DNA from: an uncultured virus (IMG/VR IMGVR_UViG_2898074128_000002)
Lineage: Duplodnaviria > Heunggongvirae > Uroviricota > Caudoviricetes
Reading direction: 5' to 3' (one strand)
DNA length: 64,000 nucleotides
Virus record (IMG/VR): IMGVR_UViG_2898074128_000002
In this document: piece after piece, positions 1 through 64,000 of the stretch
How positions within the stretch are numbered: position 1 is the stretch's first letter
How the letters are laid out: every line of letters begins with the position of its first letter
Position numbers and translations under genes: made by a program
The notes under the pieces: model-generated
The model's input: the letters and a program-made list of their open reading frames with translations, nothing else
The model's database searches: none
What the model was told of the DNA's origin: nothing

Positions 1-147
1 ATGAAGATAATTGACAATCGTGGAGAAGATCATGAATGGGCGCTGATTGTTATCACCATATGCTCTTTTCTAACTTTCAGAAAAATCAAGAAACTAGAGC
101 GGTACAAAAGGAAATTACAAGGGACATATAAGCCTTATTGACGTACA

Positions 148-181
148 AAGGGGATTATCTAATTAGATAATCCCCTTTTGC
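148..181. terminator. Probable bidirectional intrinsic terminator between convergent ORFs
   Basis: Stem AAAGGGATTATCT/AGATAATCCCCTTTT between a + ORF ending ~132 and a - ORF ending 184. Confidence 0.6.
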
Positions 182-183
182 AT

Positions 184-492
184 TTAATTACAAATCATAT
201 TCGAAACAAGCTGCGGACCGCTGCTACCATACCTATTACAGTAGGCCCTAGCACCATTGTCCGCTAAGTATCGCGCTAACTCTGTTCTTCCTAGTGAAAT
301 TAGCGCTCTCACTGCTATACCAATTATTACGGGCGCAAGCATAGGTTCCACCCCATCATCAATCACTACCAATTCCAATTCTGGAGTCACATCCCCACTT
401 CCCGCCGAACCATTGGCACTAGCTGCTGCTGGCATGGCAAGCAGCAACAAAGCCAGCACTAATACCAAAACCTGAGACATACGTTTCTTCAT
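184..492 (-). CDS. Secreted small protein, possible bacteriocin/toxin-like precursor
   Basis: Sec signal peptide (MKKRMSQVLVLVLALLLLAMPAAASA), acidic linker, amphipathic C-terminal part with two Cys; GGAGG RBS upstream on minus strand. Confidence 0.6.
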   Translation of the reverse strand: MKKRMSQVLVLVLALLLLAMPAAASANGSAGSGDVTPELELVVIDDGVEPMLAPVIIGIAVRALISLGRTELARYLADNGARAYCNRYGSSGPQLVSNMICN

Positions 493-711
493 ACAAAACC
501 TCCTAAAATGTTTATTTTATTACATGGGTATATTTCTACATCTTTTTGGGTAATCCTCCTTTATTTTCAATAAATTTGAAAATAATCTCAAAAAATGGAT
601 ATAGGAACGTTTTCCAATGGTCATAAGAAATGGTCCAATTGACCATCCAACAAGGCTTCGCCCGATAAAAAAGATAATGAATCAAAATCTAATAGAAAGG
701 ATGAGATATCC

Positions 712-897
712 ATGTTCGATGTCCAATGCGTGGAAACCTGTCAAGGAGATAATGGAGTAGTCTTCGAAAAAGGACAGACCTATACCTGTATGTGGCAAAA
801 AGACATCATAGCGGTCGTCCGTGACAAGCGTGGCCGCCCGCACATCTTCTATAAGAAAGAATTTGAAACCTGTTTTAAACCCTTAATGTTAAACTAA
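712..897 (+). CDS. Hypothetical protein
   Basis: RBS AGAAAGGA upstream; 61 aa. Confidence 0.6.
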   Translation: MFDVQCVETCQGDNGVVFEKGQTYTCMWQKDIIAVVRDKRGRPHIFYKKEFETCFKPLMLN

Positions 898-934
898 ACA
901 AATGATTCCTCATTTACCAAAGGAGTGCTGATCT

Positions 935-1426
935 ATGACAATCACGATCAAAAACGGAACCATTATTAATGCTGACGAACATATCATCGCCCACCAGGTC
1001 AACGGACTCGGTGTCATGGGTGGAGGTGTGGCAAGACAAATCAAACAAGCCTACCCAGGCGTTTACCGCAGGTACAAAACCTTTGTAGATAATCACACGT
1101 CCCCGGAGGAGCTTCTTGGCAAGAACCTGATGATTGTGACCGACGGAAGACCGGTGTACCAATTTGATAAGGCCGGTAAAGCTAAAATTATCAGCAATTT
1201 ATTCGGTCAGGCCCGCATCGGGACCTCCACTAAACAAACGGACGAAAAGGCGCTCAGAAAGGCTCTTGAACATCTGGCGGAATTCGCCAAGATGGACGGC
1301 TTATCCGTTGCTATGCCCGAGGGTATCGGCTGCGGACGCGGTGGAGGTGACTGGAACGAGGTTCGGACCATTATTGAAGAAGTCTTCAAGGATTATCCCG
1401 TGACGCTGTACCGTTACACAGAGTGA
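935..1426 (+). CDS. Macro domain protein (ADP-ribose processing, Poa1p/DarG-like)
   Basis: HQVNGLGVMGGGVA and AMPEGIGCGRGGGDW macrodomain motifs. Confidence 0.9.
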   Translation: MTITIKNGTIINADEHIIAHQVNGLGVMGGGVARQIKQAYPGVYRRYKTFVDNHTSPEELLGKNLMIVTDGRPVYQFDKAGKAKIISNLFGQARIGTSTKQTDEKALRKALEHLAEFAKMDGLSVAMPEGIGCGRGGGDWNEVRTIIEEVFKDYPVTLYRYTE

Positions 1427-1569
1427 ACTTCAACATTCATACCGTTGCAAACATACCCCTCCCACCTTCTAACTGGTATAATATGGATATACAACATGCT
1501 TCTCATTCGCCTCGATACAAAGCGTTATGGGAAGCATTTTTTATACAAAAATGTAGGGAGTGAAACACT

Positions 1570-1782
1570 ATGGGGTTTTTAAGCCACATCGACAGTAATA
1601 TTATTGTCCTGGGTGTCGGAGCACTCATGCTTCTCGGCAGCTTCGCCACCATCAACAGCAGGAGCGCATCAAAATTCGATCACGACTTCGCTTTGCTATT
1701 ACTTATCGCAGGAATTGTATGTCTCGGAATCGGATTTGGATTCATCGATCTATCAGAACTGAAACACTTGCTACCTGATTAG
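1570..1782 (+). CDS. Small membrane protein (2 TM)
   Basis: Two hydrophobic segments, RBS GGGAG. Confidence 0.6.
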   Translation: MGFLSHIDSNIIVLGVGALMLLGSFATINSRSASKFDHDFALLLLIAGIVCLGIGFGFIDLSELKHLLPD

Positions 1783-1816
1783 TATTACATATTACGTAAT
1801 ACTGTTATTTAACATT

Positions 1817-2227
1817 GTGATTAAATCTTTTTGCGGAAAAGGGGTTGGAGAAACCGTGCCTGCACTCGTAGACAAAATGACGATTAAAAAACACGGGGTT
1901 GACGAAAAACTAGACCGGCGCGTCAAACTGACAGCTGAAGATAAAGAAAGCATCCGGTCGCAGTATTTTAATACTCATGAGAGCGAACGACCGACGATGA
2001 CATGGCTTGCAGCCACCTATGGTGTTGATCGCCGACTGATTCAATTTGTTCTGTTTCCGGAGCGTGAAGCCCGCCATAAAAAGCAAGCAAGCGCCAGACG
2101 GAAGGATGGCCGTTACTATGACAAAGAAAAGAGCCGGCAAAACATGCAGAAATACAGGGACTACAAACGAACACTTGTAGAGAAGGGGAAGATCAATCCG
2201 TCCGAACGGTACGTGGTCACGCAATAA
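1817..2227 (+). CDS. Hypothetical basic protein, possible HTH (true start probably GTG 1856)
   Basis: ORF with MTWLAATYGVDRRLIQFVL HTH-like segment. Confidence 0.6.
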   Translation: MIKSFCGKGVGETVPALVDKMTIKKHGVDEKLDRRVKLTAEDKESIRSQYFNTHESERPTMTWLAATYGVDRRLIQFVLFPEREARHKKQASARRKDGRYYDKEKSRQNMQKYRDYKRTLVEKGKINPSERYVVTQ

Positions 2228-2370
2228 CAAAAGATGCGAGCAAATCAAGCAGTAACAAAGAGCATGCCTATACGGGCCATGCTTTTTTATTTTTAGAAAC
2301 AAACCGCCCTGCCAGCAAAAATAAACGATAGACCCTTTGCTATTTAATTTCAAAAAAAGGGGCGGAAATT

Positions 2371-3225
2371 ATGGAAAAAACAACGGTTGTGAACAAACAT
2401 CATAAAGAGGCATTCGATGTGTACATTGGGCGCGGCTCTAAATGGGGAAATCCATTCTCACATCGGAGTGATACAAAGGCCAAGCACAAAACCGAGACTC
2501 GCGAGGAAGCCGTGGCCAGTTATCGGGAATGGATTCAGACACAGCCCGATCTTCTTGCGGACTTGCATGAACTCAAAGGAAAGAAACTTTGTTGTTACTG
2601 CAAGCCCAAAGCCTGTCACGGCGACGTGCTCGCAGAATTGGCGGATGCACTTGACTCTGTGACCTCAACAAGCCATGAATCAAAAACCGTGATTCATATC
2701 GGCTTCACAGGTCACAGACCAAACAAACTCGGCGGATATGACCTCACGGCACCAGGATACCTGAATCTGCAGGAAGACCTCGAAACATATATCAAACGAA
2801 ATCTTGAGGTGTTCGATATGGTTGTCGGTCATTCGGGCCTTGCACTTGGCGGAGATACCATCTGGTCGAAGGCCATTCTCGCGATGAAAGAGAAATACCC
2901 TGGTCGGGTGCAATTTCACGCAGAAATACCGATGATGGAACAGGCGAGCGCGTGGTTCAAGAAATCAGATATCGATTTCTGGCATGAACAGGTCGAACGC
3001 GCCGACTTCACATCGGTATACGGCTCGCTGGACGGCGTAGAAGAACACAAACGCCGGGGACTCGCTGCGAAATTTCTGAATCTCAGAAACGAAGGTATGC
3101 TCGACCATTCTAACGTCCTGCTGGCACTCCACGACGGATCTTCAGGAGGAACCGGGAATGCCGTGGCGTATGCCAAAGAGACCAATCTTGTGACACACGT
3201 TGTCCATCCGAGCGTTTATTTTTAA
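2371..3225 (+). CDS. DUF4326 domain fused to YspA-like SLOG domain
   Basis: N-term DVYIGRGSKWGNPF...LCCYCKPKACHGDVL; C-term IGFTGHRPNKL, SGLALGGD, RNEGMLDHS, HDGSSGGTGNAV. Confidence 0.85.
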   Translation: MEKTTVVNKHHKEAFDVYIGRGSKWGNPFSHRSDTKAKHKTETREEAVASYREWIQTQPDLLADLHELKGKKLCCYCKPKACHGDVLAELADALDSVTSTSHESKTVIHIGFTGHRPNKLGGYDLTAPGYLNLQEDLETYIKRNLEVFDMVVGHSGLALGGDTIWSKAILAMKEKYPGRVQFHAEIPMMEQASAWFKKSDIDFWHEQVERADFTSVYGSLDGVEEHKRRGLAAKFLNLRNEGMLDHSNVLLALHDGSSGGTGNAVAYAKETNLVTHVVHPSVYF

Positions 3226-3541
3226 CGCTCGGGTTTTTTGCTTTACCTGTTCACATAGGTTTGAAATTAAAAAGGAGGGTTCGTCTTTGATAATCCAATA
3301 TGAAACGTTAGTTAAATCTCTACCCCTTGACTGCCGCCTACATGTACCAATCACTTATTGTCTTAATTGCGACGAACCTATAAGAAACGAGAACGATTTT
3401 TATAAAGAATACTGTGGAGTAACCTGTGAAAACGAACACCACTACATTATGGAACTTACACTGAAAGATGAATGACGGGTAGATGGTTCACTTTATTCAT
3501 TAGATTGACCAGAGAGTGCACATATTAAAGGAGGAATTTTC

Positions 3542-3907
3542 ATGAATATTAAAGAATTTGCTGGAATCAACTCTGTATATGAAAAACCTAACGGAGAGAA
3601 AATGACACACGAAGAACTTTACACAAAGGTCGTGAACGGGATTGGGTTGGACACCTGCGCCACCTTTATGCCTGTGAGTATAGAAGAATTGCGTGACGCT
3701 CTGGAGGAAGATCCCCACCTTAATACGATCTCAATCAAGAAGTGGGATGATATGCATAACATCTTCCGCCCCTACTTCCACCGTATCGGCGTCAATACGC
3801 TTTCACTCAGTAACACCGTCTGCACACTGAAACAGGCAGCACGAATGCTTGTGGCAAGGGAATATCCGGAAACATCAGCAGGGGAAAAGGAAAAAACAGC
3901 GGTATGA
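3542..3907 (+). CDS. Hypothetical protein
   Basis: Strong RBS AAAGGAGG; overlaps start of next gene. Confidence 0.7.
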   Translation: MNIKEFAGINSVYEKPNGEKMTHEELYTKVVNGIGLDTCATFMPVSIEELRDALEEDPHLNTISIKKWDDMHNIFRPYFHRIGVNTLSLSNTVCTLKQAARMLVAREYPETSAGEKEKTAV

Positions 3908-4362
3908 GTAAACCGCTAACCCTTCGCCTGAAATGGAAAATATTCCGTCAATATCTGAAAGAAATAAAAGATGGAGTTATTGTGAATTGCGCGTATTGCA
4001 GCAGTCTGGACATCCGCTTTGATAAACAGCTGGAACATAATATTAACGACCGCCGCGTCTATACGAGCAGTTATACCTGCAACAACTGCGGAGCAAAATG
4101 TAAAAATATACAAGAGTGGACGAAAAACGCGTCCGAACCTGAAGATGGGAACGGCAGGGATGGAGAAAAAAGCCTGAATGGAACGAAGTGGCTATGTACC
4201 GATGAAAATAGGGACGAATACGGCATGACCTGCACTGTCATAGAAGGCTTCATCCACCCCGACTGGAACGGGGAAAACGAGATCGAAATCAAATATGAGG
4301 ATGGCTCCATCGCCTACATGAAGTACCGACGGTTCGCTATGCGCTTCGAGAGAATCGGGTAG
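3904..4362 (+). CDS. Zn-ribbon protein with C-terminal domain duplicated at 5229-5435
   Basis: CxxC...CxxC N-terminus; C-terminal ~65 aa very similar to ORF 5229-5435. Confidence 0.7.
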   Translation: MSKPLTLRLKWKIFRQYLKEIKDGVIVNCAYCSSLDIRFDKQLEHNINDRRVYTSSYTCNNCGAKCKNIQEWTKNASEPEDGNGRDGEKSLNGTKWLCTDENRDEYGMTCTVIEGFIHPDWNGENEIEIKYEDGSIAYMKYRRFAMRFERIG

Positions 4363-4580
4363 CGAGCCAGTACCCTTCGTCCCTGAGCGTCCCGGACTTT
4401 CGTACCTTTTTGCCTGATTTGCGGATATTTTTTATTTAAATTGATAAACATGGGGTATATACATTGTAGAAACGAGATGATACAATGAGCTTCAAAGACG
4501 AAGAAAACCCCGCAAACAGAAAAGAACAGGCGAAAAAAGAAACTAAAGGGCACGGAAGTACCAAAAAAGGAGTGAGTCAT

Positions 4581-4820
4581 ATGACCACCATTCAAAAATG
4601 GGGTAACAGTTTGGCTGTACGTATTCCTAACCAATACGCAAAGAATCTTGGAGTAAAACACGGATCGGAAGTCGAGCTTGAATTATCTTCGGATGAACTT
4701 ATCGTTAAGCCCGTTAAAAACAAGATTACCCTTGACGATCTGTTAGCAAAAGCAGAAGGTAAAACTAATCCGCACCTGGATTATGACTTCGGCCGACCAG
4801 AAGGGAAGGAAATGCTTTGA
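4581..4820 (+). CDS. mazE: MazE/AbrB-family antitoxin
   Basis: TTIQKWGNSLAVRIP motif; C-term DFGRPEGKEML; overlaps toxin start. Confidence 0.9.
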   Translation: MTTIQKWGNSLAVRIPNQYAKNLGVKHGSEVELELSSDELIVKPVKNKITLDDLLAKAEGKTNPHLDYDFGRPEGKEML

Positions 4821-5149
4821 GTGTACATGTTCCTAAAAAGGGCGAGATTGGCTTTTTAGATTTCAACCCGCAATCAGGTGTTGAACAGGCCGGTAATCGC
4901 CCTTGTCTCATTTTAAGTCCAGAATCATTTAACCATACAACCGGACTCGCTATCGTTTGCCCGATTCGGTCCCGAAGCGGAGACTGGCCGTTTGAAGTAC
5001 CTCTACCCGACCATTTAAGCATCTCCGGATATATATTAACCGACCAGGTAAGAAGCGTTGATTGGAAGGCGAGAAATTTCAAAATGCGCGATGAGGCACC
5101 ACCGAAAATCGTTGAATGCTGTGTGGAAATCATACATACGTTCATATAA
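4817..5149 (+). CDS. mazF: MazF/PemK-family endoribonuclease toxin
   Basis: DFNPQSGVEQAGNRPCLILS, ILTDQVRSVDWKAR motifs. Confidence 0.93.
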   Translation: MSVHVPKKGEIGFLDFNPQSGVEQAGNRPCLILSPESFNHTTGLAIVCPIRSRSGDWPFEVPLPDHLSISGYILTDQVRSVDWKARNFKMRDEAPPKIVECCVEIIHTFI

Positions 5150-5228
5150 CAAAGGAGCAGCCTAAGTGAAGGTTGCTCCTTTTGAATGTATGAAACTTGC
5201 GCATCGGATCTATAAAGGAGGAATGAAC

Positions 5229-5435
5229 ATGAATAAACAAAAATCCTTAAACGGAACCAAGTGGCTCTGTACGGCCGAATATATGGACGCATACGGCATG
5301 ACATGTACCGTCATAGACGGTTTCATCGACCCCGATTGGAATGGGGAAAACGACATCGAAATCAAGTATGAGAATGGAACCATCGGCTACATGAAATTCA
5401 GACGGTTCGCCATGCGATTTAAGCGCATTAAGTAG
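5229..5435 (+). CDS. Small hypothetical protein, paralog of the C-terminus of 3904-4362
   Basis: KSLNGTKWLCT...RRFAMRF shared; RBS GGAGG. Confidence 0.65.
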   Translation: MNKQKSLNGTKWLCTAEYMDAYGMTCTVIDGFIDPDWNGENDIEIKYENGTIGYMKFRRFAMRFKRIK

Positions 5436-5477
5436 AATTATAAAAAAAAGCAACCGGTAAACAGTTGCTTTTTTATG

Positions 5478-7454
5478 TCAAACGGCATCTATCTCACAAA
5501 CATCTGTTGCGATGAGTTGGAGGGATTCATTTCCTGCATACTCATTGATACCAAGTTCTCCTGTGACGATAAATACCCGGTTATCCGGCACGGGATTCCC
5601 CGCCTTGTCCATCTCGACCGGTTCAGGTCTTTTGAACAGCTCAGCTCCCTGCCAGTGAATCACGGAGAGCCCATTCGTAAGCATCAGCTTCGCATGCTGC
5701 TTCTCCGCCCCCATATGAAAGATCCGCGGCACATCCCGCATCGCAATCGCTACATTGAATACTGGTTTCGGGAACCCGTGACCGAACGGCTCCAGCTCTT
5801 CGAAAAACCGCACCGCTTCCCAAAGCGTTTTATTGGTGAAAACCGATGTATGACCATGAAGCGGAACCCTCTCCCCTTCGTGTGTGACACCTGCCTGCAC
5901 CAGACGATCATACGCCTCGGTCGTCAAGACATACTCCCCGTCAAACGGTGATGTAACCGCCGGTTCTTCCTGATCGGCCATCCGCTCGCTCATGATTGCC
6001 ACATACCGGTTGGTGAATACCTCTTTAAACCGCTCGTAATTCTCCGCCAGCACCGTGATTCCGGCAGCCTGGGCGTGACCGCCCCATTTTGCGATCAACC
6101 CCGGATAATCCGCGTCAATCGCTGATAAAAACCCATGTAAATCAAACGTCTCGGGAGACCTGGCTGAACCAGTCAGCGAATACGTTCCAGTGACATCAGC
6201 GTTGATTATATCTTTTCTAGGTGCCCCTTCCGGGTCCATCCCGAAAGCAATACTCGGCAGTCCGAACTTCTGCGTGAAATTCCCGGAGAGAAGCCCTGCA
6301 ACCCCTTCTTTCATCCGTGCGTTAAATACCATGTAATCAAGGGGTCCCCCGCCCTCTTCTTTAATATGTGTGAAAAGTCTGGATGTGAGGCTCTGGACGT
6401 AAGCCTTGCGTTGTTCATTCACGGCATACAGTTCGTCGCTCGGACGCACATACTGCACATCTGAGAAATCGCTTCGTTTCGTCTGAAACAAGCGGAATGC
6501 CAGCTCACTATTCCCCATCATCCGGCGCGGACTATTCAGCATCGGACCGATCAAGAAGCCAAACGTATCGGAGTCAATGCCGTATTTCAACTTCTCGTTT
6601 TGATTTAAGGTTGTTACAAGTAAGCCTATACCCCGGTAGTACTGATGGAGCGGAGTATCGTCATACAACAGGGCATGTTCTTCGCTGTACCCATGGATAA
6701 AGTGCTGAAGCATCTTCACCGACTCCGTGACGTAATACCGGTTTTCATTGATTAAGGGCATGACATCACTGATCGTTGAAATACCTACAAGGAGCACCAG
6801 GGAGCGAAAATCCCGCCGTATATGAGGGTCCACGATGTACTTGTGAGCATACGCCGCGAGAGCCTTGTAAATGACCGCTGTACCGCTGATATGAGTGAAT
6901 GGGTACGTATTATCTCCATGACCATTCGGATTGACAATGGCATCCGCACAGGGTGCAGCATCCGCCAGATGATGATCCGTAACGAGAACGGTCAGCCCCT
7001 TCTCTTTCGCATACCGGATACCATCATGGGCGTTACTCCCGTTATCGGTCGTGACGATCACCCGGGTATCAGGCCTGGCTGACAGCACGTTATCCACGCT
7101 TTTCTTTGACAATCCATACCCGTCATGTGTTTTCGGTGGATACAGGTAAACATCTCCAAATCCGAACAGAGACAACCCCACACGCGCCAGTGTTCCAGAT
7201 AAGACGCCGTCGGCGTCATAGTCCGGAATGATAGCCACAGGAAGCCCCTTCACGCTGTGCAGGCAATCAATCCACCGTCCGACCCCCTTCAATAAAAACG
7301 GATCGTGCTGATGGTTCTCATTCGGATGTAATAAATAAGTGACATCCCGCCCCGTGAGTTCACGCCTGTTTAAAAACGAGCGAATGATCGGGTTCTGTGC
7401 AGGCGCCATAAGTTGCTCCGCTGTAGTCATATCGCATCCACCTCTCTTATCCAT
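5478..7454 (-). CDS. recJ: RecJ-like DHH-family ssDNA exonuclease (start probably 7430)
   Basis: DYDADG, TTDNG, TDHH, DHHA1 GSARS and WGGHAQAAG motifs. Confidence 0.85.
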   Translation of the reverse strand: MDKRGGCDMTTAEQLMAPAQNPIIRSFLNRRELTGRDVTYLLHPNENHQHDPFLLKGVGRWIDCLHSVKGLPVAIIPDYDADGVLSGTLARVGLSLFGFGDVYLYPPKTHDGYGLSKKSVDNVLSARPDTRVIVTTDNGSNAHDGIRYAKEKGLTVLVTDHHLADAAPCADAIVNPNGHGDNTYPFTHISGTAVIYKALAAYAHKYIVDPHIRRDFRSLVLLVGISTISDVMPLINENRYYVTESVKMLQHFIHGYSEEHALLYDDTPLHQYYRGIGLLVTTLNQNEKLKYGIDSDTFGFLIGPMLNSPRRMMGNSELAFRLFQTKRSDFSDVQYVRPSDELYAVNEQRKAYVQSLTSRLFTHIKEEGGGPLDYMVFNARMKEGVAGLLSGNFTQKFGLPSIAFGMDPEGAPRKDIINADVTGTYSLTGSARSPETFDLHGFLSAIDADYPGLIAKWGGHAQAAGITVLAENYERFKEVFTNRYVAIMSERMADQEEPAVTSPFDGEYVLTTEAYDRLVQAGVTHEGERVPLHGHTSVFTNKTLWEAVRFFEELEPFGHGFPKPVFNVAIAMRDVPRIFHMGAEKQHAKLMLTNGLSVIHWQGAELFKRPEPVEMDKAGNPVPDNRVFIVTGELGINEYAGNESLQLIATDVCEIDAV

Positions 7455-7722
7455 TCGGTATATTTTTCCGTCCGCACACTTTTACAAAATTTGGTAATTT
7501 TATTATAGCATATTAAAAACACTGTGCATAGAGCGTTTTGCTCAGTGAACAGGAAAGCAGGTTTCTTTCTTTGCAGGTAGCCAGGAAAAACCTGTATTTA
7601 GAATAGATTTCACCGCAGCAATCATTACACCTCCCAGGGAGGTTCTAAATACCGATAAAGACAGAGAAGATCAGACACCACCAAAACTTGTCCACGGGAC
7701 ATGAATCAATGGAGGGATTTAT

Positions 7723-8175
7723 ATGACTAATGCCATAGCAACCAAACCGTCCTACGAAATCGAAGGAATTTATTTTAAAGAAGACGGGCAAGTCGTTTCC
7801 GACACCAGCTTCCTTTATTCCGACAGCGACAGCATGATCGACCACCAAAAGACCTGGTACGAAGAAGCGAGGAAAAATGGCTACCCAAGTGGAGAATTAG
7901 ACGAAGCGGCTATTATAAGAAAGAACTATAACGGAGAAATTACCGATGAGCAGATGATCGCCATTGTAAATGACGGAGAACTAATGGATACACCTTTCGG
8001 TGAACTATTCCCGAAGAAGCTGAACGCATATCTCGTCAAACTGCTCGAATCGGAATATGGCGACCTCGAAGCATACGTCCTCGAAAACAAGGGCGAACAA
8101 GACTGCTCCGAGGAAATGGCACGTATGAACAGCATCCGAAACCACATCGGTCGCCTCACATTCCATGGAAACTGA
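7723..8175 (+). CDS. Hypothetical acidic protein
   Basis: RBS GGAGG; 150 aa. Confidence 0.7.
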   Translation: MTNAIATKPSYEIEGIYFKEDGQVVSDTSFLYSDSDSMIDHQKTWYEEARKNGYPSGELDEAAIIRKNYNGEITDEQMIAIVNDGELMDTPFGELFPKKLNAYLVKLLESEYGDLEAYVLENKGEQDCSEEMARMNSIRNHIGRLTFHGN

Positions 8176-8269
8176 ATCCATGGAATATTTTTTATTAGTA
8201 CGAGGTAAGTCACAAGGATAAAGGGGGATAGCCCCCCTTCCCTATTCTCTTAGAAACCTCTCTAAAATT

Positions 8270-8660
8270 CGAAAATGTTCCTCTGTTCCTGGTTTATTTG
8301 AGAAAACTTTATATGTGTAACACGTATGTATATATATATTTTTTTATATAGTCTTTCATTAAAAAAAAGAGGAACAAAGGAACATAATTGCGTGACCCCT
8401 TGGTATGAAAGGATTTAGCTGTTCCTTTTTTGCCTGTGACTCCAGGGACATTGGAGGGACATTTCGGCATAAAAAGGAACAAATTGGTCAATTTTACTTG
8501 CATACATGCAAAAATAGCATCACTACTTTTCAATTCTGTAAGCGCTTACATCTTAAATAATACTTGCACGCATGCAAAAATGACCCTAAAAAAGGAACAT
8601 TTGGGGCGAAAAAGGAACATTTTGACCCTAAAAAGGAACAAACCAGGAACAAAAATAGTC
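8270..8660. repeat. Iteron-like GGAACA/TGTTCC repeat cluster with AT-rich tract; candidate replication origin
   Basis: About ten GGAACA/TGTTCC copies in both orientations, TGACCCTAAAAAGGAACA-like repeats, two TACTTGCA(T/C)RCATGCAAAAAT copies, AT tract 8310-8370. Confidence 0.6.
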
Positions 8661-8723
8661 CCTCTATTTAGGTTACTTTTATTCTATAATAGGAGTAACT
8701 TTTATTATTGGGGGCTAACTAAA

Positions 8724-9152
8724 ATGGTATGTATGAGCTGTGAATCTACGAATGATGTTATCGATTTTTACATTGAAGATGAAAAAATCATCCTATGTGT
8801 AGATTGCCGTGTGAAACTGTGGACAAGTAAAACCAGCGTAAAGAGCGCCGGTAGGCCATCTCTTGGAAAAACGAAAAAAGTATCTCTCACCCTTCCGGAA
8901 GAAGACTGGGAATGGATTGAGGAACAAGCTAAAGGGAACCGATCCAAACTACTGCGGCGTTTGATTAACCAGGAACAATCACCGGAATCACGGTGGGATA
9001 ACAACGCCTGCCTTGGCTATGCTCTCTTAGGGGCTAAAGCCCTCGGGTACCGCGAGGAGGACATCAAAGTGCTCACCAGAGCCATTTACAACCAGTTCGA
9101 TATCATATCTGTCACTGAAGCCAAAGAGAAATATAACAAGTCCCCTTTTTAA
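8724..9152 (+). CDS. Zn-finger plus ribbon-helix-helix putative DNA-binding protein
   Basis: CxxC...CxxC then GRPSLGKTKKVSLTLPEEDWEWIEEQAKGNRSKLLR. Confidence 0.7.
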   Translation: MVCMSCESTNDVIDFYIEDEKIILCVDCRVKLWTSKTSVKSAGRPSLGKTKKVSLTLPEEDWEWIEEQAKGNRSKLLRRLINQEQSPESRWDNNACLGYALLGAKALGYREEDIKVLTRAIYNQFDIISVTEAKEKYNKSPF

Positions 9153-9737
9153 ACCTAAAATCAGAAAAGAATGTTTCAATGCAGGTGTATTTTGTTTAAC
9201 AATCAAAATCGCTTCGAATCTCAGATCATTAACGACTTCAAAACGAGCCTCCCCTTCCTGACGGCAGCCACGACTACACAGGAAGAAGGTATGTCATTCA
9301 AAATCTATGAAGTACTTTCTTATCTAAAGGAGGAACAAAGGAACAAAGCGGTTAACCCCTTGATATAAAGGGGTTTTTCTGTTCCTTTTTATTGGCAGAA
9401 AGCAGGAACAAAAGAGCGATTCACCGGCTAGTCGGTCATTTGAAGCTAATTAAACACCGCGTGTTAATTCCTAAAACACCCTTCTGTTAAGAAGGGTGTT
9501 TCGTTATGTTTTCAATTCTTGTGAGCACCCCATAAGGAGTGGGATATAACCAAATAAAGGAATTTGTCAACCCTGAAACCGGGACGATAGTTGCACGTTT
9601 GTGAAAGATTCTTTATGAAATTTCATTGCAAATCCTCCCCTAACCTTTACACTTGGTAGGGTGAAAGAAATTACCAAAAATTATACGTATCGACTGTAAT
9701 TGACAAAGAAAACCGCAACGAAGGGAGTGTCTTACCA

Positions 9738-10331
9738 GTGCCATCTGACAGCCTGGAACTTGAACGATTATCTCTATATGACATGCGCCTGGCTTCCGGA
9801 AAATCAGGATCAGGGATTACACGGCTGTGCGGGACCACGTACCGGTCGCTCCGTAACTGGGAAACGGGAGCAGCTGTACCTAACATTGTAAACATCCATG
9901 ACTTATTACAAATCTATGGGTATTCCTTTTATGAACTGGCTCTCGCACCGTTTTACCGGTCGCAGCCACACCAAGACGAAAAACAAAAACGAATCGCCGC
10001 GGCAGCTCGAAAACGCACACCAGTGAGCAGCCCGCCGAAATCTCTTACTTTATATGAGATGCGAAAAACCTCCGGTTATTCCGGCATGGTAGTGGCTGAC
10101 ATCTGCGGTGTCTCCTACCGATCCCTCTTGAACTGGGAGAAAGGGGCAGCCATTCCAAACGTCATTCATGTGGACGATCTGCTAAAGATTTACGGCTATT
10201 CGTTCTACGAACTGGATTTAGCACCGTTTTACACCGCGTATGAGGCCCGGGTGATAAAACAAAGAAGAACAGACGCACGGGCAGACAGCCCGCTTCGGGA
10301 CCCAAGACGTTTTAAACAAACGTTTAATTAA
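9738..10331 (+). CDS. Transcriptional regulator with two tandem XRE-type HTH domains
   Basis: Internal duplication LYDMR..YRSLRNWETGAAVPN..YGYSFYEL / LYEMR..YRSLLNWEKGAAIPN..YGYSFYEL. Confidence 0.8.
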   Translation: MPSDSLELERLSLYDMRLASGKSGSGITRLCGTTYRSLRNWETGAAVPNIVNIHDLLQIYGYSFYELALAPFYRSQPHQDEKQKRIAAAARKRTPVSSPPKSLTLYEMRKTSGYSGMVVADICGVSYRSLLNWEKGAAIPNVIHVDDLLKIYGYSFYELDLAPFYTAYEARVIKQRRTDARADSPLRDPRRFKQTFN

Positions 10332-10405
10332 CAGTAACCTCAATACACCAAACAGGACGGAAACGTCCGGAAAGATCCGCCCGTCATTTCGCGGAGGGCG
10401 CGATA

Positions 10406-12106
10406 ATGAGAAAGGAGACGAAACGATATATGCCTACTGCTACTGCGACAAAACAAGTGTCACTTCCGGCTTCTATCTATATACCTGAATACCTCGCGGA
10501 TTATTTGACATCCCACCTGTCAGGCGTGACTGTACCTGATGGGATCGACATGTCGTTTCTTCTTGATTTAGGCGTTGGCGCTCTAAGAGCCAAAATACAA
10601 CACACAGAGGAATTCAACATGATCCTCACATCGGGAAAGAAACGAATCCCCGATCGACTCACCTTTGACGAGGTCGCCATTATCATGATGACTTTATTCA
10701 CCTTCAAAAACATACAGATGACCGAACGAACGGATGATACCCTGCTTGGCATCTATATCGACGAAGAGTCTTCGGATAAATACGGCACCTATGTCACAAC
10801 AACCAAATACATGTATGAAATCATGGAGCGTATCGTACCGAACTTCAAAAATAAAGACATGCAGGACGTGATCGATAAAATCGAACGTTCCGCTCCAACC
10901 GTAGAACAGACGACAGACCGCCATCTGTTCATCGTTAAAAACGGCGTTTACGACCAGCGCACGAAAGAACTTTATCCTTTCAGCCCGGATTACGTGTATC
11001 TGACCAAGATCCCGGTCGATTACGTCCCTAACCCGATCAACCCGATCCTTGTGGCGGCGGACGGCTATTCCTGGGATGTGGAATCATGGATTAAAGAGCT
11101 CGCCGTGGATGAGGATACCGCTACACTCATCTGGCAGGTTATCGCAGACTGCCTGCAGCCGCATTACTCCCGTCATAAATCCATCTGGTTCTATTCAGAA
11201 AAAGGGAATAACGGGAAAGGAACAATTGGTCAGCTTATAAAGAACCTGCTTGGAAAAGGTAACTACGCCTCGTTATCCGTGGGGGATTTCAACCATGAGT
11301 TCTTAAAAGAGACCCTTCTCGGTTCTGCAGCGAACATCTCCGATGAAAATGATGTAGATGTCTTTATTGATTCAATTAAAGATTACAAAGCAAGTGTCAC
11401 AGGCGATGACATCAACATCAACCGAAAGTACGAAAAACCGCTCCGGATTCAATTTCTTGGGACAAACATCCAGATGATGAACGGACTGCCGAAAACAAAG
11501 GATAAATCCGACTCCTTTTATAGACGTTTGATTATTGTACCGTTCTTAAAGTCCTTCACCAATAATGGGGAGAGAAAATACATCAAGACCGACTACATCC
11601 ATGAGACTGCCGTTCTGCAGTATGTGCTGTTTAAGGCGCTGAACATGACCTTTGATGAGTACATCACACCGCAAAGCTCCGCAGAACTACTGGAATCATA
11701 CAAAGAGAAGAACAACCCGGTTCTGGAATTCTGGAACGAGTTCAAAGAGGATTTCAAGTGGGATTTGGTACCGACACAGTTCTTATATGACCTTTTCGCG
11801 AAGTGGTTTGATATGAACAACCCCAGCGGAAAGATAATGTCCAAGCGGTCATTCAGCGATACCTTAGCCAATGTGATCCATACCCTGGAAGAACCTTGGG
11901 AAGTGAAAACAGGGCAGAACGACAAAGTCCGTTCCGCCGGTAGAATGGATAAAGATGAGCCTCTTATTACGGAATATGGTCTCGATAAACCGGATAGGGG
12001 CGGAAATCCGACTTGCTGGGTGAATCCAGGGTACAACGGAACAAACGATCAGAAAAAGCGGGAGTTTCCGCGTAAAAAGACGTACCGTGGCATTATTCGC
12101 TTATAA
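10406..12106 (+). CDS. D5/P4-family SF3 helicase (phage/plasmid primase-helicase)
   Basis: D5_N-like IVKNGVYD...FSPDY; Walker A GNNGKGT; ANISDE; RRLIIVPF. Confidence 0.9.
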   Translation: MRKETKRYMPTATATKQVSLPASIYIPEYLADYLTSHLSGVTVPDGIDMSFLLDLGVGALRAKIQHTEEFNMILTSGKKRIPDRLTFDEVAIIMMTLFTFKNIQMTERTDDTLLGIYIDEESSDKYGTYVTTTKYMYEIMERIVPNFKNKDMQDVIDKIERSAPTVEQTTDRHLFIVKNGVYDQRTKELYPFSPDYVYLTKIPVDYVPNPINPILVAADGYSWDVESWIKELAVDEDTATLIWQVIADCLQPHYSRHKSIWFYSEKGNNGKGTIGQLIKNLLGKGNYASLSVGDFNHEFLKETLLGSAANISDENDVDVFIDSIKDYKASVTGDDININRKYEKPLRIQFLGTNIQMMNGLPKTKDKSDSFYRRLIIVPFLKSFTNNGERKYIKTDYIHETAVLQYVLFKALNMTFDEYITPQSSAELLESYKEKNNPVLEFWNEFKEDFKWDLVPTQFLYDLFAKWFDMNNPSGKIMSKRSFSDTLANVIHTLEEPWEVKTGQNDKVRSAGRMDKDEPLITEYGLDKPDRGGNPTCWVNPGYNGTNDQKKREFPRKKTYRGIIRL

Positions 12107-12214
12107 CACGTTATAGCTTGAAGGGCGCGCATACCGCCACGGTATGCCGCACCTTACTTCTTACTATTACATTCATTCTTTATAAACCAAAAAGCACCGA
12201 AAGGAACGATACGC

Positions 12215-15200
12215 ATGGCCTATACCTACAAACAAGACGACATGTTTTACGATGTGGAATCACTATCCAATGTATTTACCGTCGCCTGGTGGCTCCCCCA
12301 CCCCGACATGAATGCGATTATTCTGTCTTACCTCGATGATGACAGTATTATTCAGAGTGAGGCAGATGAAGAATATATCCGCCAGTATATCTATCAATTA
12401 CACCCGCGACTGAAAGCCGCTGGAACTCAGATTGTTTTCGAAAACATTAAACATACCGGCTGTATCAATGAGTTTGTCGGTTCAAACGGCAATACCCACA
12501 GCGTTCTTGGCATGCAGAGCTTCGCGAAGCGCTTGGGTCTGGCCAACCAATCGACGTATTTAAACGCTCGCATCGATGACCGCCATAAAGAAGGTGGCGG
12601 CCTAACATACGATCCGGCTTATTATCCGGTAAAGCAGACAGATCCTGACTATGACGAAAACAGCCACGGTTACCGATTTGGTTACAACTCCACGAACTAC
12701 GATTTAACGATCCTGGCTCACTTATTATCTGCCCTGCACGACTGCCATTTTGGTGCCGATTACACGAACCGACCGGTGCTATGGGATTCAAACGTTCCGT
12801 TCACGGCAAGCATGCTTCGTGATTTTAACGATGAGTTATTCGAAGATGCGTGGAAATCAAAGATGGCGATGAGGCTCGCGCATGCTCCAGGCTCTCATCC
12901 GGACTCTTTCGGGGATTTTAAGAAGCCCGGATGGATTTTACGAAAAGGCTGGCTTCTCTCCGGACGCTACATCGATGTGTCCCGTCTGAACGAGAAACTG
13001 CAAAAAGTGGGACTAAAACGGTTGCTCGGTATGCTTGGACTTCAAATTATGGAATCTGAGAAACTGGAAAACAATACAAAAATCAATAATTTAGAAGAAT
13101 TTGCGGATCTTTTGGCTTACAACATCTCTGATGTTGTGAACCTGCAGCTCCTGTTCGAACATAAAGTCTATCAGAATTCCTTTAACGTACGCGGACAGCT
13201 CCTTAAAACCTATCCTCAGACGGTTTACGGACAGAAGAAGGGGTATGCCCAGAACGGCCGGGAGATGCCCGTAGATGACGGGAATTACACGAATATCCGG
13301 AAAGACCGACTCGCCCGTGACTCGACGAGTGCCAAGTTCGTTGAATACGCGATCGCACCATACCAGCCGATTAAGGACATTCCGGCAGTATCATTTATCT
13401 ATCCATCAGAACTCGAAGCGAAGAAGCTCGGTATCGAGCGGACGGACATCTTAGAAGATACGAAGAAATTCTTCGAGGAAAACGTAACAGCAGATCCGTC
13501 CCATCAGGCCCATAAAGATTTCATGGAAATCTATAACTTCTATGATAATATCCGCGGTCACAACTTTAATTCGTCTAAAGCCTATCAACAGCATTACGGC
13601 AGCGGTGCTCAGGAACCAAAAACGAATCAGTATATTAAACAGCTGATGTCTACGTACAACACCAACCTGTTCTATCACCATAAAGATGAGCAGGGCAGCG
13701 TATACCGTTCCTCCTGCCTGGCGAACTTCTCGATCGGAGGGATTCACGGGGCGGAAGTGAACACGACGCTCTTTAACCAGGATGTGACGGAGTACGAAAA
13801 CGAACGTGCGGTTCAGGATTACGTCGAGGGGTTATATGATTCCGCCACCGAGGCGCTGAACGGCCCGACGTATGTCACACTGCCTGCTGACCTTCCTCTA
13901 ACGGATCGTCTGAAAAAGAAGGTCAAAGACGACGGTACGATTAAAATCCGTGATTTCGTGAAGTCAGGCTCCACCAAGGCGAAGGCAACCTGGAGAGACG
14001 TTCCTGGCGTAGACCTGTTCAAAAAGGGTACATCAGGAAGCTGGCACGTCCAGGACAAATATAAGTTTGTGAGTGTGGGAGAAAGCCATCACGAAGACTT
14101 TACGTCATACTATCCGCTGTTACTGTCACGATTATCCGTGTTCATCAATCCGAGCTATCACGGCTATAAGGACAACGGTGATCCGGCTGATCCATATGAT
14201 GACATGTTCCAGGAGCGATTAATTAAGAAAAAAGAAGCAAAAAATATGAACTTATCCGAACTCATTCGTGAATTAGCAAACATCGAGCAGGAATCTCGTA
14301 AACTCTTAATTAACGCGGCATCAGGTGCCGGTGACGCTACATTTGATAACAATATCCGGGCAAATAACGCCGTGATCTCGATGCGTATTATCGGGCAGCT
14401 CTTTGCATGGCGCATTGGACAGGCCCAGGCCCTTGCCGGCGCCCGTGTACCGTCTACAAACACAGATGGCCTGTATACGATGGATATTTCCGCAGAGGTA
14501 AACGATCGTATCTTAGAAGAAATCTCCAAGGATATGTACATCGGGATTGAACCGGAACGATTAGACCGCTTTGTTTCTAAGGATTCAAACAATCGTCTCG
14601 AAGTCTATGAGGGTAAGATAACCTCTGCAAAAGGCGGCACGCTTAACTCCTGGGGTGGTCCGCAACCGACGCAATCATTGGACCATGCTGCTGTCATCGA
14701 CCGTATCTTAGCAAAATACCTGGCCGATGAGCGACTGGAAAATCCAGCGGATCACGAATTCGACCGGGCGCACGCAGAAAAAATGTTCCAGGAGTTTATT
14801 CAGGAACATGTCCAAAATGGCACCCCGCAGGAAGCGCTGAAGTTCTTCCAGTGGATCGTCGCAAGCTCCACCGGTACTCACCGCTATCACTATGCGAAAC
14901 TGGTAAACAAGCACACTGGCGAAATCGCGATTAAGAACTTACAGCATTATAACCGCATTTTCTTAATCAAAGAGACGGGTGAACCGATCCGTCAGGAATT
15001 ATATCTCGCCACACGCCGCGTGATTGATAAGCAGAAATGGACGAAGCGGGAAAAAGAATACAAAAACGGCGAGCGCATGCGCAATGACCTATGGGAGCAT
15101 GATGCAGACGCACTTGATATCTTGGCGCAAAACGGCCTTGACTTAAACGAACATAATCAAAATCCGGCATCAGCACATCACAAAGACGAAGCGAAAACCA

Positions 15201-15361
15201 TGAAGATTCGTACCATGCCGGCTAACCAGCACGTCGGCATCTACAACCAGTCGGTTGTAGACTTGCCGGACGACCAGGCGCTCCAGATGATTCAAATGCT
15301 GGATGTGAAAGCATATACGGACATTCTGGAACACACCTTTAAGTCCTGGTCAAATATTTAA
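12215..15361 (+). CDS. Divergent B-family-like DNA polymerase with 3'-5' exonuclease
   Basis: Exo I FYDVES, Exo II GYNSTNYD, Exo III YNISDV; pol motifs DFTSYYP, KLLINAASG, STNTDGL. Confidence 0.85.
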   Translation: MAYTYKQDDMFYDVESLSNVFTVAWWLPHPDMNAIILSYLDDDSIIQSEADEEYIRQYIYQLHPRLKAAGTQIVFENIKHTGCINEFVGSNGNTHSVLGMQSFAKRLGLANQSTYLNARIDDRHKEGGGLTYDPAYYPVKQTDPDYDENSHGYRFGYNSTNYDLTILAHLLSALHDCHFGADYTNRPVLWDSNVPFTASMLRDFNDELFEDAWKSKMAMRLAHAPGSHPDSFGDFKKPGWILRKGWLLSGRYIDVSRLNEKLQKVGLKRLLGMLGLQIMESEKLENNTKINNLEEFADLLAYNISDVVNLQLLFEHKVYQNSFNVRGQLLKTYPQTVYGQKKGYAQNGREMPVDDGNYTNIRKDRLARDSTSAKFVEYAIAPYQPIKDIPAVSFIYPSELEAKKLGIERTDILEDTKKFFEENVTADPSHQAHKDFMEIYNFYDNIRGHNFNSSKAYQQHYGSGAQEPKTNQYIKQLMSTYNTNLFYHHKDEQGSVYRSSCLANFSIGGIHGAEVNTTLFNQDVTEYENERAVQDYVEGLYDSATEALNGPTYVTLPADLPLTDRLKKKVKDDGTIKIRDFVKSGSTKAKATWRDVPGVDLFKKGTSGSWHVQDKYKFVSVGESHHEDFTSYYPLLLSRLSVFINPSYHGYKDNGDPADPYDDMFQERLIKKKEAKNMNLSELIRELANIEQESRKLLINAASGAGDATFDNNIRANNAVISMRIIGQLFAWRIGQAQALAGARVPSTNTDGLYTMDISAEVNDRILEEISKDMYIGIEPERLDRFVSKDSNNRLEVYEGKITSAKGGTLNSWGGPQPTQSLDHAAVIDRILAKYLADERLENPADHEFDRAHAEKMFQEFIQEHVQNGTPQEALKFFQWIVASSTGTHRYHYAKLVNKHTGEIAIKNLQHYNRIFLIKETGEPIRQELYLATRRVIDKQKWTKREKEYKNGERMRNDLWEHDADALDILAQNGLDLNEHNQNPASAHHKDEAKTMKIRTMPANQHVGIYNQSVVDLPDDQALQMIQMLDVKAYTDILEHTFKSWSNI

Positions 15362-15433
15362 TTAAAAGAAGCGTCAACGCCCCTGCTGTTCTCGCGGGGG
15401 CGTTCTTTATGCTTCGAGAAAGGAATGAGATAA

Positions 15434-16066
15434 ATGAGCAGCCGTATTAAACGAAAATACAGGGTCCCCCGGGCTCAGTTCAAAAAGGAACTTGTGGAAG
15501 CCTGCACAGGAAACCCGGCACTTGCCACTTTAATCATTGAAACGTACACTGCGTGGCACCACAAACGCCATATCTGTAGTATCTGGGGGATGTTTCGCAA
15601 TCCCGCCTACGCCAACTTCCAAAAAGATTACAGCGATAACTTGATGGGTCGTTATTTGAGCGGACGCATCGATATCTGGCGCTCGCTTCACTTCGCTGGA
15701 GAAAAGGATCTTTGCGAAAAATACCGGAGTAAAATACCGGAGCGTTATGCCCTCGGTGACGCGCTCAGCGTTGCGTATTGGACCATGTATAACAAGCCGT
15801 CTGTGGACGAGATCGAGCCGGTGGAGATCCGCGATGAATTGACACCGTTATTCATCCAACATAACGGTGCTACCCTTCGCGCCTGCATTGGAGGGTCAGG
15901 TAACGGTAAAGGATTACTGTTCACGATTTCTTATGATAATGGCGATGAGGAGGATGACTGCTCGCTGATGACTTTCACCAAACAAGACGCCATACGGCTC
16001 CGTAACCTGTTAAACCAAGCCATAGGCAGTGATCTGTTTGACAAAACCCAAGTCAAAGGGATGTAA
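15434..16066 (+). CDS. Hypothetical protein
   Basis: RBS AAAGGA; 210 aa. Confidence 0.7.
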   Translation: MSSRIKRKYRVPRAQFKKELVEACTGNPALATLIIETYTAWHHKRHICSIWGMFRNPAYANFQKDYSDNLMGRYLSGRIDIWRSLHFAGEKDLCEKYRSKIPERYALGDALSVAYWTMYNKPSVDEIEPVEIRDELTPLFIQHNGATLRACIGGSGNGKGLLFTISYDNGDEEDDCSLMTFTKQDAIRLRNLLNQAIGSDLFDKTQVKGM

Positions 16067-16119
16067 GACCATCCCCCGCTAACCCCAGCGGGAGGCATTC
16101 TTTCAGACTATAAAGGAGC

Positions 16120-16440
16120 GTGATCCAAATGAGCCAGCAAAGTAAATGGGCAGAAATCCGTAACGACTATATCGAAGAAGATGGTGTATTTCACGTCCTC
16201 CATGTAGACGCATGGAGGACGGATGATGACAACGAAGAAACAGAGGTAATCGCCAAGCTCGTTGGTATTAATAAAGACGGCAAGTCTCATATCTACCTGT
16301 CTTATCATAACCCTGACGCACAAATCGATCCGTATGCAAAGGAAGTCATCCAGGAAGCGGATAAACTGCTGCGGGAGCATCTAAACGATCAATTTTTACA
16401 ACCGCATGAAGCAATTTACCCCTCACTCAAAGAGGATTAA
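16120..16440 (+). CDS. Hypothetical protein
   Basis: RBS AAAGGAG. Confidence 0.65.
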   Translation: MIQMSQQSKWAEIRNDYIEEDGVFHVLHVDAWRTDDDNEETEVIAKLVGINKDGKSHIYLSYHNPDAQIDPYAKEVIQEADKLLREHLNDQFLQPHEAIYPSLKED

Positions 16441-16443
16441 GGA

Positions 16444-16692
16444 GTGTTCGTCATGAAAACCAGCACGCTTCCGATTCTGTATACGCCCCGCTCACTGCAT
16501 GACGAATGGAGTCGTCGTTACAAAGAAACAAGCGCCCGCATCAAGGAGCTCCGGGAAAAACTGAAAGCTACGACTGACCCCGACGATCAACTGGCCATGA
16601 ATGCAGAAATTCAGGAACTATGCATTCAGGCCAACCTGATTCATCAATTTCTGGCCGACCTCGGACCGATGGTGTTGGCCGACCAAAATTAA
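16444..16692 (+). CDS. Hypothetical coiled-coil protein
   Basis: RBS AAGGAG. Confidence 0.6.
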   Translation: MFVMKTSTLPILYTPRSLHDEWSRRYKETSARIKELREKLKATTDPDDQLAMNAEIQELCIQANLIHQFLADLGPMVLADQN

Positions 16693-16762
16693 TCATGCGT
16701 CGTCAGCTGCGAGTACTTGGCGCTGACGACCAATAAAACAAGAAAAGATTGGATGGTGCACT

Positions 16763-16963
16763 ATGGCAACCCCTGCTATCAAACCCCTTATCGAAACACA
16801 AAACCCATTTACAGCCGCCCCTCCCCACTCCTATTGGGTCTTTACAGAAAAAGGGGCCCGCATCCACAAGACTAAACCAGGCACCGTTGTACAGGGTAAC
16901 CCATACCTGATTCCAAGCATGTGGGTCAACGAAGGGCTTGTTGTAGCTGAGGAGCTTGAATAA
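16763..16963 (+). CDS. Hypothetical protein
   Basis: ORF in co-oriented run. Confidence 0.55.
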   Translation: MATPAIKPLIETQNPFTAAPPHSYWVFTEKGARIHKTKPGTVVQGNPYLIPSMWVNEGLVVAEELE

Positions 16964-17010
16964 TAAAGAATAAAAATGGATGGAATTGGTAATGGAAAGG
17001 GTGAAATTAG

Positions 17011-17184
17011 ATGAAGGAAGTTCAAGTAAAAAGGTTAGGGAAATCCACAGGACAGTTTATTGGAAAATTTATTATAGGATCACTAGCTTTTGCATTCTTT
17101 TACTTTGGTCTGTATCTATTTGCTGAACTCCCTTTTGAGGCGCTGCTCATACTGTTACTCACATGCATTATCGTTGATAAGTGA
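17011..17184 (+). CDS. Small membrane protein (paralog of 17499-17678); below ORF-track cutoff
   Basis: MKEVQVKRLGKSTGQFIGKFIIGSLAFAFFYFGLYLFAELPFEALLILLLTCIIVDK; RBS GGAAAGGG. Confidence 0.65.
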   Translation: MKEVQVKRLGKSTGQFIGKFIIGSLAFAFFYFGLYLFAELPFEALLILLLTCIIVDK

Positions 17185-17241
17185 GCGGCAACAAATAAAG
17201 GATTATTTTTTTTGCACCTATATGACGAAAGGATGAGCTGA

Positions 17242-17415
17242 ATGTTAGAAATCACATTAAAATCCGTAGAAGACGACAGAAAAGAATTCATAGATACGAT
17301 TAACGGCTCGGACATAACGCAAGAGGAATCCGACATACTTATGGGTCTTTTCGATAACGTTATTCAATCCTACGAAGTGAGTAAAAAATATCCAACACTT
17401 AGAGAAACGGTCTAA
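17242..17415 (+). CDS. Small hypothetical protein
   Basis: RBS GAAAGGA; 57 aa. Confidence 0.55.
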   Translation: MLEITLKSVEDDRKEFIDTINGSDITQEESDILMGLFDNVIQSYEVSKKYPTLRETV

Positions 17416-17498
17416 TTATTAATGGTGAACTATTCAATGATTTACGGTTGCTGTTTCATAACCTGATTTCCACGACCTAATAGAAAGGATGAAGCGAG

Positions 17499-17678
17499 AT
17501 GAAGGCAGCTCAAGCAGAAACGCAAGGGAGATCCACAGTACTGTTCGCGGTGAGATTTAGTATAGGATTGCTGGCTTTCGTATCCTTTTACTTTGGTCTA
17601 TATCGATTTGCCGAAACGGAGTACGTAGCTCTGCTCACACTCCTACTCACGGCTGCTTTGGTTGACAGGTTCGGTTAA
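17499..17678 (+). CDS. Small membrane protein (paralog of 17011-17184)
   Basis: MKAAQAETQGRSTVLFAVRFSIGLLAFVSFYFGLYRFAETEYVALLTLLLTAALVDRFG. Confidence 0.65.
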   Translation: MKAAQAETQGRSTVLFAVRFSIGLLAFVSFYFGLYRFAETEYVALLTLLLTAALVDRFG

Positions 17679-17941
17679 TAAGGGAACGGAAGAAAAACTT
17701 AAAAATACAGAAAGGGGAATTTCACATGCTTAAAAAATTCAAAGGTTTCAAATATGAAGAAGTAAAGAAAAAATGGGAAAAAGGCGATGCACTTACAGCA
17801 GAAGAGATAGCTGGTCTTTTCGCTATGGTTGACGCTAAAAATGACAGGTTAGAAGCAATAAAGGCATTAGTGGAAGATTAATAGGTTGTACTAAAATCCA
17901 ATCTGTATAAAGACACCAAACAATAGAAAGGGGAATCAGGT

Positions 17942-18199
17942 ATGGCATTCAGACGAAAAAGAATAAAAGACCCCAACGGCAATTTTAGAGAACACCCTGT
18001 CACCTGCTCCATCTGTAAAGATAAGACAGCCTTTCACACGATGCACGGCGGTCATGTAGGACATTACAAAAACTACGGCGGAAAAACGTGCTGTGACGAT
18101 TGTGTAGTTGCCGTTCGAGAGGAAGAAAACAAGTTACACGCCAGAGACAGCGGTCACATGACAGAGGCGGACTGGCAGACGTGGGGTAATAAGAGTTAG
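17942..18199 (+). CDS. Small Cys/His-rich hypothetical protein
   Basis: RBS AAAGGGG; CxxC and CCxxC. Confidence 0.65.
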   Translation: MAFRRKRIKDPNGNFREHPVTCSICKDKTAFHTMHGGHVGHYKNYGGKTCCDDCVVAVREEENKLHARDSGHMTEADWQTWGNKS

Positions 18200-18675
18200 T
18201 GATTCGACTGTAAAAGAAAGGGTGATAAGTATGAGATTCAAAGTAATTTATCAGCAGGATATAACTATTACTCGCGAAGCGATCGTTAAAGCCGATTCTG
18301 AAGAACAAGCGATGGATAAGGCTTGTGCTGGCGATAGTATCCATGAAAAAGAGATCGAAAGAAAAGTGATTGAAAATAGGCCGAACGAAACGGAACGGTT
18401 AAATGGTTGATACATCTTTAGGGGTCAGTAACCCTTTAATTTGGTGAAAACCTACCGTTTAGACAAAAACTGTGAAGGAGGCAATTTCTAATGGTATCGG
18501 AAAATATGAAAAAAGACATTCAAGAAAGGGCTATGGGCATCATTGAATCGTTAAAAGGAAATGAGGAACTCGCAAATTTCGTGGAAGAATTAGAAGAAGG
18601 TAATGAATTTTAAAATTCTTGTTCGCAGTACGATAAGGTAGTTCAGACAAATACTGTGCAATAAGGAGGAGTCTC

Positions 18676-18885
18676 ATGCCAAGATTCAATATCGGTGATA
18701 AATTTGTTCTTATAGGTGAAGAAGAAAATGTAAAAATTCAAATAACTGAAGTTTGCGACAAAAAACCAAAAATAGAACAAGAGTATGTAGTGAGCGCTTT
18801 CAGTTCATACAAACCAAAAGGAAAAGAGAATTTTTCTCACACTATAAAAGAGAATTTAATATCAAGAAGTTTCAGAAAATCGTAG
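18676..18885 (+). CDS. Hypothetical protein (AT-rich cassette-like gene)
   Basis: RBS AAGGAGG preceded by junction motif. Confidence 0.65.
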   Translation: MPRFNIGDKFVLIGEEENVKIQITEVCDKKPKIEQEYVVSAFSSYKPKGKENFSHTIKENLISRSFRKS

Positions 18886-18963
18886 ATGAAGTTTTTACAA
18901 TATTCAATCCTAATGATAACCTGCAAGATAGAACCAAAATCGGGTACAAAAGGAGGAATGGCT

Positions 18964-19140
18964 ATGAATCAAACATCAAAAATAACTTGCCCTGCATGTA
19001 AGAAAGATCAAAACGAAGACATCCACGATTTAACCATGGACGCAGGAGATATGGACGGTGAATTCCCCCATATCTGTGAGCATTGCAAGAAAGAATTCAA
19101 GGTAGAATTTTGCTATAAACCTTATGTTAGATGTTATTAA
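18964..19140 (+). CDS. Zn-ribbon small protein
   Basis: CPAC...CEHC; RBS AGGAGG. Confidence 0.6.
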   Translation: MNQTSKITCPACKKDQNEDIHDLTMDAGDMDGEFPHICEHCKKEFKVEFCYKPYVRCY

Positions 19141-19601
19141 ACAGCGGGTGAGGTGAAACTTCATGGCCACATTCCAGAGGCAGCTCAAAGCAGAAACGAA
19201 TAAATCCTTTGATGTAATTGACTACGGGAAAGACGGACAATTCCCTGAACCGAGAGTCAAAGGGAAAGATAAAAAACTCCGGTCAAAATACCAGCGCACG
19301 CTGGAAAAAAGGTTTTTGCAGAAAGAATCAAAACAGAATTTAGTTACATAAATAAGGACCCGGCTGAGTCGTAGGGCTGACACGACTACCAGCCGCGATA
19401 AACAGACTGACGTTCCCGGTGCGCTAACGTGGTTGAGCGCATCCTTGTAAAACGCTGTGCGTGTGACCACACACACCACACCCACCGGCTCAAGCGTAAG
19501 GGTTAGGAGAACCGGCTTTTCTTGTGAATTATAAACTACCATTTACGCAGCGTAAGTGGTCTGAAAAGGTCAGCGGGGAACCCTTAATCTCCGCGTTATG
19601 T

Positions 19602-19678
19602 ATGGGCGCATGTTCCAAGGCTGGCGATACGGTCTCCAAAACCGAATGTGGCAGGTTCGATTCCTGCCGCCCGTGCCA
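19602..19678 (+). tRNA. trnW: tRNA-Trp (CCA anticodon), atypical D-arm, encoded 3' CCA
   Basis: Acceptor ATGGGCG/CGCCCGT, anticodon arm CGGT-CTCCAAA-ACCG, T-arm GCAGG-TTCGATT-CCTGC, terminal GCCA. Confidence 0.88.
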
Positions 19679-19747
19679 ATTAAATCATTTATTTTAATAA
19701 ATTATTCGTCTAGGACCAGTTGAGAATTAATACGGGAGGCTTGATTA

Positions 19748-20032
19748 ATGAGACAGTTTGAAATTGTATCTTCTCCAGTAACACAGCAAATCATTAATGA
19801 TATTAGTATAGATAATGGGATTCCCAGCTTCTCAAATCCCTTCACTGTTATCTACACTACAGAGGATCAAGAGTATACGGTAGATACCTTTTCATCGGAG
19901 GATCAAATGAAAAATCACATCTATGATTTGATTGAAAATAAGATGGGGCCGTCCGATAACTGGACTATCTTCGGTGTGTATTCCTTCAATACTCCGATCA
20001 ACCTAACCGTATCGGTATCTATCACTATTTAA
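19748..20032 (+). CDS. Hypothetical protein
   Basis: RBS GGGAGG. Confidence 0.65.
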   Translation: MRQFEIVSSPVTQQIINDISIDNGIPSFSNPFTVIYTTEDQEYTVDTFSSEDQMKNHIYDLIENKMGPSDNWTIFGVYSFNTPINLTVSVSITI

Positions 20033-20626
20033 CATTACCCCCGTGCTAAAGAGGGGGAGCTAACTCCCCCATAAATCCTTACCCGCACTATTTACGATTT
20101 TATTAAAGCGCCTTTTTTCATCGAGCGTTAATTCAGACATGATGTCCCCCTCTTCTCCCCTTCCACATGAGCAATCGCTGGAGAAAAAGGCGGAAACGAC
20201 TCATTTCTGACTGCCGCAATAATACGTTCTTTTTTCATAACAACACTACCTTTCGATAAAGATAGATTAATATTAAATCCCAGGCTGTCTTTGTCAATAA
20301 GAGTTTCTCTAAGACGTGTGTAGTGCATTGTTTTAAGACAATATATAGTCCGGGCACAATTTACAAAGGAGGGCTTGCATGTTTATCCTTATCGAAATTG
20401 ATAATGACTGGACCGTGGGTATTGATTGGAGAAAGCACTGTAAAGGTATTAGGCTTGGCTATTTTGCGATACATTGGTTCAACATGAAGTACAAAGATTA
20501 CATGGGAACAGTGAGTGAAGGGTATCACCAGGAAAGATTAAAACGAATGAAACAATAAAAAATTAATAATTCAAAAGCGTCCTGGTATTCAGGTACAAAT
20601 CATGAAAAAGAAAGGTGCGAGTGTTC

Positions 20627-20881
20627 ATGGCCAAATTAGTTGTAACATATACACCCGATGGAAAAGTAAAGAACGAACTTACATACAAAGATGAAGTTTT
20701 CTCTTACACCATGGTTCCCGACGAGGATGGGAAAACCGGAGATGACAAAGTATTTGAGGTTCAAGTAGCAAATAAATTTCCGAATGAACCGGATGAAGTG
20801 ATAGAGGCTTTAGAGGAATTAGGATTTGCGGATGAAGATGACATTGAAGAGTGTCTCACCACCCTATCAAATTATGAGTAA
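20627..20881 (+). CDS. Hypothetical acidic protein
   Basis: RBS GAAAGGTG. Confidence 0.65.
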   Translation: MAKLVVTYTPDGKVKNELTYKDEVFSYTMVPDEDGKTGDDKVFEVQVANKFPNEPDEVIEALEELGFADEDDIEECLTTLSNYE

Positions 20882-20918
20882 CGAGCGCAGTATGAAAACA
20901 ACGAAAGGAGAAATAAAC

Positions 20919-21161
20919 ATGTCACAAAAATTAATATTAATCTTTTTATTAATGCTCCTTCCGGCCTGCGCTTCGCCCACTGAAGGGTCTGAACCCGCCT
21001 CAGAACGTTTCGGGGTGAACGGTACGACCATCATTACTGATGGAGAAACAGGATGTAAATACTTATTCTTCAAAAATGGGTATGGTGGTGGATTATCTCC
21101 TCTGTATGACGAAAACGGAGAACTGTATTGCGGAATGAAGGGGGAGGATAATCATGAGTAA
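20919..21161 (+). CDS. Small lipoprotein (DUF6440-like)
   Basis: Lipobox LPAC; IITDGETGCKYLF..GYGGGLSPLYDENG. Confidence 0.7.
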   Translation: MSQKLILIFLLMLLPACASPTEGSEPASERFGVNGTTIITDGETGCKYLFFKNGYGGGLSPLYDENGELYCGMKGEDNHE

Positions 21162-21717
21162 CATGAAAGCTATCCCCTTCACCTGCGAACCGTTAACCCT
21201 CGTACGGATCATACTGAACAAATACGCAGAAAACCGGGACGGGTTAGACTCAAAAGCCGTGCAGTTTGCCCGCTATGAGTATCTCACTAAACCTACATTG
21301 ACAGACGATAAACTACGTGAACTCCTGTGCGAATACGCTCAAAAAGAAAACCTGTCGAAAATTACGTTCGAAAACCCAGAGGAAGAAGCGGAGCGCATCT
21401 TTCAGTGTATTTACGAATCGGAAACATACAAGGAACTCCTCTTCGATTTTAACCGGCGCGGGTACGGTCGAACCGGACTCGGTGTTATCGACCTCTCAGA
21501 TCGCTCATTCTACGACTGTGAAACTGCTGAGCATTGGGATAAACTCTTAGAAATCCTAGAGAAAAAGTACCCGAAATACAGGGAGGCTTTAACTTTCCTG
21601 AGTATGTATGAATCACTGGACGAACACAACGGTATGTCACGAAAAGACGTGGATGCGTTTATCCTGGAAACTTTCGATTTCGTCGGAGGGTATCAGCCAC
21701 TGGAAGAATGGTTGTAA
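21154..21717 (+). CDS. Hypothetical protein
   Basis: RBS GGAGG; 187 aa. Confidence 0.7.
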   Translation: MSNMKAIPFTCEPLTLVRIILNKYAENRDGLDSKAVQFARYEYLTKPTLTDDKLRELLCEYAQKENLSKITFENPEEEAERIFQCIYESETYKELLFDFNRRGYGRTGLGVIDLSDRSFYDCETAEHWDKLLEILEKKYPKYREALTFLSMYESLDEHNGMSRKDVDAFILETFDFVGGYQPLEEWL

Positions 21718-22195
21718 ACCAATCAGCGAATAACTTGAAAGTAGCCCGAAACGCTTACTGCGAAGGAGGAAATACCTTGATTAAAGAGGAATCCAAAATA
21801 GGAAACTGTGAAAGGTGCAATAAGAAATTTGTTGTGGTTATGGCTTGCGGTTACTTTGTAGGTTTCTTATGTCACGAATGCTATAAGTTTGTTCACGCTA
21901 TTGAATGATTTACAGCAATTAGAAGCATTCCAGACGCAAATTACGAGGGAGTGAGAGCAGGTGGAATGGTCAATAGAAAAGCAGATGATACACGAAAAAT
22001 GGGCTTGGTACAAATTGAAAGGTTATAACTTTGACCAAATTTTAGAGGCTCTTGAAAACGATAAAGAAATTGATAATGAATTATTAAACAGCATCCTAAT
22101 GGAATCTATCAAAAACAAAACGTAATACACTTTACGAAGATTAACATGAATCTGTAGTTAAGACACAAACAGTGCAATAAGAAGGGGATGAAATT

Positions 22196-22378
22196 ATGGC
22201 ACGAATGAAGCGATATGATAGAGGTTATTTAGATGGTCAACTTGATAGCGCCGAAAACGAATTAGAAATACTTTTAAGAATCAAGGAAGAATCAAATGAG
22301 GATTGGCACGAAAGTAATATTTTAATGGTGAGGATTAGAGACAACGAAGAATTTTTAAAGAAGCATGGGCGTTACTGA
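22196..22378 (+). CDS. Small hypothetical protein (cassette-like)
   Basis: RBS AAGGGG; flanked by junction motifs. Confidence 0.6.
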   Translation: MARMKRYDRGYLDGQLDSAENELEILLRIKEESNEDWHESNILMVRIRDNEEFLKKHGRY

Positions 22379-22433
22379 ACAGTTCGATGAAGTAGCTCAG
22401 ACATAAACTATTCACCAAAAGGAGAGAAAAAGT

Positions 22434-22619
22434 ATGGGTAAAAAATGGATGGTATATGATGACTCCTCAGAAGATAAGATTTTTTATGACACATTAGAAG
22501 AAGCCGAGAAAGATTATAAAGATGCGGTTTCTGATATAGAAAACAACAAATATATAGGCGAACACAATATTTATCTGTTTGAAGTCAAACAGCAAAAGAA
22601 ACTCACTTTTTATCCATAA
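22434..22619 (+). CDS. Small hypothetical protein (cassette-like)
   Basis: RBS AAGGAG; flanked by junction motifs. Confidence 0.6.
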   Translation: MGKKWMVYDDSSEDKIFYDTLEEAEKDYKDAVSDIENNKYIGEHNIYLFEVKQQKKLTFYP

Positions 22620-22679
22620 GGATAATGAACATTTCGAAGATGCTGAACATTAGACCAAAACTGCGAAGGAGGAAAAGAC

Positions 22680-22985
22680 TTGGATTTTAAAAAAGGACAT
22701 TCAAACAGAGGTTTTGGAAACATCGAATTTAAAGATAGATATGGTGCTGAGTGTAGCATAGAGAAATCTTCTTTAGCTACAGAGGATGCAATTTGGTTTG
22801 GTATAAATGACGCTGAACCTAAGATAATGGCTTCCCAGACAAAAGAAGGAGGTACTGGGTGGGTTACTTATGACATTCCTAAAGATGTGTTACTTACTAC
22901 AAGGATGCACTTAACACAAGAGCAGGTTAGGGAGTTATTGCCAATCCTACAAGTGTTTGCGGAAACAGGTGAATTGCCAGATTGA
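22680..22985 (+). CDS. Phage-type hypothetical protein (cassette-like)
   Basis: RGF..IEFKDRYG..CSIEKSSLATEDAIWFG...RMHLTQEQV; TTG start after AAGGAGG. Confidence 0.7.
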   Translation: MDFKKGHSNRGFGNIEFKDRYGAECSIEKSSLATEDAIWFGINDAEPKIMASQTKEGGTGWVTYDIPKDVLLTTRMHLTQEQVRELLPILQVFAETGELPD

Positions 22986-23096
22986 TGCACAGTACGAGGA
23001 CAACCTAAAACAATAACGCCTGTCACATAAGAGCAAAAAAGACGCTCCTGATTTCGTGGCAGGCGTTTTAAATTTACTTAAAAGGAGAGAGAAACC

Positions 23097-23462
23097 ATGC
23101 CAAGACAAAAAGTAAAACGATCCCGCTATCGCTATATCACAAACGGCACGGTTGTCGGTTCTGATCCGATCACCCATTTTCGGCTGATTGCCGGCAACAA
23201 TATGTCAGCCCCTTATCACGGAGCGACGGCTCTTAGAGTCCGCATCCCGAAAGACCTGCAGCTGACGAAATGCAGCTGCGACTCGTATTCCACCACGGAT
23301 GATAAGCGCACCCTCGATGAACTCGGATATGACTTTATGATCCGGGATGAAACGAAGAAAAAATGGGTTATCAAAAACGAATTCAAAGGTACACGACCAT
23401 GCGACGTTGACCTTTATGTTGCGCGGGAATCCCTGGAGAAGAAAGTTGGCGCTCTGTCATAA
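23097..23462 (+). CDS. Hypothetical protein
   Basis: RBS AAAGGAG. Confidence 0.65.
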   Translation: MPRQKVKRSRYRYITNGTVVGSDPITHFRLIAGNNMSAPYHGATALRVRIPKDLQLTKCSCDSYSTTDDKRTLDELGYDFMIRDETKKKWVIKNEFKGTRPCDVDLYVARESLEKKVGALS

Positions 23463-23519
23463 GGGTGCCACCTCTCCCCCACTCTATACAATCGGTCGTT
23501 CAGAAAGGGGGGGATAAAA

Positions 23520-23765
23520 ATGATCGATAAAGAAAACGTGGTGAAAATAAAATTTACAAAGTACATAGGGGATCACGCCTTTGAAATGGTAGCGCTGTTT
23601 AACAAGAGAAGAATCTCCGAAGACGAAGTGGATGACATCATCAAAACGGGGTCCTATCACCCGCAGGTAATTGTTATGGATAAGCCCCAGTTCATGAACG
23701 TATTTGTTGCGGATGATGCCACAAACCAAACAAAGGAGCGTAGCAATGATGACGAAACAAACTGA
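23520..23765 (+). CDS. Hypothetical protein
   Basis: RBS AAAGGGGG. Confidence 0.6.
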   Translation: MIDKENVVKIKFTKYIGDHAFEMVALFNKRRISEDEVDDIIKTGSYHPQVIVMDKPQFMNVFVADDATNQTKERSNDDETN

Positions 23766-24288
23766 CAGCATCCGGTTCGGTATTACTCAATCAGGTGTAC
23801 CAGCCACTGTTATTCTCAGCTGGGCGGAAATCCTGGAAAGTCCCCACCCTGCCCTGCTGCACGCAGAACGTATGCAGCCGTATAATCAGCAAACGAAAGA
23901 AGGCCAGCCGTTATACGAAAACGACATCCTCTCCCTCAAACCAAAAGACCTGGACGAAAATGACGGGTTCTGGGGTTCCGGTGTCGGAAAAAAAGCCAGG
24001 GATATCGGCGTGGATGATATACAACTCCACCTGTCACCTCAAGGTCACGAACCAATGACAGCGATCCTGTATTTATTAAAAGACGGGCGTCCAGTCACAG
24101 AGCATGAATTTTACGAGCCGAATTCCCTCTCGAATAGAGAATCCGAGGTCTGGCGAGAAACCGGTGTGGACATGCTCTTTATTCGCTACCTGCTCCATAA
24201 AGGAGCAGTACTCATCGGAAACAGCTGGGATCACCCCCATCTTACCGACGCTTATCAAAACAAAGATAAAATATTACGTAATATGTAA
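23746..24288 (+). CDS. YopX-like protein
   Basis: MQPYNQQTKEGQPLYENDIL and C-terminal VLIGNSWDHPHL resemble YopX motifs. Confidence 0.55.
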   Translation: MMTKQTDSIRFGITQSGVPATVILSWAEILESPHPALLHAERMQPYNQQTKEGQPLYENDILSLKPKDLDENDGFWGSGVGKKARDIGVDDIQLHLSPQGHEPMTAILYLLKDGRPVTEHEFYEPNSLSNRESEVWRETGVDMLFIRYLLHKGAVLIGNSWDHPHLTDAYQNKDKILRNM

Positions 24289-24334
24289 TAGTAATATTGT
24301 TTAAAAACAGATAATACAGGAGGTTTCTTCCCGC

Positions 24335-24640
24335 ATGGTAGATAACGGATCAGCAACACCAACCCCCACCGCGCCAAACCCGCACGACTTTTCAGACCTA
24401 ACGTGGGAACTCTCCCACGGGGTCCGGGTTCAGACACAGCAGTATGATGACACACTGTACGCCTTTGAAGTCACCCAGCATGACAAATGTCTGGGTACAC
24501 TTATTCCGAACAATTTCGGGGACATGGAGCGCATGAAATACGTCCTTGATAACAACCTCCCTCTTGACGGGTTCGAATGTAACGATGAATTCGGGACGGT
24601 CATCCGTGTAGAGAAAGAATCCAATAGAAAGAGATGGTGA
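24335..24640 (+). CDS. Hypothetical protein
   Basis: RBS AGGAGG; preceded by TATTACA operator-like motif. Confidence 0.6.
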   Translation: MVDNGSATPTPTAPNPHDFSDLTWELSHGVRVQTQQYDDTLYAFEVTQHDKCLGTLIPNNFGDMERMKYVLDNNLPLDGFECNDEFGTVIRVEKESNRKRW

Positions 24641-25047
24641 GCATGAGCGCCATGAAGAAAACCCAGCACATCGCTGATGCGATCATCCGGGAGCTTAAAT
24701 CCCACGGCGTTATCATACAGCGTTATGACTCGCTGTCTTCGCGCAGCATTTACCTAAAACTAGATTACGGTGTATCCAAAAGCGTCCGGATTAGCGATCA
24801 CAAAGGGAAAAAGCACCTAAACTATCGCTATAATATCCAAACCGACATTCAGACGTACAGATATGATCGTCAAACGAAGCGGTTCTTCTATCCAGCAGAC
24901 GATATCCAGGGTCTACTCCGTCAAATTTTAAAAGACCGAGAGGACAAGAAAATACGTTACGGTAACAACTACAATGTGTTTATGATGCAAAACATTGAAG
25001 CCAACGGCCATAAAAATGGCTTCTGGGCAGACTCGCATATCGTTTAA
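24634..25047 (+). CDS. Hypothetical protein with SIYL...RISDH motif
   Basis: ORF; motif typical of mobile-element polyvalent-protein domains (inference). Confidence 0.65.
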   Translation: MVSMSAMKKTQHIADAIIRELKSHGVIIQRYDSLSSRSIYLKLDYGVSKSVRISDHKGKKHLNYRYNIQTDIQTYRYDRQTKRFFYPADDIQGLLRQILKDREDKKIRYGNNYNVFMMQNIEANGHKNGFWADSHIV

Positions 25048-25135
25048 GATACCAATACTTCTTACCAGTTAAAGACGAGCGACCCTTCGTGGTATCTCGT
25101 CTTTTCTCTATCCAGCAAAAGACGAATAGGAGCGA

Positions 25136-25378
25136 ATGACCATGTTGACACAGAAACCGAGTAAAGCGAAATCTACTGGAGCAACTACTCTAAAACACGC
25201 CGAGAAAATCATGGACAAAAAGACAAAGCGTAAATACAAAAAGATGTTCAAACAAACAACCCGTCGCAAACAGCGCCTTATTGAAAAACAGGAGACCAGA
25301 CGCATCATCCACGAATATGACCAAGACCAATGGGAGGATGACCACAATGAACGCACTAAATATTCTACCGGCCTTTGA
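25136..25378 (+). CDS. Small basic hypothetical protein
   Basis: RBS AGGAG; Lys/Arg-rich. Confidence 0.5.
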   Translation: MTMLTQKPSKAKSTGATTLKHAEKIMDKKTKRKYKKMFKQTTRRKQRLIEKQETRRIIHEYDQDQWEDDHNERTKYSTGL

Positions 25379-26072
25379 TACGAGCAATCTGCAGAAATCC
25401 AGCCGTGTAATGCACTTAGAACAGGAGCTTACGACTTTGGGGTTCGACCAGGCGCTTAAAGCCTTTGACCTGGTATTAACGGAAATGAGCGCGGAAAAAG
25501 GGTTCAAACGTCATGACGGGTTTCACTATTATTATCATTTGGTGGATGTGGCTCAGATTCTATTAAACTTTGGCATCAAAGATCAGGACATCATCACCGC
25601 TGCCCTCTTGCATGACTTTATTGAAGATGTGGACTGGGGAACATTTGAATACGTCAAAGATCAATTCAATATCCGTGTGGCCAACATCGTCCTCAAGCTC
25701 ACCAAGAAAAAAGATGTGGACTATAAAACCGACCTGGGAGAAATGGATCGCTATCTGAGCGGTATTGCAGACATGTACGAATGCGCGTTAATAAAGACGG
25801 CTGATAGAATTCACAATTTCAGTTCGATGAGAAACTCATCCAGAGTCCACCGGGCCAAGCAGGTCAAAGAAACACGGGACTTCTACATTCCGTTTTTCAA
25901 AGCATGCAGAAATCAGTATGTGCGGTACAGTAACTTCTTCTTCTTTGCCAGAACCACGATTGAGCCGATCCTGCTTGAGATCGAGAAGGGTATCGCTTTA
26001 GAAATCGAAGTTGAACGACTGAAGTCCGAGCTGGCAGCATGCCAAGAAGGAGGTAAAAACCATGAGTCTTAA
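25347..26072 (+). CDS. HD-domain hydrolase, RelA/SpoT/Mesh1-like small alarmone hydrolase
   Basis: RHDG..YYYHLVDVA, AALLHDFIED, IKTADRIHN motifs; no synthetase domain. Confidence 0.85.
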   Translation: MNALNILPAFDTSNLQKSSRVMHLEQELTTLGFDQALKAFDLVLTEMSAEKGFKRHDGFHYYYHLVDVAQILLNFGIKDQDIITAALLHDFIEDVDWGTFEYVKDQFNIRVANIVLKLTKKKDVDYKTDLGEMDRYLSGIADMYECALIKTADRIHNFSSMRNSSRVHRAKQVKETRDFYIPFFKACRNQYVRYSNFFFFARTTIEPILLEIEKGIALEIEVERLKSELAACQEGGKNHES

Positions 26073-26349
26073 TCAGGCCGTTATTTTAAACAGCGGAGGG
26101 TTGACGCTGCAAAAAGTAACCAAAGCCCAGGTTAGGAAAGTGATCCGTGAAAAAGGTTCGTTTCGGGGCTTTATTTGCGGAAATCGGGTGAACCCGGCTC
26201 ATATAAATGACGGGTGGCATCTCGGGATGCAATTCGAAGCGAAAAACGTCCGGGATTTTCAGGAAAGAGTAGACAATTTCGAAGTGGGGCTCCGCGTCCA
26301 TACGCAAGGACTCGGCAGCTACGCCCACTTTTATCAAATCGTGGAGTGA
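26062..26349 (+). CDS. Hypothetical protein
   Basis: RBS AGGAGG. Confidence 0.65.
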   Translation: MSLNQAVILNSGGLTLQKVTKAQVRKVIREKGSFRGFICGNRVNPAHINDGWHLGMQFEAKNVRDFQERVDNFEVGLRVHTQGLGSYAHFYQIVE

Positions 26350-26451
26350 ACAAAAACGGTGGTATTCAAGCGAATACCACCGTTATTTTTTGTGAAACGC
26401 CCCCTCCACCTATTCAAATTATAGTGAAATCAAAAAGGAGAGTGACAGAGC

Positions 26452-26736
26452 ATGACACAGGAACAACAAACAGGAAACAGATTAACGGAAGTTACGATAA
26501 ATACGATTATCACGATGGTGGTGTTAATCAAACAACCACTAAGCGTCAAGATGGCGGACGACAAAGAGTATGACATCGTCTGGAACAAGCAGCATACCGA
26601 GCCGGAACTCATCGAACCGGGAAAAGACGTGACAACCGTCAGAGGAATCGTTCAGATCGTTCGCTGGCTGGAGGAGCAAACTGCCGTAACAGACTGGTAT
26701 GCGCAGACAAAGCATTATACTCAGCCGAACGGCTAA
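26452..26736 (+). CDS. Hypothetical protein
   Basis: RBS AAGGAG. Confidence 0.6.
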   Translation: MTQEQQTGNRLTEVTINTIITMVVLIKQPLSVKMADDKEYDIVWNKQHTEPELIEPGKDVTTVRGIVQIVRWLEEQTAVTDWYAQTKHYTQPNG

Positions 26737-26829
26737 CTCCCCTCCCCTGCTACTAAGAGCCTGACAGATACTCTCTCCTGACAGCCTTGTCCAAAAAACG
26801 ATATAGATACAAAAAAAGGAGTGTTTGCT

Positions 26830-27261
26830 ATGAAAAATCAAAACAACATAACGGAATTTAACGGGGAGTACCACTTTTTGAGCAATTTTTACGAGTCACC
26901 AATCGTGTATAACGGTATTAAATACCGTAACGCCGAAGCGGCCTTCCAGGCGCAGAAACAACCGGAACGGGCGCATGAATTCTCCCCGCTCCCGCCAAAC
27001 GAAGCCAAAAGGCTGGGTCGCAGGGTAAAACTACGCGCCGACTGGGATCATGTGAAGATAGGTATCATGCGAGACATCGTGACCGCCAAGTTTGAACGAA
27101 ACCCTTACCTCAAAGACAGACTTCTGGCTACTGGTGATGCGACGCTCATCGAAGGGAACTGGTGGAACGACAGGTTCTGGGGTGTTTGTAACGGAGAAGG
27201 TCGCAACGAGCTCGGTAAGATCCTGATGGAACTACGAACAAAACTAAAGGGTCGGTCCTAA
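26830..27261 (+). CDS. NADAR (YbiA-like) family protein
   Basis: FLSNFY, EAAFQAQK, AKRLGR, LLATGDATLIEGN, DRFWG, GRNELGKILMELR. Confidence 0.92.
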   Translation: MKNQNNITEFNGEYHFLSNFYESPIVYNGIKYRNAEAAFQAQKQPERAHEFSPLPPNEAKRLGRRVKLRADWDHVKIGIMRDIVTAKFERNPYLKDRLLATGDATLIEGNWWNDRFWGVCNGEGRNELGKILMELRTKLKGRS

Positions 27262-27548
27262 ATGGCTGAAACTATAAGCGTTGAAAATCAACTAGTAAAC
27301 CGCTTAAATGACTTGAATGATGATTACAACACGGATGCTCTCGTCACTGACGAGAGCATTGACCGTGATACCAAACTAAAAGTGTTGCACCTATACGGCA
27401 AGCAGTTCAGTTACGGTCATAGTGCCGCATGGACAGAAGCCATGGCGCTCACCCTGGATGTGCTGGACATTTCGATTAAAGAAATCAACTAACGTCCAAA
27501 ACTTACTGAATCATAAACACAAACAGTTCACTAAGAGAGGGATTTGAA

Positions 27549-27980
27549 ATGGAATTAAAATTAACAATGTATGCCATTGGAAACGAAGATAATGATTCTT
27601 GGTTTAACGCTGAGGCAGGTGGATGGGTGGATGAGTCTGACCTAGAAGGAGAGTGCTTATTTCCAACATTTTATGTCGCTCACAATTACATGGAGGAAAA
27701 TGTGGATGATGAATCAGCAAAGATATATAAAGTTATGATTCTAACAAGTCAGAGTTACGAATATGAACCTGTTCATTTACCTAATGTAACATCGCAAGAA
27801 AAGCTTGACCGTATTGAAAAGGGGGCTTTTATTAAAAAACAAATTTTTATTCTTTTGGAGTTGCTTTTTTGTGTATCACTTATTGTTTTAATAGCTTTTG
27901 TATCTCCATATTTAGCAATGTTTATAATAGATTTGTTAGATAGTTGGTTAAAGTGGCTGGAAGAGATTTTTAATAGATGA
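27549..27980 (+). CDS. AT-rich hypothetical protein with C-terminal TM (cassette-like)
   Basis: Lower GC than neighbours; bracketed by junction half-motifs. Confidence 0.65.
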   Translation: MELKLTMYAIGNEDNDSWFNAEAGGWVDESDLEGECLFPTFYVAHNYMEENVDDESAKIYKVMILTSQSYEYEPVHLPNVTSQEKLDRIEKGAFIKKQIFILLELLFCVSLIVLIAFVSPYLAMFIIDLLDSWLKWLEEIFNR

Positions 27981-28025
27981 GCAATACGAAGAAGAAATCC
28001 CCTAACGATAAAGGAGTGAGGTCAC

Positions 28026-28343
28026 ATGCCAGCGATTAAAGCAATCGATGCGAAAGAAGAAGTATCTGAAAAACTCAATAATCTCGTCCAGTCAAGGGAG
28101 AAAGTACTTGGTGTCCGCACACTGGAAATTGTGAAGGACCGTCACGGCAACACGCATATTCTGGCAGAACGAATCCGGGATAAATCCCTAATCGTATGGA
28201 CCTCTTATTTTACTGGAGAGGAAAAAACCTCTTATGAGGGGTATCATCACGGCGAATACGACCTTTCTCTGACAGATGCTATCGACCTGCTCAGAGAGCG
28301 ATCCGGTAAAAGTGTCGAGTATATAGAAAAAATCAGTTCTTAA
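28026..28343 (+). CDS. Hypothetical protein
   Basis: RBS AAGGAGTGAGG. Confidence 0.65.
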   Translation: MPAIKAIDAKEEVSEKLNNLVQSREKVLGVRTLEIVKDRHGNTHILAERIRDKSLIVWTSYFTGEEKTSYEGYHHGEYDLSLTDAIDLLRERSGKSVEYIEKISS

Positions 28344-28408
28344 TAGCTTTAGGTAACACCAGTCGCTACGCCCCATCAGTCAAACGAAAATACAACAACT
28401 AAAGGAGA

Positions 28409-28774
28409 ATGGGTATTATGGGGACTATTTCCAATATTCCTGAAAATAACAGCAACATACAAGGTTCATACGACATGGCGCAAGTAGAATTCAAAGGTGG
28501 TAAAGTTCATATCTCGGATATGAAGGACCGGTCAGTCACGACGAAAGATTTAAAAGAAATGACAATGACAACGTATGCCAGAATGAAAATTCCTCCGAAG
28601 ATGACCGATACGGCACTGCTTAGAACCGCTGAACGCTACCTGTCTCAATGTTCCGATTCAGGTTACCCATATGTGACGTATAACGATGCGCTGGTTCACA
28701 CGATCGTACCGGAATTGATTCATAGACTAAAAGAAATGTCCAAGCAGTATCAGGCCAATGTGAAAAAACAATAA
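28409..28774 (+). CDS. Hypothetical protein
   Basis: RBS AAAGGAG; followed by terminator-like hairpin. Confidence 0.6.
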   Translation: MGIMGTISNIPENNSNIQGSYDMAQVEFKGGKVHISDMKDRSVTTKDLKEMTMTTYARMKIPPKMTDTALLRTAERYLSQCSDSGYPYVTYNDALVHTIVPELIHRLKEMSKQYQANVKKQ

Positions 28775-28837
28775 GCCAAACAAGCCGATAATCTATCGGC
28801 TTGTTTTATTGCTTAGCGAAATGGAGCGTGAACTCTT

Positions 28838-29119
28838 ATGCCAGAACTGAGACAAAGGCGCACCTTTAATGCAAAAGGGTACCTTGGGGCCGAACAAATT
28901 GTCCGCGATATACAGGAAAAAGGTGTCTCCGCCAAAATCAGTGAGACGTGGTGGGATTACGGCGCTGGTATCAGGACCGAAACCATTCTTGTATATAGTA
29001 AAAAATTAAAAATGTGGTATCAAGCGCTCAACCCGATCGATTTTGAAGAACTAAATCAAGGAAAAATACCATCGGCCTATGACCGCATCATGAGCCAGGC
29101 AGTCCGGGCTTCCGCATAA
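28838..29119 (+). CDS. Hypothetical protein
   Basis: RBS GGAG. Confidence 0.6.
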   Translation: MPELRQRRTFNAKGYLGAEQIVRDIQEKGVSAKISETWWDYGAGIRTETILVYSKKLKMWYQALNPIDFEELNQGKIPSAYDRIMSQAVRASA

Positions 29120-29357
29120 AACTCATAATACCAAGGAGGAATTCTCATGCCGCACTTTGATTTCAGCAACCTGAAAGAACCGGATCAATTTCAAAAAGAA
29201 GGTTACCGACTGCAAGCCATGTCCACGAACGGCAACAACCATGTAACGTCGTACATCGCCAAAAAAGACAACCGTCGGGTGTATGGCTATTACAACTACC
29301 AGGACGCCGCCTATATCGAAGAACCGGTGTGACATCTAAAATTCAATAGAAGGAGCA

Positions 29358-29906
29358 ATGACCATGCCAAGATATACGAAGCCAGTCACAGCCAAGGATC
29401 TGACTGACACGATCGACCAACTTATCCATAAAAATCAGGATCTCGCAGATGACATTGAAAACCTACTTATTTGTGCAGAAGAATGTACCGGCACAAGCCT
29501 CTTGGAGAAAGACCTATCCAAGTTTTATTTTGAGAATGTTCTCTTAAAAAACACCACACCTCCCTCCCATCCGGTCTATCACCTTCTGGGTGTGACACAG
29601 ATCGGACAGGTGAGGTGTCTTGGCATCTTAATCGGAACGGATTACGGGACGCCATTTTACGCCGTCCTTTATCTCGATGACAAAGGGCGCCCGCGAGGAT
29701 ACATCCCAAAAGCCGGGAACGCTATCAATCCGTTAACAAAACAACCATTTGGTGACGGAGATATTGACGACGATCAAATCGCCAGACGGCTCGGGTATGC
29801 CAGCTATCGGGACATGGACTATAACCAACCGTCCGTACAGGCGCATTTTTATAAAACAGATTTACTCGAAAAAGACATCTCGGGGCGCATCCAGCTCCGA
29901 GCGTAA
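29358..29906 (+). CDS. Hypothetical protein
   Basis: RBS AAGGAG; 182 aa. Confidence 0.7.
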   Translation: MTMPRYTKPVTAKDLTDTIDQLIHKNQDLADDIENLLICAEECTGTSLLEKDLSKFYFENVLLKNTTPPSHPVYHLLGVTQIGQVRCLGILIGTDYGTPFYAVLYLDDKGRPRGYIPKAGNAINPLTKQPFGDGDIDDDQIARRLGYASYRDMDYNQPSVQAHFYKTDLLEKDISGRIQLRA

Positions 29907-29937
29907 AGCCAAACATACATGAAAGGAGAACGCAATC

Positions 29938-30270
29938 GTGACCGAAAAACAATTACTTGAGGAAAAAGAAAAATTACTTGTACGCATCGGCACCATCGAT
30001 GAAAAACTCAAAAGAATAGAAAATATGAAAAAACCGTATGTAGCCTGTATCTCATCATATAGTGGCGGAGGAAGATCAGCATTTGCCACAGAAGCACAAG
30101 CACGGAAGAAGCTCGATGAGTATTCCGGAAAGCAATATTTCCGAAATGGATTGAGCTGGGGAACCTACTTGTTTAAGCATAACGAGGACGGAACGAAAAC
30201 ACTGATCGAAGTGCGCCCAATGAACAGACCCAATTTTTATCCAAGCGAGTTTAAAAAAGCAGATGAATAA
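29938..30270 (+). CDS. Hypothetical protein
   Basis: RBS AAAGGAG. Confidence 0.65.
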   Translation: MTEKQLLEEKEKLLVRIGTIDEKLKRIENMKKPYVACISSYSGGGRSAFATEAQARKKLDEYSGKQYFRNGLSWGTYLFKHNEDGTKTLIEVRPMNRPNFYPSEFKKADE

Positions 30271-30285
30271 AAAGGAGCATGCCTT

Positions 30286-31569
30286 GTGACAAAAACCAAA
30301 CAACCCCTCGCTACCCGCATGCGACCGGCAACACTCACGGAGGTTGTCGGTCAGGATCATCTGATCGGTGACGGTCAGATATTGACCCGGATGGTCAACA
30401 CCGGACAAATCACGTCGATCCTGCTCTACGGACCGCCTGGCACCGGCAAAACGAGTATCGCCCATGCCTTATCGTGCGACCTCGGTGTCCCCTTCGGGTA
30501 TTTCAACGCCGGAGTTCACCCGAAAAAAGACCTGCAGGACATCGCGAAAAAAGGAACACCTGGTGAACCTGTTATTGCTTTAATTGACGAAGTCCACCGG
30601 CTGGACAAACCAAAACAGGATTTTCTATTAATGCAGATTGAAGATGGTTCGCTAATTATGGTAGGAGCCACAACAGAGAACCCGTATATCAGCATTAACC
30701 CCGCCCTCCGCTCTCGAAGCCATATCTTTGAACTAAAACCTGTCACGCCGGAGAACATCGCTGTACGGCTTCGTGCGGCCCTCTCAGATACGGATCGAGG
30801 TCTTGGGGATGTGGACGTAAACATCGCTGATGACCTGCTCGTTTATATCGGCGAACAGACAAACGGAGATATTCGTGCCGCACTAAACACACTGGATTTA
30901 GCCGTAACGTCAACGACTCCAGCTGAGAGCGGTATTCGAATGGTCAGCCGGGACGTGATTAATACGTGCTTGCAGCAGCGACAAATCGGCGGGGATAAAG
31001 ACGGAGATTCGCATTATAATTTATTGTCGGCATTCCAGAAGTCTATACGAGGGTCGGATGCAGACGCCGCCCTGCACTACCTGGCACGGCTGATTCAGGC
31101 GGGTGATCTCGTCAGCATTATGAGACGGCTTTTGGTCATCGCCTATGAAGATATCAGTCTTGCAAACCCGGAACTCGGTCAAGAAACGCTCGCCGCTGTC
31201 ACAGTGGCGGAACGGGTCGGCTTCCCGGAAGCGCGCATCCCGCTCGCGCAGATCACTGTAAGGCTCGCACTCAGTCCGAAATCCAATGTGGCCTACAAAG
31301 CGCTGGATCTTGCCACCGAAGCCTTGAAAACCGGTCGGGACTTAACCGTACCATCTCACTTACAGGACGCTCACTACAAGGGTGCTGCTAAGCTCGGACG
31401 CGGTGTCGGATATAAATATCCGCACGATTATCCGTACGGGATTACTGACCAGCAATACTTGCCTGATGATTTCCAGCATGACCGCTATCTGCAGTTTCGT
31501 GACAGTCAGGACACAGAAGCCGCACAAAACACATACCGCGCCATAAACAGAACCATCAAGTCTGATTGA
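30286..31569 (+). CDS. rarA: Replication-associated recombination protein A (RarA/MgsA AAA+ ATPase)
   Basis: PLATRMRP, GPPGTGKT, IDEVHR, GATTENP, SAFQKSIRGSD, YKYPHDY. Confidence 0.95.
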   Translation: MTKTKQPLATRMRPATLTEVVGQDHLIGDGQILTRMVNTGQITSILLYGPPGTGKTSIAHALSCDLGVPFGYFNAGVHPKKDLQDIAKKGTPGEPVIALIDEVHRLDKPKQDFLLMQIEDGSLIMVGATTENPYISINPALRSRSHIFELKPVTPENIAVRLRAALSDTDRGLGDVDVNIADDLLVYIGEQTNGDIRAALNTLDLAVTSTTPAESGIRMVSRDVINTCLQQRQIGGDKDGDSHYNLLSAFQKSIRGSDADAALHYLARLIQAGDLVSIMRRLLVIAYEDISLANPELGQETLAAVTVAERVGFPEARIPLAQITVRLALSPKSNVAYKALDLATEALKTGRDLTVPSHLQDAHYKGAAKLGRGVGYKYPHDYPYGITDQQYLPDDFQHDRYLQFRDSQDTEAAQNTYRAINRTIKSD

Positions 31570-31604
31570 TCTATATTTTATTAGAAAAAGGAGTGGGTAT
31601 CATC

Positions 31605-32192
31605 ATGGGTTACTCTATTTGTATTCCATTTGAAAATGAAGAAGAAAAAGCCCGCATGCAACAATTTCTTAAACAACATTACCGGCCGCTGAAAGACCTC
31701 ATCCCGGATGTACCGGACGGCTACATGAACAACGAGCCGCCAAGCGACGACCTGAGTTACGCCGGAAATATCACAGAACCTGTTCTCGGATTCGATTATG
31801 GTTCCGGGGAGCTGGACGTCCAGAGGGATTATTATTATGAGATATGCTATTGGATGGCTGTCCACGGCGGCAAACGGGAAAATAACCGCCCTGTCTTTAT
31901 TTACGATGGTTTTGACAGATGGACGGTCTATATCGACGAGCCAGCCTCGGATACATCCGCCGGATACGTCGAAGTTAACACATTCGGCTACCGCAGAATT
32001 TCCAGCCTCAGATTAATGGAGCGCAATAAAATGGTAGCGCATTCTGTATTCAACCAGACCATGAAAGACCTGGAATTGGCCGATAGAGTCATACGTGATG
32101 AACTGGAACGACTGAGCGGCTTATGGTTAAGCCAGAAGAATCAGTTATCCCGAACGAATCATAAAATAGAAAAGAGTAAGCGAAAACGATGA
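31605..32192 (+). CDS. Hypothetical protein
   Basis: RBS AAAGGAG; ORF-track start 31566 likely too early. Confidence 0.65.
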   Translation: MGYSICIPFENEEEKARMQQFLKQHYRPLKDLIPDVPDGYMNNEPPSDDLSYAGNITEPVLGFDYGSGELDVQRDYYYEICYWMAVHGGKRENNRPVFIYDGFDRWTVYIDEPASDTSAGYVEVNTFGYRRISSLRLMERNKMVAHSVFNQTMKDLELADRVIRDELERLSGLWLSQKNQLSRTNHKIEKSKRKR

Positions 32193-32569
32193 TATTAATA
32201 GGAATTATCTTATTTATGATCGGAGCGCTTCTACAGGTGTGTATTATCGTTAAAAAAGACAGCCTGTTATTTACTACAGGCATATCCGACCCGATATTCG
32301 GGTCCTTGTGCCTCTTGTTCGGTGGCACATATACCATCGCTCACACCCTGTACGGACCGCTCTTTAAGCTATCGGAGTTATCCACTAATACTGGGCTTTT
32401 TATGTACGCCACCCTCTCTGGAGTCACTGCAAGTGGTGTCTGCTTGATTGTAGGTGCTGCCACGTACCAGTTAAGAAAAAGAAAAGAGCAGAAAAAAAGC
32501 ATTCTAAAGATCAAAGAAAAACCCTGTGTTCACTCAGAAATCTCTGAGAAAGGAACACCAATAAAGTAA
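32189..32569 (+). CDS. Membrane protein (~3 TM)
   Basis: Hydrophobic segments; ATGA overlap with upstream stop. Confidence 0.65.
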   Translation: MILIGIILFMIGALLQVCIIVKKDSLLFTTGISDPIFGSLCLLFGGTYTIAHTLYGPLFKLSELSTNTGLFMYATLSGVTASGVCLIVGAATYQLRKRKEQKKSILKIKEKPCVHSEISEKGTPIK

Positions 32570-32599
32570 ATGAGAGAGAATATCGGGAAGATTCGCAGA

Positions 32600-32950
32600 C
32601 TTTGACTTTGGAAGTGAGCCACGGTTTTCGTCGCAACCGTGAGCAACTGGGGCGAATCACAAACAGACTGGTTATCTGTGAAAAGACTTCTACGTATCAT
32701 GTTACGACCAACACCTAATGGTCACTCACATCGCCGAGGGTGATACGGGCGAAATAGGAGTCAAAAACAATGATCCGGGTGCTGTGCGACCCATCCTCTA
32801 TCACTGGCAGTTTGCTTGCTGAAATGATGGTGAGGCAATATGTGAATGAGGTTCGATCCCTACCAGCCCGGATAATTCTAAAAACAACCCATGTGCCAAG
32901 TTGTACAAGGGGTCAGCGGGACGTGGTAATGCCATGACCTGCTTTTTTTT
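32600..32950 (+). ncRNA. Candidate structured ncRNA(s): multi-stem domain plus tRNA-like domain, ending in intrinsic terminator
   Basis: No + strand ORF; nested stems, T-loop GGTTCGATCCC, terminator hairpin 32915-32950 with T-run. Confidence 0.5.
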
Positions 32951-33003
32951 ATCGCTTTGGAAAAAAAATAAAAAAAAAAATAAAGACCGAAAGGAAGGGT
33001 CGC

Positions 33004-33111
33004 ATGCGAAGATGTGACGAATGTGGAAAAGAAGAAACCCGATTACTAACTTCCGGACCACTACTGCTTTGTGAAGATTGTTATTATGGGCCTGATGAAG
33101 ACTCGGATTAA
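33004..33111 (+). CDS. 35-aa zinc-finger microprotein (not in ORF track)
   Basis: MRRCDECGKEETRLLTSGPLLLCEDCYYGPDEDSD; RBS GAAAGGAAG. Confidence 0.6.
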   Translation: MRRCDECGKEETRLLTSGPLLLCEDCYYGPDEDSD

Positions 33112-33299
33112 AAATCACGAAAGGGGTCACGTCTATGATAATGCTGATAAACCGTAGGTTCAATACACCCATTTGTCTGAAACTTTTATGCCAATGGCTC
33201 ACCTTACGACAACATCAACTGCCATAGCACCACCCTTAAAGGTTTACTGATTTATCGTTTTGATAATTTATATCAAACTCATATTCTAATTCATGAATA

Positions 33300-33920
33300 T
33301 AAACATTGAGTGACAGACGCTTAATGAAAAATCCAACCCACACGTAGGTGTATATATCACACATAAGGTTTTGTATTTTGTGTGGGTTGGTGCAGGTATT
33401 CGACCCAGAGAGGCTGAGGGTCGGCGTGGCCAGCAGCGGCCGTCGGAGTCAACTCCAGATCAGCTGAGGGGAGAGCATCTCCAGATCTTCGCGGGAACGC
33501 CAGTTCCAGGATCTTGAAGGCGGTGGCCCTGATGGTAATACCTCTATCACTTGCTCCGCAGCAGGAACTTGAGAGTGATCGCGTAGATGTTGACGAAGAG
33601 GTAATGGAGAATTCGTAATCAGCTGGTATCCAGGATTTCTATCGGATGAGGAGCTCGATGAGAATGATCCAGATCCAGAGCAGGCAACTGCAGATGCCGA
33701 TCGACATGATCTCCAGGGTCCTTCTGGAGTGCAGCAGGCGGTCGAAACCAAATCATGAGGTCCTTGAACTTGAGCACGGACTCAGAGGGCACTGAAAACG
33801 ATAATTGATGTCAGAATTCGCTTTCGTAACGAAAAAAAAAGGGCTGAAAGACTAACGGGTTCGGTTTTGGGAGGCAATTTGTCCTTTCGCAAGGATAATA
33901 ACAACCCAAATCCAACCCTC
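33300..33920 (+). ncRNA. Candidate large structured ncRNA (possible retron msr-msd-like element)
   Basis: Non-coding, many hairpins and long-range stems, GC-rich core; putative promoter TTGATA-16-TATTCT at 33260-33287. Confidence 0.45.
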
Positions 33921-34050
33921 ATTGACAATGAAACCGCATAGCAAATAACAATAAAAATAACCCTACTTTTAACAATTGTTTTCGTTTGGTAGTAAAATTA
34001 AAATTATGAAAATAAGACCAAAATAAATGAAATATGGAAGGATGACAAGA

Positions 34051-34272
34051 ATGGATAAATTAACATTTAACTCAGAAGATGTAGTATTAGTAAATCTAAT
34101 TCGAGAAGGCAGTGATGCTTCGGCAGAAGTTTATGCAGTTCCAGTTGAATGGGCTGATAGCAATAATATTAAACAATATGATTGGGAAGATGCGACAAGT
34201 ATCCCAAGTACAGTCTATGATGAATTATTAGATTTTCCTAAAATAAATATTACTAGAGTTTGGGATATTTAA
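34051..34272 (+). CDS. AT-rich small hypothetical protein (cassette-like)
   Basis: RBS GGAAGGA; AGACCAAAAT upstream and TCACACTTCGA downstream. Confidence 0.6.
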   Translation: MDKLTFNSEDVVLVNLIREGSDASAEVYAVPVEWADSNNIKQYDWEDATSIPSTVYDELLDFPKINITRVWDI

Positions 34273-34304
34273 TCTAGCTCACACTTCGAATCAACAGTAT
34301 ATTC

Positions 34305-34332
34305 AAAAGCTTGGGAAACCCAGGCTTTTTTT
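34305..34332 (+). terminator. Intrinsic terminator
   Basis: AAAAGCTTGGG-AAA-CCCAGGCTTTT followed by T-run. Confidence 0.6.
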
Positions 34333-34429
34333 GTAATATTAACACCAAATTATTGCCCGAAATAACACAATGAAATCGTTTTCAATATGGACGCACAAAG
34401 CGAGTAGCAAAAAAAAGAGGTGGCCTGGA

Positions 34430-34771
34430 ATGGAACAATTGCCCGCAATCAAAATTGGCGATTGGGTCGTCATCACAGAAGACGGTCTTTGGGCTATGAA
34501 TAGCTATACATTTAAAACGAAAGCGCAAGCGATTGACGACGTATCCTGTGCCACACTGGATGTGAGGAAAACCCCTAAAGTGAAACGCCAATCAAAAGGG
34601 GATTATTTTTATTACCCGAAAGACGTGGATTATGGCACATTCGGTGACTCATACAATATTAAAAGAGTAACGAAAGAAAATATAAACGAAATCAAAGAAA
34701 TGCTCGAAGAACAGTGGAAGGAAGATCCGCTAAGTAATTACGATCAGGAAATGAGGGAGAGCGATGAATAA
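34430..34771 (+). CDS. Hypothetical protein translationally coupled to the RT
   Basis: RBS GAGGTG; its stop overlaps the RT start region. Confidence 0.65.
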   Translation: MEQLPAIKIGDWVVITEDGLWAMNSYTFKTKAQAIDDVSCATLDVRKTPKVKRQSKGDYFYYPKDVDYGTFGDSYNIKRVTKENINEIKEMLEEQWKEDPLSNYDQEMRESDE

Positions 34772-35753
34772 TAACAACCCGTACTCCCTCCCCTTACTTC
34801 AGGACGGTCGCCAGCTGTTACATCTGGCTGATGACCGTTTAATTCGTCGATTCAAAATCAAAAACAAGGGGAAACTCCGGGACGTCAATGACCCGGTTCC
34901 TGAGCTGAAAACCATATTGAAAGCCTGGAACGGGCCGCTTACCGATTACTACGTCCGACAGCTGCAGCTAAACGGCGTCAGCCACGTTGCTCATGCGTAC
35001 CTGCCGAACCGGTCGATTCAAACGAACGCGCAGGCACATCTCTACTCCCCCATCATCCAGTTTGATTTCAAAGGATTTTATGACTCCTGTAAGTTCGACT
35101 ATTTCAGGGAGTCTCTCCGTGACCTTGATCCGACGCTCGACGATCAAAACGAATATGTGATTAAACGGCTCTTGATCGACCCGAACACGGGTGGTGTAAC
35201 GCAAGGGCTGCCCGTCTCGGGAGCCCTTGCAGGACTCTCGCTCATTCCGTTTTGGGTAGAACTGGCGAAAAGTCTACCTGACAACATTCGTTTTACCCAG
35301 TACTCAGACGATTTGACGTTTAGTTATACGGGCCAGACACCACCCGGGTTTACCGTGCCCGCATTGACGCAAAAGATTTACGAGGTGTTAAAGAAAACAG
35401 ACCTCTCTTTTAAATTAAACGCCGATAAGACACGCACGCAGAAAGAGCAGTACCGGAAAGTAACTGGTATCCGAATTAACCATCATAACCAGACGACCCC
35501 GTCCCGGGACGATTACCGCTTTCTGCGCCATGCGCTGTATATTCTTTCTAAATCCGATGATCTGGATAAAGAACTTGCCGAATGGGGATTCGCATCGAAA
35601 TCCGCTTTCGTTGGTAAAGTCAGCTACATGCGCTCGATTGATTCCACCGGGAAAATCGACCGACTAATAATGAAATACCGTACCGCCTGCCGGAAGCATG
35701 ACATCTTTACAACGTGGATCGACCAGGCGTATAAACGAAGTGCTTTCGCGTAG
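34764..35753 (+). CDS. Retron-type reverse transcriptase (stand-alone, 329 aa)
   Basis: AHAY..NRSIQTNAQAH (retron region X NAxxH), FDFKGFYDS, TQGLPVSG, catalytic YSDD, KVTGIRIN (retron region Y VTG). Confidence 0.9.
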   Translation: MNNNNPYSLPLLQDGRQLLHLADDRLIRRFKIKNKGKLRDVNDPVPELKTILKAWNGPLTDYYVRQLQLNGVSHVAHAYLPNRSIQTNAQAHLYSPIIQFDFKGFYDSCKFDYFRESLRDLDPTLDDQNEYVIKRLLIDPNTGGVTQGLPVSGALAGLSLIPFWVELAKSLPDNIRFTQYSDDLTFSYTGQTPPGFTVPALTQKIYEVLKKTDLSFKLNADKTRTQKEQYRKVTGIRINHHNQTTPSRDDYRFLRHALYILSKSDDLDKELAEWGFASKSAFVGKVSYMRSIDSTGKIDRLIMKYRTACRKHDIFTTWIDQAYKRSAFA

Positions 35754-35768
35754 GAGAGGTGGGTCAAT

Positions 35769-36089
35769 ATGAGAGAATACAAGGAAGTCGGATTTAGACC
35801 GGCAGCCCTGGGCGGACTTGCCATTAGATTAAAGACCGAAAAAGGCTGGTTTTTCGTATTTGGCATCACGCCTGATTTATCTGAAATTCAATTCGATTAT
35901 TCCAAAACTGAAACCTACGATGATTTCACCAAATCATATGATGTGGACTTATCCTTTGGTGATGGTTTCTACGACGGTATGAAACCGCACCTTGTCAAAA
36001 CGCTGAAAGAATTCAAGCTGGACAAACGCTCATTGTCATTGTTCGAAAAATGGTACCCTGGGTATCCAAAACAACGAGGATGGGTGTAG
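35769..36089 (+). CDS. Hypothetical protein immediately downstream of RT
   Basis: RBS GGAGAGGTG; 15 bp after RT stop. Confidence 0.7.
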   Translation: MREYKEVGFRPAALGGLAIRLKTEKGWFFVFGITPDLSEIQFDYSKTETYDDFTKSYDVDLSFGDGFYDGMKPHLVKTLKEFKLDKRSLSLFEKWYPGYPKQRGWV

Positions 36090-36130
36090 AATTTTGAAAC
36101 TTGTACGAATTAAAAGGAGTGAAATACATC

Positions 36131-36460
36131 GTGGCAACAAATATACAAAAAGCCGCTATCTCAAGCATGAATTACTTTTTCTTGCGGATCGTGGTGGGAA
36201 AAACAACCGAAGATATCATCGAGGAAGAAGTGGCCTTATTTATCAATCACCTTGCCGGAGAGCACGGCACGCTCGATGAAGAATTGCTTAACGCCATCAA
36301 GAAAGAAATGATTGATGGGGAATATTTCAAAGGTGTACCTATTGAAAAAGTCAAAAACATGATAGATGAAACAGTAAAACGACTTACAGGGAGTAAAATG
36401 TCTGCAGTAACCCGGTTTTACGTAAACCTTTTAATCGAAAATCAGAGAATTGGTGCGTGA
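36131..36460 (+). CDS. Hypothetical helical protein (paralog of 36769-37092)
   Basis: RBS AAAGGAG; shared MNxxFL..V.GK...GEYFKxVP...LTG.K. Confidence 0.7.
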   Translation: MATNIQKAAISSMNYFFLRIVVGKTTEDIIEEEVALFINHLAGEHGTLDEELLNAIKKEMIDGEYFKGVPIEKVKNMIDETVKRLTGSKMSAVTRFYVNLLIENQRIGA

Positions 36461-36768
36461 TTCTTATGCCAACATACAAGCTGGAACGGAAAAATCCGAA
36501 AACGGGATTCCGTGAAACGATTGTTTACACCGGAAATCTAACGAACAAACCGAGAGGTTGGAGAGTCATCAAAAGAATGTAATTGATATATACAAACTAA
36601 GAGTAAAGAGGCGAATTCCTGAGAAACATCCAGGAGTTCGCTTTTTTTATTTACTCTCAGGTCGCGACGCTGTCTATAGGAATAACCTTCTTTCCACCAT
36701 CTTCTCCCCTACGGGACCCGTCGCCTATCAACTACAAGAAATCCAAAACAGAAAGGAGTTCCAGACCC

Positions 36769-37092
36769 GTGAAGGATACACCCGCTATTCAGTCCGTTTC
36801 CAGCATGAATCATTTATTTTTAAAGACCGTCACAGGAAAAATCAACTATGGTGCGGTCAATCATGAACTCATTCAGTACATCAAAATTATCGCCGAGCGT
36901 TATTACACCATCGACACCTATTCGCAAAAAGCAATCATCCGAGGAATAAAAAAGGGTGAGTATTTCAAAGACGTACCATCCGATCAAGTCGAGCAAACAC
37001 TGAACGACGTGATTCAGAACCTCACTGGCGAAAAATACGACGGTGTGGCTCACTACTACGCCTACTTGATAGAAACCGCTCACAGCAACTAA
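36769..37092 (+). CDS. Hypothetical helical protein (paralog of 36131-36460)
   Basis: RBS AAAGGAG; see paralog. Confidence 0.7.
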   Translation: MKDTPAIQSVSSMNHLFLKTVTGKINYGAVNHELIQYIKIIAERYYTIDTYSQKAIIRGIKKGEYFKDVPSDQVEQTLNDVIQNLTGEKYDGVAHYYAYLIETAHSN

Positions 37093-37109
37093 AAACGAAA
37101 TAAAGGGGT

Positions 37110-37346
37110 GTGACCAGCATGCTAAACCTCGAACATCCGACTGTAGAAAGAATCAATCGTACCGGCTATCCTGGCGAAACCCAGCAAGAAAACGTCATCG
37201 CGATGTGCCCTTGCGGTGAATCATTAAAAGACGGAGATAACGCCGTGGAATTCCAGGACCGCCTGTTCTGTGATGAAGAGTGCCTCACCGAAGCATTTTG
37301 TGATAATCCAGGCAGCTTCGGTATGGAGAAAACGAAAATTTCTTAG
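37110..37346 (+). CDS. Small Zn-binding phage protein (YqaI-like)
   Basis: EHPTVERINRTGYP...CPCGE...FCDEECL. Confidence 0.6.
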   Translation: MTSMLNLEHPTVERINRTGYPGETQQENVIAMCPCGESLKDGDNAVEFQDRLFCDEECLTEAFCDNPGSFGMEKTKIS

Positions 37347-37370
37347 TTCACGCATAAGGAGCCGACATGT

Positions 37371-37733
37371 ATGAGTAAAAACCCACTCGAATCCAAAATA
37401 GAAACCTATTTGAAAAAACAAATCAAAAACATCGGCGGATTGTGCTACAAGTTTAAAAGTACGATCAATGGCGTCCCCGATCAGCTCGTTATCTTTAATA
37501 AGACGATGCACCTTGTCGAAGTAAAACGGCCCGGTGAGGTCCCACGGGCAAACCAGGTGCTCATTCACAGCCAAATCAACAAGCAGGGTGTTCCTGTATA
37601 CACCGTTGATACGGAAAACGCCGTGGATGCCTTTATTAAAGATGTTTTAAAAGCAGAACCGAAAGAATCAGCAACATCCAATCAAAAATCAACAGTCATC
37701 CAGTCTAAAAACCTTTTTAAAGGTATGGAATAA
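37371..37733 (+). CDS. VRR-NUC domain nuclease
   Basis: ESKIE..L, GVPDQL, VEVKRPG..R..Q PD-(D/E)xK pattern. Confidence 0.88.
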   Translation: MSKNPLESKIETYLKKQIKNIGGLCYKFKSTINGVPDQLVIFNKTMHLVEVKRPGEVPRANQVLIHSQINKQGVPVYTVDTENAVDAFIKDVLKAEPKESATSNQKSTVIQSKNLFKGME

Positions 37734-37767
37734 CGATGACCTGTTTAAAAAGGAGAGGTAACAAATC

Positions 37768-38712
37768 ATGGCACAAGGAATTACAAACTATAACGTTGGG
37801 GACACCTTTGAAGGGTTCCTGTTAATTAAAAACGCAACGAAAGGAACAACCAGCGGAGGTTCTCCCTTTTTAAACTTACAGCTCAGTGATGCTACTGGGA
37901 GTATCGACGCGAAATTCTGGAATGTCACAGATAACGATATCGCCAACTATACAAACGGAGCGGTTGTTGAACTCAAAGCTACGATTATTGACTTCCGGGG
38001 ATCTCGCCAGCTGCAGCTCCAGCAAATTTTTATCAGTGACGCTGCAAAAGAAATGCCTGCTGGGGATTTCATGGAAAAAGCCCCTGTTAGTGAAGCAGAG
38101 CTTCGTGAAGAGATCGACCAAACCATTTTTCATATGAAAAATGAAACGATCCGAAGCATCACCCGCTCTTTTGTTGAACGTTACAATCAAGAATTTTTTG
38201 TCTATCCGGCAGCTGCAACAATTCATCACGCATTTATCTCCGGGCTGGCCTACCACACCGTAACCATGCTCCGTATCGCAAAATCTCTGTCAGAGATTTA
38301 CCCGGGCCTAAATAAAGACCTGCTGTACGCCGGTGTGATTTTGCACGACTGGGGAAAGATTCATGAATTTGTAAGTGAAACTGACACGACACGTTCCAGG
38401 GACGGGAATCTCCTTGGTCACATCCCTATCATGGCGGCGGAAATCAAGGAAGTAGCAAATAACCTGGGGATTGATAAGGACTGTGAAGAAGTCACTCTCC
38501 TGCAACACCTGGTACTTTCCCATCACGGAAAACCAGAATGGGGCAGCGCACGCACACCGCTCCTTCAAGAAGCGGAACTGCTGCACATGATCGACAATAT
38601 CGACGCGAAAATGAATACTGTATCTAAAGCGCTGGAAAACACCAAAGCTGGTGAATTTACCGAAAAAATGTTTTCCCTCAATAACCGTTCTTTTTATAAA
38701 CCGCTGTGCTGA
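37768..38712 (+). CDS. yhaM: YhaM-like 3'-5' exoribonuclease (OB fold + HD)
   Basis: L.DATGSIDAKFW; PAAATIHHAFISGLAYHT; LHDWGK; GHI; SHHGKPEWGS. Confidence 0.9.
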   Translation: MAQGITNYNVGDTFEGFLLIKNATKGTTSGGSPFLNLQLSDATGSIDAKFWNVTDNDIANYTNGAVVELKATIIDFRGSRQLQLQQIFISDAAKEMPAGDFMEKAPVSEAELREEIDQTIFHMKNETIRSITRSFVERYNQEFFVYPAAATIHHAFISGLAYHTVTMLRIAKSLSEIYPGLNKDLLYAGVILHDWGKIHEFVSETDTTRSRDGNLLGHIPIMAAEIKEVANNLGIDKDCEEVTLLQHLVLSHHGKPEWGSARTPLLQEAELLHMIDNIDAKMNTVSKALENTKAGEFTEKMFSLNNRSFYKPLC

Positions 38713-38784
38713 CAGCGGTTTTGTTGTATAATAAAATGGTAAAATATAGTAATTAAATAGATTTTTGGTAGGAGGACTAAATTC

Positions 38785-39456
38785 ATGACTGATAACACCT
38801 ATCCGTTCAACCTGATCCGAGCGATATACGGAGATAAAGAATCAGATACGACCCACACGGAAACGACCTATATTAAAGGATTATTCGAACAGATCGACAA
38901 GCTGAATGAAAAAGAACAGCGCGTCTTATCTTTGCGTTATAAAGAAGGCCTCACGTATAAAGAATGCGAAAAATATTTCGGTGTTTCCGCCCAGCGGATC
39001 ACGCAAATCAAAAACCAGGCTTTACGGAAACTCCGCCACCGCACCCGCGCCAAGCACTACGAAACCGTAACGAAAGCCGAGCTGGACGCCGTCAAAAGAA
39101 AGCACCAGAAGGCGGAAAAGGAAAATGAAAAATTAAAAGAAGTGCTAGAAGCACTGGGTAGTTGTGACATCGACCCTCATGCCGTGATTTTACTGGCAAA
39201 CATGGTTCGACCTGAGCACTTAGATAAACACGTCGGCGATTTGAACCTATCCACTCGCACTTACAACTGTCTGGCTCGCGCTGGTATTCTGACGATCGGT
39301 GACCTCATCCGTACACCGGAAGAACAACTGGTGCGTATGCGAAGCATCGGGGAAAAATCGTTGAAGGAAATAAAAAGTAAGATACGAGCCTACATCCTAC
39401 TCCCTAATGAGGGTCAGGAGGAACGGGGGATGCCGCATGCAAGCGACGCTGTATGA
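38785..39456 (+). CDS. Sigma70 region-4-like HTH fused to RNA polymerase alpha C-terminal-like domain
   Basis: LNEKEQRVLSLRY..LTYKE...FGVSAQRITQIKNQALRKLRH; LNLSTRTYNCLARAGILTIGDL...RSIGEKSLKEI. Confidence 0.85.
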   Translation: MTDNTYPFNLIRAIYGDKESDTTHTETTYIKGLFEQIDKLNEKEQRVLSLRYKEGLTYKECEKYFGVSAQRITQIKNQALRKLRHRTRAKHYETVTKAELDAVKRKHQKAEKENEKLKEVLEALGSCDIDPHAVILLANMVRPEHLDKHVGDLNLSTRTYNCLARAGILTIGDLIRTPEEQLVRMRSIGEKSLKEIKSKIRAYILLPNEGQEERGMPHASDAV

Positions 39457-40837
39457 CTACCAGAGGTACTGTGCGGAATTTATAAAAAAAGTCCCCCGGT
39501 GTGGCTTATTTCTGGATGTAGGGCTTGGGAAAACGTTAATCACCCTGACCGCTTTCGTGGAACTGGCCCAGCAAAACCGGCTTCAAGGGCATGTCCTGGT
39601 CATCGCACCGAAGCGAATTGCCATTAATACATGGCCCGATGAGATCACAAAATGGGATCATACAAAACACGGTCGATACACCCAGCTGTCCGGACTATCC
39701 AAGAAAAAACGAGATGAAGCACTGGATCGTGTGGCTACCGACCCGCCGACAATCTATATTATCAACCGGGAACTCATCCCGAAACTGGTGAAACGCTTCC
39801 CCGGGGAGAGCTGGCCATTCTTAAACGTAGTGATTGATGAAGCGCAGAGTTTTAAAGGGTACAGCACAAACGGATTTAAAGCCTTGCAATCCATCGCGCC
39901 CTATACGATGCGCTGGATTGAATTGACAGGTACCCCGTCCCCTAATGGTCTTTTAGACATCTGGGCGCTGATTCACCTGCTTGACGGCGGTCAGCGGCTC
40001 GGCAGGAACATCACCGAATATCGTAACCGTCACTTTGTCCCAGGGAGACGAACACCAGAAGGGTATCCTTACGAGTGGTTGTTGATCGAGGGACATGACC
40101 GATTTATTCATCACGCCATTAAAGATGTGGCCATCAGCATGATGAAAAAGGATTACCTAAACCTCCCTCCTGTTACACATAACGTCATCGAGCTGGAGAT
40201 GACGAAACAGGAGCGGGAGATTTACAATCAGCTCAAGAAAGAAAAAGTCCTCCCTCTTATTGACGGAGGAGCGATTGAAGCGGCAAACGCCGCGGTGTTA
40301 TCCGGAGCCTTATTGCAGCTTTCTAACGGCGCCATTTATGCTGATGAAGACCGAAAGCAAGTCATCGAGCTCCACGATCATAAATTAAAGGCGTTGGAGG
40401 AAATCGTAGAAGGTTCAAACGGACAGCCGATTCTTTGCTTCTATTGGTTCAAGCACGACGTCATCCGGTTGGAAAAGTATTTCCCTAACGCCGAGGTGTT
40501 CACCGGAGATCCCGAACAGCTAAAGCGCTGGAACAATAAAGAAATCCCGCTACTCTTCGCCCATCCGGCAAGCGCCGGTCACGGCTTGAATTTCCAGTAC
40601 GGCGGTCACATCCTGGTGTTCTTTGTGGTACCCACCTCCCTTGAGCTTTATTTGCAGTCGATCGGACGGTTGGACCGTAACGGGCAAACGGAACCGGTGA
40701 TTGTCCATTATCTGAAAATGCGCGGGACGGTGGAAGACCGGGTTATCAGTACGCTTTTAGATAAAAAAGTCGTCCAGCAGGAACTGATTGACGCTGTGAA
40801 AGCCGAAATTGGAACCATGCAAGGTGTAACAGCGTAA
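39437..40837 (+). CDS. SNF2-family helicase (phage type)
   Basis: DVGLGKT, VIDEAQ, LTGTPSPNG, HPASAGHGLNFQ, QSIGRLDRNGQ. Confidence 0.92.
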   Translation: MQATLYDYQRYCAEFIKKVPRCGLFLDVGLGKTLITLTAFVELAQQNRLQGHVLVIAPKRIAINTWPDEITKWDHTKHGRYTQLSGLSKKKRDEALDRVATDPPTIYIINRELIPKLVKRFPGESWPFLNVVIDEAQSFKGYSTNGFKALQSIAPYTMRWIELTGTPSPNGLLDIWALIHLLDGGQRLGRNITEYRNRHFVPGRRTPEGYPYEWLLIEGHDRFIHHAIKDVAISMMKKDYLNLPPVTHNVIELEMTKQEREIYNQLKKEKVLPLIDGGAIEAANAAVLSGALLQLSNGAIYADEDRKQVIELHDHKLKALEEIVEGSNGQPILCFYWFKHDVIRLEKYFPNAEVFTGDPEQLKRWNNKEIPLLFAHPASAGHGLNFQYGGHILVFFVVPTSLELYLQSIGRLDRNGQTEPVIVHYLKMRGTVEDRVISTLLDKKVVQQELIDAVKAEIGTMQGVTA

Positions 40838-40906
40838 ACGCAAATCTTGATGGAAGGGTGCTATGTGCACCCTTCCTATTTTTATATCAGCAAGGAGGAA
40901 TCCGTT

Positions 40907-41596
40907 ATGGACGAAAACAGCAAAGAATCCCATGAAAGCTACGGCATGTTGAGCATCAGCCGTCTTTCAGGCCATGATACCGTTTTATTTGGCAGCAGCA
41001 TCCCGCACCGCAACACCATCCGGCTGTCCATTCATCCCGGTGTCGTGGAACGAAGTCTAAATCACGACCATTATTATGCGGAAAGAAAGCCTTACATCGA
41101 AGTGGAAATGTCACAAGCACAATTCGCTGAAGCCATCACCAGCATGAATATGGGGTCTGGCGTTCCTGTCACCCTTCGTGAATTAAACGGAAAATTGATG
41201 GAGAAACCGAGTTTTACCAGTAAGCGCATGCAGTTTGAACAGGAATTTAAAGAGCGTATGGAAAACCTTGAAAGTCACCTCGCCCGCTTGACCGAGAAAG
41301 CCGAAGATATTCTCAGGAATAAAAAGTCCGTAAATAAAACTGATCGACACACTATCTTAAATGAGCTGAACGCACTGAAACGGGAACTTGCTTCGAATAT
41401 GCCTTTCATCGCATCGTCGTATAACGAGCAGATGGACAAGACGACACAGGAAGCGAAAGCAGAGCTGGAGGCGTTCACGATCAATAAATTGAACCAGCTG
41501 GGGCTGGAAAAATGGAAAGAGCAGCAGGATTTACCTGTCAGCCAGGACCCGCTCCAACAGCTGACACAAGAAACCAATCACACAGAACAGGAGTGA
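40907..41596 (+). CDS. Conserved hypothetical protein
   Basis: RBS AAGGAGG; LFGSSI.H, EVEMSQAQFAEAITSMNMGSGVPVTL. Confidence 0.7.
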   Translation: MDENSKESHESYGMLSISRLSGHDTVLFGSSIPHRNTIRLSIHPGVVERSLNHDHYYAERKPYIEVEMSQAQFAEAITSMNMGSGVPVTLRELNGKLMEKPSFTSKRMQFEQEFKERMENLESHLARLTEKAEDILRNKKSVNKTDRHTILNELNALKRELASNMPFIASSYNEQMDKTTQEAKAELEAFTINKLNQLGLEKWKEQQDLPVSQDPLQQLTQETNHTEQE

Positions 41597-41601
41597 CACT
41601 C

Positions 41602-42609
41602 ATGAATCAATCAAAAAGACGGTTTATTAAACTAACAAAACGGGACATCGGCCTTTTGCTCGGCATCGGGACACTGGCAGCTATTTTAAACGTTTACCCT
41701 TACCCGCTCGTCGCAGCTGGTGCTGTGGTCATCGGTATTTTGCTTCTACGGATCTATGAAGAACCGGAGGAAAATAAAGAAATACCGGTGCGGGATGACC
41801 GGAGTGTAGAAAAACGGAGCGCAGAGGAAATTATTACGAGCAAACTGAACGAAGGCGCCATCGAAAAAGCCATCGATGAGCGTTTTGATAACATGGTCAA
41901 AGAGGTTGTCGACGATCTGTTCGGCAATTACGGGGAGGTGTCACGACAAATTAAAACGAAACTGAAAGAAACCATGAACCCTTATATCGAAGCGTATGAT
42001 TTTAGCGAGCATACGATAAAGCTCGAACACTTACTGAGCCAGCTCATTACGGGAGTAACGAAAGATCAGGATACACTCCTTCGGAATTTACGTGACATGA
42101 TGGGAACTGAACCTGTGGCGAAAGTCAGCACCAGTGAGCTGTTCGATAAGTACACGTCCTATATCAGTGAAAATATCGATACGAATAAACTCGACATTGA
42201 TTATGATGACAAACCAACGTACCGGAACCTGACAGCTGAACTAAGCTCTGAAGATAATACGAGTAGTATCGCCACCCTTGAAAAGAAATCCCTGGCATTT
42301 ACCTGTGAAGAAGACGAATCCATGACCGTTATTGTCGGCATTAAGCGTTGGACCGATTTATCGGATAATGCCTGGCACATCGAGAGTGTTGAGCGTGTAA
42401 ATACCAAAGAATCAGTTTCACGGGTACTCCGTGGAGATAACGACCTCACCAGGATGGAGACACCTATGAGGTATCTTCGTGATTTGAACAAACTGGAAGT
42501 CTGCCTGCTCAAATTATATTACGACCGGACCGAAATCATCCTTGATGAAACAGACATCTATGATGAGGACGTCGAGGTCAAAGCGGAGCCGGAAGCCTCT
42601 TTTTACTAA
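41602..42609 (+). CDS. Hypothetical protein with N-terminal TM hairpin
   Basis: RBS AGGAG; two TM segments then soluble domain. Confidence 0.7.
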   Translation: MNQSKRRFIKLTKRDIGLLLGIGTLAAILNVYPYPLVAAGAVVIGILLLRIYEEPEENKEIPVRDDRSVEKRSAEEIITSKLNEGAIEKAIDERFDNMVKEVVDDLFGNYGEVSRQIKTKLKETMNPYIEAYDFSEHTIKLEHLLSQLITGVTKDQDTLLRNLRDMMGTEPVAKVSTSELFDKYTSYISENIDTNKLDIDYDDKPTYRNLTAELSSEDNTSSIATLEKKSLAFTCEEDESMTVIVGIKRWTDLSDNAWHIESVERVNTKESVSRVLRGDNDLTRMETPMRYLRDLNKLEVCLLKLYYDRTEIILDETDIYDEDVEVKAEPEASFY

Positions 42610-42648
42610 ACAAAAAAAAACCCATCTGGATGTCCAGATGGGTTTTTA
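42610..42648. terminator. Bidirectional terminator
   Basis: AAAAACCCATCTGGA-TG-TCCAGATGGGTTTTT between convergent genes. Confidence 0.75.
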
Positions 42649-43530
42649 TTACTTGATGTCCGGCTGTTCGGTGTCTGACGGAAATAACAGGATCATCCCT
42701 GCAGGAATCACATCCGCATCTCGGATGCCGTTTAGTTCCATAAGCTGGCCGAGCGGGACGTGGAAGGCACGGCTGAGCTTAATCAGCGTGTCCCCTTCTT
42801 CGGCTACGTAATACATGTAACCCGTGGCGTTTAAGCCTTCCACCAGTTTCAACCGCTTTGAACCGTCGATTTGTCCCGGGTATAACTGCTCCGCTTCCGC
42901 ATAAGCGTCTTCGATCGTCATATGAAGTGATTCCTCTAATGAGGATATTTCCGTAAGGTTTTCTTGGCCTGCAACCTCTATGAGCGTGTTAATCAGAGCA
43001 TCGAATTCGGCTTTATCCATCTCGTTCAGGTGATCCATCATATCGGATTTCTCCGGGGAATCTTCCTGCTTGAGAGAGACATGTAACTCAATATCTCCCT
43101 GCACGGACTCCCCTTCTGTTCCTGATTTTTCTGTGATCGTTAGGATAAAGTCCTGGAAATCTTCTTCGCTCATACGGCTTATATGAGACACTACCTCTTC
43201 CCTGCTCACGTTCTGGTCAATGACAGCAGAGGGAAGATCCGGCGTCGGTGCGAAACCAGAATCGGTTTCTCCCCCGGCGATTTCCGGAGCACTGACACGT
43301 TCCGCCTGTACGGGCGTGGCTTTCGCAGCCAAAATTTTATATTGCACATCCGACGAAAAGAAAAATGTGAGAATCAATACCGAGCCGATCACCGCGGCGA
43401 TGGATATACCCGACAACATGCGGAAGCCAAGTTCGTCTGCCTGCGCTTCGACAGGGCCTCCCTTCTGCATGACAGGTTCGTCCTGTTTTTTACTTGTTTT
43501 ATCCGTGATTTTTGTCCTTTTGGATCTCAT
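42649..43530 (-). CDS. Membrane-anchored LysM-domain protein
   Basis: Single TM; C-terminal YYVAEEGDTLIKLSRAFHVPLGQLMELNGIRDADVIPAGMILLFP. Confidence 0.85.
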   Translation of the reverse strand: MRSKRTKITDKTSKKQDEPVMQKGGPVEAQADELGFRMLSGISIAAVIGSVLILTFFFSSDVQYKILAAKATPVQAERVSAPEIAGGETDSGFAPTPDLPSAVIDQNVSREEVVSHISRMSEEDFQDFILTITEKSGTEGESVQGDIELHVSLKQEDSPEKSDMMDHLNEMDKAEFDALINTLIEVAGQENLTEISSLEESLHMTIEDAYAEAEQLYPGQIDGSKRLKLVEGLNATGYMYYVAEEGDTLIKLSRAFHVPLGQLMELNGIRDADVIPAGMILLFPSDTEQPDIK

Positions 43531-43639
43531 GATATCACTCCCTTCCTACTGCTAATTATACTGGAATATATTGGCAATAACAATATAAATAAGTTAAAAT
43601 ATAATTATAAATCACTGAACAGAGAGGGGTTTTAAAGAA

Positions 43640-44611
43640 ATGTCATTCGCATATATTAACCACCCGGCTTATCATTCCGAGAATGAAGAATTAAAAAGTA
43701 TTTATAACAAATGGCGCCAGCGCCAATTCGGAAAACGCATTCCGGTGCATGTCTTTGGATCAGGGTCCGAGGGGAACTCAGTGTATCTCAAACCATACCG
43801 TACGCTAATTGACCTGGGGCTTACGTATAAAACTTATCAGGAGTACAGCCCGACGTTCTTCCTGGATGTGGATTACCTTGTTTTAACGCACCATCACGGG
43901 GATCACCTGAACCCGTCTACACTTAATCGTGTGATTCAGAATTACCCGCACATCCGCATTATTCTGTCTGATTTTATGTGGAACATGATTACCTCGGATG
44001 ATTTTAAACCTGAATACCAAAAGCGGGAAAAAGGAGAAATGGTACCATTCGGTCACGATCCGGTATACCGGACAGACACAAGCGGACAGCGTATTAAGAA
44101 ACCATCCGCATGGGCTCCTGAGTTTTTCAAGCATCGGTCCAAATTTAGGACAGCTGCCCCCGAGACGCTCACCACCCATGACGGGAAAAAGTTTTTATTT
44201 GAGCCGCTCACGGTGAAGCACGGGGATATCGTAAATATTGCCGTGCAAATCAGCGATCCGGAATTGGAATTCGAATTTCTCTATGCCTCAGATTTAGATA
44301 ATTTGGGCGGAGAAAGATCATTCATCGACTGTTACGGCAACACGCAGCATGTCACAGGTCTCGATCAGCACAGGCGTTATACCTGTATGTTTTTAGAAGC
44401 CAACTACGATGAGACAATTCTGCAAAACTGGTATGACAATCTAAATCAAGACGATCCGGATTATCGCGGGAAAAAGGCGCGGGCCGATGGGAACCTGAGA
44501 CACATTTCCGAACAGGAAGCCAGCGTGTATATTGAACAACATTTAGACGAAAACGGGCTGTTCGTCCCGCTTCACGCATCCAAAACGTTCGGTACGCTCC
44601 ATCAGGCGTAG
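43640..44611 (+). CDS. Metallo-beta-lactamase-fold hydrolase (putative nuclease)
   Basis: GSGSEGNS, LIDLG, THHHGDH, YASD, LEANYD. Confidence 0.85.
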   Translation: MSFAYINHPAYHSENEELKSIYNKWRQRQFGKRIPVHVFGSGSEGNSVYLKPYRTLIDLGLTYKTYQEYSPTFFLDVDYLVLTHHHGDHLNPSTLNRVIQNYPHIRIILSDFMWNMITSDDFKPEYQKREKGEMVPFGHDPVYRTDTSGQRIKKPSAWAPEFFKHRSKFRTAAPETLTTHDGKKFLFEPLTVKHGDIVNIAVQISDPELEFEFLYASDLDNLGGERSFIDCYGNTQHVTGLDQHRRYTCMFLEANYDETILQNWYDNLNQDDPDYRGKKARADGNLRHISEQEASVYIEQHLDENGLFVPLHASKTFGTLHQA

Positions 44612-44916
44612 ATACTTAAAAAGAAATGCAAAAATCGCTTTGATACAAAAAAGCATACAACGGAAAGAAGACAACCTGACCTTTCATAAAGGTCAGGTTG
44701 CTTTCAGGGCGAAAAGCGACCTTTTCGCCTAGATAAAGTTTGAGAGAAAGTTCCTCAATGATGATGTAAAACCTGTTTAAATATTATTGAAAACGTTGTG
44801 CATACAGCGTTTTTAAAGTATAATTAAACGTATAACAGGATACATTGTCCCTATCAAAAACATAATCAAAAAAAATTAAACGCATGGAAAACCCATGCAA
44901 AAGGAGAAGATGTATC

Positions 44917-45789
44917 ATGGCAAAACAGACACGCGAACAATTAGGAGTAAAAGAAGGAGATCAAATCGTTCTGAAAGGAAAAGTGACTTTCGCTCGCCTG
45001 GACAAAGCAGTTGACGGCGAGGCGCTTGTAAGTGAAAACCAGCGCCGCGCGAGAATGGGTATGCTCCACACGAAACCGTTCCGCAGTGTAACCATTGAAG
45101 AACCAGAAATCGTGCAGGGTGACGGAACAGCGCTTGCTCAGTTCCACGGCCAAGAAGTGTATAATAGCAAATCCACAGGAAAGCCAACAATGTCCTTCGA
45201 GACAAAATCTCTGTATGCACCTTCCTATGGTCACATACAGGAAAACGGTACGATTATGGAAATCGCTGATCCGGAAAAGAACCCGGCTCAAGGACAAGTT
45301 GTTTATCTGCTGATTACCGCTTTCAAAGCGAAAGGATTTAACAACCTTGGTTCCACGTTTGACACGGTTGTATTCGAAAAGGGACCGATCCAGTTCTATG
45401 AAGGTAGAGGAAACAGCCTTGCTGGTTTCGGTCAAGCAATGAACATGCCTGTACAGAGCATGACAAACGCAGAAAGAGAAGCACAACAGCCACAGGAAAA
45501 ACCGACCCCAGTTGGTGCTGGTGTTGGAGCGGATCAAGGTAGCTTCGGCGGTGGCGGTTTCGGACAGGCACCTGCTGGTGATCCTAACCAGCCTGCAGGA
45601 AATCAAGGCGGTTTTGGAGGTTTCGGACAGGCAGCACCGCAAGATCAGGGTCAGGCTGGCTTCGGTCAACCGGCTCCAGAACCAAACGGCGCAAGCCCTA
45701 ACCCATTCGGTGTTCCAGAAGGTGCTATGTCAGACCAAGGGTCCCCGTTCGGCAATAGCGGACAGAGAGGCAAAAGCCCATACGCGTGA
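44917..45789 (+). CDS. Putative single-stranded DNA-binding protein with G/Q/P-rich disordered tail
   Basis: Beta-rich N-terminal domain plus long GGFGQ/NPF tail; adjacent to Prim-Pol. Confidence 0.5.
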   Translation: MAKQTREQLGVKEGDQIVLKGKVTFARLDKAVDGEALVSENQRRARMGMLHTKPFRSVTIEEPEIVQGDGTALAQFHGQEVYNSKSTGKPTMSFETKSLYAPSYGHIQENGTIMEIADPEKNPAQGQVVYLLITAFKAKGFNNLGSTFDTVVFEKGPIQFYEGRGNSLAGFGQAMNMPVQSMTNAEREAQQPQEKPTPVGAGVGADQGSFGGGGFGQAPAGDPNQPAGNQGGFGGFGQAAPQDQGQAGFGQPAPEPNGASPNPFGVPEGAMSDQGSPFGNSGQRGKSPYA

Positions 45790-45926
45790 TTGTAAGAAAT
45801 AACTAAACGAGGGGCTTACTGCCTCTCGTTTTTTTTATATAATGGAAAATGTGACCAAATGCAAAACGACACAACAGCTTCTGCAACTACAAACGAGAAC
45901 TACGCCGAAACGAAAGGAGCCTACTT

Positions 45927-46994
45927 ATGCAATACCCGATGGTACATCCATTCACTTTCATGCAAAACCCACTGATTAAACATTTATCTGAAGATCCCTA
46001 CTGGACCGTTTCGGATGATAATAAACGCCCTGTAAACGCCCGGCTACTGCTTGATACGGGAAACGTATACAACGCGAAATTCGATGGAGAATGGCCGCTG
46101 ACTACGCTCCAGGAACTGGACGCCGACCAAAACCTGCAGGCGGTGAATCGTGCGTATCGTTTAAGGGCAAGAGAAAACCGCGTTATTGCTATTGATGTGG
46201 AGCCGAGCGCACCGGAATCCATGAAACAGGAAGTGTTAGAGTTTCCGGCCCATTTCACGGAACTCTCTAAAAACGGCGGTGTCCACCTCTTAATTCTCGT
46301 ACCGGAGGACTTAATTCATTCAGAAAACCGGTACATGTTCGAGGAACTATCTGTCTTTAAAGAGCCTGTTCCGAAACCGGAAAACCCGGACGAAAAACCG
46401 CGAGGGGCTCACTTCGAAGTCTTGTTTAACGATCACTTCGTGACATTCACTAAACGCATGCTCACACAAAAACCATGTGTAGACTATAACCAGGACCCTG
46501 AAGCCAAGAAGAAGCTCGCTGACTTCTTAGACAACATTGTCCGGATGGATACACAGAGAAAGAAAGAGCGGGAACTCGCCAAGCAGTACCGCATCGGGAT
46601 GATGAAAAACATTATCGATGAGGAAAAGGAGAAAGTGATTGAATCCTTTATTTCGATTAAACCGTTCGAAAAGACGAAAGAGCAAGCCGAGAGCAAAACT
46701 GTGAGTGACTTCGGAGGAGATGCTTCCCGCTATGAAATGAGCGTCGCCAACGGGATCGCCTTTCATACGATCCGTATACATAAGCTGGCGAAAGACACGA
46801 TGTCATTTAAAGACATGGCTAAGTCCCTCACCGAGCAAGACCTTGCTTATGCTATATACCTGATTTTAAAAGAAGTCGTACCGCACCGGGAAAAGCACGA
46901 TGAAACCCGAGACGGGCTTCCGTGGCTGTTGTACACATCCAAACGGGCGTATGAGTACGTCAAAGCGCAAAACGCGAAGCGGCAGAAAAAATAG
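45927..46994 (+). CDS. Prim-Pol (AEP-like) primase domain protein
   Basis: K.P (NKRPVN), IAIDVE, ELSKNGGVHL, FVTFT motifs. Confidence 0.7.
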   Translation: MQYPMVHPFTFMQNPLIKHLSEDPYWTVSDDNKRPVNARLLLDTGNVYNAKFDGEWPLTTLQELDADQNLQAVNRAYRLRARENRVIAIDVEPSAPESMKQEVLEFPAHFTELSKNGGVHLLILVPEDLIHSENRYMFEELSVFKEPVPKPENPDEKPRGAHFEVLFNDHFVTFTKRMLTQKPCVDYNQDPEAKKKLADFLDNIVRMDTQRKKERELAKQYRIGMMKNIIDEEKEKVIESFISIKPFEKTKEQAESKTVSDFGGDASRYEMSVANGIAFHTIRIHKLAKDTMSFKDMAKSLTEQDLAYAIYLILKEVVPHREKHDETRDGLPWLLYTSKRAYEYVKAQNAKRQKK

Positions 46995-47016
46995 AATCGA
47001 AAGAGGGTTTCTGGCA

Positions 47017-47283
47017 ATGAGACAACTACCAGTAGATTTAAACAGTACTGAGAGGTATACCGATAACATCGGAGATAAAATGCCGCTTAATGAATTTCTG
47101 GAGTGTTGTGACGGCGGTATGTTTATCGACTATGACGGACATGCTTCTGAAGTTATTTTAGACGGCCGTATCATCTCGGATAAGCCATTTTCTCCGAGTG
47201 ACCTGGAAGAAGGTGTGCGGGAGCAGCTTCTCGACATTCAAAAGACCCACGGAAACCTGACAATAGTATGGTACAACAAATAG
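47017..47283 (+). CDS. Hypothetical protein
   Basis: EFLECCDGGMFIDYDG...VWYNK. Confidence 0.6.
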   Translation: MRQLPVDLNSTERYTDNIGDKMPLNEFLECCDGGMFIDYDGHASEVILDGRIISDKPFSPSDLEEGVREQLLDIQKTHGNLTIVWYNK

Positions 47284-47337
47284 TAACGAAAACCGGGCAG
47301 TGAATTCACTGTCCGGTATTTTATTAGCAAAGGAGAA

Positions 47338-47943
47338 TTGATGATGAAACCAGCATTAAAAGATACGAAACTCTTTATCCCGGAAATCCCGAAGCATTGG
47401 ACGGATCGCACCCGCTCCGGTCACAGGAATATCTGGAATCATGACTCAGATGATCCGAACAAACCAGAAATATCGCTCACACCTCCGGAACAAGGTCTAT
47501 ACGCTGTACGCTTCGAAGGCGGCTGGTACTGGGTATGCGGTTGTGAGGTATGCCATGGAAATACGGGTGTGTATTCCTATATTGTTTGCCACGACCATGA
47601 CCGCTGCGTCACCTGCGGTACACATCGGGAAGACTTGACCGATGCCCCATGGGGGCGCCTTGCAGGCTTCCAGTGTAAACCATGTGCAGAGAAAGAACAC
47701 GCCGACAGAAAAGCCGAAGCGCTGGCCAAGGCCCGGGAGGAGAACCACTCCGAGATCGACTGCTCTTATGAGGACAGCATTATCTGTCCGACATGTGCAT
47801 CGGTAAACGAGCGCGAGGAACTTCATGAGGTCGGAACTCACCGTATTACCTGTGACGTCTGTGACGAAACGTTCAACGTCGACATCGAGTACGAGATACG
47901 CTATACCGCAACGAATATAAGAGAAAGTGGGAATGCCTTATGA
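47338..47943 (+). CDS. Cys-rich multi-zinc-finger hypothetical protein
   Basis: Several CxxC pairs; RBS AAGGAG. Confidence 0.7.
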   Translation: MMMKPALKDTKLFIPEIPKHWTDRTRSGHRNIWNHDSDDPNKPEISLTPPEQGLYAVRFEGGWYWVCGCEVCHGNTGVYSYIVCHDHDRCVTCGTHREDLTDAPWGRLAGFQCKPCAEKEHADRKAEALAKAREENHSEIDCSYEDSIICPTCASVNEREELHEVGTHRITCDVCDETFNVDIEYEIRYTATNIRESGNAL

Positions 47944-48209
47944 CATATGTGGTCTGCCAAACACCAAAATGCCAGCAAACGTATCCTTTAAATAGCTTTA
48001 AACCGGAATCTGTGAACGTCCCCTGCGCCAAATGCGGTGGTGTTCTGATCGATAAAGACGGTCGCGCGAATATGTCCCAAAACCCGCACGTCATACCCGT
48101 CATCACCACAGACGAGATCAAGCAAAACCGAAAAGAAAAACTCGCCCGCAAACGCAAGGAGCTTGCCCGCCTGCAAGCTGAAATAACGGAACTGGAACAG
48201 GAGGTATGA
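47940..48209 (+). CDS. Zn-ribbon plus coiled-coil small protein
   Basis: CQTPKC...CAKC; ATGA overlap. Confidence 0.6.
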   Translation: MTYVVCQTPKCQQTYPLNSFKPESVNVPCAKCGGVLIDKDGRANMSQNPHVIPVITTDEIKQNRKEKLARKRKELARLQAEITELEQEV

Positions 48210-48351
48210 CCTGACATGTCTGGAAAAATACACGTCCTGTACAAGTGTGACGGCTGCGGCCAAACGCTCATCGCAAAAAGCCAGGATAACGTTCGGCGTG
48301 TGTCCTGCGGTACATGTATGGAAAAATCACTGAAAAAAGGAGCCTGACCCT

Positions 48352-48750
48352 ATGAAATCCAAAACATTCTCAAACGGACTGGTGGTCAAGCACCGCCGAT
48401 CCGCCATTATTTTAGAAAATGCTGACGGAAAACCCGAGACGCAGTCCCGGTTCGCCTACCCTTTTACACCTAAAGAGCTGGAAACATTCACCGATTATCT
48501 GCACCAGGCAGCGAACGAAGCGTGGAAGGATATCACGCCGAAAGAAGCCTTCAGTATGGGATCGGATTATGATGAGTATTACGACCGACGTTATGACAAC
48601 AACGGCTACCTCTCTATCACAGAATCCGGACTTAGCATCGAAGCTCCACACTTATCCAAGGATACGCTATATCAGTTCAACAAGGCGAAAATTCAGTCGT
48701 TTATTTATGACCTGCAAAAGCTACTAAGCGCGATAGAGGAAAATGTGTGA
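48352..48750 (+). CDS. Hypothetical protein
   Basis: RBS AAAGGAG. Confidence 0.65.
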   Translation: MKSKTFSNGLVVKHRRSAIILENADGKPETQSRFAYPFTPKELETFTDYLHQAANEAWKDITPKEAFSMGSDYDEYYDRRYDNNGYLSITESGLSIEAPHLSKDTLYQFNKAKIQSFIYDLQKLLSAIEENV

Positions 48751-48905
48751 TGAAAGATTTTCATTTTAAGTCATTCGGATTAGGGGTGTTACTCGCTTGG
48801 TTAGTGACAAATGTGACCTGGACTGTATTTTAGTCAATCGAACAGTCCAGACACATAGTACGTAACAAAGTAGAAAATAACTACAAACTAAAGGAGGGTG
48901 TCGGT

Positions 48906-49106
48906 ATGAAGGTAGGAAAAAAAGTAGTAGTTTTAAAGAACGGGGCGTTATTAACAGCCGTCATTGAAGAAAAACATATCTGCCGTAGCATAATCGAATA
49001 TAAGGTCAAATATCTGGATAATAATGAAGTTGATTACGTTTCTGCAGCGCAAATAGTAACTAAAAAGGTTAGTGATGACACTATCAAAACATTAGAAAAT
49101 ATTTGA
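48906..49106 (+). CDS. AT-rich small hypothetical protein (cassette-like)
   Basis: RBS AAGGAGG; flanked by junction motifs. Confidence 0.6.
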   Translation: MKVGKKVVVLKNGALLTAVIEEKHICRSIIEYKVKYLDNNEVDYVSAAQIVTKKVSDDTIKTLENI

Positions 49107-49614
49107 TAAAACTATAATGATAGTTGCGAAATACGAATATGTAGCTCAATTAATTGAGGTGGAATGATGAAAAATTTTCTACAAATAACCCTCTATTATG
49201 CTGGAATGACATTAATAATTTTATCGGCAAAAATTGAAAGAAATACTTCGCTGATAAATGATTTTAAAAGGAACAGAAAAGAAGCCCTGGTGGCGTATAG
49301 AGCCAGAAACAAATGATTTACAGCCAACAAGGGGAAATCTAAGACGAAATACTTTTTAAAATTGGTGGTGGTAAAATGTTGTGGATTATCCTTGCATCCC
49401 TGATTTACCTGCTAATAGGATTTTTCTTCTCAAAACCGGATAACTGGAACATGATACAGAAAGTCCTCGCTCATATATTTTGGCTACCGCTGGTTATTTT
49501 TGTGGTTATTATAGTCAGACTCGGTGAAGTGAAAATCATGTGATTTGTATAAAAAATATTACATTATGTTATTACATCTTACGTAATTATATTACTTAAT
49601 AAGGAGGCTAAATC

Positions 49615-50157
49615 ATGCCTGAATTTATCAAAACCGAACATGTCAACCGCATGTTTCCCTTCGAATTTTATAACGAGTTGAGCGAAAACCTGAAAGCCTT
49701 CACGCTTCTCAACCCGGCATTCATCCTGCGGGATCATCTCGATGTCACGACAGAACAGTGTAAAGCACTGTTTGAACAGTCACGGAAGAATAAACCGATG
49801 GATACGTTGAATCAAAATAATTTAATTCAGGTGGAACCATTTGGCGAGCTGTTAACGCTCGACATGTGCTGTCCCTCGGAAGACAAAAACACCGTCCTTC
49901 GAGAACGCGATAAACGCAGCCAATTACCGCTTTCGATTGTCGTCGCCCAGCTGTATGATTCGTCCGGCTTCCCGGTGTTCTCAAAAGATGTTACCGAAGA
50001 ATCGATTAAAAACATCCCAGAGGTCCTCTGGGACGATCCGAACCTTTTCTTAGGGGTCGTCTCCTTTACGGAAGAAGAACCTCGCGTGGCTGTGATAAAG
50101 ATACCGAAGCGCATTGAAAGTCAGCTATTCGAAAGCGTCCAGGGTGACACTCCGTGA
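49615..50157 (+). CDS. Hypothetical protein
   Basis: RBS AAGGAGG; preceded by TATTACA operator-like motif. Confidence 0.7.
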   Translation: MPEFIKTEHVNRMFPFEFYNELSENLKAFTLLNPAFILRDHLDVTTEQCKALFEQSRKNKPMDTLNQNNLIQVEPFGELLTLDMCCPSEDKNTVLRERDKRSQLPLSIVVAQLYDSSGFPVFSKDVTEESIKNIPEVLWDDPNLFLGVVSFTEEEPRVAVIKIPKRIESQLFESVQGDTP

Positions 50158-50323
50158 CGCCAGGCGTGCCGGCAACTACCGGCACGTTTTTTTAATGGAC
50201 AACCACCTTTCTCTCCATGACCAAAAAGCGAACAAAATGTCTTTAAAAACGCTCTACCCGTATAGTTTTTCTTGTCATTTAGTGTCATAATAGAACTAAG
50301 TATTACCAAATAATGGAAATGGG

Positions 50324-51100
50324 GTGTTGTTCATGCCTGCGGCAAGAAAACCACTGAAAGTCCGCCAGATTGAGCGGATGAAAGAAAAAGAGTATTCGAA
50401 GAGTTATTTAAAACAAAAACAGGAACATCAGGAGGAGCCAAACAGTTACCCGCTGACACGGCTTATCCTCATCAAAGATTTTTTCCGTACACCGGACTTA
50501 TACAAAGCTATTGGTTTCTTTTTCAGCATTCAAATCATTATCGCCACGATTGCTGCAGGGTTGAGATATCCGGAATTCGCAGGGGCCTTGAACTTACTCG
50601 CCCTGGTTCTAGGTGTCACCATTGTCACATTATCGATCCGAACAATTAACAAACGACAGCGACTGGACCCCACAAGAAGGAGATTCAGGCTCTCCCGCGT
50701 CCTACTCATCGTCACAGTAATGCTTTTAGCGCTGTTTGCAACCACGTTTATTTATAACCTTATCGGGATCACTATGCCGGAGCAGCCGAATCAGTCATCA
50801 CTAAATTCTTTACTGGTCGTGTTTCCGGTAGTAATGATCTTTACTATGGTGGTCGTCTCCCCTGTCACAGAGGAACTGGTATTCCGCGAGCTGCTGCCGT
50901 ATGCGACCGGTCCGAGTTATCTGAGTTTTGTTATCGCAAGTATTATCTTTATTGCATTGCACGCCCCATACGGGATCATGGGCTGGACGAGCTACGCCAT
51001 CCTGGCAGCCGGGTTTCTATACGCCCGACTGAAAGACAATAATGTTTACACAGCGATCGCTGTCCATATGATATGGAATGCATTGACGCTAATCATTTAG
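50324..51100 (+). CDS. CPBP/Abi-family CAAX intramembrane protease
   Basis: PVTEELVFR, FIALH, HMIWN; multiple TM. Confidence 0.9.
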   Translation: MLFMPAARKPLKVRQIERMKEKEYSKSYLKQKQEHQEEPNSYPLTRLILIKDFFRTPDLYKAIGFFFSIQIIIATIAAGLRYPEFAGALNLLALVLGVTIVTLSIRTINKRQRLDPTRRRFRLSRVLLIVTVMLLALFATTFIYNLIGITMPEQPNQSSLNSLLVVFPVVMIFTMVVVSPVTEELVFRELLPYATGPSYLSFVIASIIFIALHAPYGIMGWTSYAILAAGFLYARLKDNNVYTAIAVHMIWNALTLII

Positions 51101-51217
51101 ATATACCAACAAATGGAAATGTGTGGTAAATTAAAATTCCGGTGCGGATATTATATACGCTTATCCCGCACCAATATCACACACCTAATCTACATAATCA
51201 ATTAAGGAGGGGGACCC

Positions 51218-51457
51218 ATGCTTGTAATCTGTCTAATTGGTTATCTTTGTATAGGAACGATTGTAATTATTTGGGGCGCTTATGACCCGATTTCAGAGCA
51301 AGTTGATTGGTCATTATCCGGCGGGTTTGGGAACCCTTTACTCATGTGGTTTATATGCATCATCATTTTCCCTATACTCCTCCCAAGCATCATACGTGGA
51401 AGGTTACGGCTGAATAAACACGCTAAGATATATCGAAAACATAACCCTAAAACTTAA
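51218..51457 (+). CDS. Small membrane protein
   Basis: RBS AAGGAGG; 2 TM. Confidence 0.6.
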   Translation: MLVICLIGYLCIGTIVIIWGAYDPISEQVDWSLSGGFGNPLLMWFICIIIFPILLPSIIRGRLRLNKHAKIYRKHNPKT

Positions 51458-51499
51458 TCATACAAACAAACTAGTATCTACTAAAAGGAGCGCTCATAC

Positions 51500-52168
51500 A
51501 TGAACCGCGAAAGAACAACAGAGGAAAACAAAGATATGGAAATTATCAAACATACGACGAAAACATCCAAAGCATTTAATACTGGTATAGACCCGATCCA
51601 TCTCCTGGAAAAACTGGACGGATACATGGAGGTATTGACCAATAACCCAAGTGAGAAAGATGTCCAGGGCATTAAAAACGAACTCGAATCCATGGAGATT
51701 ATCACACTGACCTACGGAGAAGAACGCTGGTGGATCAATGAGGCGCTCGTATTACATAAGTACGTGATGAAGCGACCAATGGCCAAACGAATCAGCCATC
51801 TGTTCAAAACGAGAGGTGAATGGAGAAGTGAACACGTCAAAAAAGACAATATCGAAGTGAAATCGAGGGTCCATCTGCCGATCCATGTAATTATCCAACC
51901 GCAAGCGGATATTGACACTGAAAATAACGATGCCAACAAGCTAACCTTCGCCATAAAGGGAATTCACCACTCCATAGAAGAAATGCTGGAAAACGGCGAT
52001 TCTTCCTGTGGGGTTTTCTTGAAACCGTACGGCGTCATCCATATGAACAGACTCAGCATGTGGTTGGAAGAAAATGAAACTTACGGTCACTGGAGTATGA
52101 AAGACGAACTCCGCACGATGAGTCTGTATGAGATCGCCAAAGAAACAGTTATCGAAACGAGACTTTAA
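51500..52168 (+). CDS. Hypothetical protein
   Basis: RBS AAAGGAG. Confidence 0.7.
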   Translation: MNRERTTEENKDMEIIKHTTKTSKAFNTGIDPIHLLEKLDGYMEVLTNNPSEKDVQGIKNELESMEIITLTYGEERWWINEALVLHKYVMKRPMAKRISHLFKTRGEWRSEHVKKDNIEVKSRVHLPIHVIIQPQADIDTENNDANKLTFAIKGIHHSIEEMLENGDSSCGVFLKPYGVIHMNRLSMWLEENETYGHWSMKDELRTMSLYEIAKETVIETRL

Positions 52169-52232
52169 GAACAAAAAAAACCTTACAGGGATAACCCCTC
52201 GTAAGGTTTTTTATTTGCGATACGGTACTTTC

Positions 52233-52967
52233 TCACATCAATGCCATGGTTCGAAGTCCAAAGCTCGACCAAATAATATACCCGGCACATACCACATGAA
52301 GCACAACAGCCGCCTGGAATACCACATTTTCCCCAAAACCACCTGTCTCGTATACAAACGAACGATAACTCCCCCGCTTCCGGCGCCATTTAGGTACAGG
52401 ATAAAACCAGCGAATACCCTGCTTACTAAATGAATCCTCGACAATATGAAGCGTATATCCGAGCGCCAGAGCAAGCAAGTATACTGATTCGGTATACCAC
52501 GCAACCCCTGCCGCCAACAAGACGATCCAAATGGTATGGGTAATCGTCCGGTGCGGGATCGCCCGGCTTATTGGTGTGACATACCTCCCCAGTGTGGAGG
52601 TTTCCGAATCAATGTCCGGCAGGATCGTTCCGAGCGCAAAAAACAACAACATGAGTGTGATCGTAAGCGGATATGTTCCTTCCGCTACGAGATAAAGGGT
52701 CCCCATACCCCCTATCATCGTGACCAGCTGTAAGAGACGTAAACGCCCGCTCCCTATATTAAACAGTATCAATATAAAACAGCTGACCACCCCTACCATC
52801 AAACCGTATTCGGTAAATGACAGCGGTTCTCCGATTGATAGACCAAATACCTCTAAATAATTTCCTCCCTCTACAGCAACGTCATTCCGGTTCGCATACG
52901 CCGTGTACCCTATTAAGGCAGCATGCGCCAAAGCAAGCGAACCGACAGCATGTGTTCGTCCAAGCAT
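52233..52967 (-). CDS. YdjM-like membrane-bound metal-dependent hydrolase
   Basis: MLGRTH, LPDID, HRTITHT, GYTLHIVED..SKQG. Confidence 0.85.
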   Translation of the reverse strand: MLGRTHAVGSLALAHAALIGYTAYANRNDVAVEGGNYLEVFGLSIGEPLSFTEYGLMVGVVSCFILILFNIGSGRLRLLQLVTMIGGMGTLYLVAEGTYPLTITLMLLFFALGTILPDIDSETSTLGRYVTPISRAIPHRTITHTIWIVLLAAGVAWYTESVYLLALALGYTLHIVEDSFSKQGIRWFYPVPKWRRKRGSYRSFVYETGGFGENVVFQAAVVLHVVCAGYIIWSSFGLRTMALM

Positions 52968-53197
52968 AGGCCTCTCCCCGCTTTCTTGGTATTATTTTTC
53001 TGTACTATTACATAAATATATTACATGTTACGTAATACTATTTTTTGATAAAAAAATATACTCGGTCTTCGCCCCTCCCCTATGGAGTCATAACTTCGGC
53101 GCGTCTTCCCGAGCAACATCAGATCAAAACGACAACTAATAATTAATATTACATAAATATATTACATATTACGTAATATAAAGTATTTTTTTAAAAA

Positions 53198-53548
53198 TTA
53201 CTCCCCATTTCTCACCCGGTGGTACGCATCATTTCGTATCGCGTCCCTCGCCTCATTGGTGTCATCTTTTACGATGGACTGGTGTAAGGCAACGAGTTCG
53301 GCTAAAAGCATGTTCGTCACACGACTCTCCGTCGCCACGGTGTCCAGTCGATCATGAATCAATTCCAGCCATTGAAGCTGGGCCTTGGACGCCTCTAATT
53401 GCTTCTGGGACGACGCTACCTGCTCTTTCGCAAGAGATACTTGCTTCTGTATTCCTTTTATCAACACCGAAACCTCCCCCGGCGGTTTCGGTGCCGGGGT
53501 AAATCGTTTTTTTATTTCGGCAACATTGTGCACGACGCATCTCCTCAT
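53198..53548 (-). CDS. Hypothetical coiled-coil protein
   Basis: ORF; RBS AAGGA on minus strand. Confidence 0.55.
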   Translation of the reverse strand: MRRCVVHNVAEIKKRFTPAPKPPGEVSVLIKGIQKQVSLAKEQVASSQKQLEASKAQLQWLELIHDRLDTVATESRVTNMLLAELVALHQSIVKDDTNEARDAIRNDAYHRVRNGE

Positions 53549-53602
53549 TTCCTTATTTTATTAGACTTAAAGACTAGAAGACTACAGCTTGAAACAGTCA
53601 GT

Positions 53603-54061
53603 TTAGAATAAATCTGAGTTCTCTCCGCGCAGTATGGCCAGGTAATCGTTCGGATCTTCGTTAACCTCCAGTACGTTCTGTCCATCAAAATACGGCAAAA
53701 TTGGTATTCCGAGATGCACCATCCCACTCACCAGGCAGATGTTTTGATACTTCGGTGACCCGTCCACAAATAGCGGATGGCGAGAGCGAAAACGGAATGT
53801 CTTTTTCTTCGAGCAATCAATGTGTATGCGCTCTACAATCTTGTAAGCCGCCGGGATTCTACTACGGCCAAATGATGTACTTATAAACTTAATTAAATTA
53901 ATCAGGGAACTATCAATCATATGAGAATCCGGATAGTATTCTTCTTCAAACACCGGTAAGGCGTTCACCCCGTCTCCACCTTCCAGAAATTCCATCAAGG
54001 GTTTCTCCAGTACCTCGTACATAGAGAATGACCTCACCTTGTTATCATCGCACATTTTCAC
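53603..54061 (-). CDS. Hypothetical protein
   Basis: RBS GAGAGGTG on minus strand. Confidence 0.6.
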   Translation of the reverse strand: MKMCDDNKVRSFSMYEVLEKPLMEFLEGGDGVNALPVFEEEYYPDSHMIDSSLINLIKFISTSFGRSRIPAAYKIVERIHIDCSKKKTFRFRSRHPLFVDGSPKYQNICLVSGMVHLGIPILPYFDGQNVLEVNEDPNDYLAILRGENSDLF

Positions 54062-54503
54062 TTCACACCTCTCTGCTTTTCTACAACCCGTCAGCTTTAC
54101 GGGTATGTTTACCTATTACTATTCTATCATATTTGTTAATTGTTTAACAGCAAAACGCTGTCCGTACAGCGATTTACTTTACACATAATAGTTTACACCT
54201 ATATTTGGAAAAAGGCAAGATATGGATAACAAGTAATAAAAGTTGAAAACACTGTCTGTACAGAGGATTAACCTTTCGTATAAATAGGACTTTTGTACAA
54301 ACGTAATAAGTGAAATGCAAGTAAAAACGCTATACACACAGCGTTTTTTACACAAAATCGAGTTTCCAAATTACGACATTTTTTGTCGAATTGTTAGAGA
54401 AATAGTATTGGGTCAAAATACCTATTGTTTTCGCCGGGAAATCAGCCGAAAACAATCGATCAAACCTATGAGTCTAAATCCATGAAGAAGGAATGATGTA
54501 AGG

Positions 54504-54773
54504 ATGGTCAGTGAAAAAGATAACGTTCTAAACGGGCTGACAGATATGTTCTACGAGGTGCAGCCTGATGAGGAGTACTTGGAGGAAGATGAAGATACGG
54601 CAGACGACATCCGTCAGGTCCAGAAACTCTCGAATGACAATGCTGCAACAGCCGAGGAGAAAATCAAAGCGCTCGCGGACTTTAACGGTAAGTGGTTCCC
54701 AGACGGGCTGTCTGCAATCGAGCAGAAGACCTACCGGTTCCTGCTCGATCAGGCCGAGAAATTAACAGTCTAA
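54504..54773 (+). CDS. Hypothetical acidic protein
   Basis: RBS AAGGA. Confidence 0.6.
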   Translation: MVSEKDNVLNGLTDMFYEVQPDEEYLEEDEDTADDIRQVQKLSNDNAATAEEKIKALADFNGKWFPDGLSAIEQKTYRFLLDQAEKLTV

Positions 54774-54934
54774 AAGGTCTTACGTCACACTTGAAACCCC
54801 TGTGATTCCGCTGGTATTGCGAGCGGAATCACCAATAAATCAAAAGAAGGAAGACCCCAGGTTCTATGTGACCCCTCATAGCAGAACCGGTCAAATTCAT
54901 AAAAAACTAATTATCCGAAAGCGAGGAATCTATT

Positions 54935-56257
54935 ATGAAATCAGCATTAACATTCTCACAAGTACAACCGTTTATTGAGGCGGACCTAAGAGCAGGGCAG
55001 ACACCGGCCCTTATGGGACCAGCAGGTATTGGTAAATCCAGTCTGACAGAAGGGTTAGCTCGTACATTCAAGACGATGGTATTCACGCTGCCTGTTAACC
55101 AGTTAGCGGACCGTGCCGATCTGACCGGTGTTCGTATGACTCAGTCCGAGAACGGAAAATGGCGCCAGGAGGCTTTCCCGCATTCTATTATCATGGAGGC
55201 TATCGAATACGCAGAGAATCACCCGGACGAAAATCCGATCCTGTTCTTGGACGAATTTAACCGAGCTTCTTCTGACATCACGTCTTCTATCTTGTCGTTC
55301 CAGACGTTACGTCGAATCGGTACGATTGACTTCCCGGACAACCTTCGCATGCTCGTTGCTGGAAATGATAAAGGGAATGTGACCAGCCTGGACGAAGCTA
55401 GTATCTCTCGTTTCTCTGTGTACCATGTCCGCCCGGATCTTGATACGTTCCTGAGTATCCAAACGCTTAACCCGTTTGTCACAGATGTGCTGACCAAACA
55501 TCCAGAGGATTTAATGGCCATGGAAGCGGTTGAAAACAGCAGCAAGGATGACGGTGACGACGATGAGGATGAGGATAAAGAAAGTGAAGAATACGCATTC
55601 TCCCAATTGGAGTTCATGTCTGAAGATACGTTCACGCAAGTAACACGTCCAAGGACGATTACGTATGTGAGTGAGTGGCTGAACAACATGGGAATCGATA
55701 AATCTGGAAGTGACACAGAGCGCGCATTGCTCGGTCAGCTGTTTGCAGACATGACAGAAGCAGATGATTCCAATATCCTTCTTGCTGGTATCGAAGCCCA
55801 CGTTGGAAGTACGACGTTTGCACACCACCTGTTCGATGAAATCAATACGCATTTCAATGCGATGCTAAGCGCTACGCACGTTTCTAACCAGCCGGTTCTT
55901 AACGATCTGCGACCGAAACAGGATATCATCAATGCGCTAAGTCGTTCACAGGACGTACAGGCTGTCGAGCAGCTTATCACCAATATGAGCGAGAAAGACC
56001 GCCTGAACACCCTCGTATGGCTGACAGAGCAATCCAGTACGAAAGAAATTAACAACAATCAGGCTGTGACTGCATTTATGTCTAACGCTCCGCATCACAT
56101 CACGCAGTTTGACAACAAAGCCATTCAGAACTTGATGAAGGTCCTTCCTGATTCAACGAAGGTGGCAGAAAGCGCTGTACAAGCCATGCTCGGCAGCACC
56201 GCACCGGTGATGAACCAGTGGAAAGGCATGATTCAGTCCGTGATGGAGCAGGATTAA
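54935..56257 (+). CDS. MoxR-like AAA+ ATPase
   Basis: GPAGIGKS Walker A, LFLDEFNRA Walker B, AGN, LDEASISRF. Confidence 0.85.
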   Translation: MKSALTFSQVQPFIEADLRAGQTPALMGPAGIGKSSLTEGLARTFKTMVFTLPVNQLADRADLTGVRMTQSENGKWRQEAFPHSIIMEAIEYAENHPDENPILFLDEFNRASSDITSSILSFQTLRRIGTIDFPDNLRMLVAGNDKGNVTSLDEASISRFSVYHVRPDLDTFLSIQTLNPFVTDVLTKHPEDLMAMEAVENSSKDDGDDDEDEDKESEEYAFSQLEFMSEDTFTQVTRPRTITYVSEWLNNMGIDKSGSDTERALLGQLFADMTEADDSNILLAGIEAHVGSTTFAHHLFDEINTHFNAMLSATHVSNQPVLNDLRPKQDIINALSRSQDVQAVEQLITNMSEKDRLNTLVWLTEQSSTKEINNNQAVTAFMSNAPHHITQFDNKAIQNLMKVLPDSTKVAESAVQAMLGSTAPVMNQWKGMIQSVMEQD

Positions 56258-56283
56258 TCGCATAACTTTAAACCTGTACAAAG

Positions 56284-56310
56284 ACCCTCTGAGGATAGCG
56301 CTCAGAGGGT
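56284..56310. repeat. 27-bp hairpin (terminator-like), copy 1
   Basis: ACCCTCTGAGGATAGCGCTCAGAGGGT identical to 56805-56831. Confidence 0.85.
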
Positions 56311-56364
56311 GGTTTTTTATTGTCCGTATTTTACACGGCTTTATTCAGAAAGGAGACTGCCCTT

Positions 56365-56787
56365 ATGGCAAATTATGAATCTCGTATGCGCACTTCCTAT
56401 TTCCAGGTGAAAAATGAGGAAGAGTTCCTCGAAACAATGAATAATCTCAATCTCGATATCAAGATCGTCACAGAAGACAAAGGTATCGTGATTTATGGAT
56501 CGGATTTCACGTATACGACCCAAGAGATCCTGGCCGATAATGGTGATTATATTGGAGAAAAAGAAATAGACGTTTTAGATATTATACAATCTCACCTGAA
56601 GGATGGGGAAACCGTACTTATCAACAGCATTGGCTACGAAAAAATGCGCTATCTTCACAGTACATCTGTGATTATCACATCCAAAGAAATCCTCAGTGTC
56701 AGTGCAGAAGAGGCTGTGAAGGAGCTGGCAGTGAAGCAAGGGTTGCTCACGGAGGAACAGGCTCTAACGTTAGAATGCATTTATTAA
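56365..56787 (+). CDS. Hypothetical protein between duplicated hairpins
   Basis: RBS AAAGGAG; MANYESRMRTSYFQVKN...IGYEKMRY. Confidence 0.75.
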   Translation: MANYESRMRTSYFQVKNEEEFLETMNNLNLDIKIVTEDKGIVIYGSDFTYTTQEILADNGDYIGEKEIDVLDIIQSHLKDGETVLINSIGYEKMRYLHSTSVIITSKEILSVSAEEAVKELAVKQGLLTEEQALTLECIY

Positions 56788-56804
56788 AAAAGTAATACGT
56801 AATA

Positions 56805-56831
56805 ACCCTCTGAGGATAGCGCTCAGAGGGT
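56805..56831. repeat. 27-bp hairpin (terminator-like), copy 2
   Basis: Identical to 56284-56310. Confidence 0.85.
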
Positions 56832-56950
56832 TATTTTTTAATCAACGAAAAACCCAGACCTTCTTATCCGAAGCGGGCGGTAACGCGACCCGCTTCCGAT
56901 AAAGCAAGCGAAAATCGATTTATTAACCTATTCCGAAAGGGGAATTACAC

Positions 56951-58744
56951 ATGTCAATTAAAATTCGAAATCAAAAACCGGCCGTTTTATATCAAGATCC
57001 GTTCAATGTTCTGCCGAATATCAACGCCGACAAGGACATAAACGAGTATGGGGACAAAATCACGGACCACATCAAAGACCGCTATATCAAACCGATGTAC
57101 ACGCCCATTAACAGCAACCATCCAGTGGTCATTGAAGATAATGCTGGTGGAAATACACAACAAATCGACGAGGATACACTCTTCAACGGTGTGATGCACC
57201 TATGGACGAGTGACACGCTCGATGTGACCCTTCAAGACCAGATCAGCGAAATCTATCGTCAGGGTATTCAATACCTTGCTCCGAACGACTGGTATTTCGA
57301 AGAACAGCTCGGTATCGAGGCGCTTACACGCATGAAACTGCCGGTTCCGTCCCAAAGGGCTGGAAAGATCGTGAAGTACTCCGCTTCAGTGGATGTGATT
57401 CCGACAGCAAAAGCGTTCCTGGCACAGCCAGACGCGACGAACGCCATTAACTGGTTTGCGAACATCGCGGCCTATACGCATGAGCGTCCGTTTAATAATT
57501 ACTTACTCATGACGGTGCAGACAGCCGACGTGTTCAACGATCTCAAACAGCAGGTGAAGAACTACGTCCAGGCGTGGCAGACGAAGCAGCCGATCAGCAA
57601 AGACGTGAACAAACTGCTTGCTGACTTCGATAAAATCGATCTGACAAACGACTTATCTGCCGGATTGTTTCTACCAAACGGCGGCGGAGCTTCCCCAGCG
57701 GAGCAGGACGCCTTATCGTTTACCCGCATTGTGCTTTATGTCATGAGCCAATTCGAGAAAAACACAAACAATCCCGGGGCGTTTACGATCCAGCCGTCGA
57801 ATCTGCAGCAAGTATACTTCCCGGAAAACCTTATTATTCTGAACCTGGAAAACTACGCGCACGCAAAACCTGCGGATATTAAGAGTGACTGGGATCAGTT
57901 TGAAAAGGCGCTCAACGCCAAAAAGAATCTGCGCTTTATTTCAAACAAAAAGCTGATGACAGCCAAAGCGGTCAACCGAAGTATCGGCGGAGGCAGTAAA
58001 TCATCAAGCTCCTCTGGGAAAGGTCGAGGTCTTGAACGGGCGAAAGTGCAGCCATTCAGCGGAAAACCAATCCCGGCACAGCAAATGCTTACGATGATGA
58101 AGCGCGTAATCGAATCGCAGGTCACAAAACAAGTGACGCAAAACACGTACAAGAGCCAATCCATCTCGTACATGCGACCAAACAGACGTAAACCAGATGA
58201 CATTAACTTGCCGGGTAAGCTGACTACGACGATGTACCGCCCCGACATTCATGTATATCTCGATACATCTGGATCGATTTCTGAATCCCAGTACAGAGAC
58301 GCTGTGACAAACCTGATTATGTTGACGAAACGGATTAACTGTAACTTATACATCACTAGTTTCAGTCACTACATCAGCCAGACGTCCCTTCTCAAAACGA
58401 AAGACCGCTCCACGTCTCAGATTTACCAGCAGTTTCTGCGGATTCCGAAAGTGACTGGCGGAACGGACTTTGAACAGGTATGGCGCAAGATCGACATGAT
58501 TGATGAGTTCAACAAAAAGAACAATTACTCGCACCAAATCAACTTCATGATTACCGACTTTGGCTACCACCTTTCTTCCGGCCACCGCTGGGATCAATCA
58601 CGGGCGAGTGTGAAGAACACGTATTACGTACCGATGTCCATGAACCCAAATGGATGGCAGCACCTGCGCCAATGGGCAAAAGAGTTTAGAGAGCAAATGA
58701 TTAAAGCGGGAGATTACGGCATCAGAAAGCGCATGCTTCTGTAA
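56951..58744 (+). CDS. vWA-domain protein (partner of MoxR AAA+)
   Basis: SYMRPNRR, MIDAS YLDTSGSI, GGTDF, MITDF. Confidence 0.85.
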   Translation: MSIKIRNQKPAVLYQDPFNVLPNINADKDINEYGDKITDHIKDRYIKPMYTPINSNHPVVIEDNAGGNTQQIDEDTLFNGVMHLWTSDTLDVTLQDQISEIYRQGIQYLAPNDWYFEEQLGIEALTRMKLPVPSQRAGKIVKYSASVDVIPTAKAFLAQPDATNAINWFANIAAYTHERPFNNYLLMTVQTADVFNDLKQQVKNYVQAWQTKQPISKDVNKLLADFDKIDLTNDLSAGLFLPNGGGASPAEQDALSFTRIVLYVMSQFEKNTNNPGAFTIQPSNLQQVYFPENLIILNLENYAHAKPADIKSDWDQFEKALNAKKNLRFISNKKLMTAKAVNRSIGGGSKSSSSSGKGRGLERAKVQPFSGKPIPAQQMLTMMKRVIESQVTKQVTQNTYKSQSISYMRPNRRKPDDINLPGKLTTTMYRPDIHVYLDTSGSISESQYRDAVTNLIMLTKRINCNLYITSFSHYISQTSLLKTKDRSTSQIYQQFLRIPKVTGGTDFEQVWRKIDMIDEFNKKNNYSHQINFMITDFGYHLSSGHRWDQSRASVKNTYYVPMSMNPNGWQHLRQWAKEFREQMIKAGDYGIRKRMLL

Positions 58745-58861
58745 ATCTTTCAGACACATAAAAGGGGAGCGGACCTGTCACCGCTCCCCTTTCACTATAA
58801 AATCTGTGAAGTTGAAAATCTAAGAAACTAAAACTACTAACAACAGGAGGTAACTTATGAG

Positions 58862-59419
58862 ATGGATACAAGAGAGGTGTTACGACCATTTAAAAGACAG
58901 CGATTAGGGTTTGAAGGGGTACTGATCGACATATTTGAACCGAACAAACGAAACGGGTTCAGCTACGGGCTCGTATTTGCGAGCGTATATGCTCCAAATG
59001 AAAGAATTGAGCTGGACCACGTAGTTATCCAGATGAGCGTGGCAGATTTCAAGAGGGCTCAATTAACCCTTTATACGCGTTATTATTTCACAGCGTCCAT
59101 CGAATCGTACTACAAAGTGACAGACATTCTTGGGATTACAGCCAGACGAGAAAGTTTCATGCTCCAAAACATCAGTTTGCACAAGCTGCGGGAATTGCCT
59201 GAATCTCAGCTTGCGCAGCCAACCGCATATGTCATGAAACGAATCAATAACATCATGCTCTGCAAGGCCGGACCGCGACATACCGAAGAGGAACTGATTG
59301 ATACGGTGTGCAGAACCGCAAATGACGGGTCGGTCGAACAATTTATAAATGAATATACAGAAAGTTATCAGCAGGTCATCGTAAGTAAACGTGACGTCGA
59401 AGACGCCCTGTACGCCTAA
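58862..59419 (+). CDS. Hypothetical protein
   Basis: RBS AGGAGG. Confidence 0.7.
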   Translation: MDTREVLRPFKRQRLGFEGVLIDIFEPNKRNGFSYGLVFASVYAPNERIELDHVVIQMSVADFKRAQLTLYTRYYFTASIESYYKVTDILGITARRESFMLQNISLHKLRELPESQLAQPTAYVMKRINNIMLCKAGPRHTEEELIDTVCRTANDGSVEQFINEYTESYQQVIVSKRDVEDALYA

Positions 59420-59518
59420 ACCCTAAAAGCACGGCCCGCCTGGTCGGTCCGCAATCAAATCTGGGAAGAAATCGCTGAATGACCAGGCGGTACAAAATGA
59501 AAAGAGGAGTGTTGAAAA

Positions 59519-61486
59519 ATGGAAAAGACAACAAATATCAAAATGGGGAAACACGACACGCTGCGCATGGCATCGATTCATGATTTCGGAAAGAACGATC
59601 AAAATGGTAATGGCTCTGGTACTGGTGCCGGCGCAGGTTCAAGTGCCGTTGTAAGTGTTACGCAGGCCCCGTCTAAATCAAACGGGCAAGGACAAGATGA
59701 CGGGGAGATAGACCTTCTCGTCAATTACAACGAACTTGCTAAAAAAGGGCACTTCTCCGAGGCCTTATTTCGTGATGCCCAAATTATGCAGGTGTTAAGC
59801 GTGCTCGCTTCCAAAAAGAAGCCGAATGCCATTTTAACAGGGGATTCCGGTGTTGGTAAAACGCAAATCGTAGAGGAAATCGCCCGCAGGCTCGTCAATG
59901 ACGACCCGATCGTAAACAGCATGTTAAAAGGGATTACCCTGTATGAGCTTCCGCTAGGGAAAATCGTGAGTGGTTCTAGTTTTGTAGGACAGCTGGAAGA
60001 GAAAATCTATCAAGTCATCGACTTCGCACAAAACCCGAAGAACAAAGCAATTATCTTTATCGATGAGATCCACCAGATTATGGGATCGGAATCGAACCCG
60101 ACGTACAATAAGCTCGCTCAGATTTTAAAACCGGCCCTTGGCAGAGGACACCTGCGCGTCATCGGAGCAACAACCACCCAGGAAGCCGTCACATTCCTTA
60201 GTGACCCGGCATTCTCGCGCCGTTGGTCAGATGTACAAGTTCCTGAATTGAGTCCGGAACAGACGGCTGAGATCGTCCTGAACATCCGGGACGCCTTCCA
60301 AAAGCACCATAATGTGATCCTGCCGGACAACGTGATTGAGCATGCAGTCGCTATTGGAGATGAATTCAAGCAATACGGCTCCCACCGACCAGACTCCACG
60401 ATTACGCTGATCGATAAAGCGATGGCAGACGCCCGCATCAAGCGCGTCAAGCTCAAAGAAGAGGCGAAAGTTAATCCTCATCTGCAGCACATCATCGCAG
60501 CGCAGCCCCGCCCTATCGTTGGTGTGAAACAGCTCAAACAATCGGCGCTTTCTCTATTAACCGGAGACGAGAAAATGTTCGAACAAAACGCGGATCTGCT
60601 TGAAAATGCGCTTGATGACCGGATCATCGGGCAGGAAACGGCGAAAACAGCCGTCATAGATGCGGTTAAACGTCTCGGTCTTCGCCTGACAAAACGGAAA
60701 CGTCCTGTGAGTTTCTTATTTGCCGGACCCTCCGGAACCGGGAAAACGGAAATCGCCAAGCAAATTACCGAGGCGGTCTTCGGCTCCAAAGAACGCATGG
60801 TCTATATCAACATGAGTGAATTCTCGAATCCAGCATCCATGACACGAATCATCGGTTCCTCTGCTGGGTATGTTGGCAGTGACTCCAAACAGGAGCTTCC
60901 GTTTGACACACTGGAGAACAATCCGTATCAGGTCGTATTACTGGATGAATTCGAAAAGGCGCACACGGAGGTCCAGCGCTTCTTCATGCAGGCTCTCGAT
61001 GAAGGGGTTGTGAAGACGAACCGCAACAAGGAGATCGACTTCTCCCGTACGATTATTATCGCTACGACAAACGCCGGCGTGATTGACATGTCTAAGCGTT
61101 CCCTGGGATTTGTTCAGGAGGAAGCGCCAAAACGATCGAACGAGGACATTATTCGCATTCTGCAATCGTCGTTTGATACAGAGCTCTTGAACCGTTTTGA
61201 GAAACTGATCGCCTTCACGCCAATACAAAAAGAAGACTACACGAAGATCCTTGCCGTGAAGTATAACCAGTTGATTGAAGAAGCTCAGGCAAACCGCAAA
61301 GACCTGCTGTTTGCACCAAGCCATATCGATATCGATCAGGCAGTTTCAAACGATAAGTTGTGTGAGCTGGCAGAACAGTCTTATACACCGGCCTCTAACG
61401 GTCGTCCGGCTGAGAGGACGATCCGGGAATACATCGAGAACACCATTCTCGATAACCCGAACGCTACGCAGTTCGACCTTTTGTAA
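59519..61486 (+). CDS. ClpA/ClpB-like double AAA+ ATPase lacking the N-terminal Clp-repeat domain
   Basis: GDSGVGKT/FIDEIHQ/IGATT and GPSGTGKT/LLDEFEKAH; GSSAGYVG pore loop. Confidence 0.9.
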   Translation: MEKTTNIKMGKHDTLRMASIHDFGKNDQNGNGSGTGAGAGSSAVVSVTQAPSKSNGQGQDDGEIDLLVNYNELAKKGHFSEALFRDAQIMQVLSVLASKKKPNAILTGDSGVGKTQIVEEIARRLVNDDPIVNSMLKGITLYELPLGKIVSGSSFVGQLEEKIYQVIDFAQNPKNKAIIFIDEIHQIMGSESNPTYNKLAQILKPALGRGHLRVIGATTTQEAVTFLSDPAFSRRWSDVQVPELSPEQTAEIVLNIRDAFQKHHNVILPDNVIEHAVAIGDEFKQYGSHRPDSTITLIDKAMADARIKRVKLKEEAKVNPHLQHIIAAQPRPIVGVKQLKQSALSLLTGDEKMFEQNADLLENALDDRIIGQETAKTAVIDAVKRLGLRLTKRKRPVSFLFAGPSGTGKTEIAKQITEAVFGSKERMVYINMSEFSNPASMTRIIGSSAGYVGSDSKQELPFDTLENNPYQVVLLDEFEKAHTEVQRFFMQALDEGVVKTNRNKEIDFSRTIIIATTNAGVIDMSKRSLGFVQEEAPKRSNEDIIRILQSSFDTELLNRFEKLIAFTPIQKEDYTKILAVKYNQLIEEAQANRKDLLFAPSHIDIDQAVSNDKLCELAEQSYTPASNGRPAERTIREYIENTILDNPNATQFDLL

Positions 61487-61622
61487 AACTTAAAAAACTG
61501 TCTTCTGACGAGAGCTAAAAAGCGTTATCAGAAGGCACACGGCCATGTGTACCCAATTGTCGTACACATGGCCAATTAATTATATAGAATCAAAAATCCA
61601 TTGAATGAAAGAGGGTATAAGC

Positions 61623-64000
61623 ATGCCAATTACAATCGATACGTCTTCTGATAATCTGAATGAACAGATCACTCAAGTGAACAACACGATCGCTTTGAAC
61701 AAACAAGTAGACGCCAAATATTTCTCGAAAAACATGACCGGAAACGGCAAACGTAAAACCGGGCTATTCTCCGTAGATAACGACACAATCAATACGTTCA
61801 TCAAAGAGAGTCGCCGGCTTTTAGACCGCGTTAACCTAAACGAAGCCGCTCACAAGAATCTGGAACGCCACAGCCAGCAAACGTTCGGTAACTTCTTTCA
61901 TCAGAGCACGAAAGAAAAAGACCAGGAGTTCAAGAAATTTGAAAACAACCTGACCTCTATGATTCCACCGGTCATGCTTCTCCCGATTTTATCGTCAGCA
62001 TCTCCTGCGGCACTATCTTTCCCAAAAGATATCGGGATGTATAATCTTAATGCGCTGGAGACGATCTGGACAAAAGTGACCAACGGTACCATCGACGGAA
62101 AACCCGCGACGACTTATGCACGACCAGTCGTACAATCTATGAGACTGTATTCCAGGGAGAAAAAACACCAATCAAAATCCGGCCATGTTTCTACGGAATC
62201 CCAAGTTACCGGACAGCCGGACATCTATGTGCTGTTTGCAACGGTGCTTGACGATATGGATAAAGACGGAGACATGATTTTTGCGAACTCCCGCATCAAT
62301 GGCGGACGCCGTGTTACGGAAAACCAAGGGGTTGTCACGCTCGCAAGTCTGGAAGAGAAATCCAGAACCGAGTACGACTACAACAAATTAAACGAGCAGC
62401 TGGATAACCACCTGATCGAAGTTATCGGCAACACACAGGTGAACATCCCGGGAATTACAGCTCATCAGCTGTCTCTTACGATTGGTGACGAATCCATGAG
62501 TGACCTGCTCGAATCGCAGGCGACAACGATCACACACCAGGCCGAGGAAACTCTGCTAAAATTCGTTGAGGTATTCAGCGCACGCATGAAGGAACTCAAA
62601 GCGAAGAATTACCACTATCCGAGCGCACAAAAACATCTTGATAATGCGCTTATCACGTTCGTTCAGCATATTGATTTACTGAATGATATAGAGGATAACC
62701 TGATTACAACCGACCTCCTGGCGTCGATCTATCAGAAGCTGAAAGAGAACCTGGGTGACCAGCGCACGATTAATGACATCGCACGCCACAGTCTGCGCCT
62801 CTTATTGTCTCAGCGACTGCACGAACTGGAGGAGATCCGTGACAACGATGGGCTGTATCGCTTTGAGCCGAACGACCAGATCGTTAACCAGGCTATGCAA
62901 CAAAACCCGAACTATTCGATGCAGCAAAAGCGCATCGTTACCACGACTGATCCGCTTGTTATCGGTCAGGCAGGTGCCGGTTCCGGGAAATCCCATACAC
63001 TTATCGGACGAATCAACTTCCTGAAAGACCAGGGTGAAGATTTGAGCAAAGTGCTGGTATTAAGTTTTACAAACGTCGCCGCTATTAACATCAACAACCG
63101 TTTTCCAGGAGTACGCTCCGAGACGCTTGCGAATATGTTTCATACGATTTATTCCGCGACGCATCCTGCACAAAAACTGTCTCAGCCGTCTACCGTGGCT
63201 AACTCGATCCGCCTCTTGAACCCAGCAAGCCAGTATTTCCAGGACATGGGCCTTGACGCAGATGAACTACGAGAATTTATCGAAGATTTCGCCATGAGGC
63301 TTGAGCAGTTCGACCAGACAGGATTTAAGCGTGTGAACCTGCAGCAAGAATTAAAACGCCTGTCTAACCTTATCGAAGGAAATCTTGATATGTGCAGCTA
63401 TGTCTTAAACGCTGTGGAACAGACGACGCTGGAGCTGGAACCGATCATCATTCACCATAAGCTCCTTCACGGCGGAGACGACCTGAACATTCCGGACGCT
63501 TACCAGAACCTGAATTATATTATTACGGATGAATCACAGGACATCTCGACATTTGAGTACATCCTGCTGTTAGAGTTGACGCTTCACTATCGCTCCCAGC
63601 TGTTGATTATCGGTGACGGTTCCCAGACATTGTACGAGTTCCGTAACTCCGATCCACGTTATATGAACGCACTGGAAGCATCGAACGTGTTTACCAGCCA
63701 CAAACTGGAGACGAATTACCGTTCTAACGAAGAAATTCTAATGTATGCTAACCAGTTCCTGCAGGTCATTGACGCAAATAAATACGCAGGTATTCAACTT
63801 AAATCTTCTAACTTCAGCTCTCCAACGGAACAGTCCGTGAAAGATGCCATCACGATCGGCGATAATGAAATCTCTGGCGGTACGCTGAAGGACTACACGG
63901 AAGGCCTGAAAGAGTATTTACAAAACGACAAGCAGTTCGAGAAATGGTTTATCGACCGCGTCAAAAAGGGCGAACAGGTTGCTATTATGGGCTGGACGAG
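61623..64000 (+). CDS. UvrD/PcrA-like SF1 helicase with long N-terminal extension (runs off window end; absent from ORF track)
   Basis: In-frame GQAGAGSGKS, VLSFTNVAA, ITDESQD, IIGDGSQTLYEFR, LETNYRS; RBS AAAGAGGG. Confidence 0.88.
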   Translation, partial: MPITIDTSSDNLNEQITQVNNTIALNKQVDAKYFSKNMTGNGKRKTGLFSVDNDTINTFIKESRRLLDRVNLNEAAHKNLERHSQQTFGNFFHQSTKEKDQEFKKFENNLTSMIPPVMLLPILSSASPAALSFPKDIGMYNLNALETIWTKVTNGTIDGKPATTYARPVVQSMRLYSREKKHQSKSGHVSTESQVTGQPDIYVLFATVLDDMDKDGDMIFANSRINGGRRVTENQGVVTLASLEEKSRTEYDYNKLNEQLDNHLIEVIGNTQVNIPGITAHQLSLTIGDESMSDLLESQATTITHQAEETLLKFVEVFSARMKELKAKNYHYPSAQKHLDNALITFVQHIDLLNDIEDNLITTDLLASIYQKLKENLGDQRTINDIARHSLRLLLSQRLHELEEIRDNDGLYRFEPNDQIVNQAMQQNPNYSMQQKRIVTTTDPLVIGQAGAGSGKSHTLIGRINFLKDQGEDLSKVLVLSFTNVAAININNRFPGVRSETLANMFHTIYSATHPAQKLSQPSTVANSIRLLNPASQYFQDMGLDADELREFIEDFAMRLEQFDQTGFKRVNLQQELKRLSNLIEGNLDMCSYVLNAVEQTTLELEPIIIHHKLLHGGDDLNIPDAYQNLNYIITDESQDISTFEYILLLELTLHYRSQLLIIGDGSQTLYEFRNSDPRYMNALEASNVFTSHKLETNYRSNEEILMYANQFLQVIDANKYAGIQLKSSNFSSPTEQSVKDAITIGDNEISGGTLKDYTEGLKEYLQNDKQFEKWFIDRVKKGEQVAIMGWT

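Follow-up and report, generated by a model that had tools for sequence, protein, structure and literature searches.

Twenty-four-base-pair sites bounding exchangeable genes in Bacillales and a candidate Xer-like recombinase

How small accessory genes get into phage genomes precisely between neighbouring genes has long been an open question. The 64,000-nucleotide stretch of DNA analysed here (the window) is part of a 235-kb conjugative-type plasmid. The preliminary description of this DNA had taken its short genes for an array of cassettes spanning 17400..23010 and separated by hairpin-forming junctions comparable to the attC sites of integrons. We find that several tiny phage-type genes of the window have halves of one site at their ends. 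The site is found repeatedly in phages and chromosomes of Bacillales, where relatives swap genes at or beside it. To the reading that these 24-bp sites bound swappable gene units in Bacillales, and are probably recombined as double-stranded DNA by an Xer-like tyrosine recombinase predicted to act in trans here, we give a probability of roughly 0.6. A candidate recombinase of this type, previously undescribed, likely performs the swapping, which would make the system a Gram-positive counterpart of integrons, not an integron.

The junction motif is a 24-bp site composed of a 9-bp arm, a 6-bp spacer and an inverted 9-bp arm, with the consensus TKCRYAKTW-N6-WAMTRYGMA. Spacers fall into two classes, a (beginning GA, 5′ of the cargo) and b (beginning C, 3′ of the cargo); the first two or three bases are conserved within each class, positions 4-5 vary freely and the length is 6. 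The two motif halves earlier paired as arms of one hairpin are actually the inner halves of these two different site types. With 5 of 32 cassette rows dropped beforehand, the outer flanks resembled an arm only where they abutted the spacer (distance 0; mean scores under the arm model −1.0 and −3.4 bits, against −13.0 ± 1.4 bits for random sequence and −10 to −17 at other offsets), and arm pairs peaked at a spacing of 6 bp (16, against at most 7 at other spacings). A provisional model of 13-bp arms with a GA core was dropped after this peak and the spacer-end counts.

For scanning, weight matrices of the two half-sites were built from 19 + 20 sites of other loci and 0 from the window, their independence being partial as the training loci had been found via window-derived patterns or genes. 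Scanning with them bore out the recurrence of the motif: 4 upstream-type and 5 downstream-type matches of at least 11 bits, all on the + strand, lie in 16970-23060, against means of 0.21 and 0.23 (maximum 2) in 300 dinucleotide shuffles. The corresponding densities are 0.66 and 0.82 per kb per strand in the block and 0.016 and 0.024 in the chromosome background. A half-site alone is not significant genome-wide, since half-site patterns over 301 and 351 genomes proved too strict or not above a reversed control; matches to two half-site patterns were mostly due to chance (about 2 real of 26 in one search, a few of 25 in another), and the bipartite pattern had 0 matches in viral contigs. The junctions had no match in Rfam, and TRF returned nothing.

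Five of the 20 small open reading frames (ORFs) counted in 17011-22985 have both ends (those at 18491, 21961, 22196, 22434 and 22680; Table 1), and because 19.0-21.7 kb holds no strong site they form two clusters, not one continuous array. The letters of the motif are present at every place first listed for it. By matrix, nine of these are strong (a-type: 18461, 22652, 22161 and 18645, at 23.3, 22.9, 17.7 and 15.8 bits; b-type: 22626, 22376, 22986, 18622 and 22126, at 19.6, 15.8, 15.6, 13.6 and 12.7 bits), five are weak (the variant at 21741, 8.1; 21932, 7.7; 22399, 6.6; 17426 and 20884, 6.5 each) and two are unsupported as sites (17911, −6.7; 20336, −9.3). The window's outer arms mostly score poorly. 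The genes are co-oriented and apparently promoterless, as described: sigma-70-like matches in 16700-23300 number one on the + strand and five in all, against a shuffle mean of 14.5. The two closest phage homologues of the phrog_3849 gene (82-85%) also bear site ends, and more distant ones lack them. As reported before, the window holds no recombinase that Pfam detects among its 74 ORFs. A diversity-generating (DGR) reading of the window's reverse transcriptase was rejected, no repeat pair being found.

Table 1. Sites, cassette genes and neighbouring features of the window.
Feature	Coordinates	Strand	Details
a-type site	18453..18476	+	spacer GACAAA 18462-18467; 23.3 bits; arm scores −6.5 (outer, poor) and 12.1 (inner, strong)
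40-aa cassette gene, a and b ends	18491..18613	+	
9-6-9-6-9 junction	18622..18660	+	b spacer CGATAA, 9-bp linker 18637-18645, a spacer GACAAA; 13.6 + 15.8 bits
69-aa gene, a end only; no b end found	18676..18885	+	
Weak a-like site	21741..21764	+	8.1 bits; inner arm perfect (12.4), spacer atypical; precedes 43-aa gene 21777-21908
Degenerate b half, 9-bp linker, a site	21909..21947	+	linker 21924-21932; a spacer GACGCA; 7.7 bits
54-aa cassette gene, a and b ends	21961..22125	+	
b site and a site	22126..22176	+	b spacer CGAAGA; a site 22153-22176, spacer GACACA; 12.7 + 17.7 bits
60-aa cassette gene	22196..22378	+	71% identity to gene of SPbeta-like phage Goe11; replaced in plasmid relatives
b site, 9-bp linker, a site	22376..22414	+	b spacer CGATGA, linker 22391-22399, a spacer GACATA; 15.8 + 6.6 bits
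61-aa cassette gene	22434..22619	+	partial match in Bacillus phage Kirov; replaced in plasmid relatives
b site and complete a site	22626..22667	+	b spacer CGAAGA; a site 22644-22667, spacer GACCAA; 19.6 + 22.9 bits
101-aa cassette gene	22680..22985	+	phrog_3849
b half-site closing cluster	22986..23009	+	spacer CGAGGA; 15.6 bits
Inverted repeat 3′ of block	23006..23076	+	terminator-like by eye
Further single cassette beyond 17400..23010	27507..28001	+	a end, 143-aa gene 27549-27980, b end; 10.3 + 17.3 bits
Weak candidate cassette	48841..49148	+	round 66-aa gene at 48906; 9.4 + 12.1 bits

Relatives of the plasmid (runs X2 and X3, one study) have 22178-22651 replaced and rejoin the window sequence at 22652, the base before the spacer, behind a b site and 9-bp linker of their own; the linker of one relative at this junction is that found here at 21924-21932. 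Their left breakpoint falls after 22177, one base beyond the inner arm and off the spacer, and run X3 has a second replacement, 19685-20623, without sites at its ends; both count against our main reading. Parts of the block that no contig of runs X2-X4 covers were not counted as absent, run X4 contributing a small share only, and contigs of four runs contained no joint indicating a circle. Phage and plasmid collections and 60 related genomes yielded no close relative of the block, their matches being to tRNA or single genes, and the plasmid polymerase matches only three actinobacterial plasmids.

Exchange is also seen elsewhere, in slots that keep both outer flanks while their content changes. 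In one prophage slot a b-like end lies directly before the same flank in 11 of 12 loci, with 8 different last genes; spacer positions 3-6 differ between cassettes occupying one slot. A 275-bp prophage cassette present in two contexts is 98% identical between them, the identity extending from the first base of the a-class spacer to the last base of the b-class spacer. In two cases a single left context leads into an a spacer at one place and into a b spacer at another. The gain and loss of genes at or beside cassette ends in relatives is in keeping with the capture and shuffling first proposed. In comparisons whose pairs and genomes are not independent, b-site spacers were identical in 2 of 15 pairs with a common right flank and 3 of 4 with a common left flank; this mixed inheritance counts against the main reading, as does the finding of no filled/empty triplet among 555 sites or at repeat slots.

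Among 301 genomes of the order, 76 contain the exact site pattern, with up to 14 copies each, and about 33 (counted by eye) contain its reversed control, with at most 2. Of the 99 sites in 25 chromosomal stretches that carry them, 96 are co-oriented, in the arrangements a-genes-b (25), b-short linker-a (20), b-b (13), a-a (6) and b-long-a (5), while cargo genes lie in both orientations. Sites also terminate a dispersed non-coding repeat. A module of two genes enclosed by b sites resembles, by eye, a nuclease-helicase defence pair.

The linked tyrosine recombinase absent from the window is present in other genomes: in one clade of Xer-like integrases, the gene of the enzyme itself is flanked by a b site on one side and an a site on the other. 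Six of the clade's 7 genome loci have sites no farther than 600 bp away, and sites bracket the gene in 6 of 7 metagenome contigs; within the same distance they accompany 0 of 8 relatives of 46-60% identity, 3 of 12 members of a 40% group and 3 of 27 other integrases, 5 of which had no tblastn hit and were counted as site-free. In 4 of the 7 genome loci and 5 of the 7 metagenome contigs an a site follows the integrase at a distance of 3-12 bp; its left arm is of the constant type, and the DNA downstream varies. In a quick tree (L264 absent) the clade has an SH-aLRT of 100 and stands apart from XerC/D-type rows, and sites do not adjoin XerC/D-type genes. The best model for the linked integrase is XerA-like, with a score just below the cut-off; solved IntI4 matches it only over residues 251-314. 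Two other candidates appear less likely. Of the 46-60% relatives, 0 of 8 are bracketed by sites, and 72 kb of their upstream sequence contains 6 half-sites in the sense and 2 in the antisense direction. A 180-aa integrase behind ArpU (full sites in 6 of 47 loci, half-sites in 23 of 36) is a lower-ranked candidate because its gene lacked flanking sites in our scans and it is missing from the site-bearing loci L065 and L066. Of the linked integrase clade, this host retains a decayed 65-aa fragment and no intact copy, which counts against the main reading. The integrase query matched neither of the plasmid's two tyrosine recombinases, which lie outside the window; a viral scan gave no close relative, and at E<=1e-60 several site-rich genomes (for example G322 and G257) had no match.

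We propose that each arm would be bound by one enzyme subunit, with cuts at the spacer edges, and that unlike spacers may be tolerated as they are by Tn916/Tn1549 Int or IntDOT; homology-poor exchange by Y-transposases is documented (PMC5871717). DNA between two successive sites would leave as a circle and enter another site, and every new junction would retain the spacer of either cassette or target, which would produce the a-b, b-b and a-a patterns observed. The a site directly behind the integrase stop would serve as main entry point, and the plasmid block may be a stack of phage-derived cassettes inserted at degenerate secondary sites, as its mostly poor outer arms suggest. To a broader proposal we give slightly less than even odds, namely that a prophage-derived Xer-like integrase picks up genes between 24-bp sites of alternating a and b type, builds chromosomal arrays, feeds single-gene cassettes to temperate phages and megaplasmids and mobilises the dispersed non-coding repeat, all with one site code and homology-independent spacers, as the Bacillales counterpart of integrons. 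Our literature searches found no description of such a system.

The same sites, probably with the same enzyme, might instead recombine only like with like (a/a, b/b), content being exchanged between molecules by two crossovers, through cointegrates and without any excision; this mechanism has been proposed for the pdif/xrs modules of Acinetobacter. Such swaps would suit the slots that retain both flanks, the lack of any empty site among those found and the conserved first 2-3 spacer bases of each class, and xrs cassettes behave likewise (PMC11705084). We consider this unlikely, as spacer positions 3-6 vary in one slot whereas xrs recombination needed closely related central regions; moreover, the same left context can precede either an a or a b spacer, and the sites here are direct repeats whereas most xrs pairs are inverted and/or have different central regions. 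Rather less probable is a regulator binding site or RNA-level signal at gene borders that secondarily offers short homology to phage annealing proteins, so that breakpoints gather without a dedicated recombinase. The sense polarity of half-sites in phage accessory regions (33 against 6 antisense; present in 23 of 36 loci), their adjacency to ribosome-binding sites and stops, the poor outer arms and a host without the cognate enzyme would all be accommodated; chromosomal cargo lying in both orientations between co-oriented sites, a bracketed integrase gene, a non-coding repeat ending at sites, identity that stops sharply at spacer edges and the absence of an RNA or DNA fold signal or Rfam match would not.

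GA is often found at both outer ends of phage cassettes, a 9-GA-9 form occurs at two loci (L143, L169) and the plasmid encodes two IS110-family transposases, all of which would fit small non-autonomous elements with 13-bp inverted ends, crossing over at GA and moved by a serine recombinase or IS30/IS110-type enzyme. This is improbable: the two ends do not share a 2-bp core, GA closing only 28 of 52 chromosomal b spacers, the required arm spacings of 2 and 10 bp are at odds with the peak at 6, and the enzyme beside the sites is a tyrosine recombinase. Most improbable, and disfavoured, is that the junctions are true attC-like sites recombining as folded single strands. Small, co-oriented, apparently promoterless genes with palindromic junctions had invited that comparison, and some arrays are indeed headed by an integrase with an adjacent degenerate site. 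The inverted complementarity described is real, but on neither strand is the folding of the window's four junctions stronger than that of shuffled sequence (z −0.87 to +0.67), and after removal of 12 duplicate loci and then of 6 of 32 cassette rows (near-duplicates or off-register) the two ends of a cassette did not covary (permutation p 0.28 on 26 cassettes; fold p 0.33-0.65), and on these two results a hairpin formed by a cassette's own ends was rejected. The site is moreover fixed at 24 bp with a 9-6-9 core-type layout, the integrase scores 89 bits on TIGR02249 (IntI) against a cut-off of 265, chromosomal cargo lies in both orientations, and integrons are extremely rare in Firmicutes (PMC9024848).

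In Firmicutes, where integrons are nearly absent (PMC9024848), the site offers a concrete, testable answer for Bacillales to how small genes enter phages: a 24-bp substrate, a candidate enzyme and natural donor/target pairs, which occur in phages and plasmids as well as in chromosomes. Accessory genes might be mined from the arrays, and a recombinase accepting unlike spacers with only 24-bp sites could serve cassette exchange in Gram-positive bacteria.

Among known systems, integrons likewise have arrays of accessory genes separated by co-oriented sites, orphan arrays without an enzyme, and a gene for a tyrosine recombinase next to which lies a site of more degenerate sequence, followed by a cassette that differs between genomes; the a site 3-12 bp behind the integrase corresponds in position, and presumably in function, to their primary insertion site. 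Integron crossover takes place at a 7-bp GTTRRRY core (PMC8876359); that core is absent from our consensus, whose spacers begin GA or C. Integron cassettes are promoterless, all face one way and are read from Pc. Here, fixed 9-6-9 cores replace the variable hairpins of integrons, two site types alternate, chromosomal cargo lies in both orientations (window genes all in one), and the integrase, not an IntI, faces the same way as the array and has sites on both sides of its own gene. Acinetobacter pdif/xrs modules similarly flank accessory genes with two arm-6bp-arm sites of different central regions, and their content varies in related replicons; host XerC and XerD bind those sites. The arms here are 9 bp long, near-symmetric and different from dif arms; the sites are directly repeated, though with divergent spacers, lie in Gram-positive phages and chromosomes and are linked to a separate integrase clade, not to housekeeping XerC/D. 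The Tn916/Tn1549 family and CTnDOT share short inverted arms round a 5-7-bp crossover region whose partners need not match (PMC5871717), and their junction hexamers vary too. Here the units are 0.2-4 kb, mostly without enzyme or transfer genes of their own, and stacked in arrays; the arms are not AT tracts and the spacers form two conserved classes. In place of a self-contained element with Int, Xis and transfer genes, we find window units of one small gene and arrays of unrelated cargo. The morons and hypervariable slots of temperate phages also consist of single small genes between conserved phage genes and vary among relatives; the cassettes described here differ from morons in having no promoter of their own and, as borders, defined polarised sites held in common with chromosomal arrays.

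The motifs in the window are a real feature, the cassette ends of a site-specific gene-exchange system of Bacillales that is apparently undescribed and is represented here by an orphan set in partial decay. Similarity to the 9-bp arm extends to the DNA beyond the cassettes, but only where this abuts the spacer: at offset 0 the outer flanks (24 left and 24 right) score on average -1.0 bits on the left and -3.4 bits on the right, against -10 to -17 at other offsets and -13.0 ± 1.4 bits for random sequence. Since the spacing of arm pairs also peaks at 6 bp, every junction is a 24-bp site with the consensus TKCRYAKTW-N6-WAMTRYGMA, occurring as type a, which precedes the cargo and has a spacer beginning with GA, and type b, which follows the cargo and has a spacer beginning with C. 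In the window, the outer arms are mostly poor and the sole complete site is 22644-22667. The attC-like hairpins of the preliminary description resolve into a b site and an a site on a short linker (two junctions have a 9-mer in common, and in two more the linker measures 12 and 21 bp), with a fold stability no better than that of shuffled sequences. Nor does complementarity between the opposite ends of a cassette exceed that of shuffled pairs (26 cassettes, P = 0.28), so that the motif reflects a shared consensus sequence rather than a selected fold.

The motif letters occur at every position originally listed. Weight matrices built from 19 upstream-type and 20 downstream-type half-sites, all from loci outside the window, gave 4 and 5 matches, respectively, that scored at least 11 bits within the small-gene block (~17-23 kb), throughout on the plus strand, with shuffle means of 0.21 and 0.23 and a maximum of 2 in 300 shuffles; this test is only partly independent because the training loci were located via window-derived patterns or genes. 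Matrix scoring of the 16 listed positions upheld 9 strongly and 5 weakly, leaving 17911 and 20336 unsupported. Both ends are present on 5 of the block's 20 small open reading frames (ORFs), and a further cassette lies beyond the range first described (see table). Gene-enclosing pairs scoring at least 8 bits at both ends number only six genome-wide, four on the plasmid and two in a chromosomal prophage.

Coordinates of sites, genes and repeats in the window, the host genome (G000) and comparison loci (L numbers).
Feature	Location	Strand	Remarks
Xer-like tyrosine recombinase	L272:1462-2448	minus	329 aa; lies in an array, with a b site on one side and an a site on the other
Non-coding dispersed repeat	L252:6241-6744 (G322:C7) and relatives		BLAST
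Near-perfect b site	G000:C4:3691-3714		5.5-kb contig; 3' of two transporter-like genes
ATPase-like and helicase-like genes	L251:7996-12160 (G211:C1)		572 and 586 aa; between two b sites
Prophage at comG genes	G000:C1:4692000-4716100		Chromosomal; large serine integrase
Further cassette	window 27507-28001		Both ends
tRNA-Trp(CCA) gene	window 19606-19678	plus	Within block; matches phage tRNA-Trp genes
Small membrane-protein gene, duplicated	window 16990-17127 and 17478-17615		77% identity over 138 bp
Divergent DNA polymerase	window 12215-15361	plus	1048 aa; phrog_1252; adjoins D5-type primase-helicase
Reverse transcriptase	window 34764-35753	plus	329 aa; RVT_1
HD-domain, NADAR, macrodomain and SLOG-family genes	window 25281-27261 and 935-3225		Plasmid backbone

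The exact 24-bp pattern is found in 76 of 301 genomes of the order, with up to 14 copies each, compared with about 33 genomes (by eye) and at most 2 copies each for a reversed control. Sites were present in 25 of 26 chromosomal stretches chosen around pattern matches and 96 of 99 were co-oriented, usually in the order a, cargo, b, short linker, a, with cargo genes in either orientation; the distance between linker-joined sites is ~60-80 bp, and an inverted repeat is discernible there by eye. Homology blocks shared among array loci ended within 35 bp of a spacer in 39 of 70 cases (7% expected), although many of the pairs are the integrase module and so not independent. In one genus, a non-coding repeat of 470-590 bp, for which BLAST gave more than 100 matches per genome in two genomes, has the same a and b-like sites at its ends; orthologous slots keep their sites and differ in content. 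The ATPase-like/helicase-like pair, which by eye looks like a defence pair, adjoins serine-recombinase-like genes. The window's host retains chromosomal-type sites at C1:901186, 898352, 3748371 and 4704367 and on the 5.5-kb contig, and its comG prophage carries two site-bounded cassettes and a truncated tyrosine recombinase of the 180-aa type behind ArpU.

The same ends flank single small genes in unrelated phages and prophages (L004, L060, L065 from Virgibacillus, L066 from Parageobacillus, L070 and L097); in each case the upstream half precedes the ribosome-binding site, and its downstream counterpart follows the stop codon. In one prophage family, among 12 viral loci with a common 18-bp flank, a downstream-type end stands directly 5' of the flank in 11, after 8 different last genes; the twelfth is probably a chance match. 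A 275-bp cassette is 98% identical across two contexts, with identity beginning and ending at the motifs. The expectation that gene gain and loss would break at the motif held at the right end of one replaced segment: contigs carrying a plasmid relative in runs X2 and X3 of a single metagenome study rejoin the window at 22652, the base immediately 5' of the spacer in site 22644-22667. The rejoining point follows a b site of the relatives' own and a linker of 9 bp with the same sequence as window 21924-21932. As X2 departs from the window after 22177, genes 22196 and 22434 are there replaced by other DNA. Evidence against comes from the left, where the breakpoint in plasmid relatives lies one base past the inner arm and not at the spacer, and from X3, where a replacement of 19685-20623 ends away from any site. 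In run X4, an a-like site precedes 17710, where the window has none.

The linked tyrosine recombinase envisaged in the preliminary description is present in other genomes. The L272 protein, the candidate enzyme, whose motifs we take to be the catalytic set R, K, HxxR, H, Y, falls below the cut-offs of the XerA, XerC, XerD and IntI models and has matches at E ≤ 1e-60 in 23 of 301 genomes; its close homologues carry generic names only and span several Bacillaceae genera. Sites lie within 600 bp of the gene at 6 of 7 loci of its close clade (at least 70% identity), as against 0 of 8 for relatives at 46-60%, which we presume to be prophage-borne, 3 of 12 for a 40% group and 3 of 27 for other integrases. 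Integrase and flanking sites recur in 6 of 7 metagenome contigs, and all seven close-clade genomes, kin and so not independent, contain the site pattern (76 of 301 overall). A quick tree placed the close clade (SH-aLRT 100) among the 46-60% relatives, apart from XerC/D-type sequences. In the window's host the integrase survives only as a decayed fragment (C1:3750725, 58% over 65 aa); neither of the plasmid's two recombinases is matched by the L272 protein.

The window itself (G000:C2:116460-180459) belongs to a second replicon of 234,850 bp, which encodes Rep3, ParA, a MobL relaxase, a type II/IV secretion ATPase and a lysozyme-CHAP protein and is therefore a conjugative-type megaplasmid; Pfam matched no capsid or terminase family among 65 ORFs of at least 230 aa outside the window. 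Genes of its relatives make the host a probable member of Bacillales. The block has 36-44% G+C, compared with 46-47% in its flanks, and several of its genes have phage homologues (22196 has a 71% match in SPbeta-like phage Goe11; 22680 is phrog_3849). The tRNA-Trp gene was called at a relaxed score, ARAGORN and Rfam being silent at default settings. Plasmid relatives of the polymerase occur only in Streptomyces, Rhodococcus and Gordonia. The reverse transcriptase has NAxxH and VTG motifs, which are marks of retrons; a DGR reading was ruled out because the plasmid holds no repeat partner. The HD-domain, NADAR, macrodomain and SLOG-family genes are possibly a nucleotide-modification or counter-defence set.

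Site geometry, polarity, breakpoints at or beside spacers, arrays and a bracketed integrase are established, and we assign a probability of about 0.6 to tyrosine recombination on double-stranded sites, tolerant of unlike spacers, that would move the DNA between successive sites and act in trans both on phages and on the window's plasmid. PMC5871717 describes recombination with unlike spacers for Tn1549 Int, a tolerance we infer here too. In two instances the same left context leads into an a spacer at one location and into a b spacer at a second. Exchange of like with like, as PMC11705084 presents it for pdif/xrs modules, is unlikely. At b sites the crossover signal is mixed: in a phage slot, a rare spacer is tied to one flank variant across all three cargos, yet spacers are identical in only 2 of 15 right-flank-sharing pairs. 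Pairs of a sites with only the left flank in common differ within spacer positions 3-6 (spacer identical in 1 of 5); in the only clean pair sharing the right flank, the spacer is the same throughout and the difference falls on the last arm base. A search of 555 sites yielded no filled/empty triplet.

A regulatory motif serving as a homology anchor, for which the position of upstream halves before ribosome-binding sites might speak, is less probable again, the non-coding repeat being bounded by the same sites. A final GA is present in only 28 of 52 chromosomal b spacers, a count that eliminates a 2-bp-core model and makes a GA-core element quite improbable. True integron attC sites, suggested by the gene arrays, are hardly credible given cassette ends that pair no better than shuffled ones. 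Full-text literature comprising few subscription journals and no supplements yielded no account of sites or arrays of this kind from Bacillales. In its working the system resembles integrons and pdif arrays, but it is not an integron and appears not to be a pdif array.
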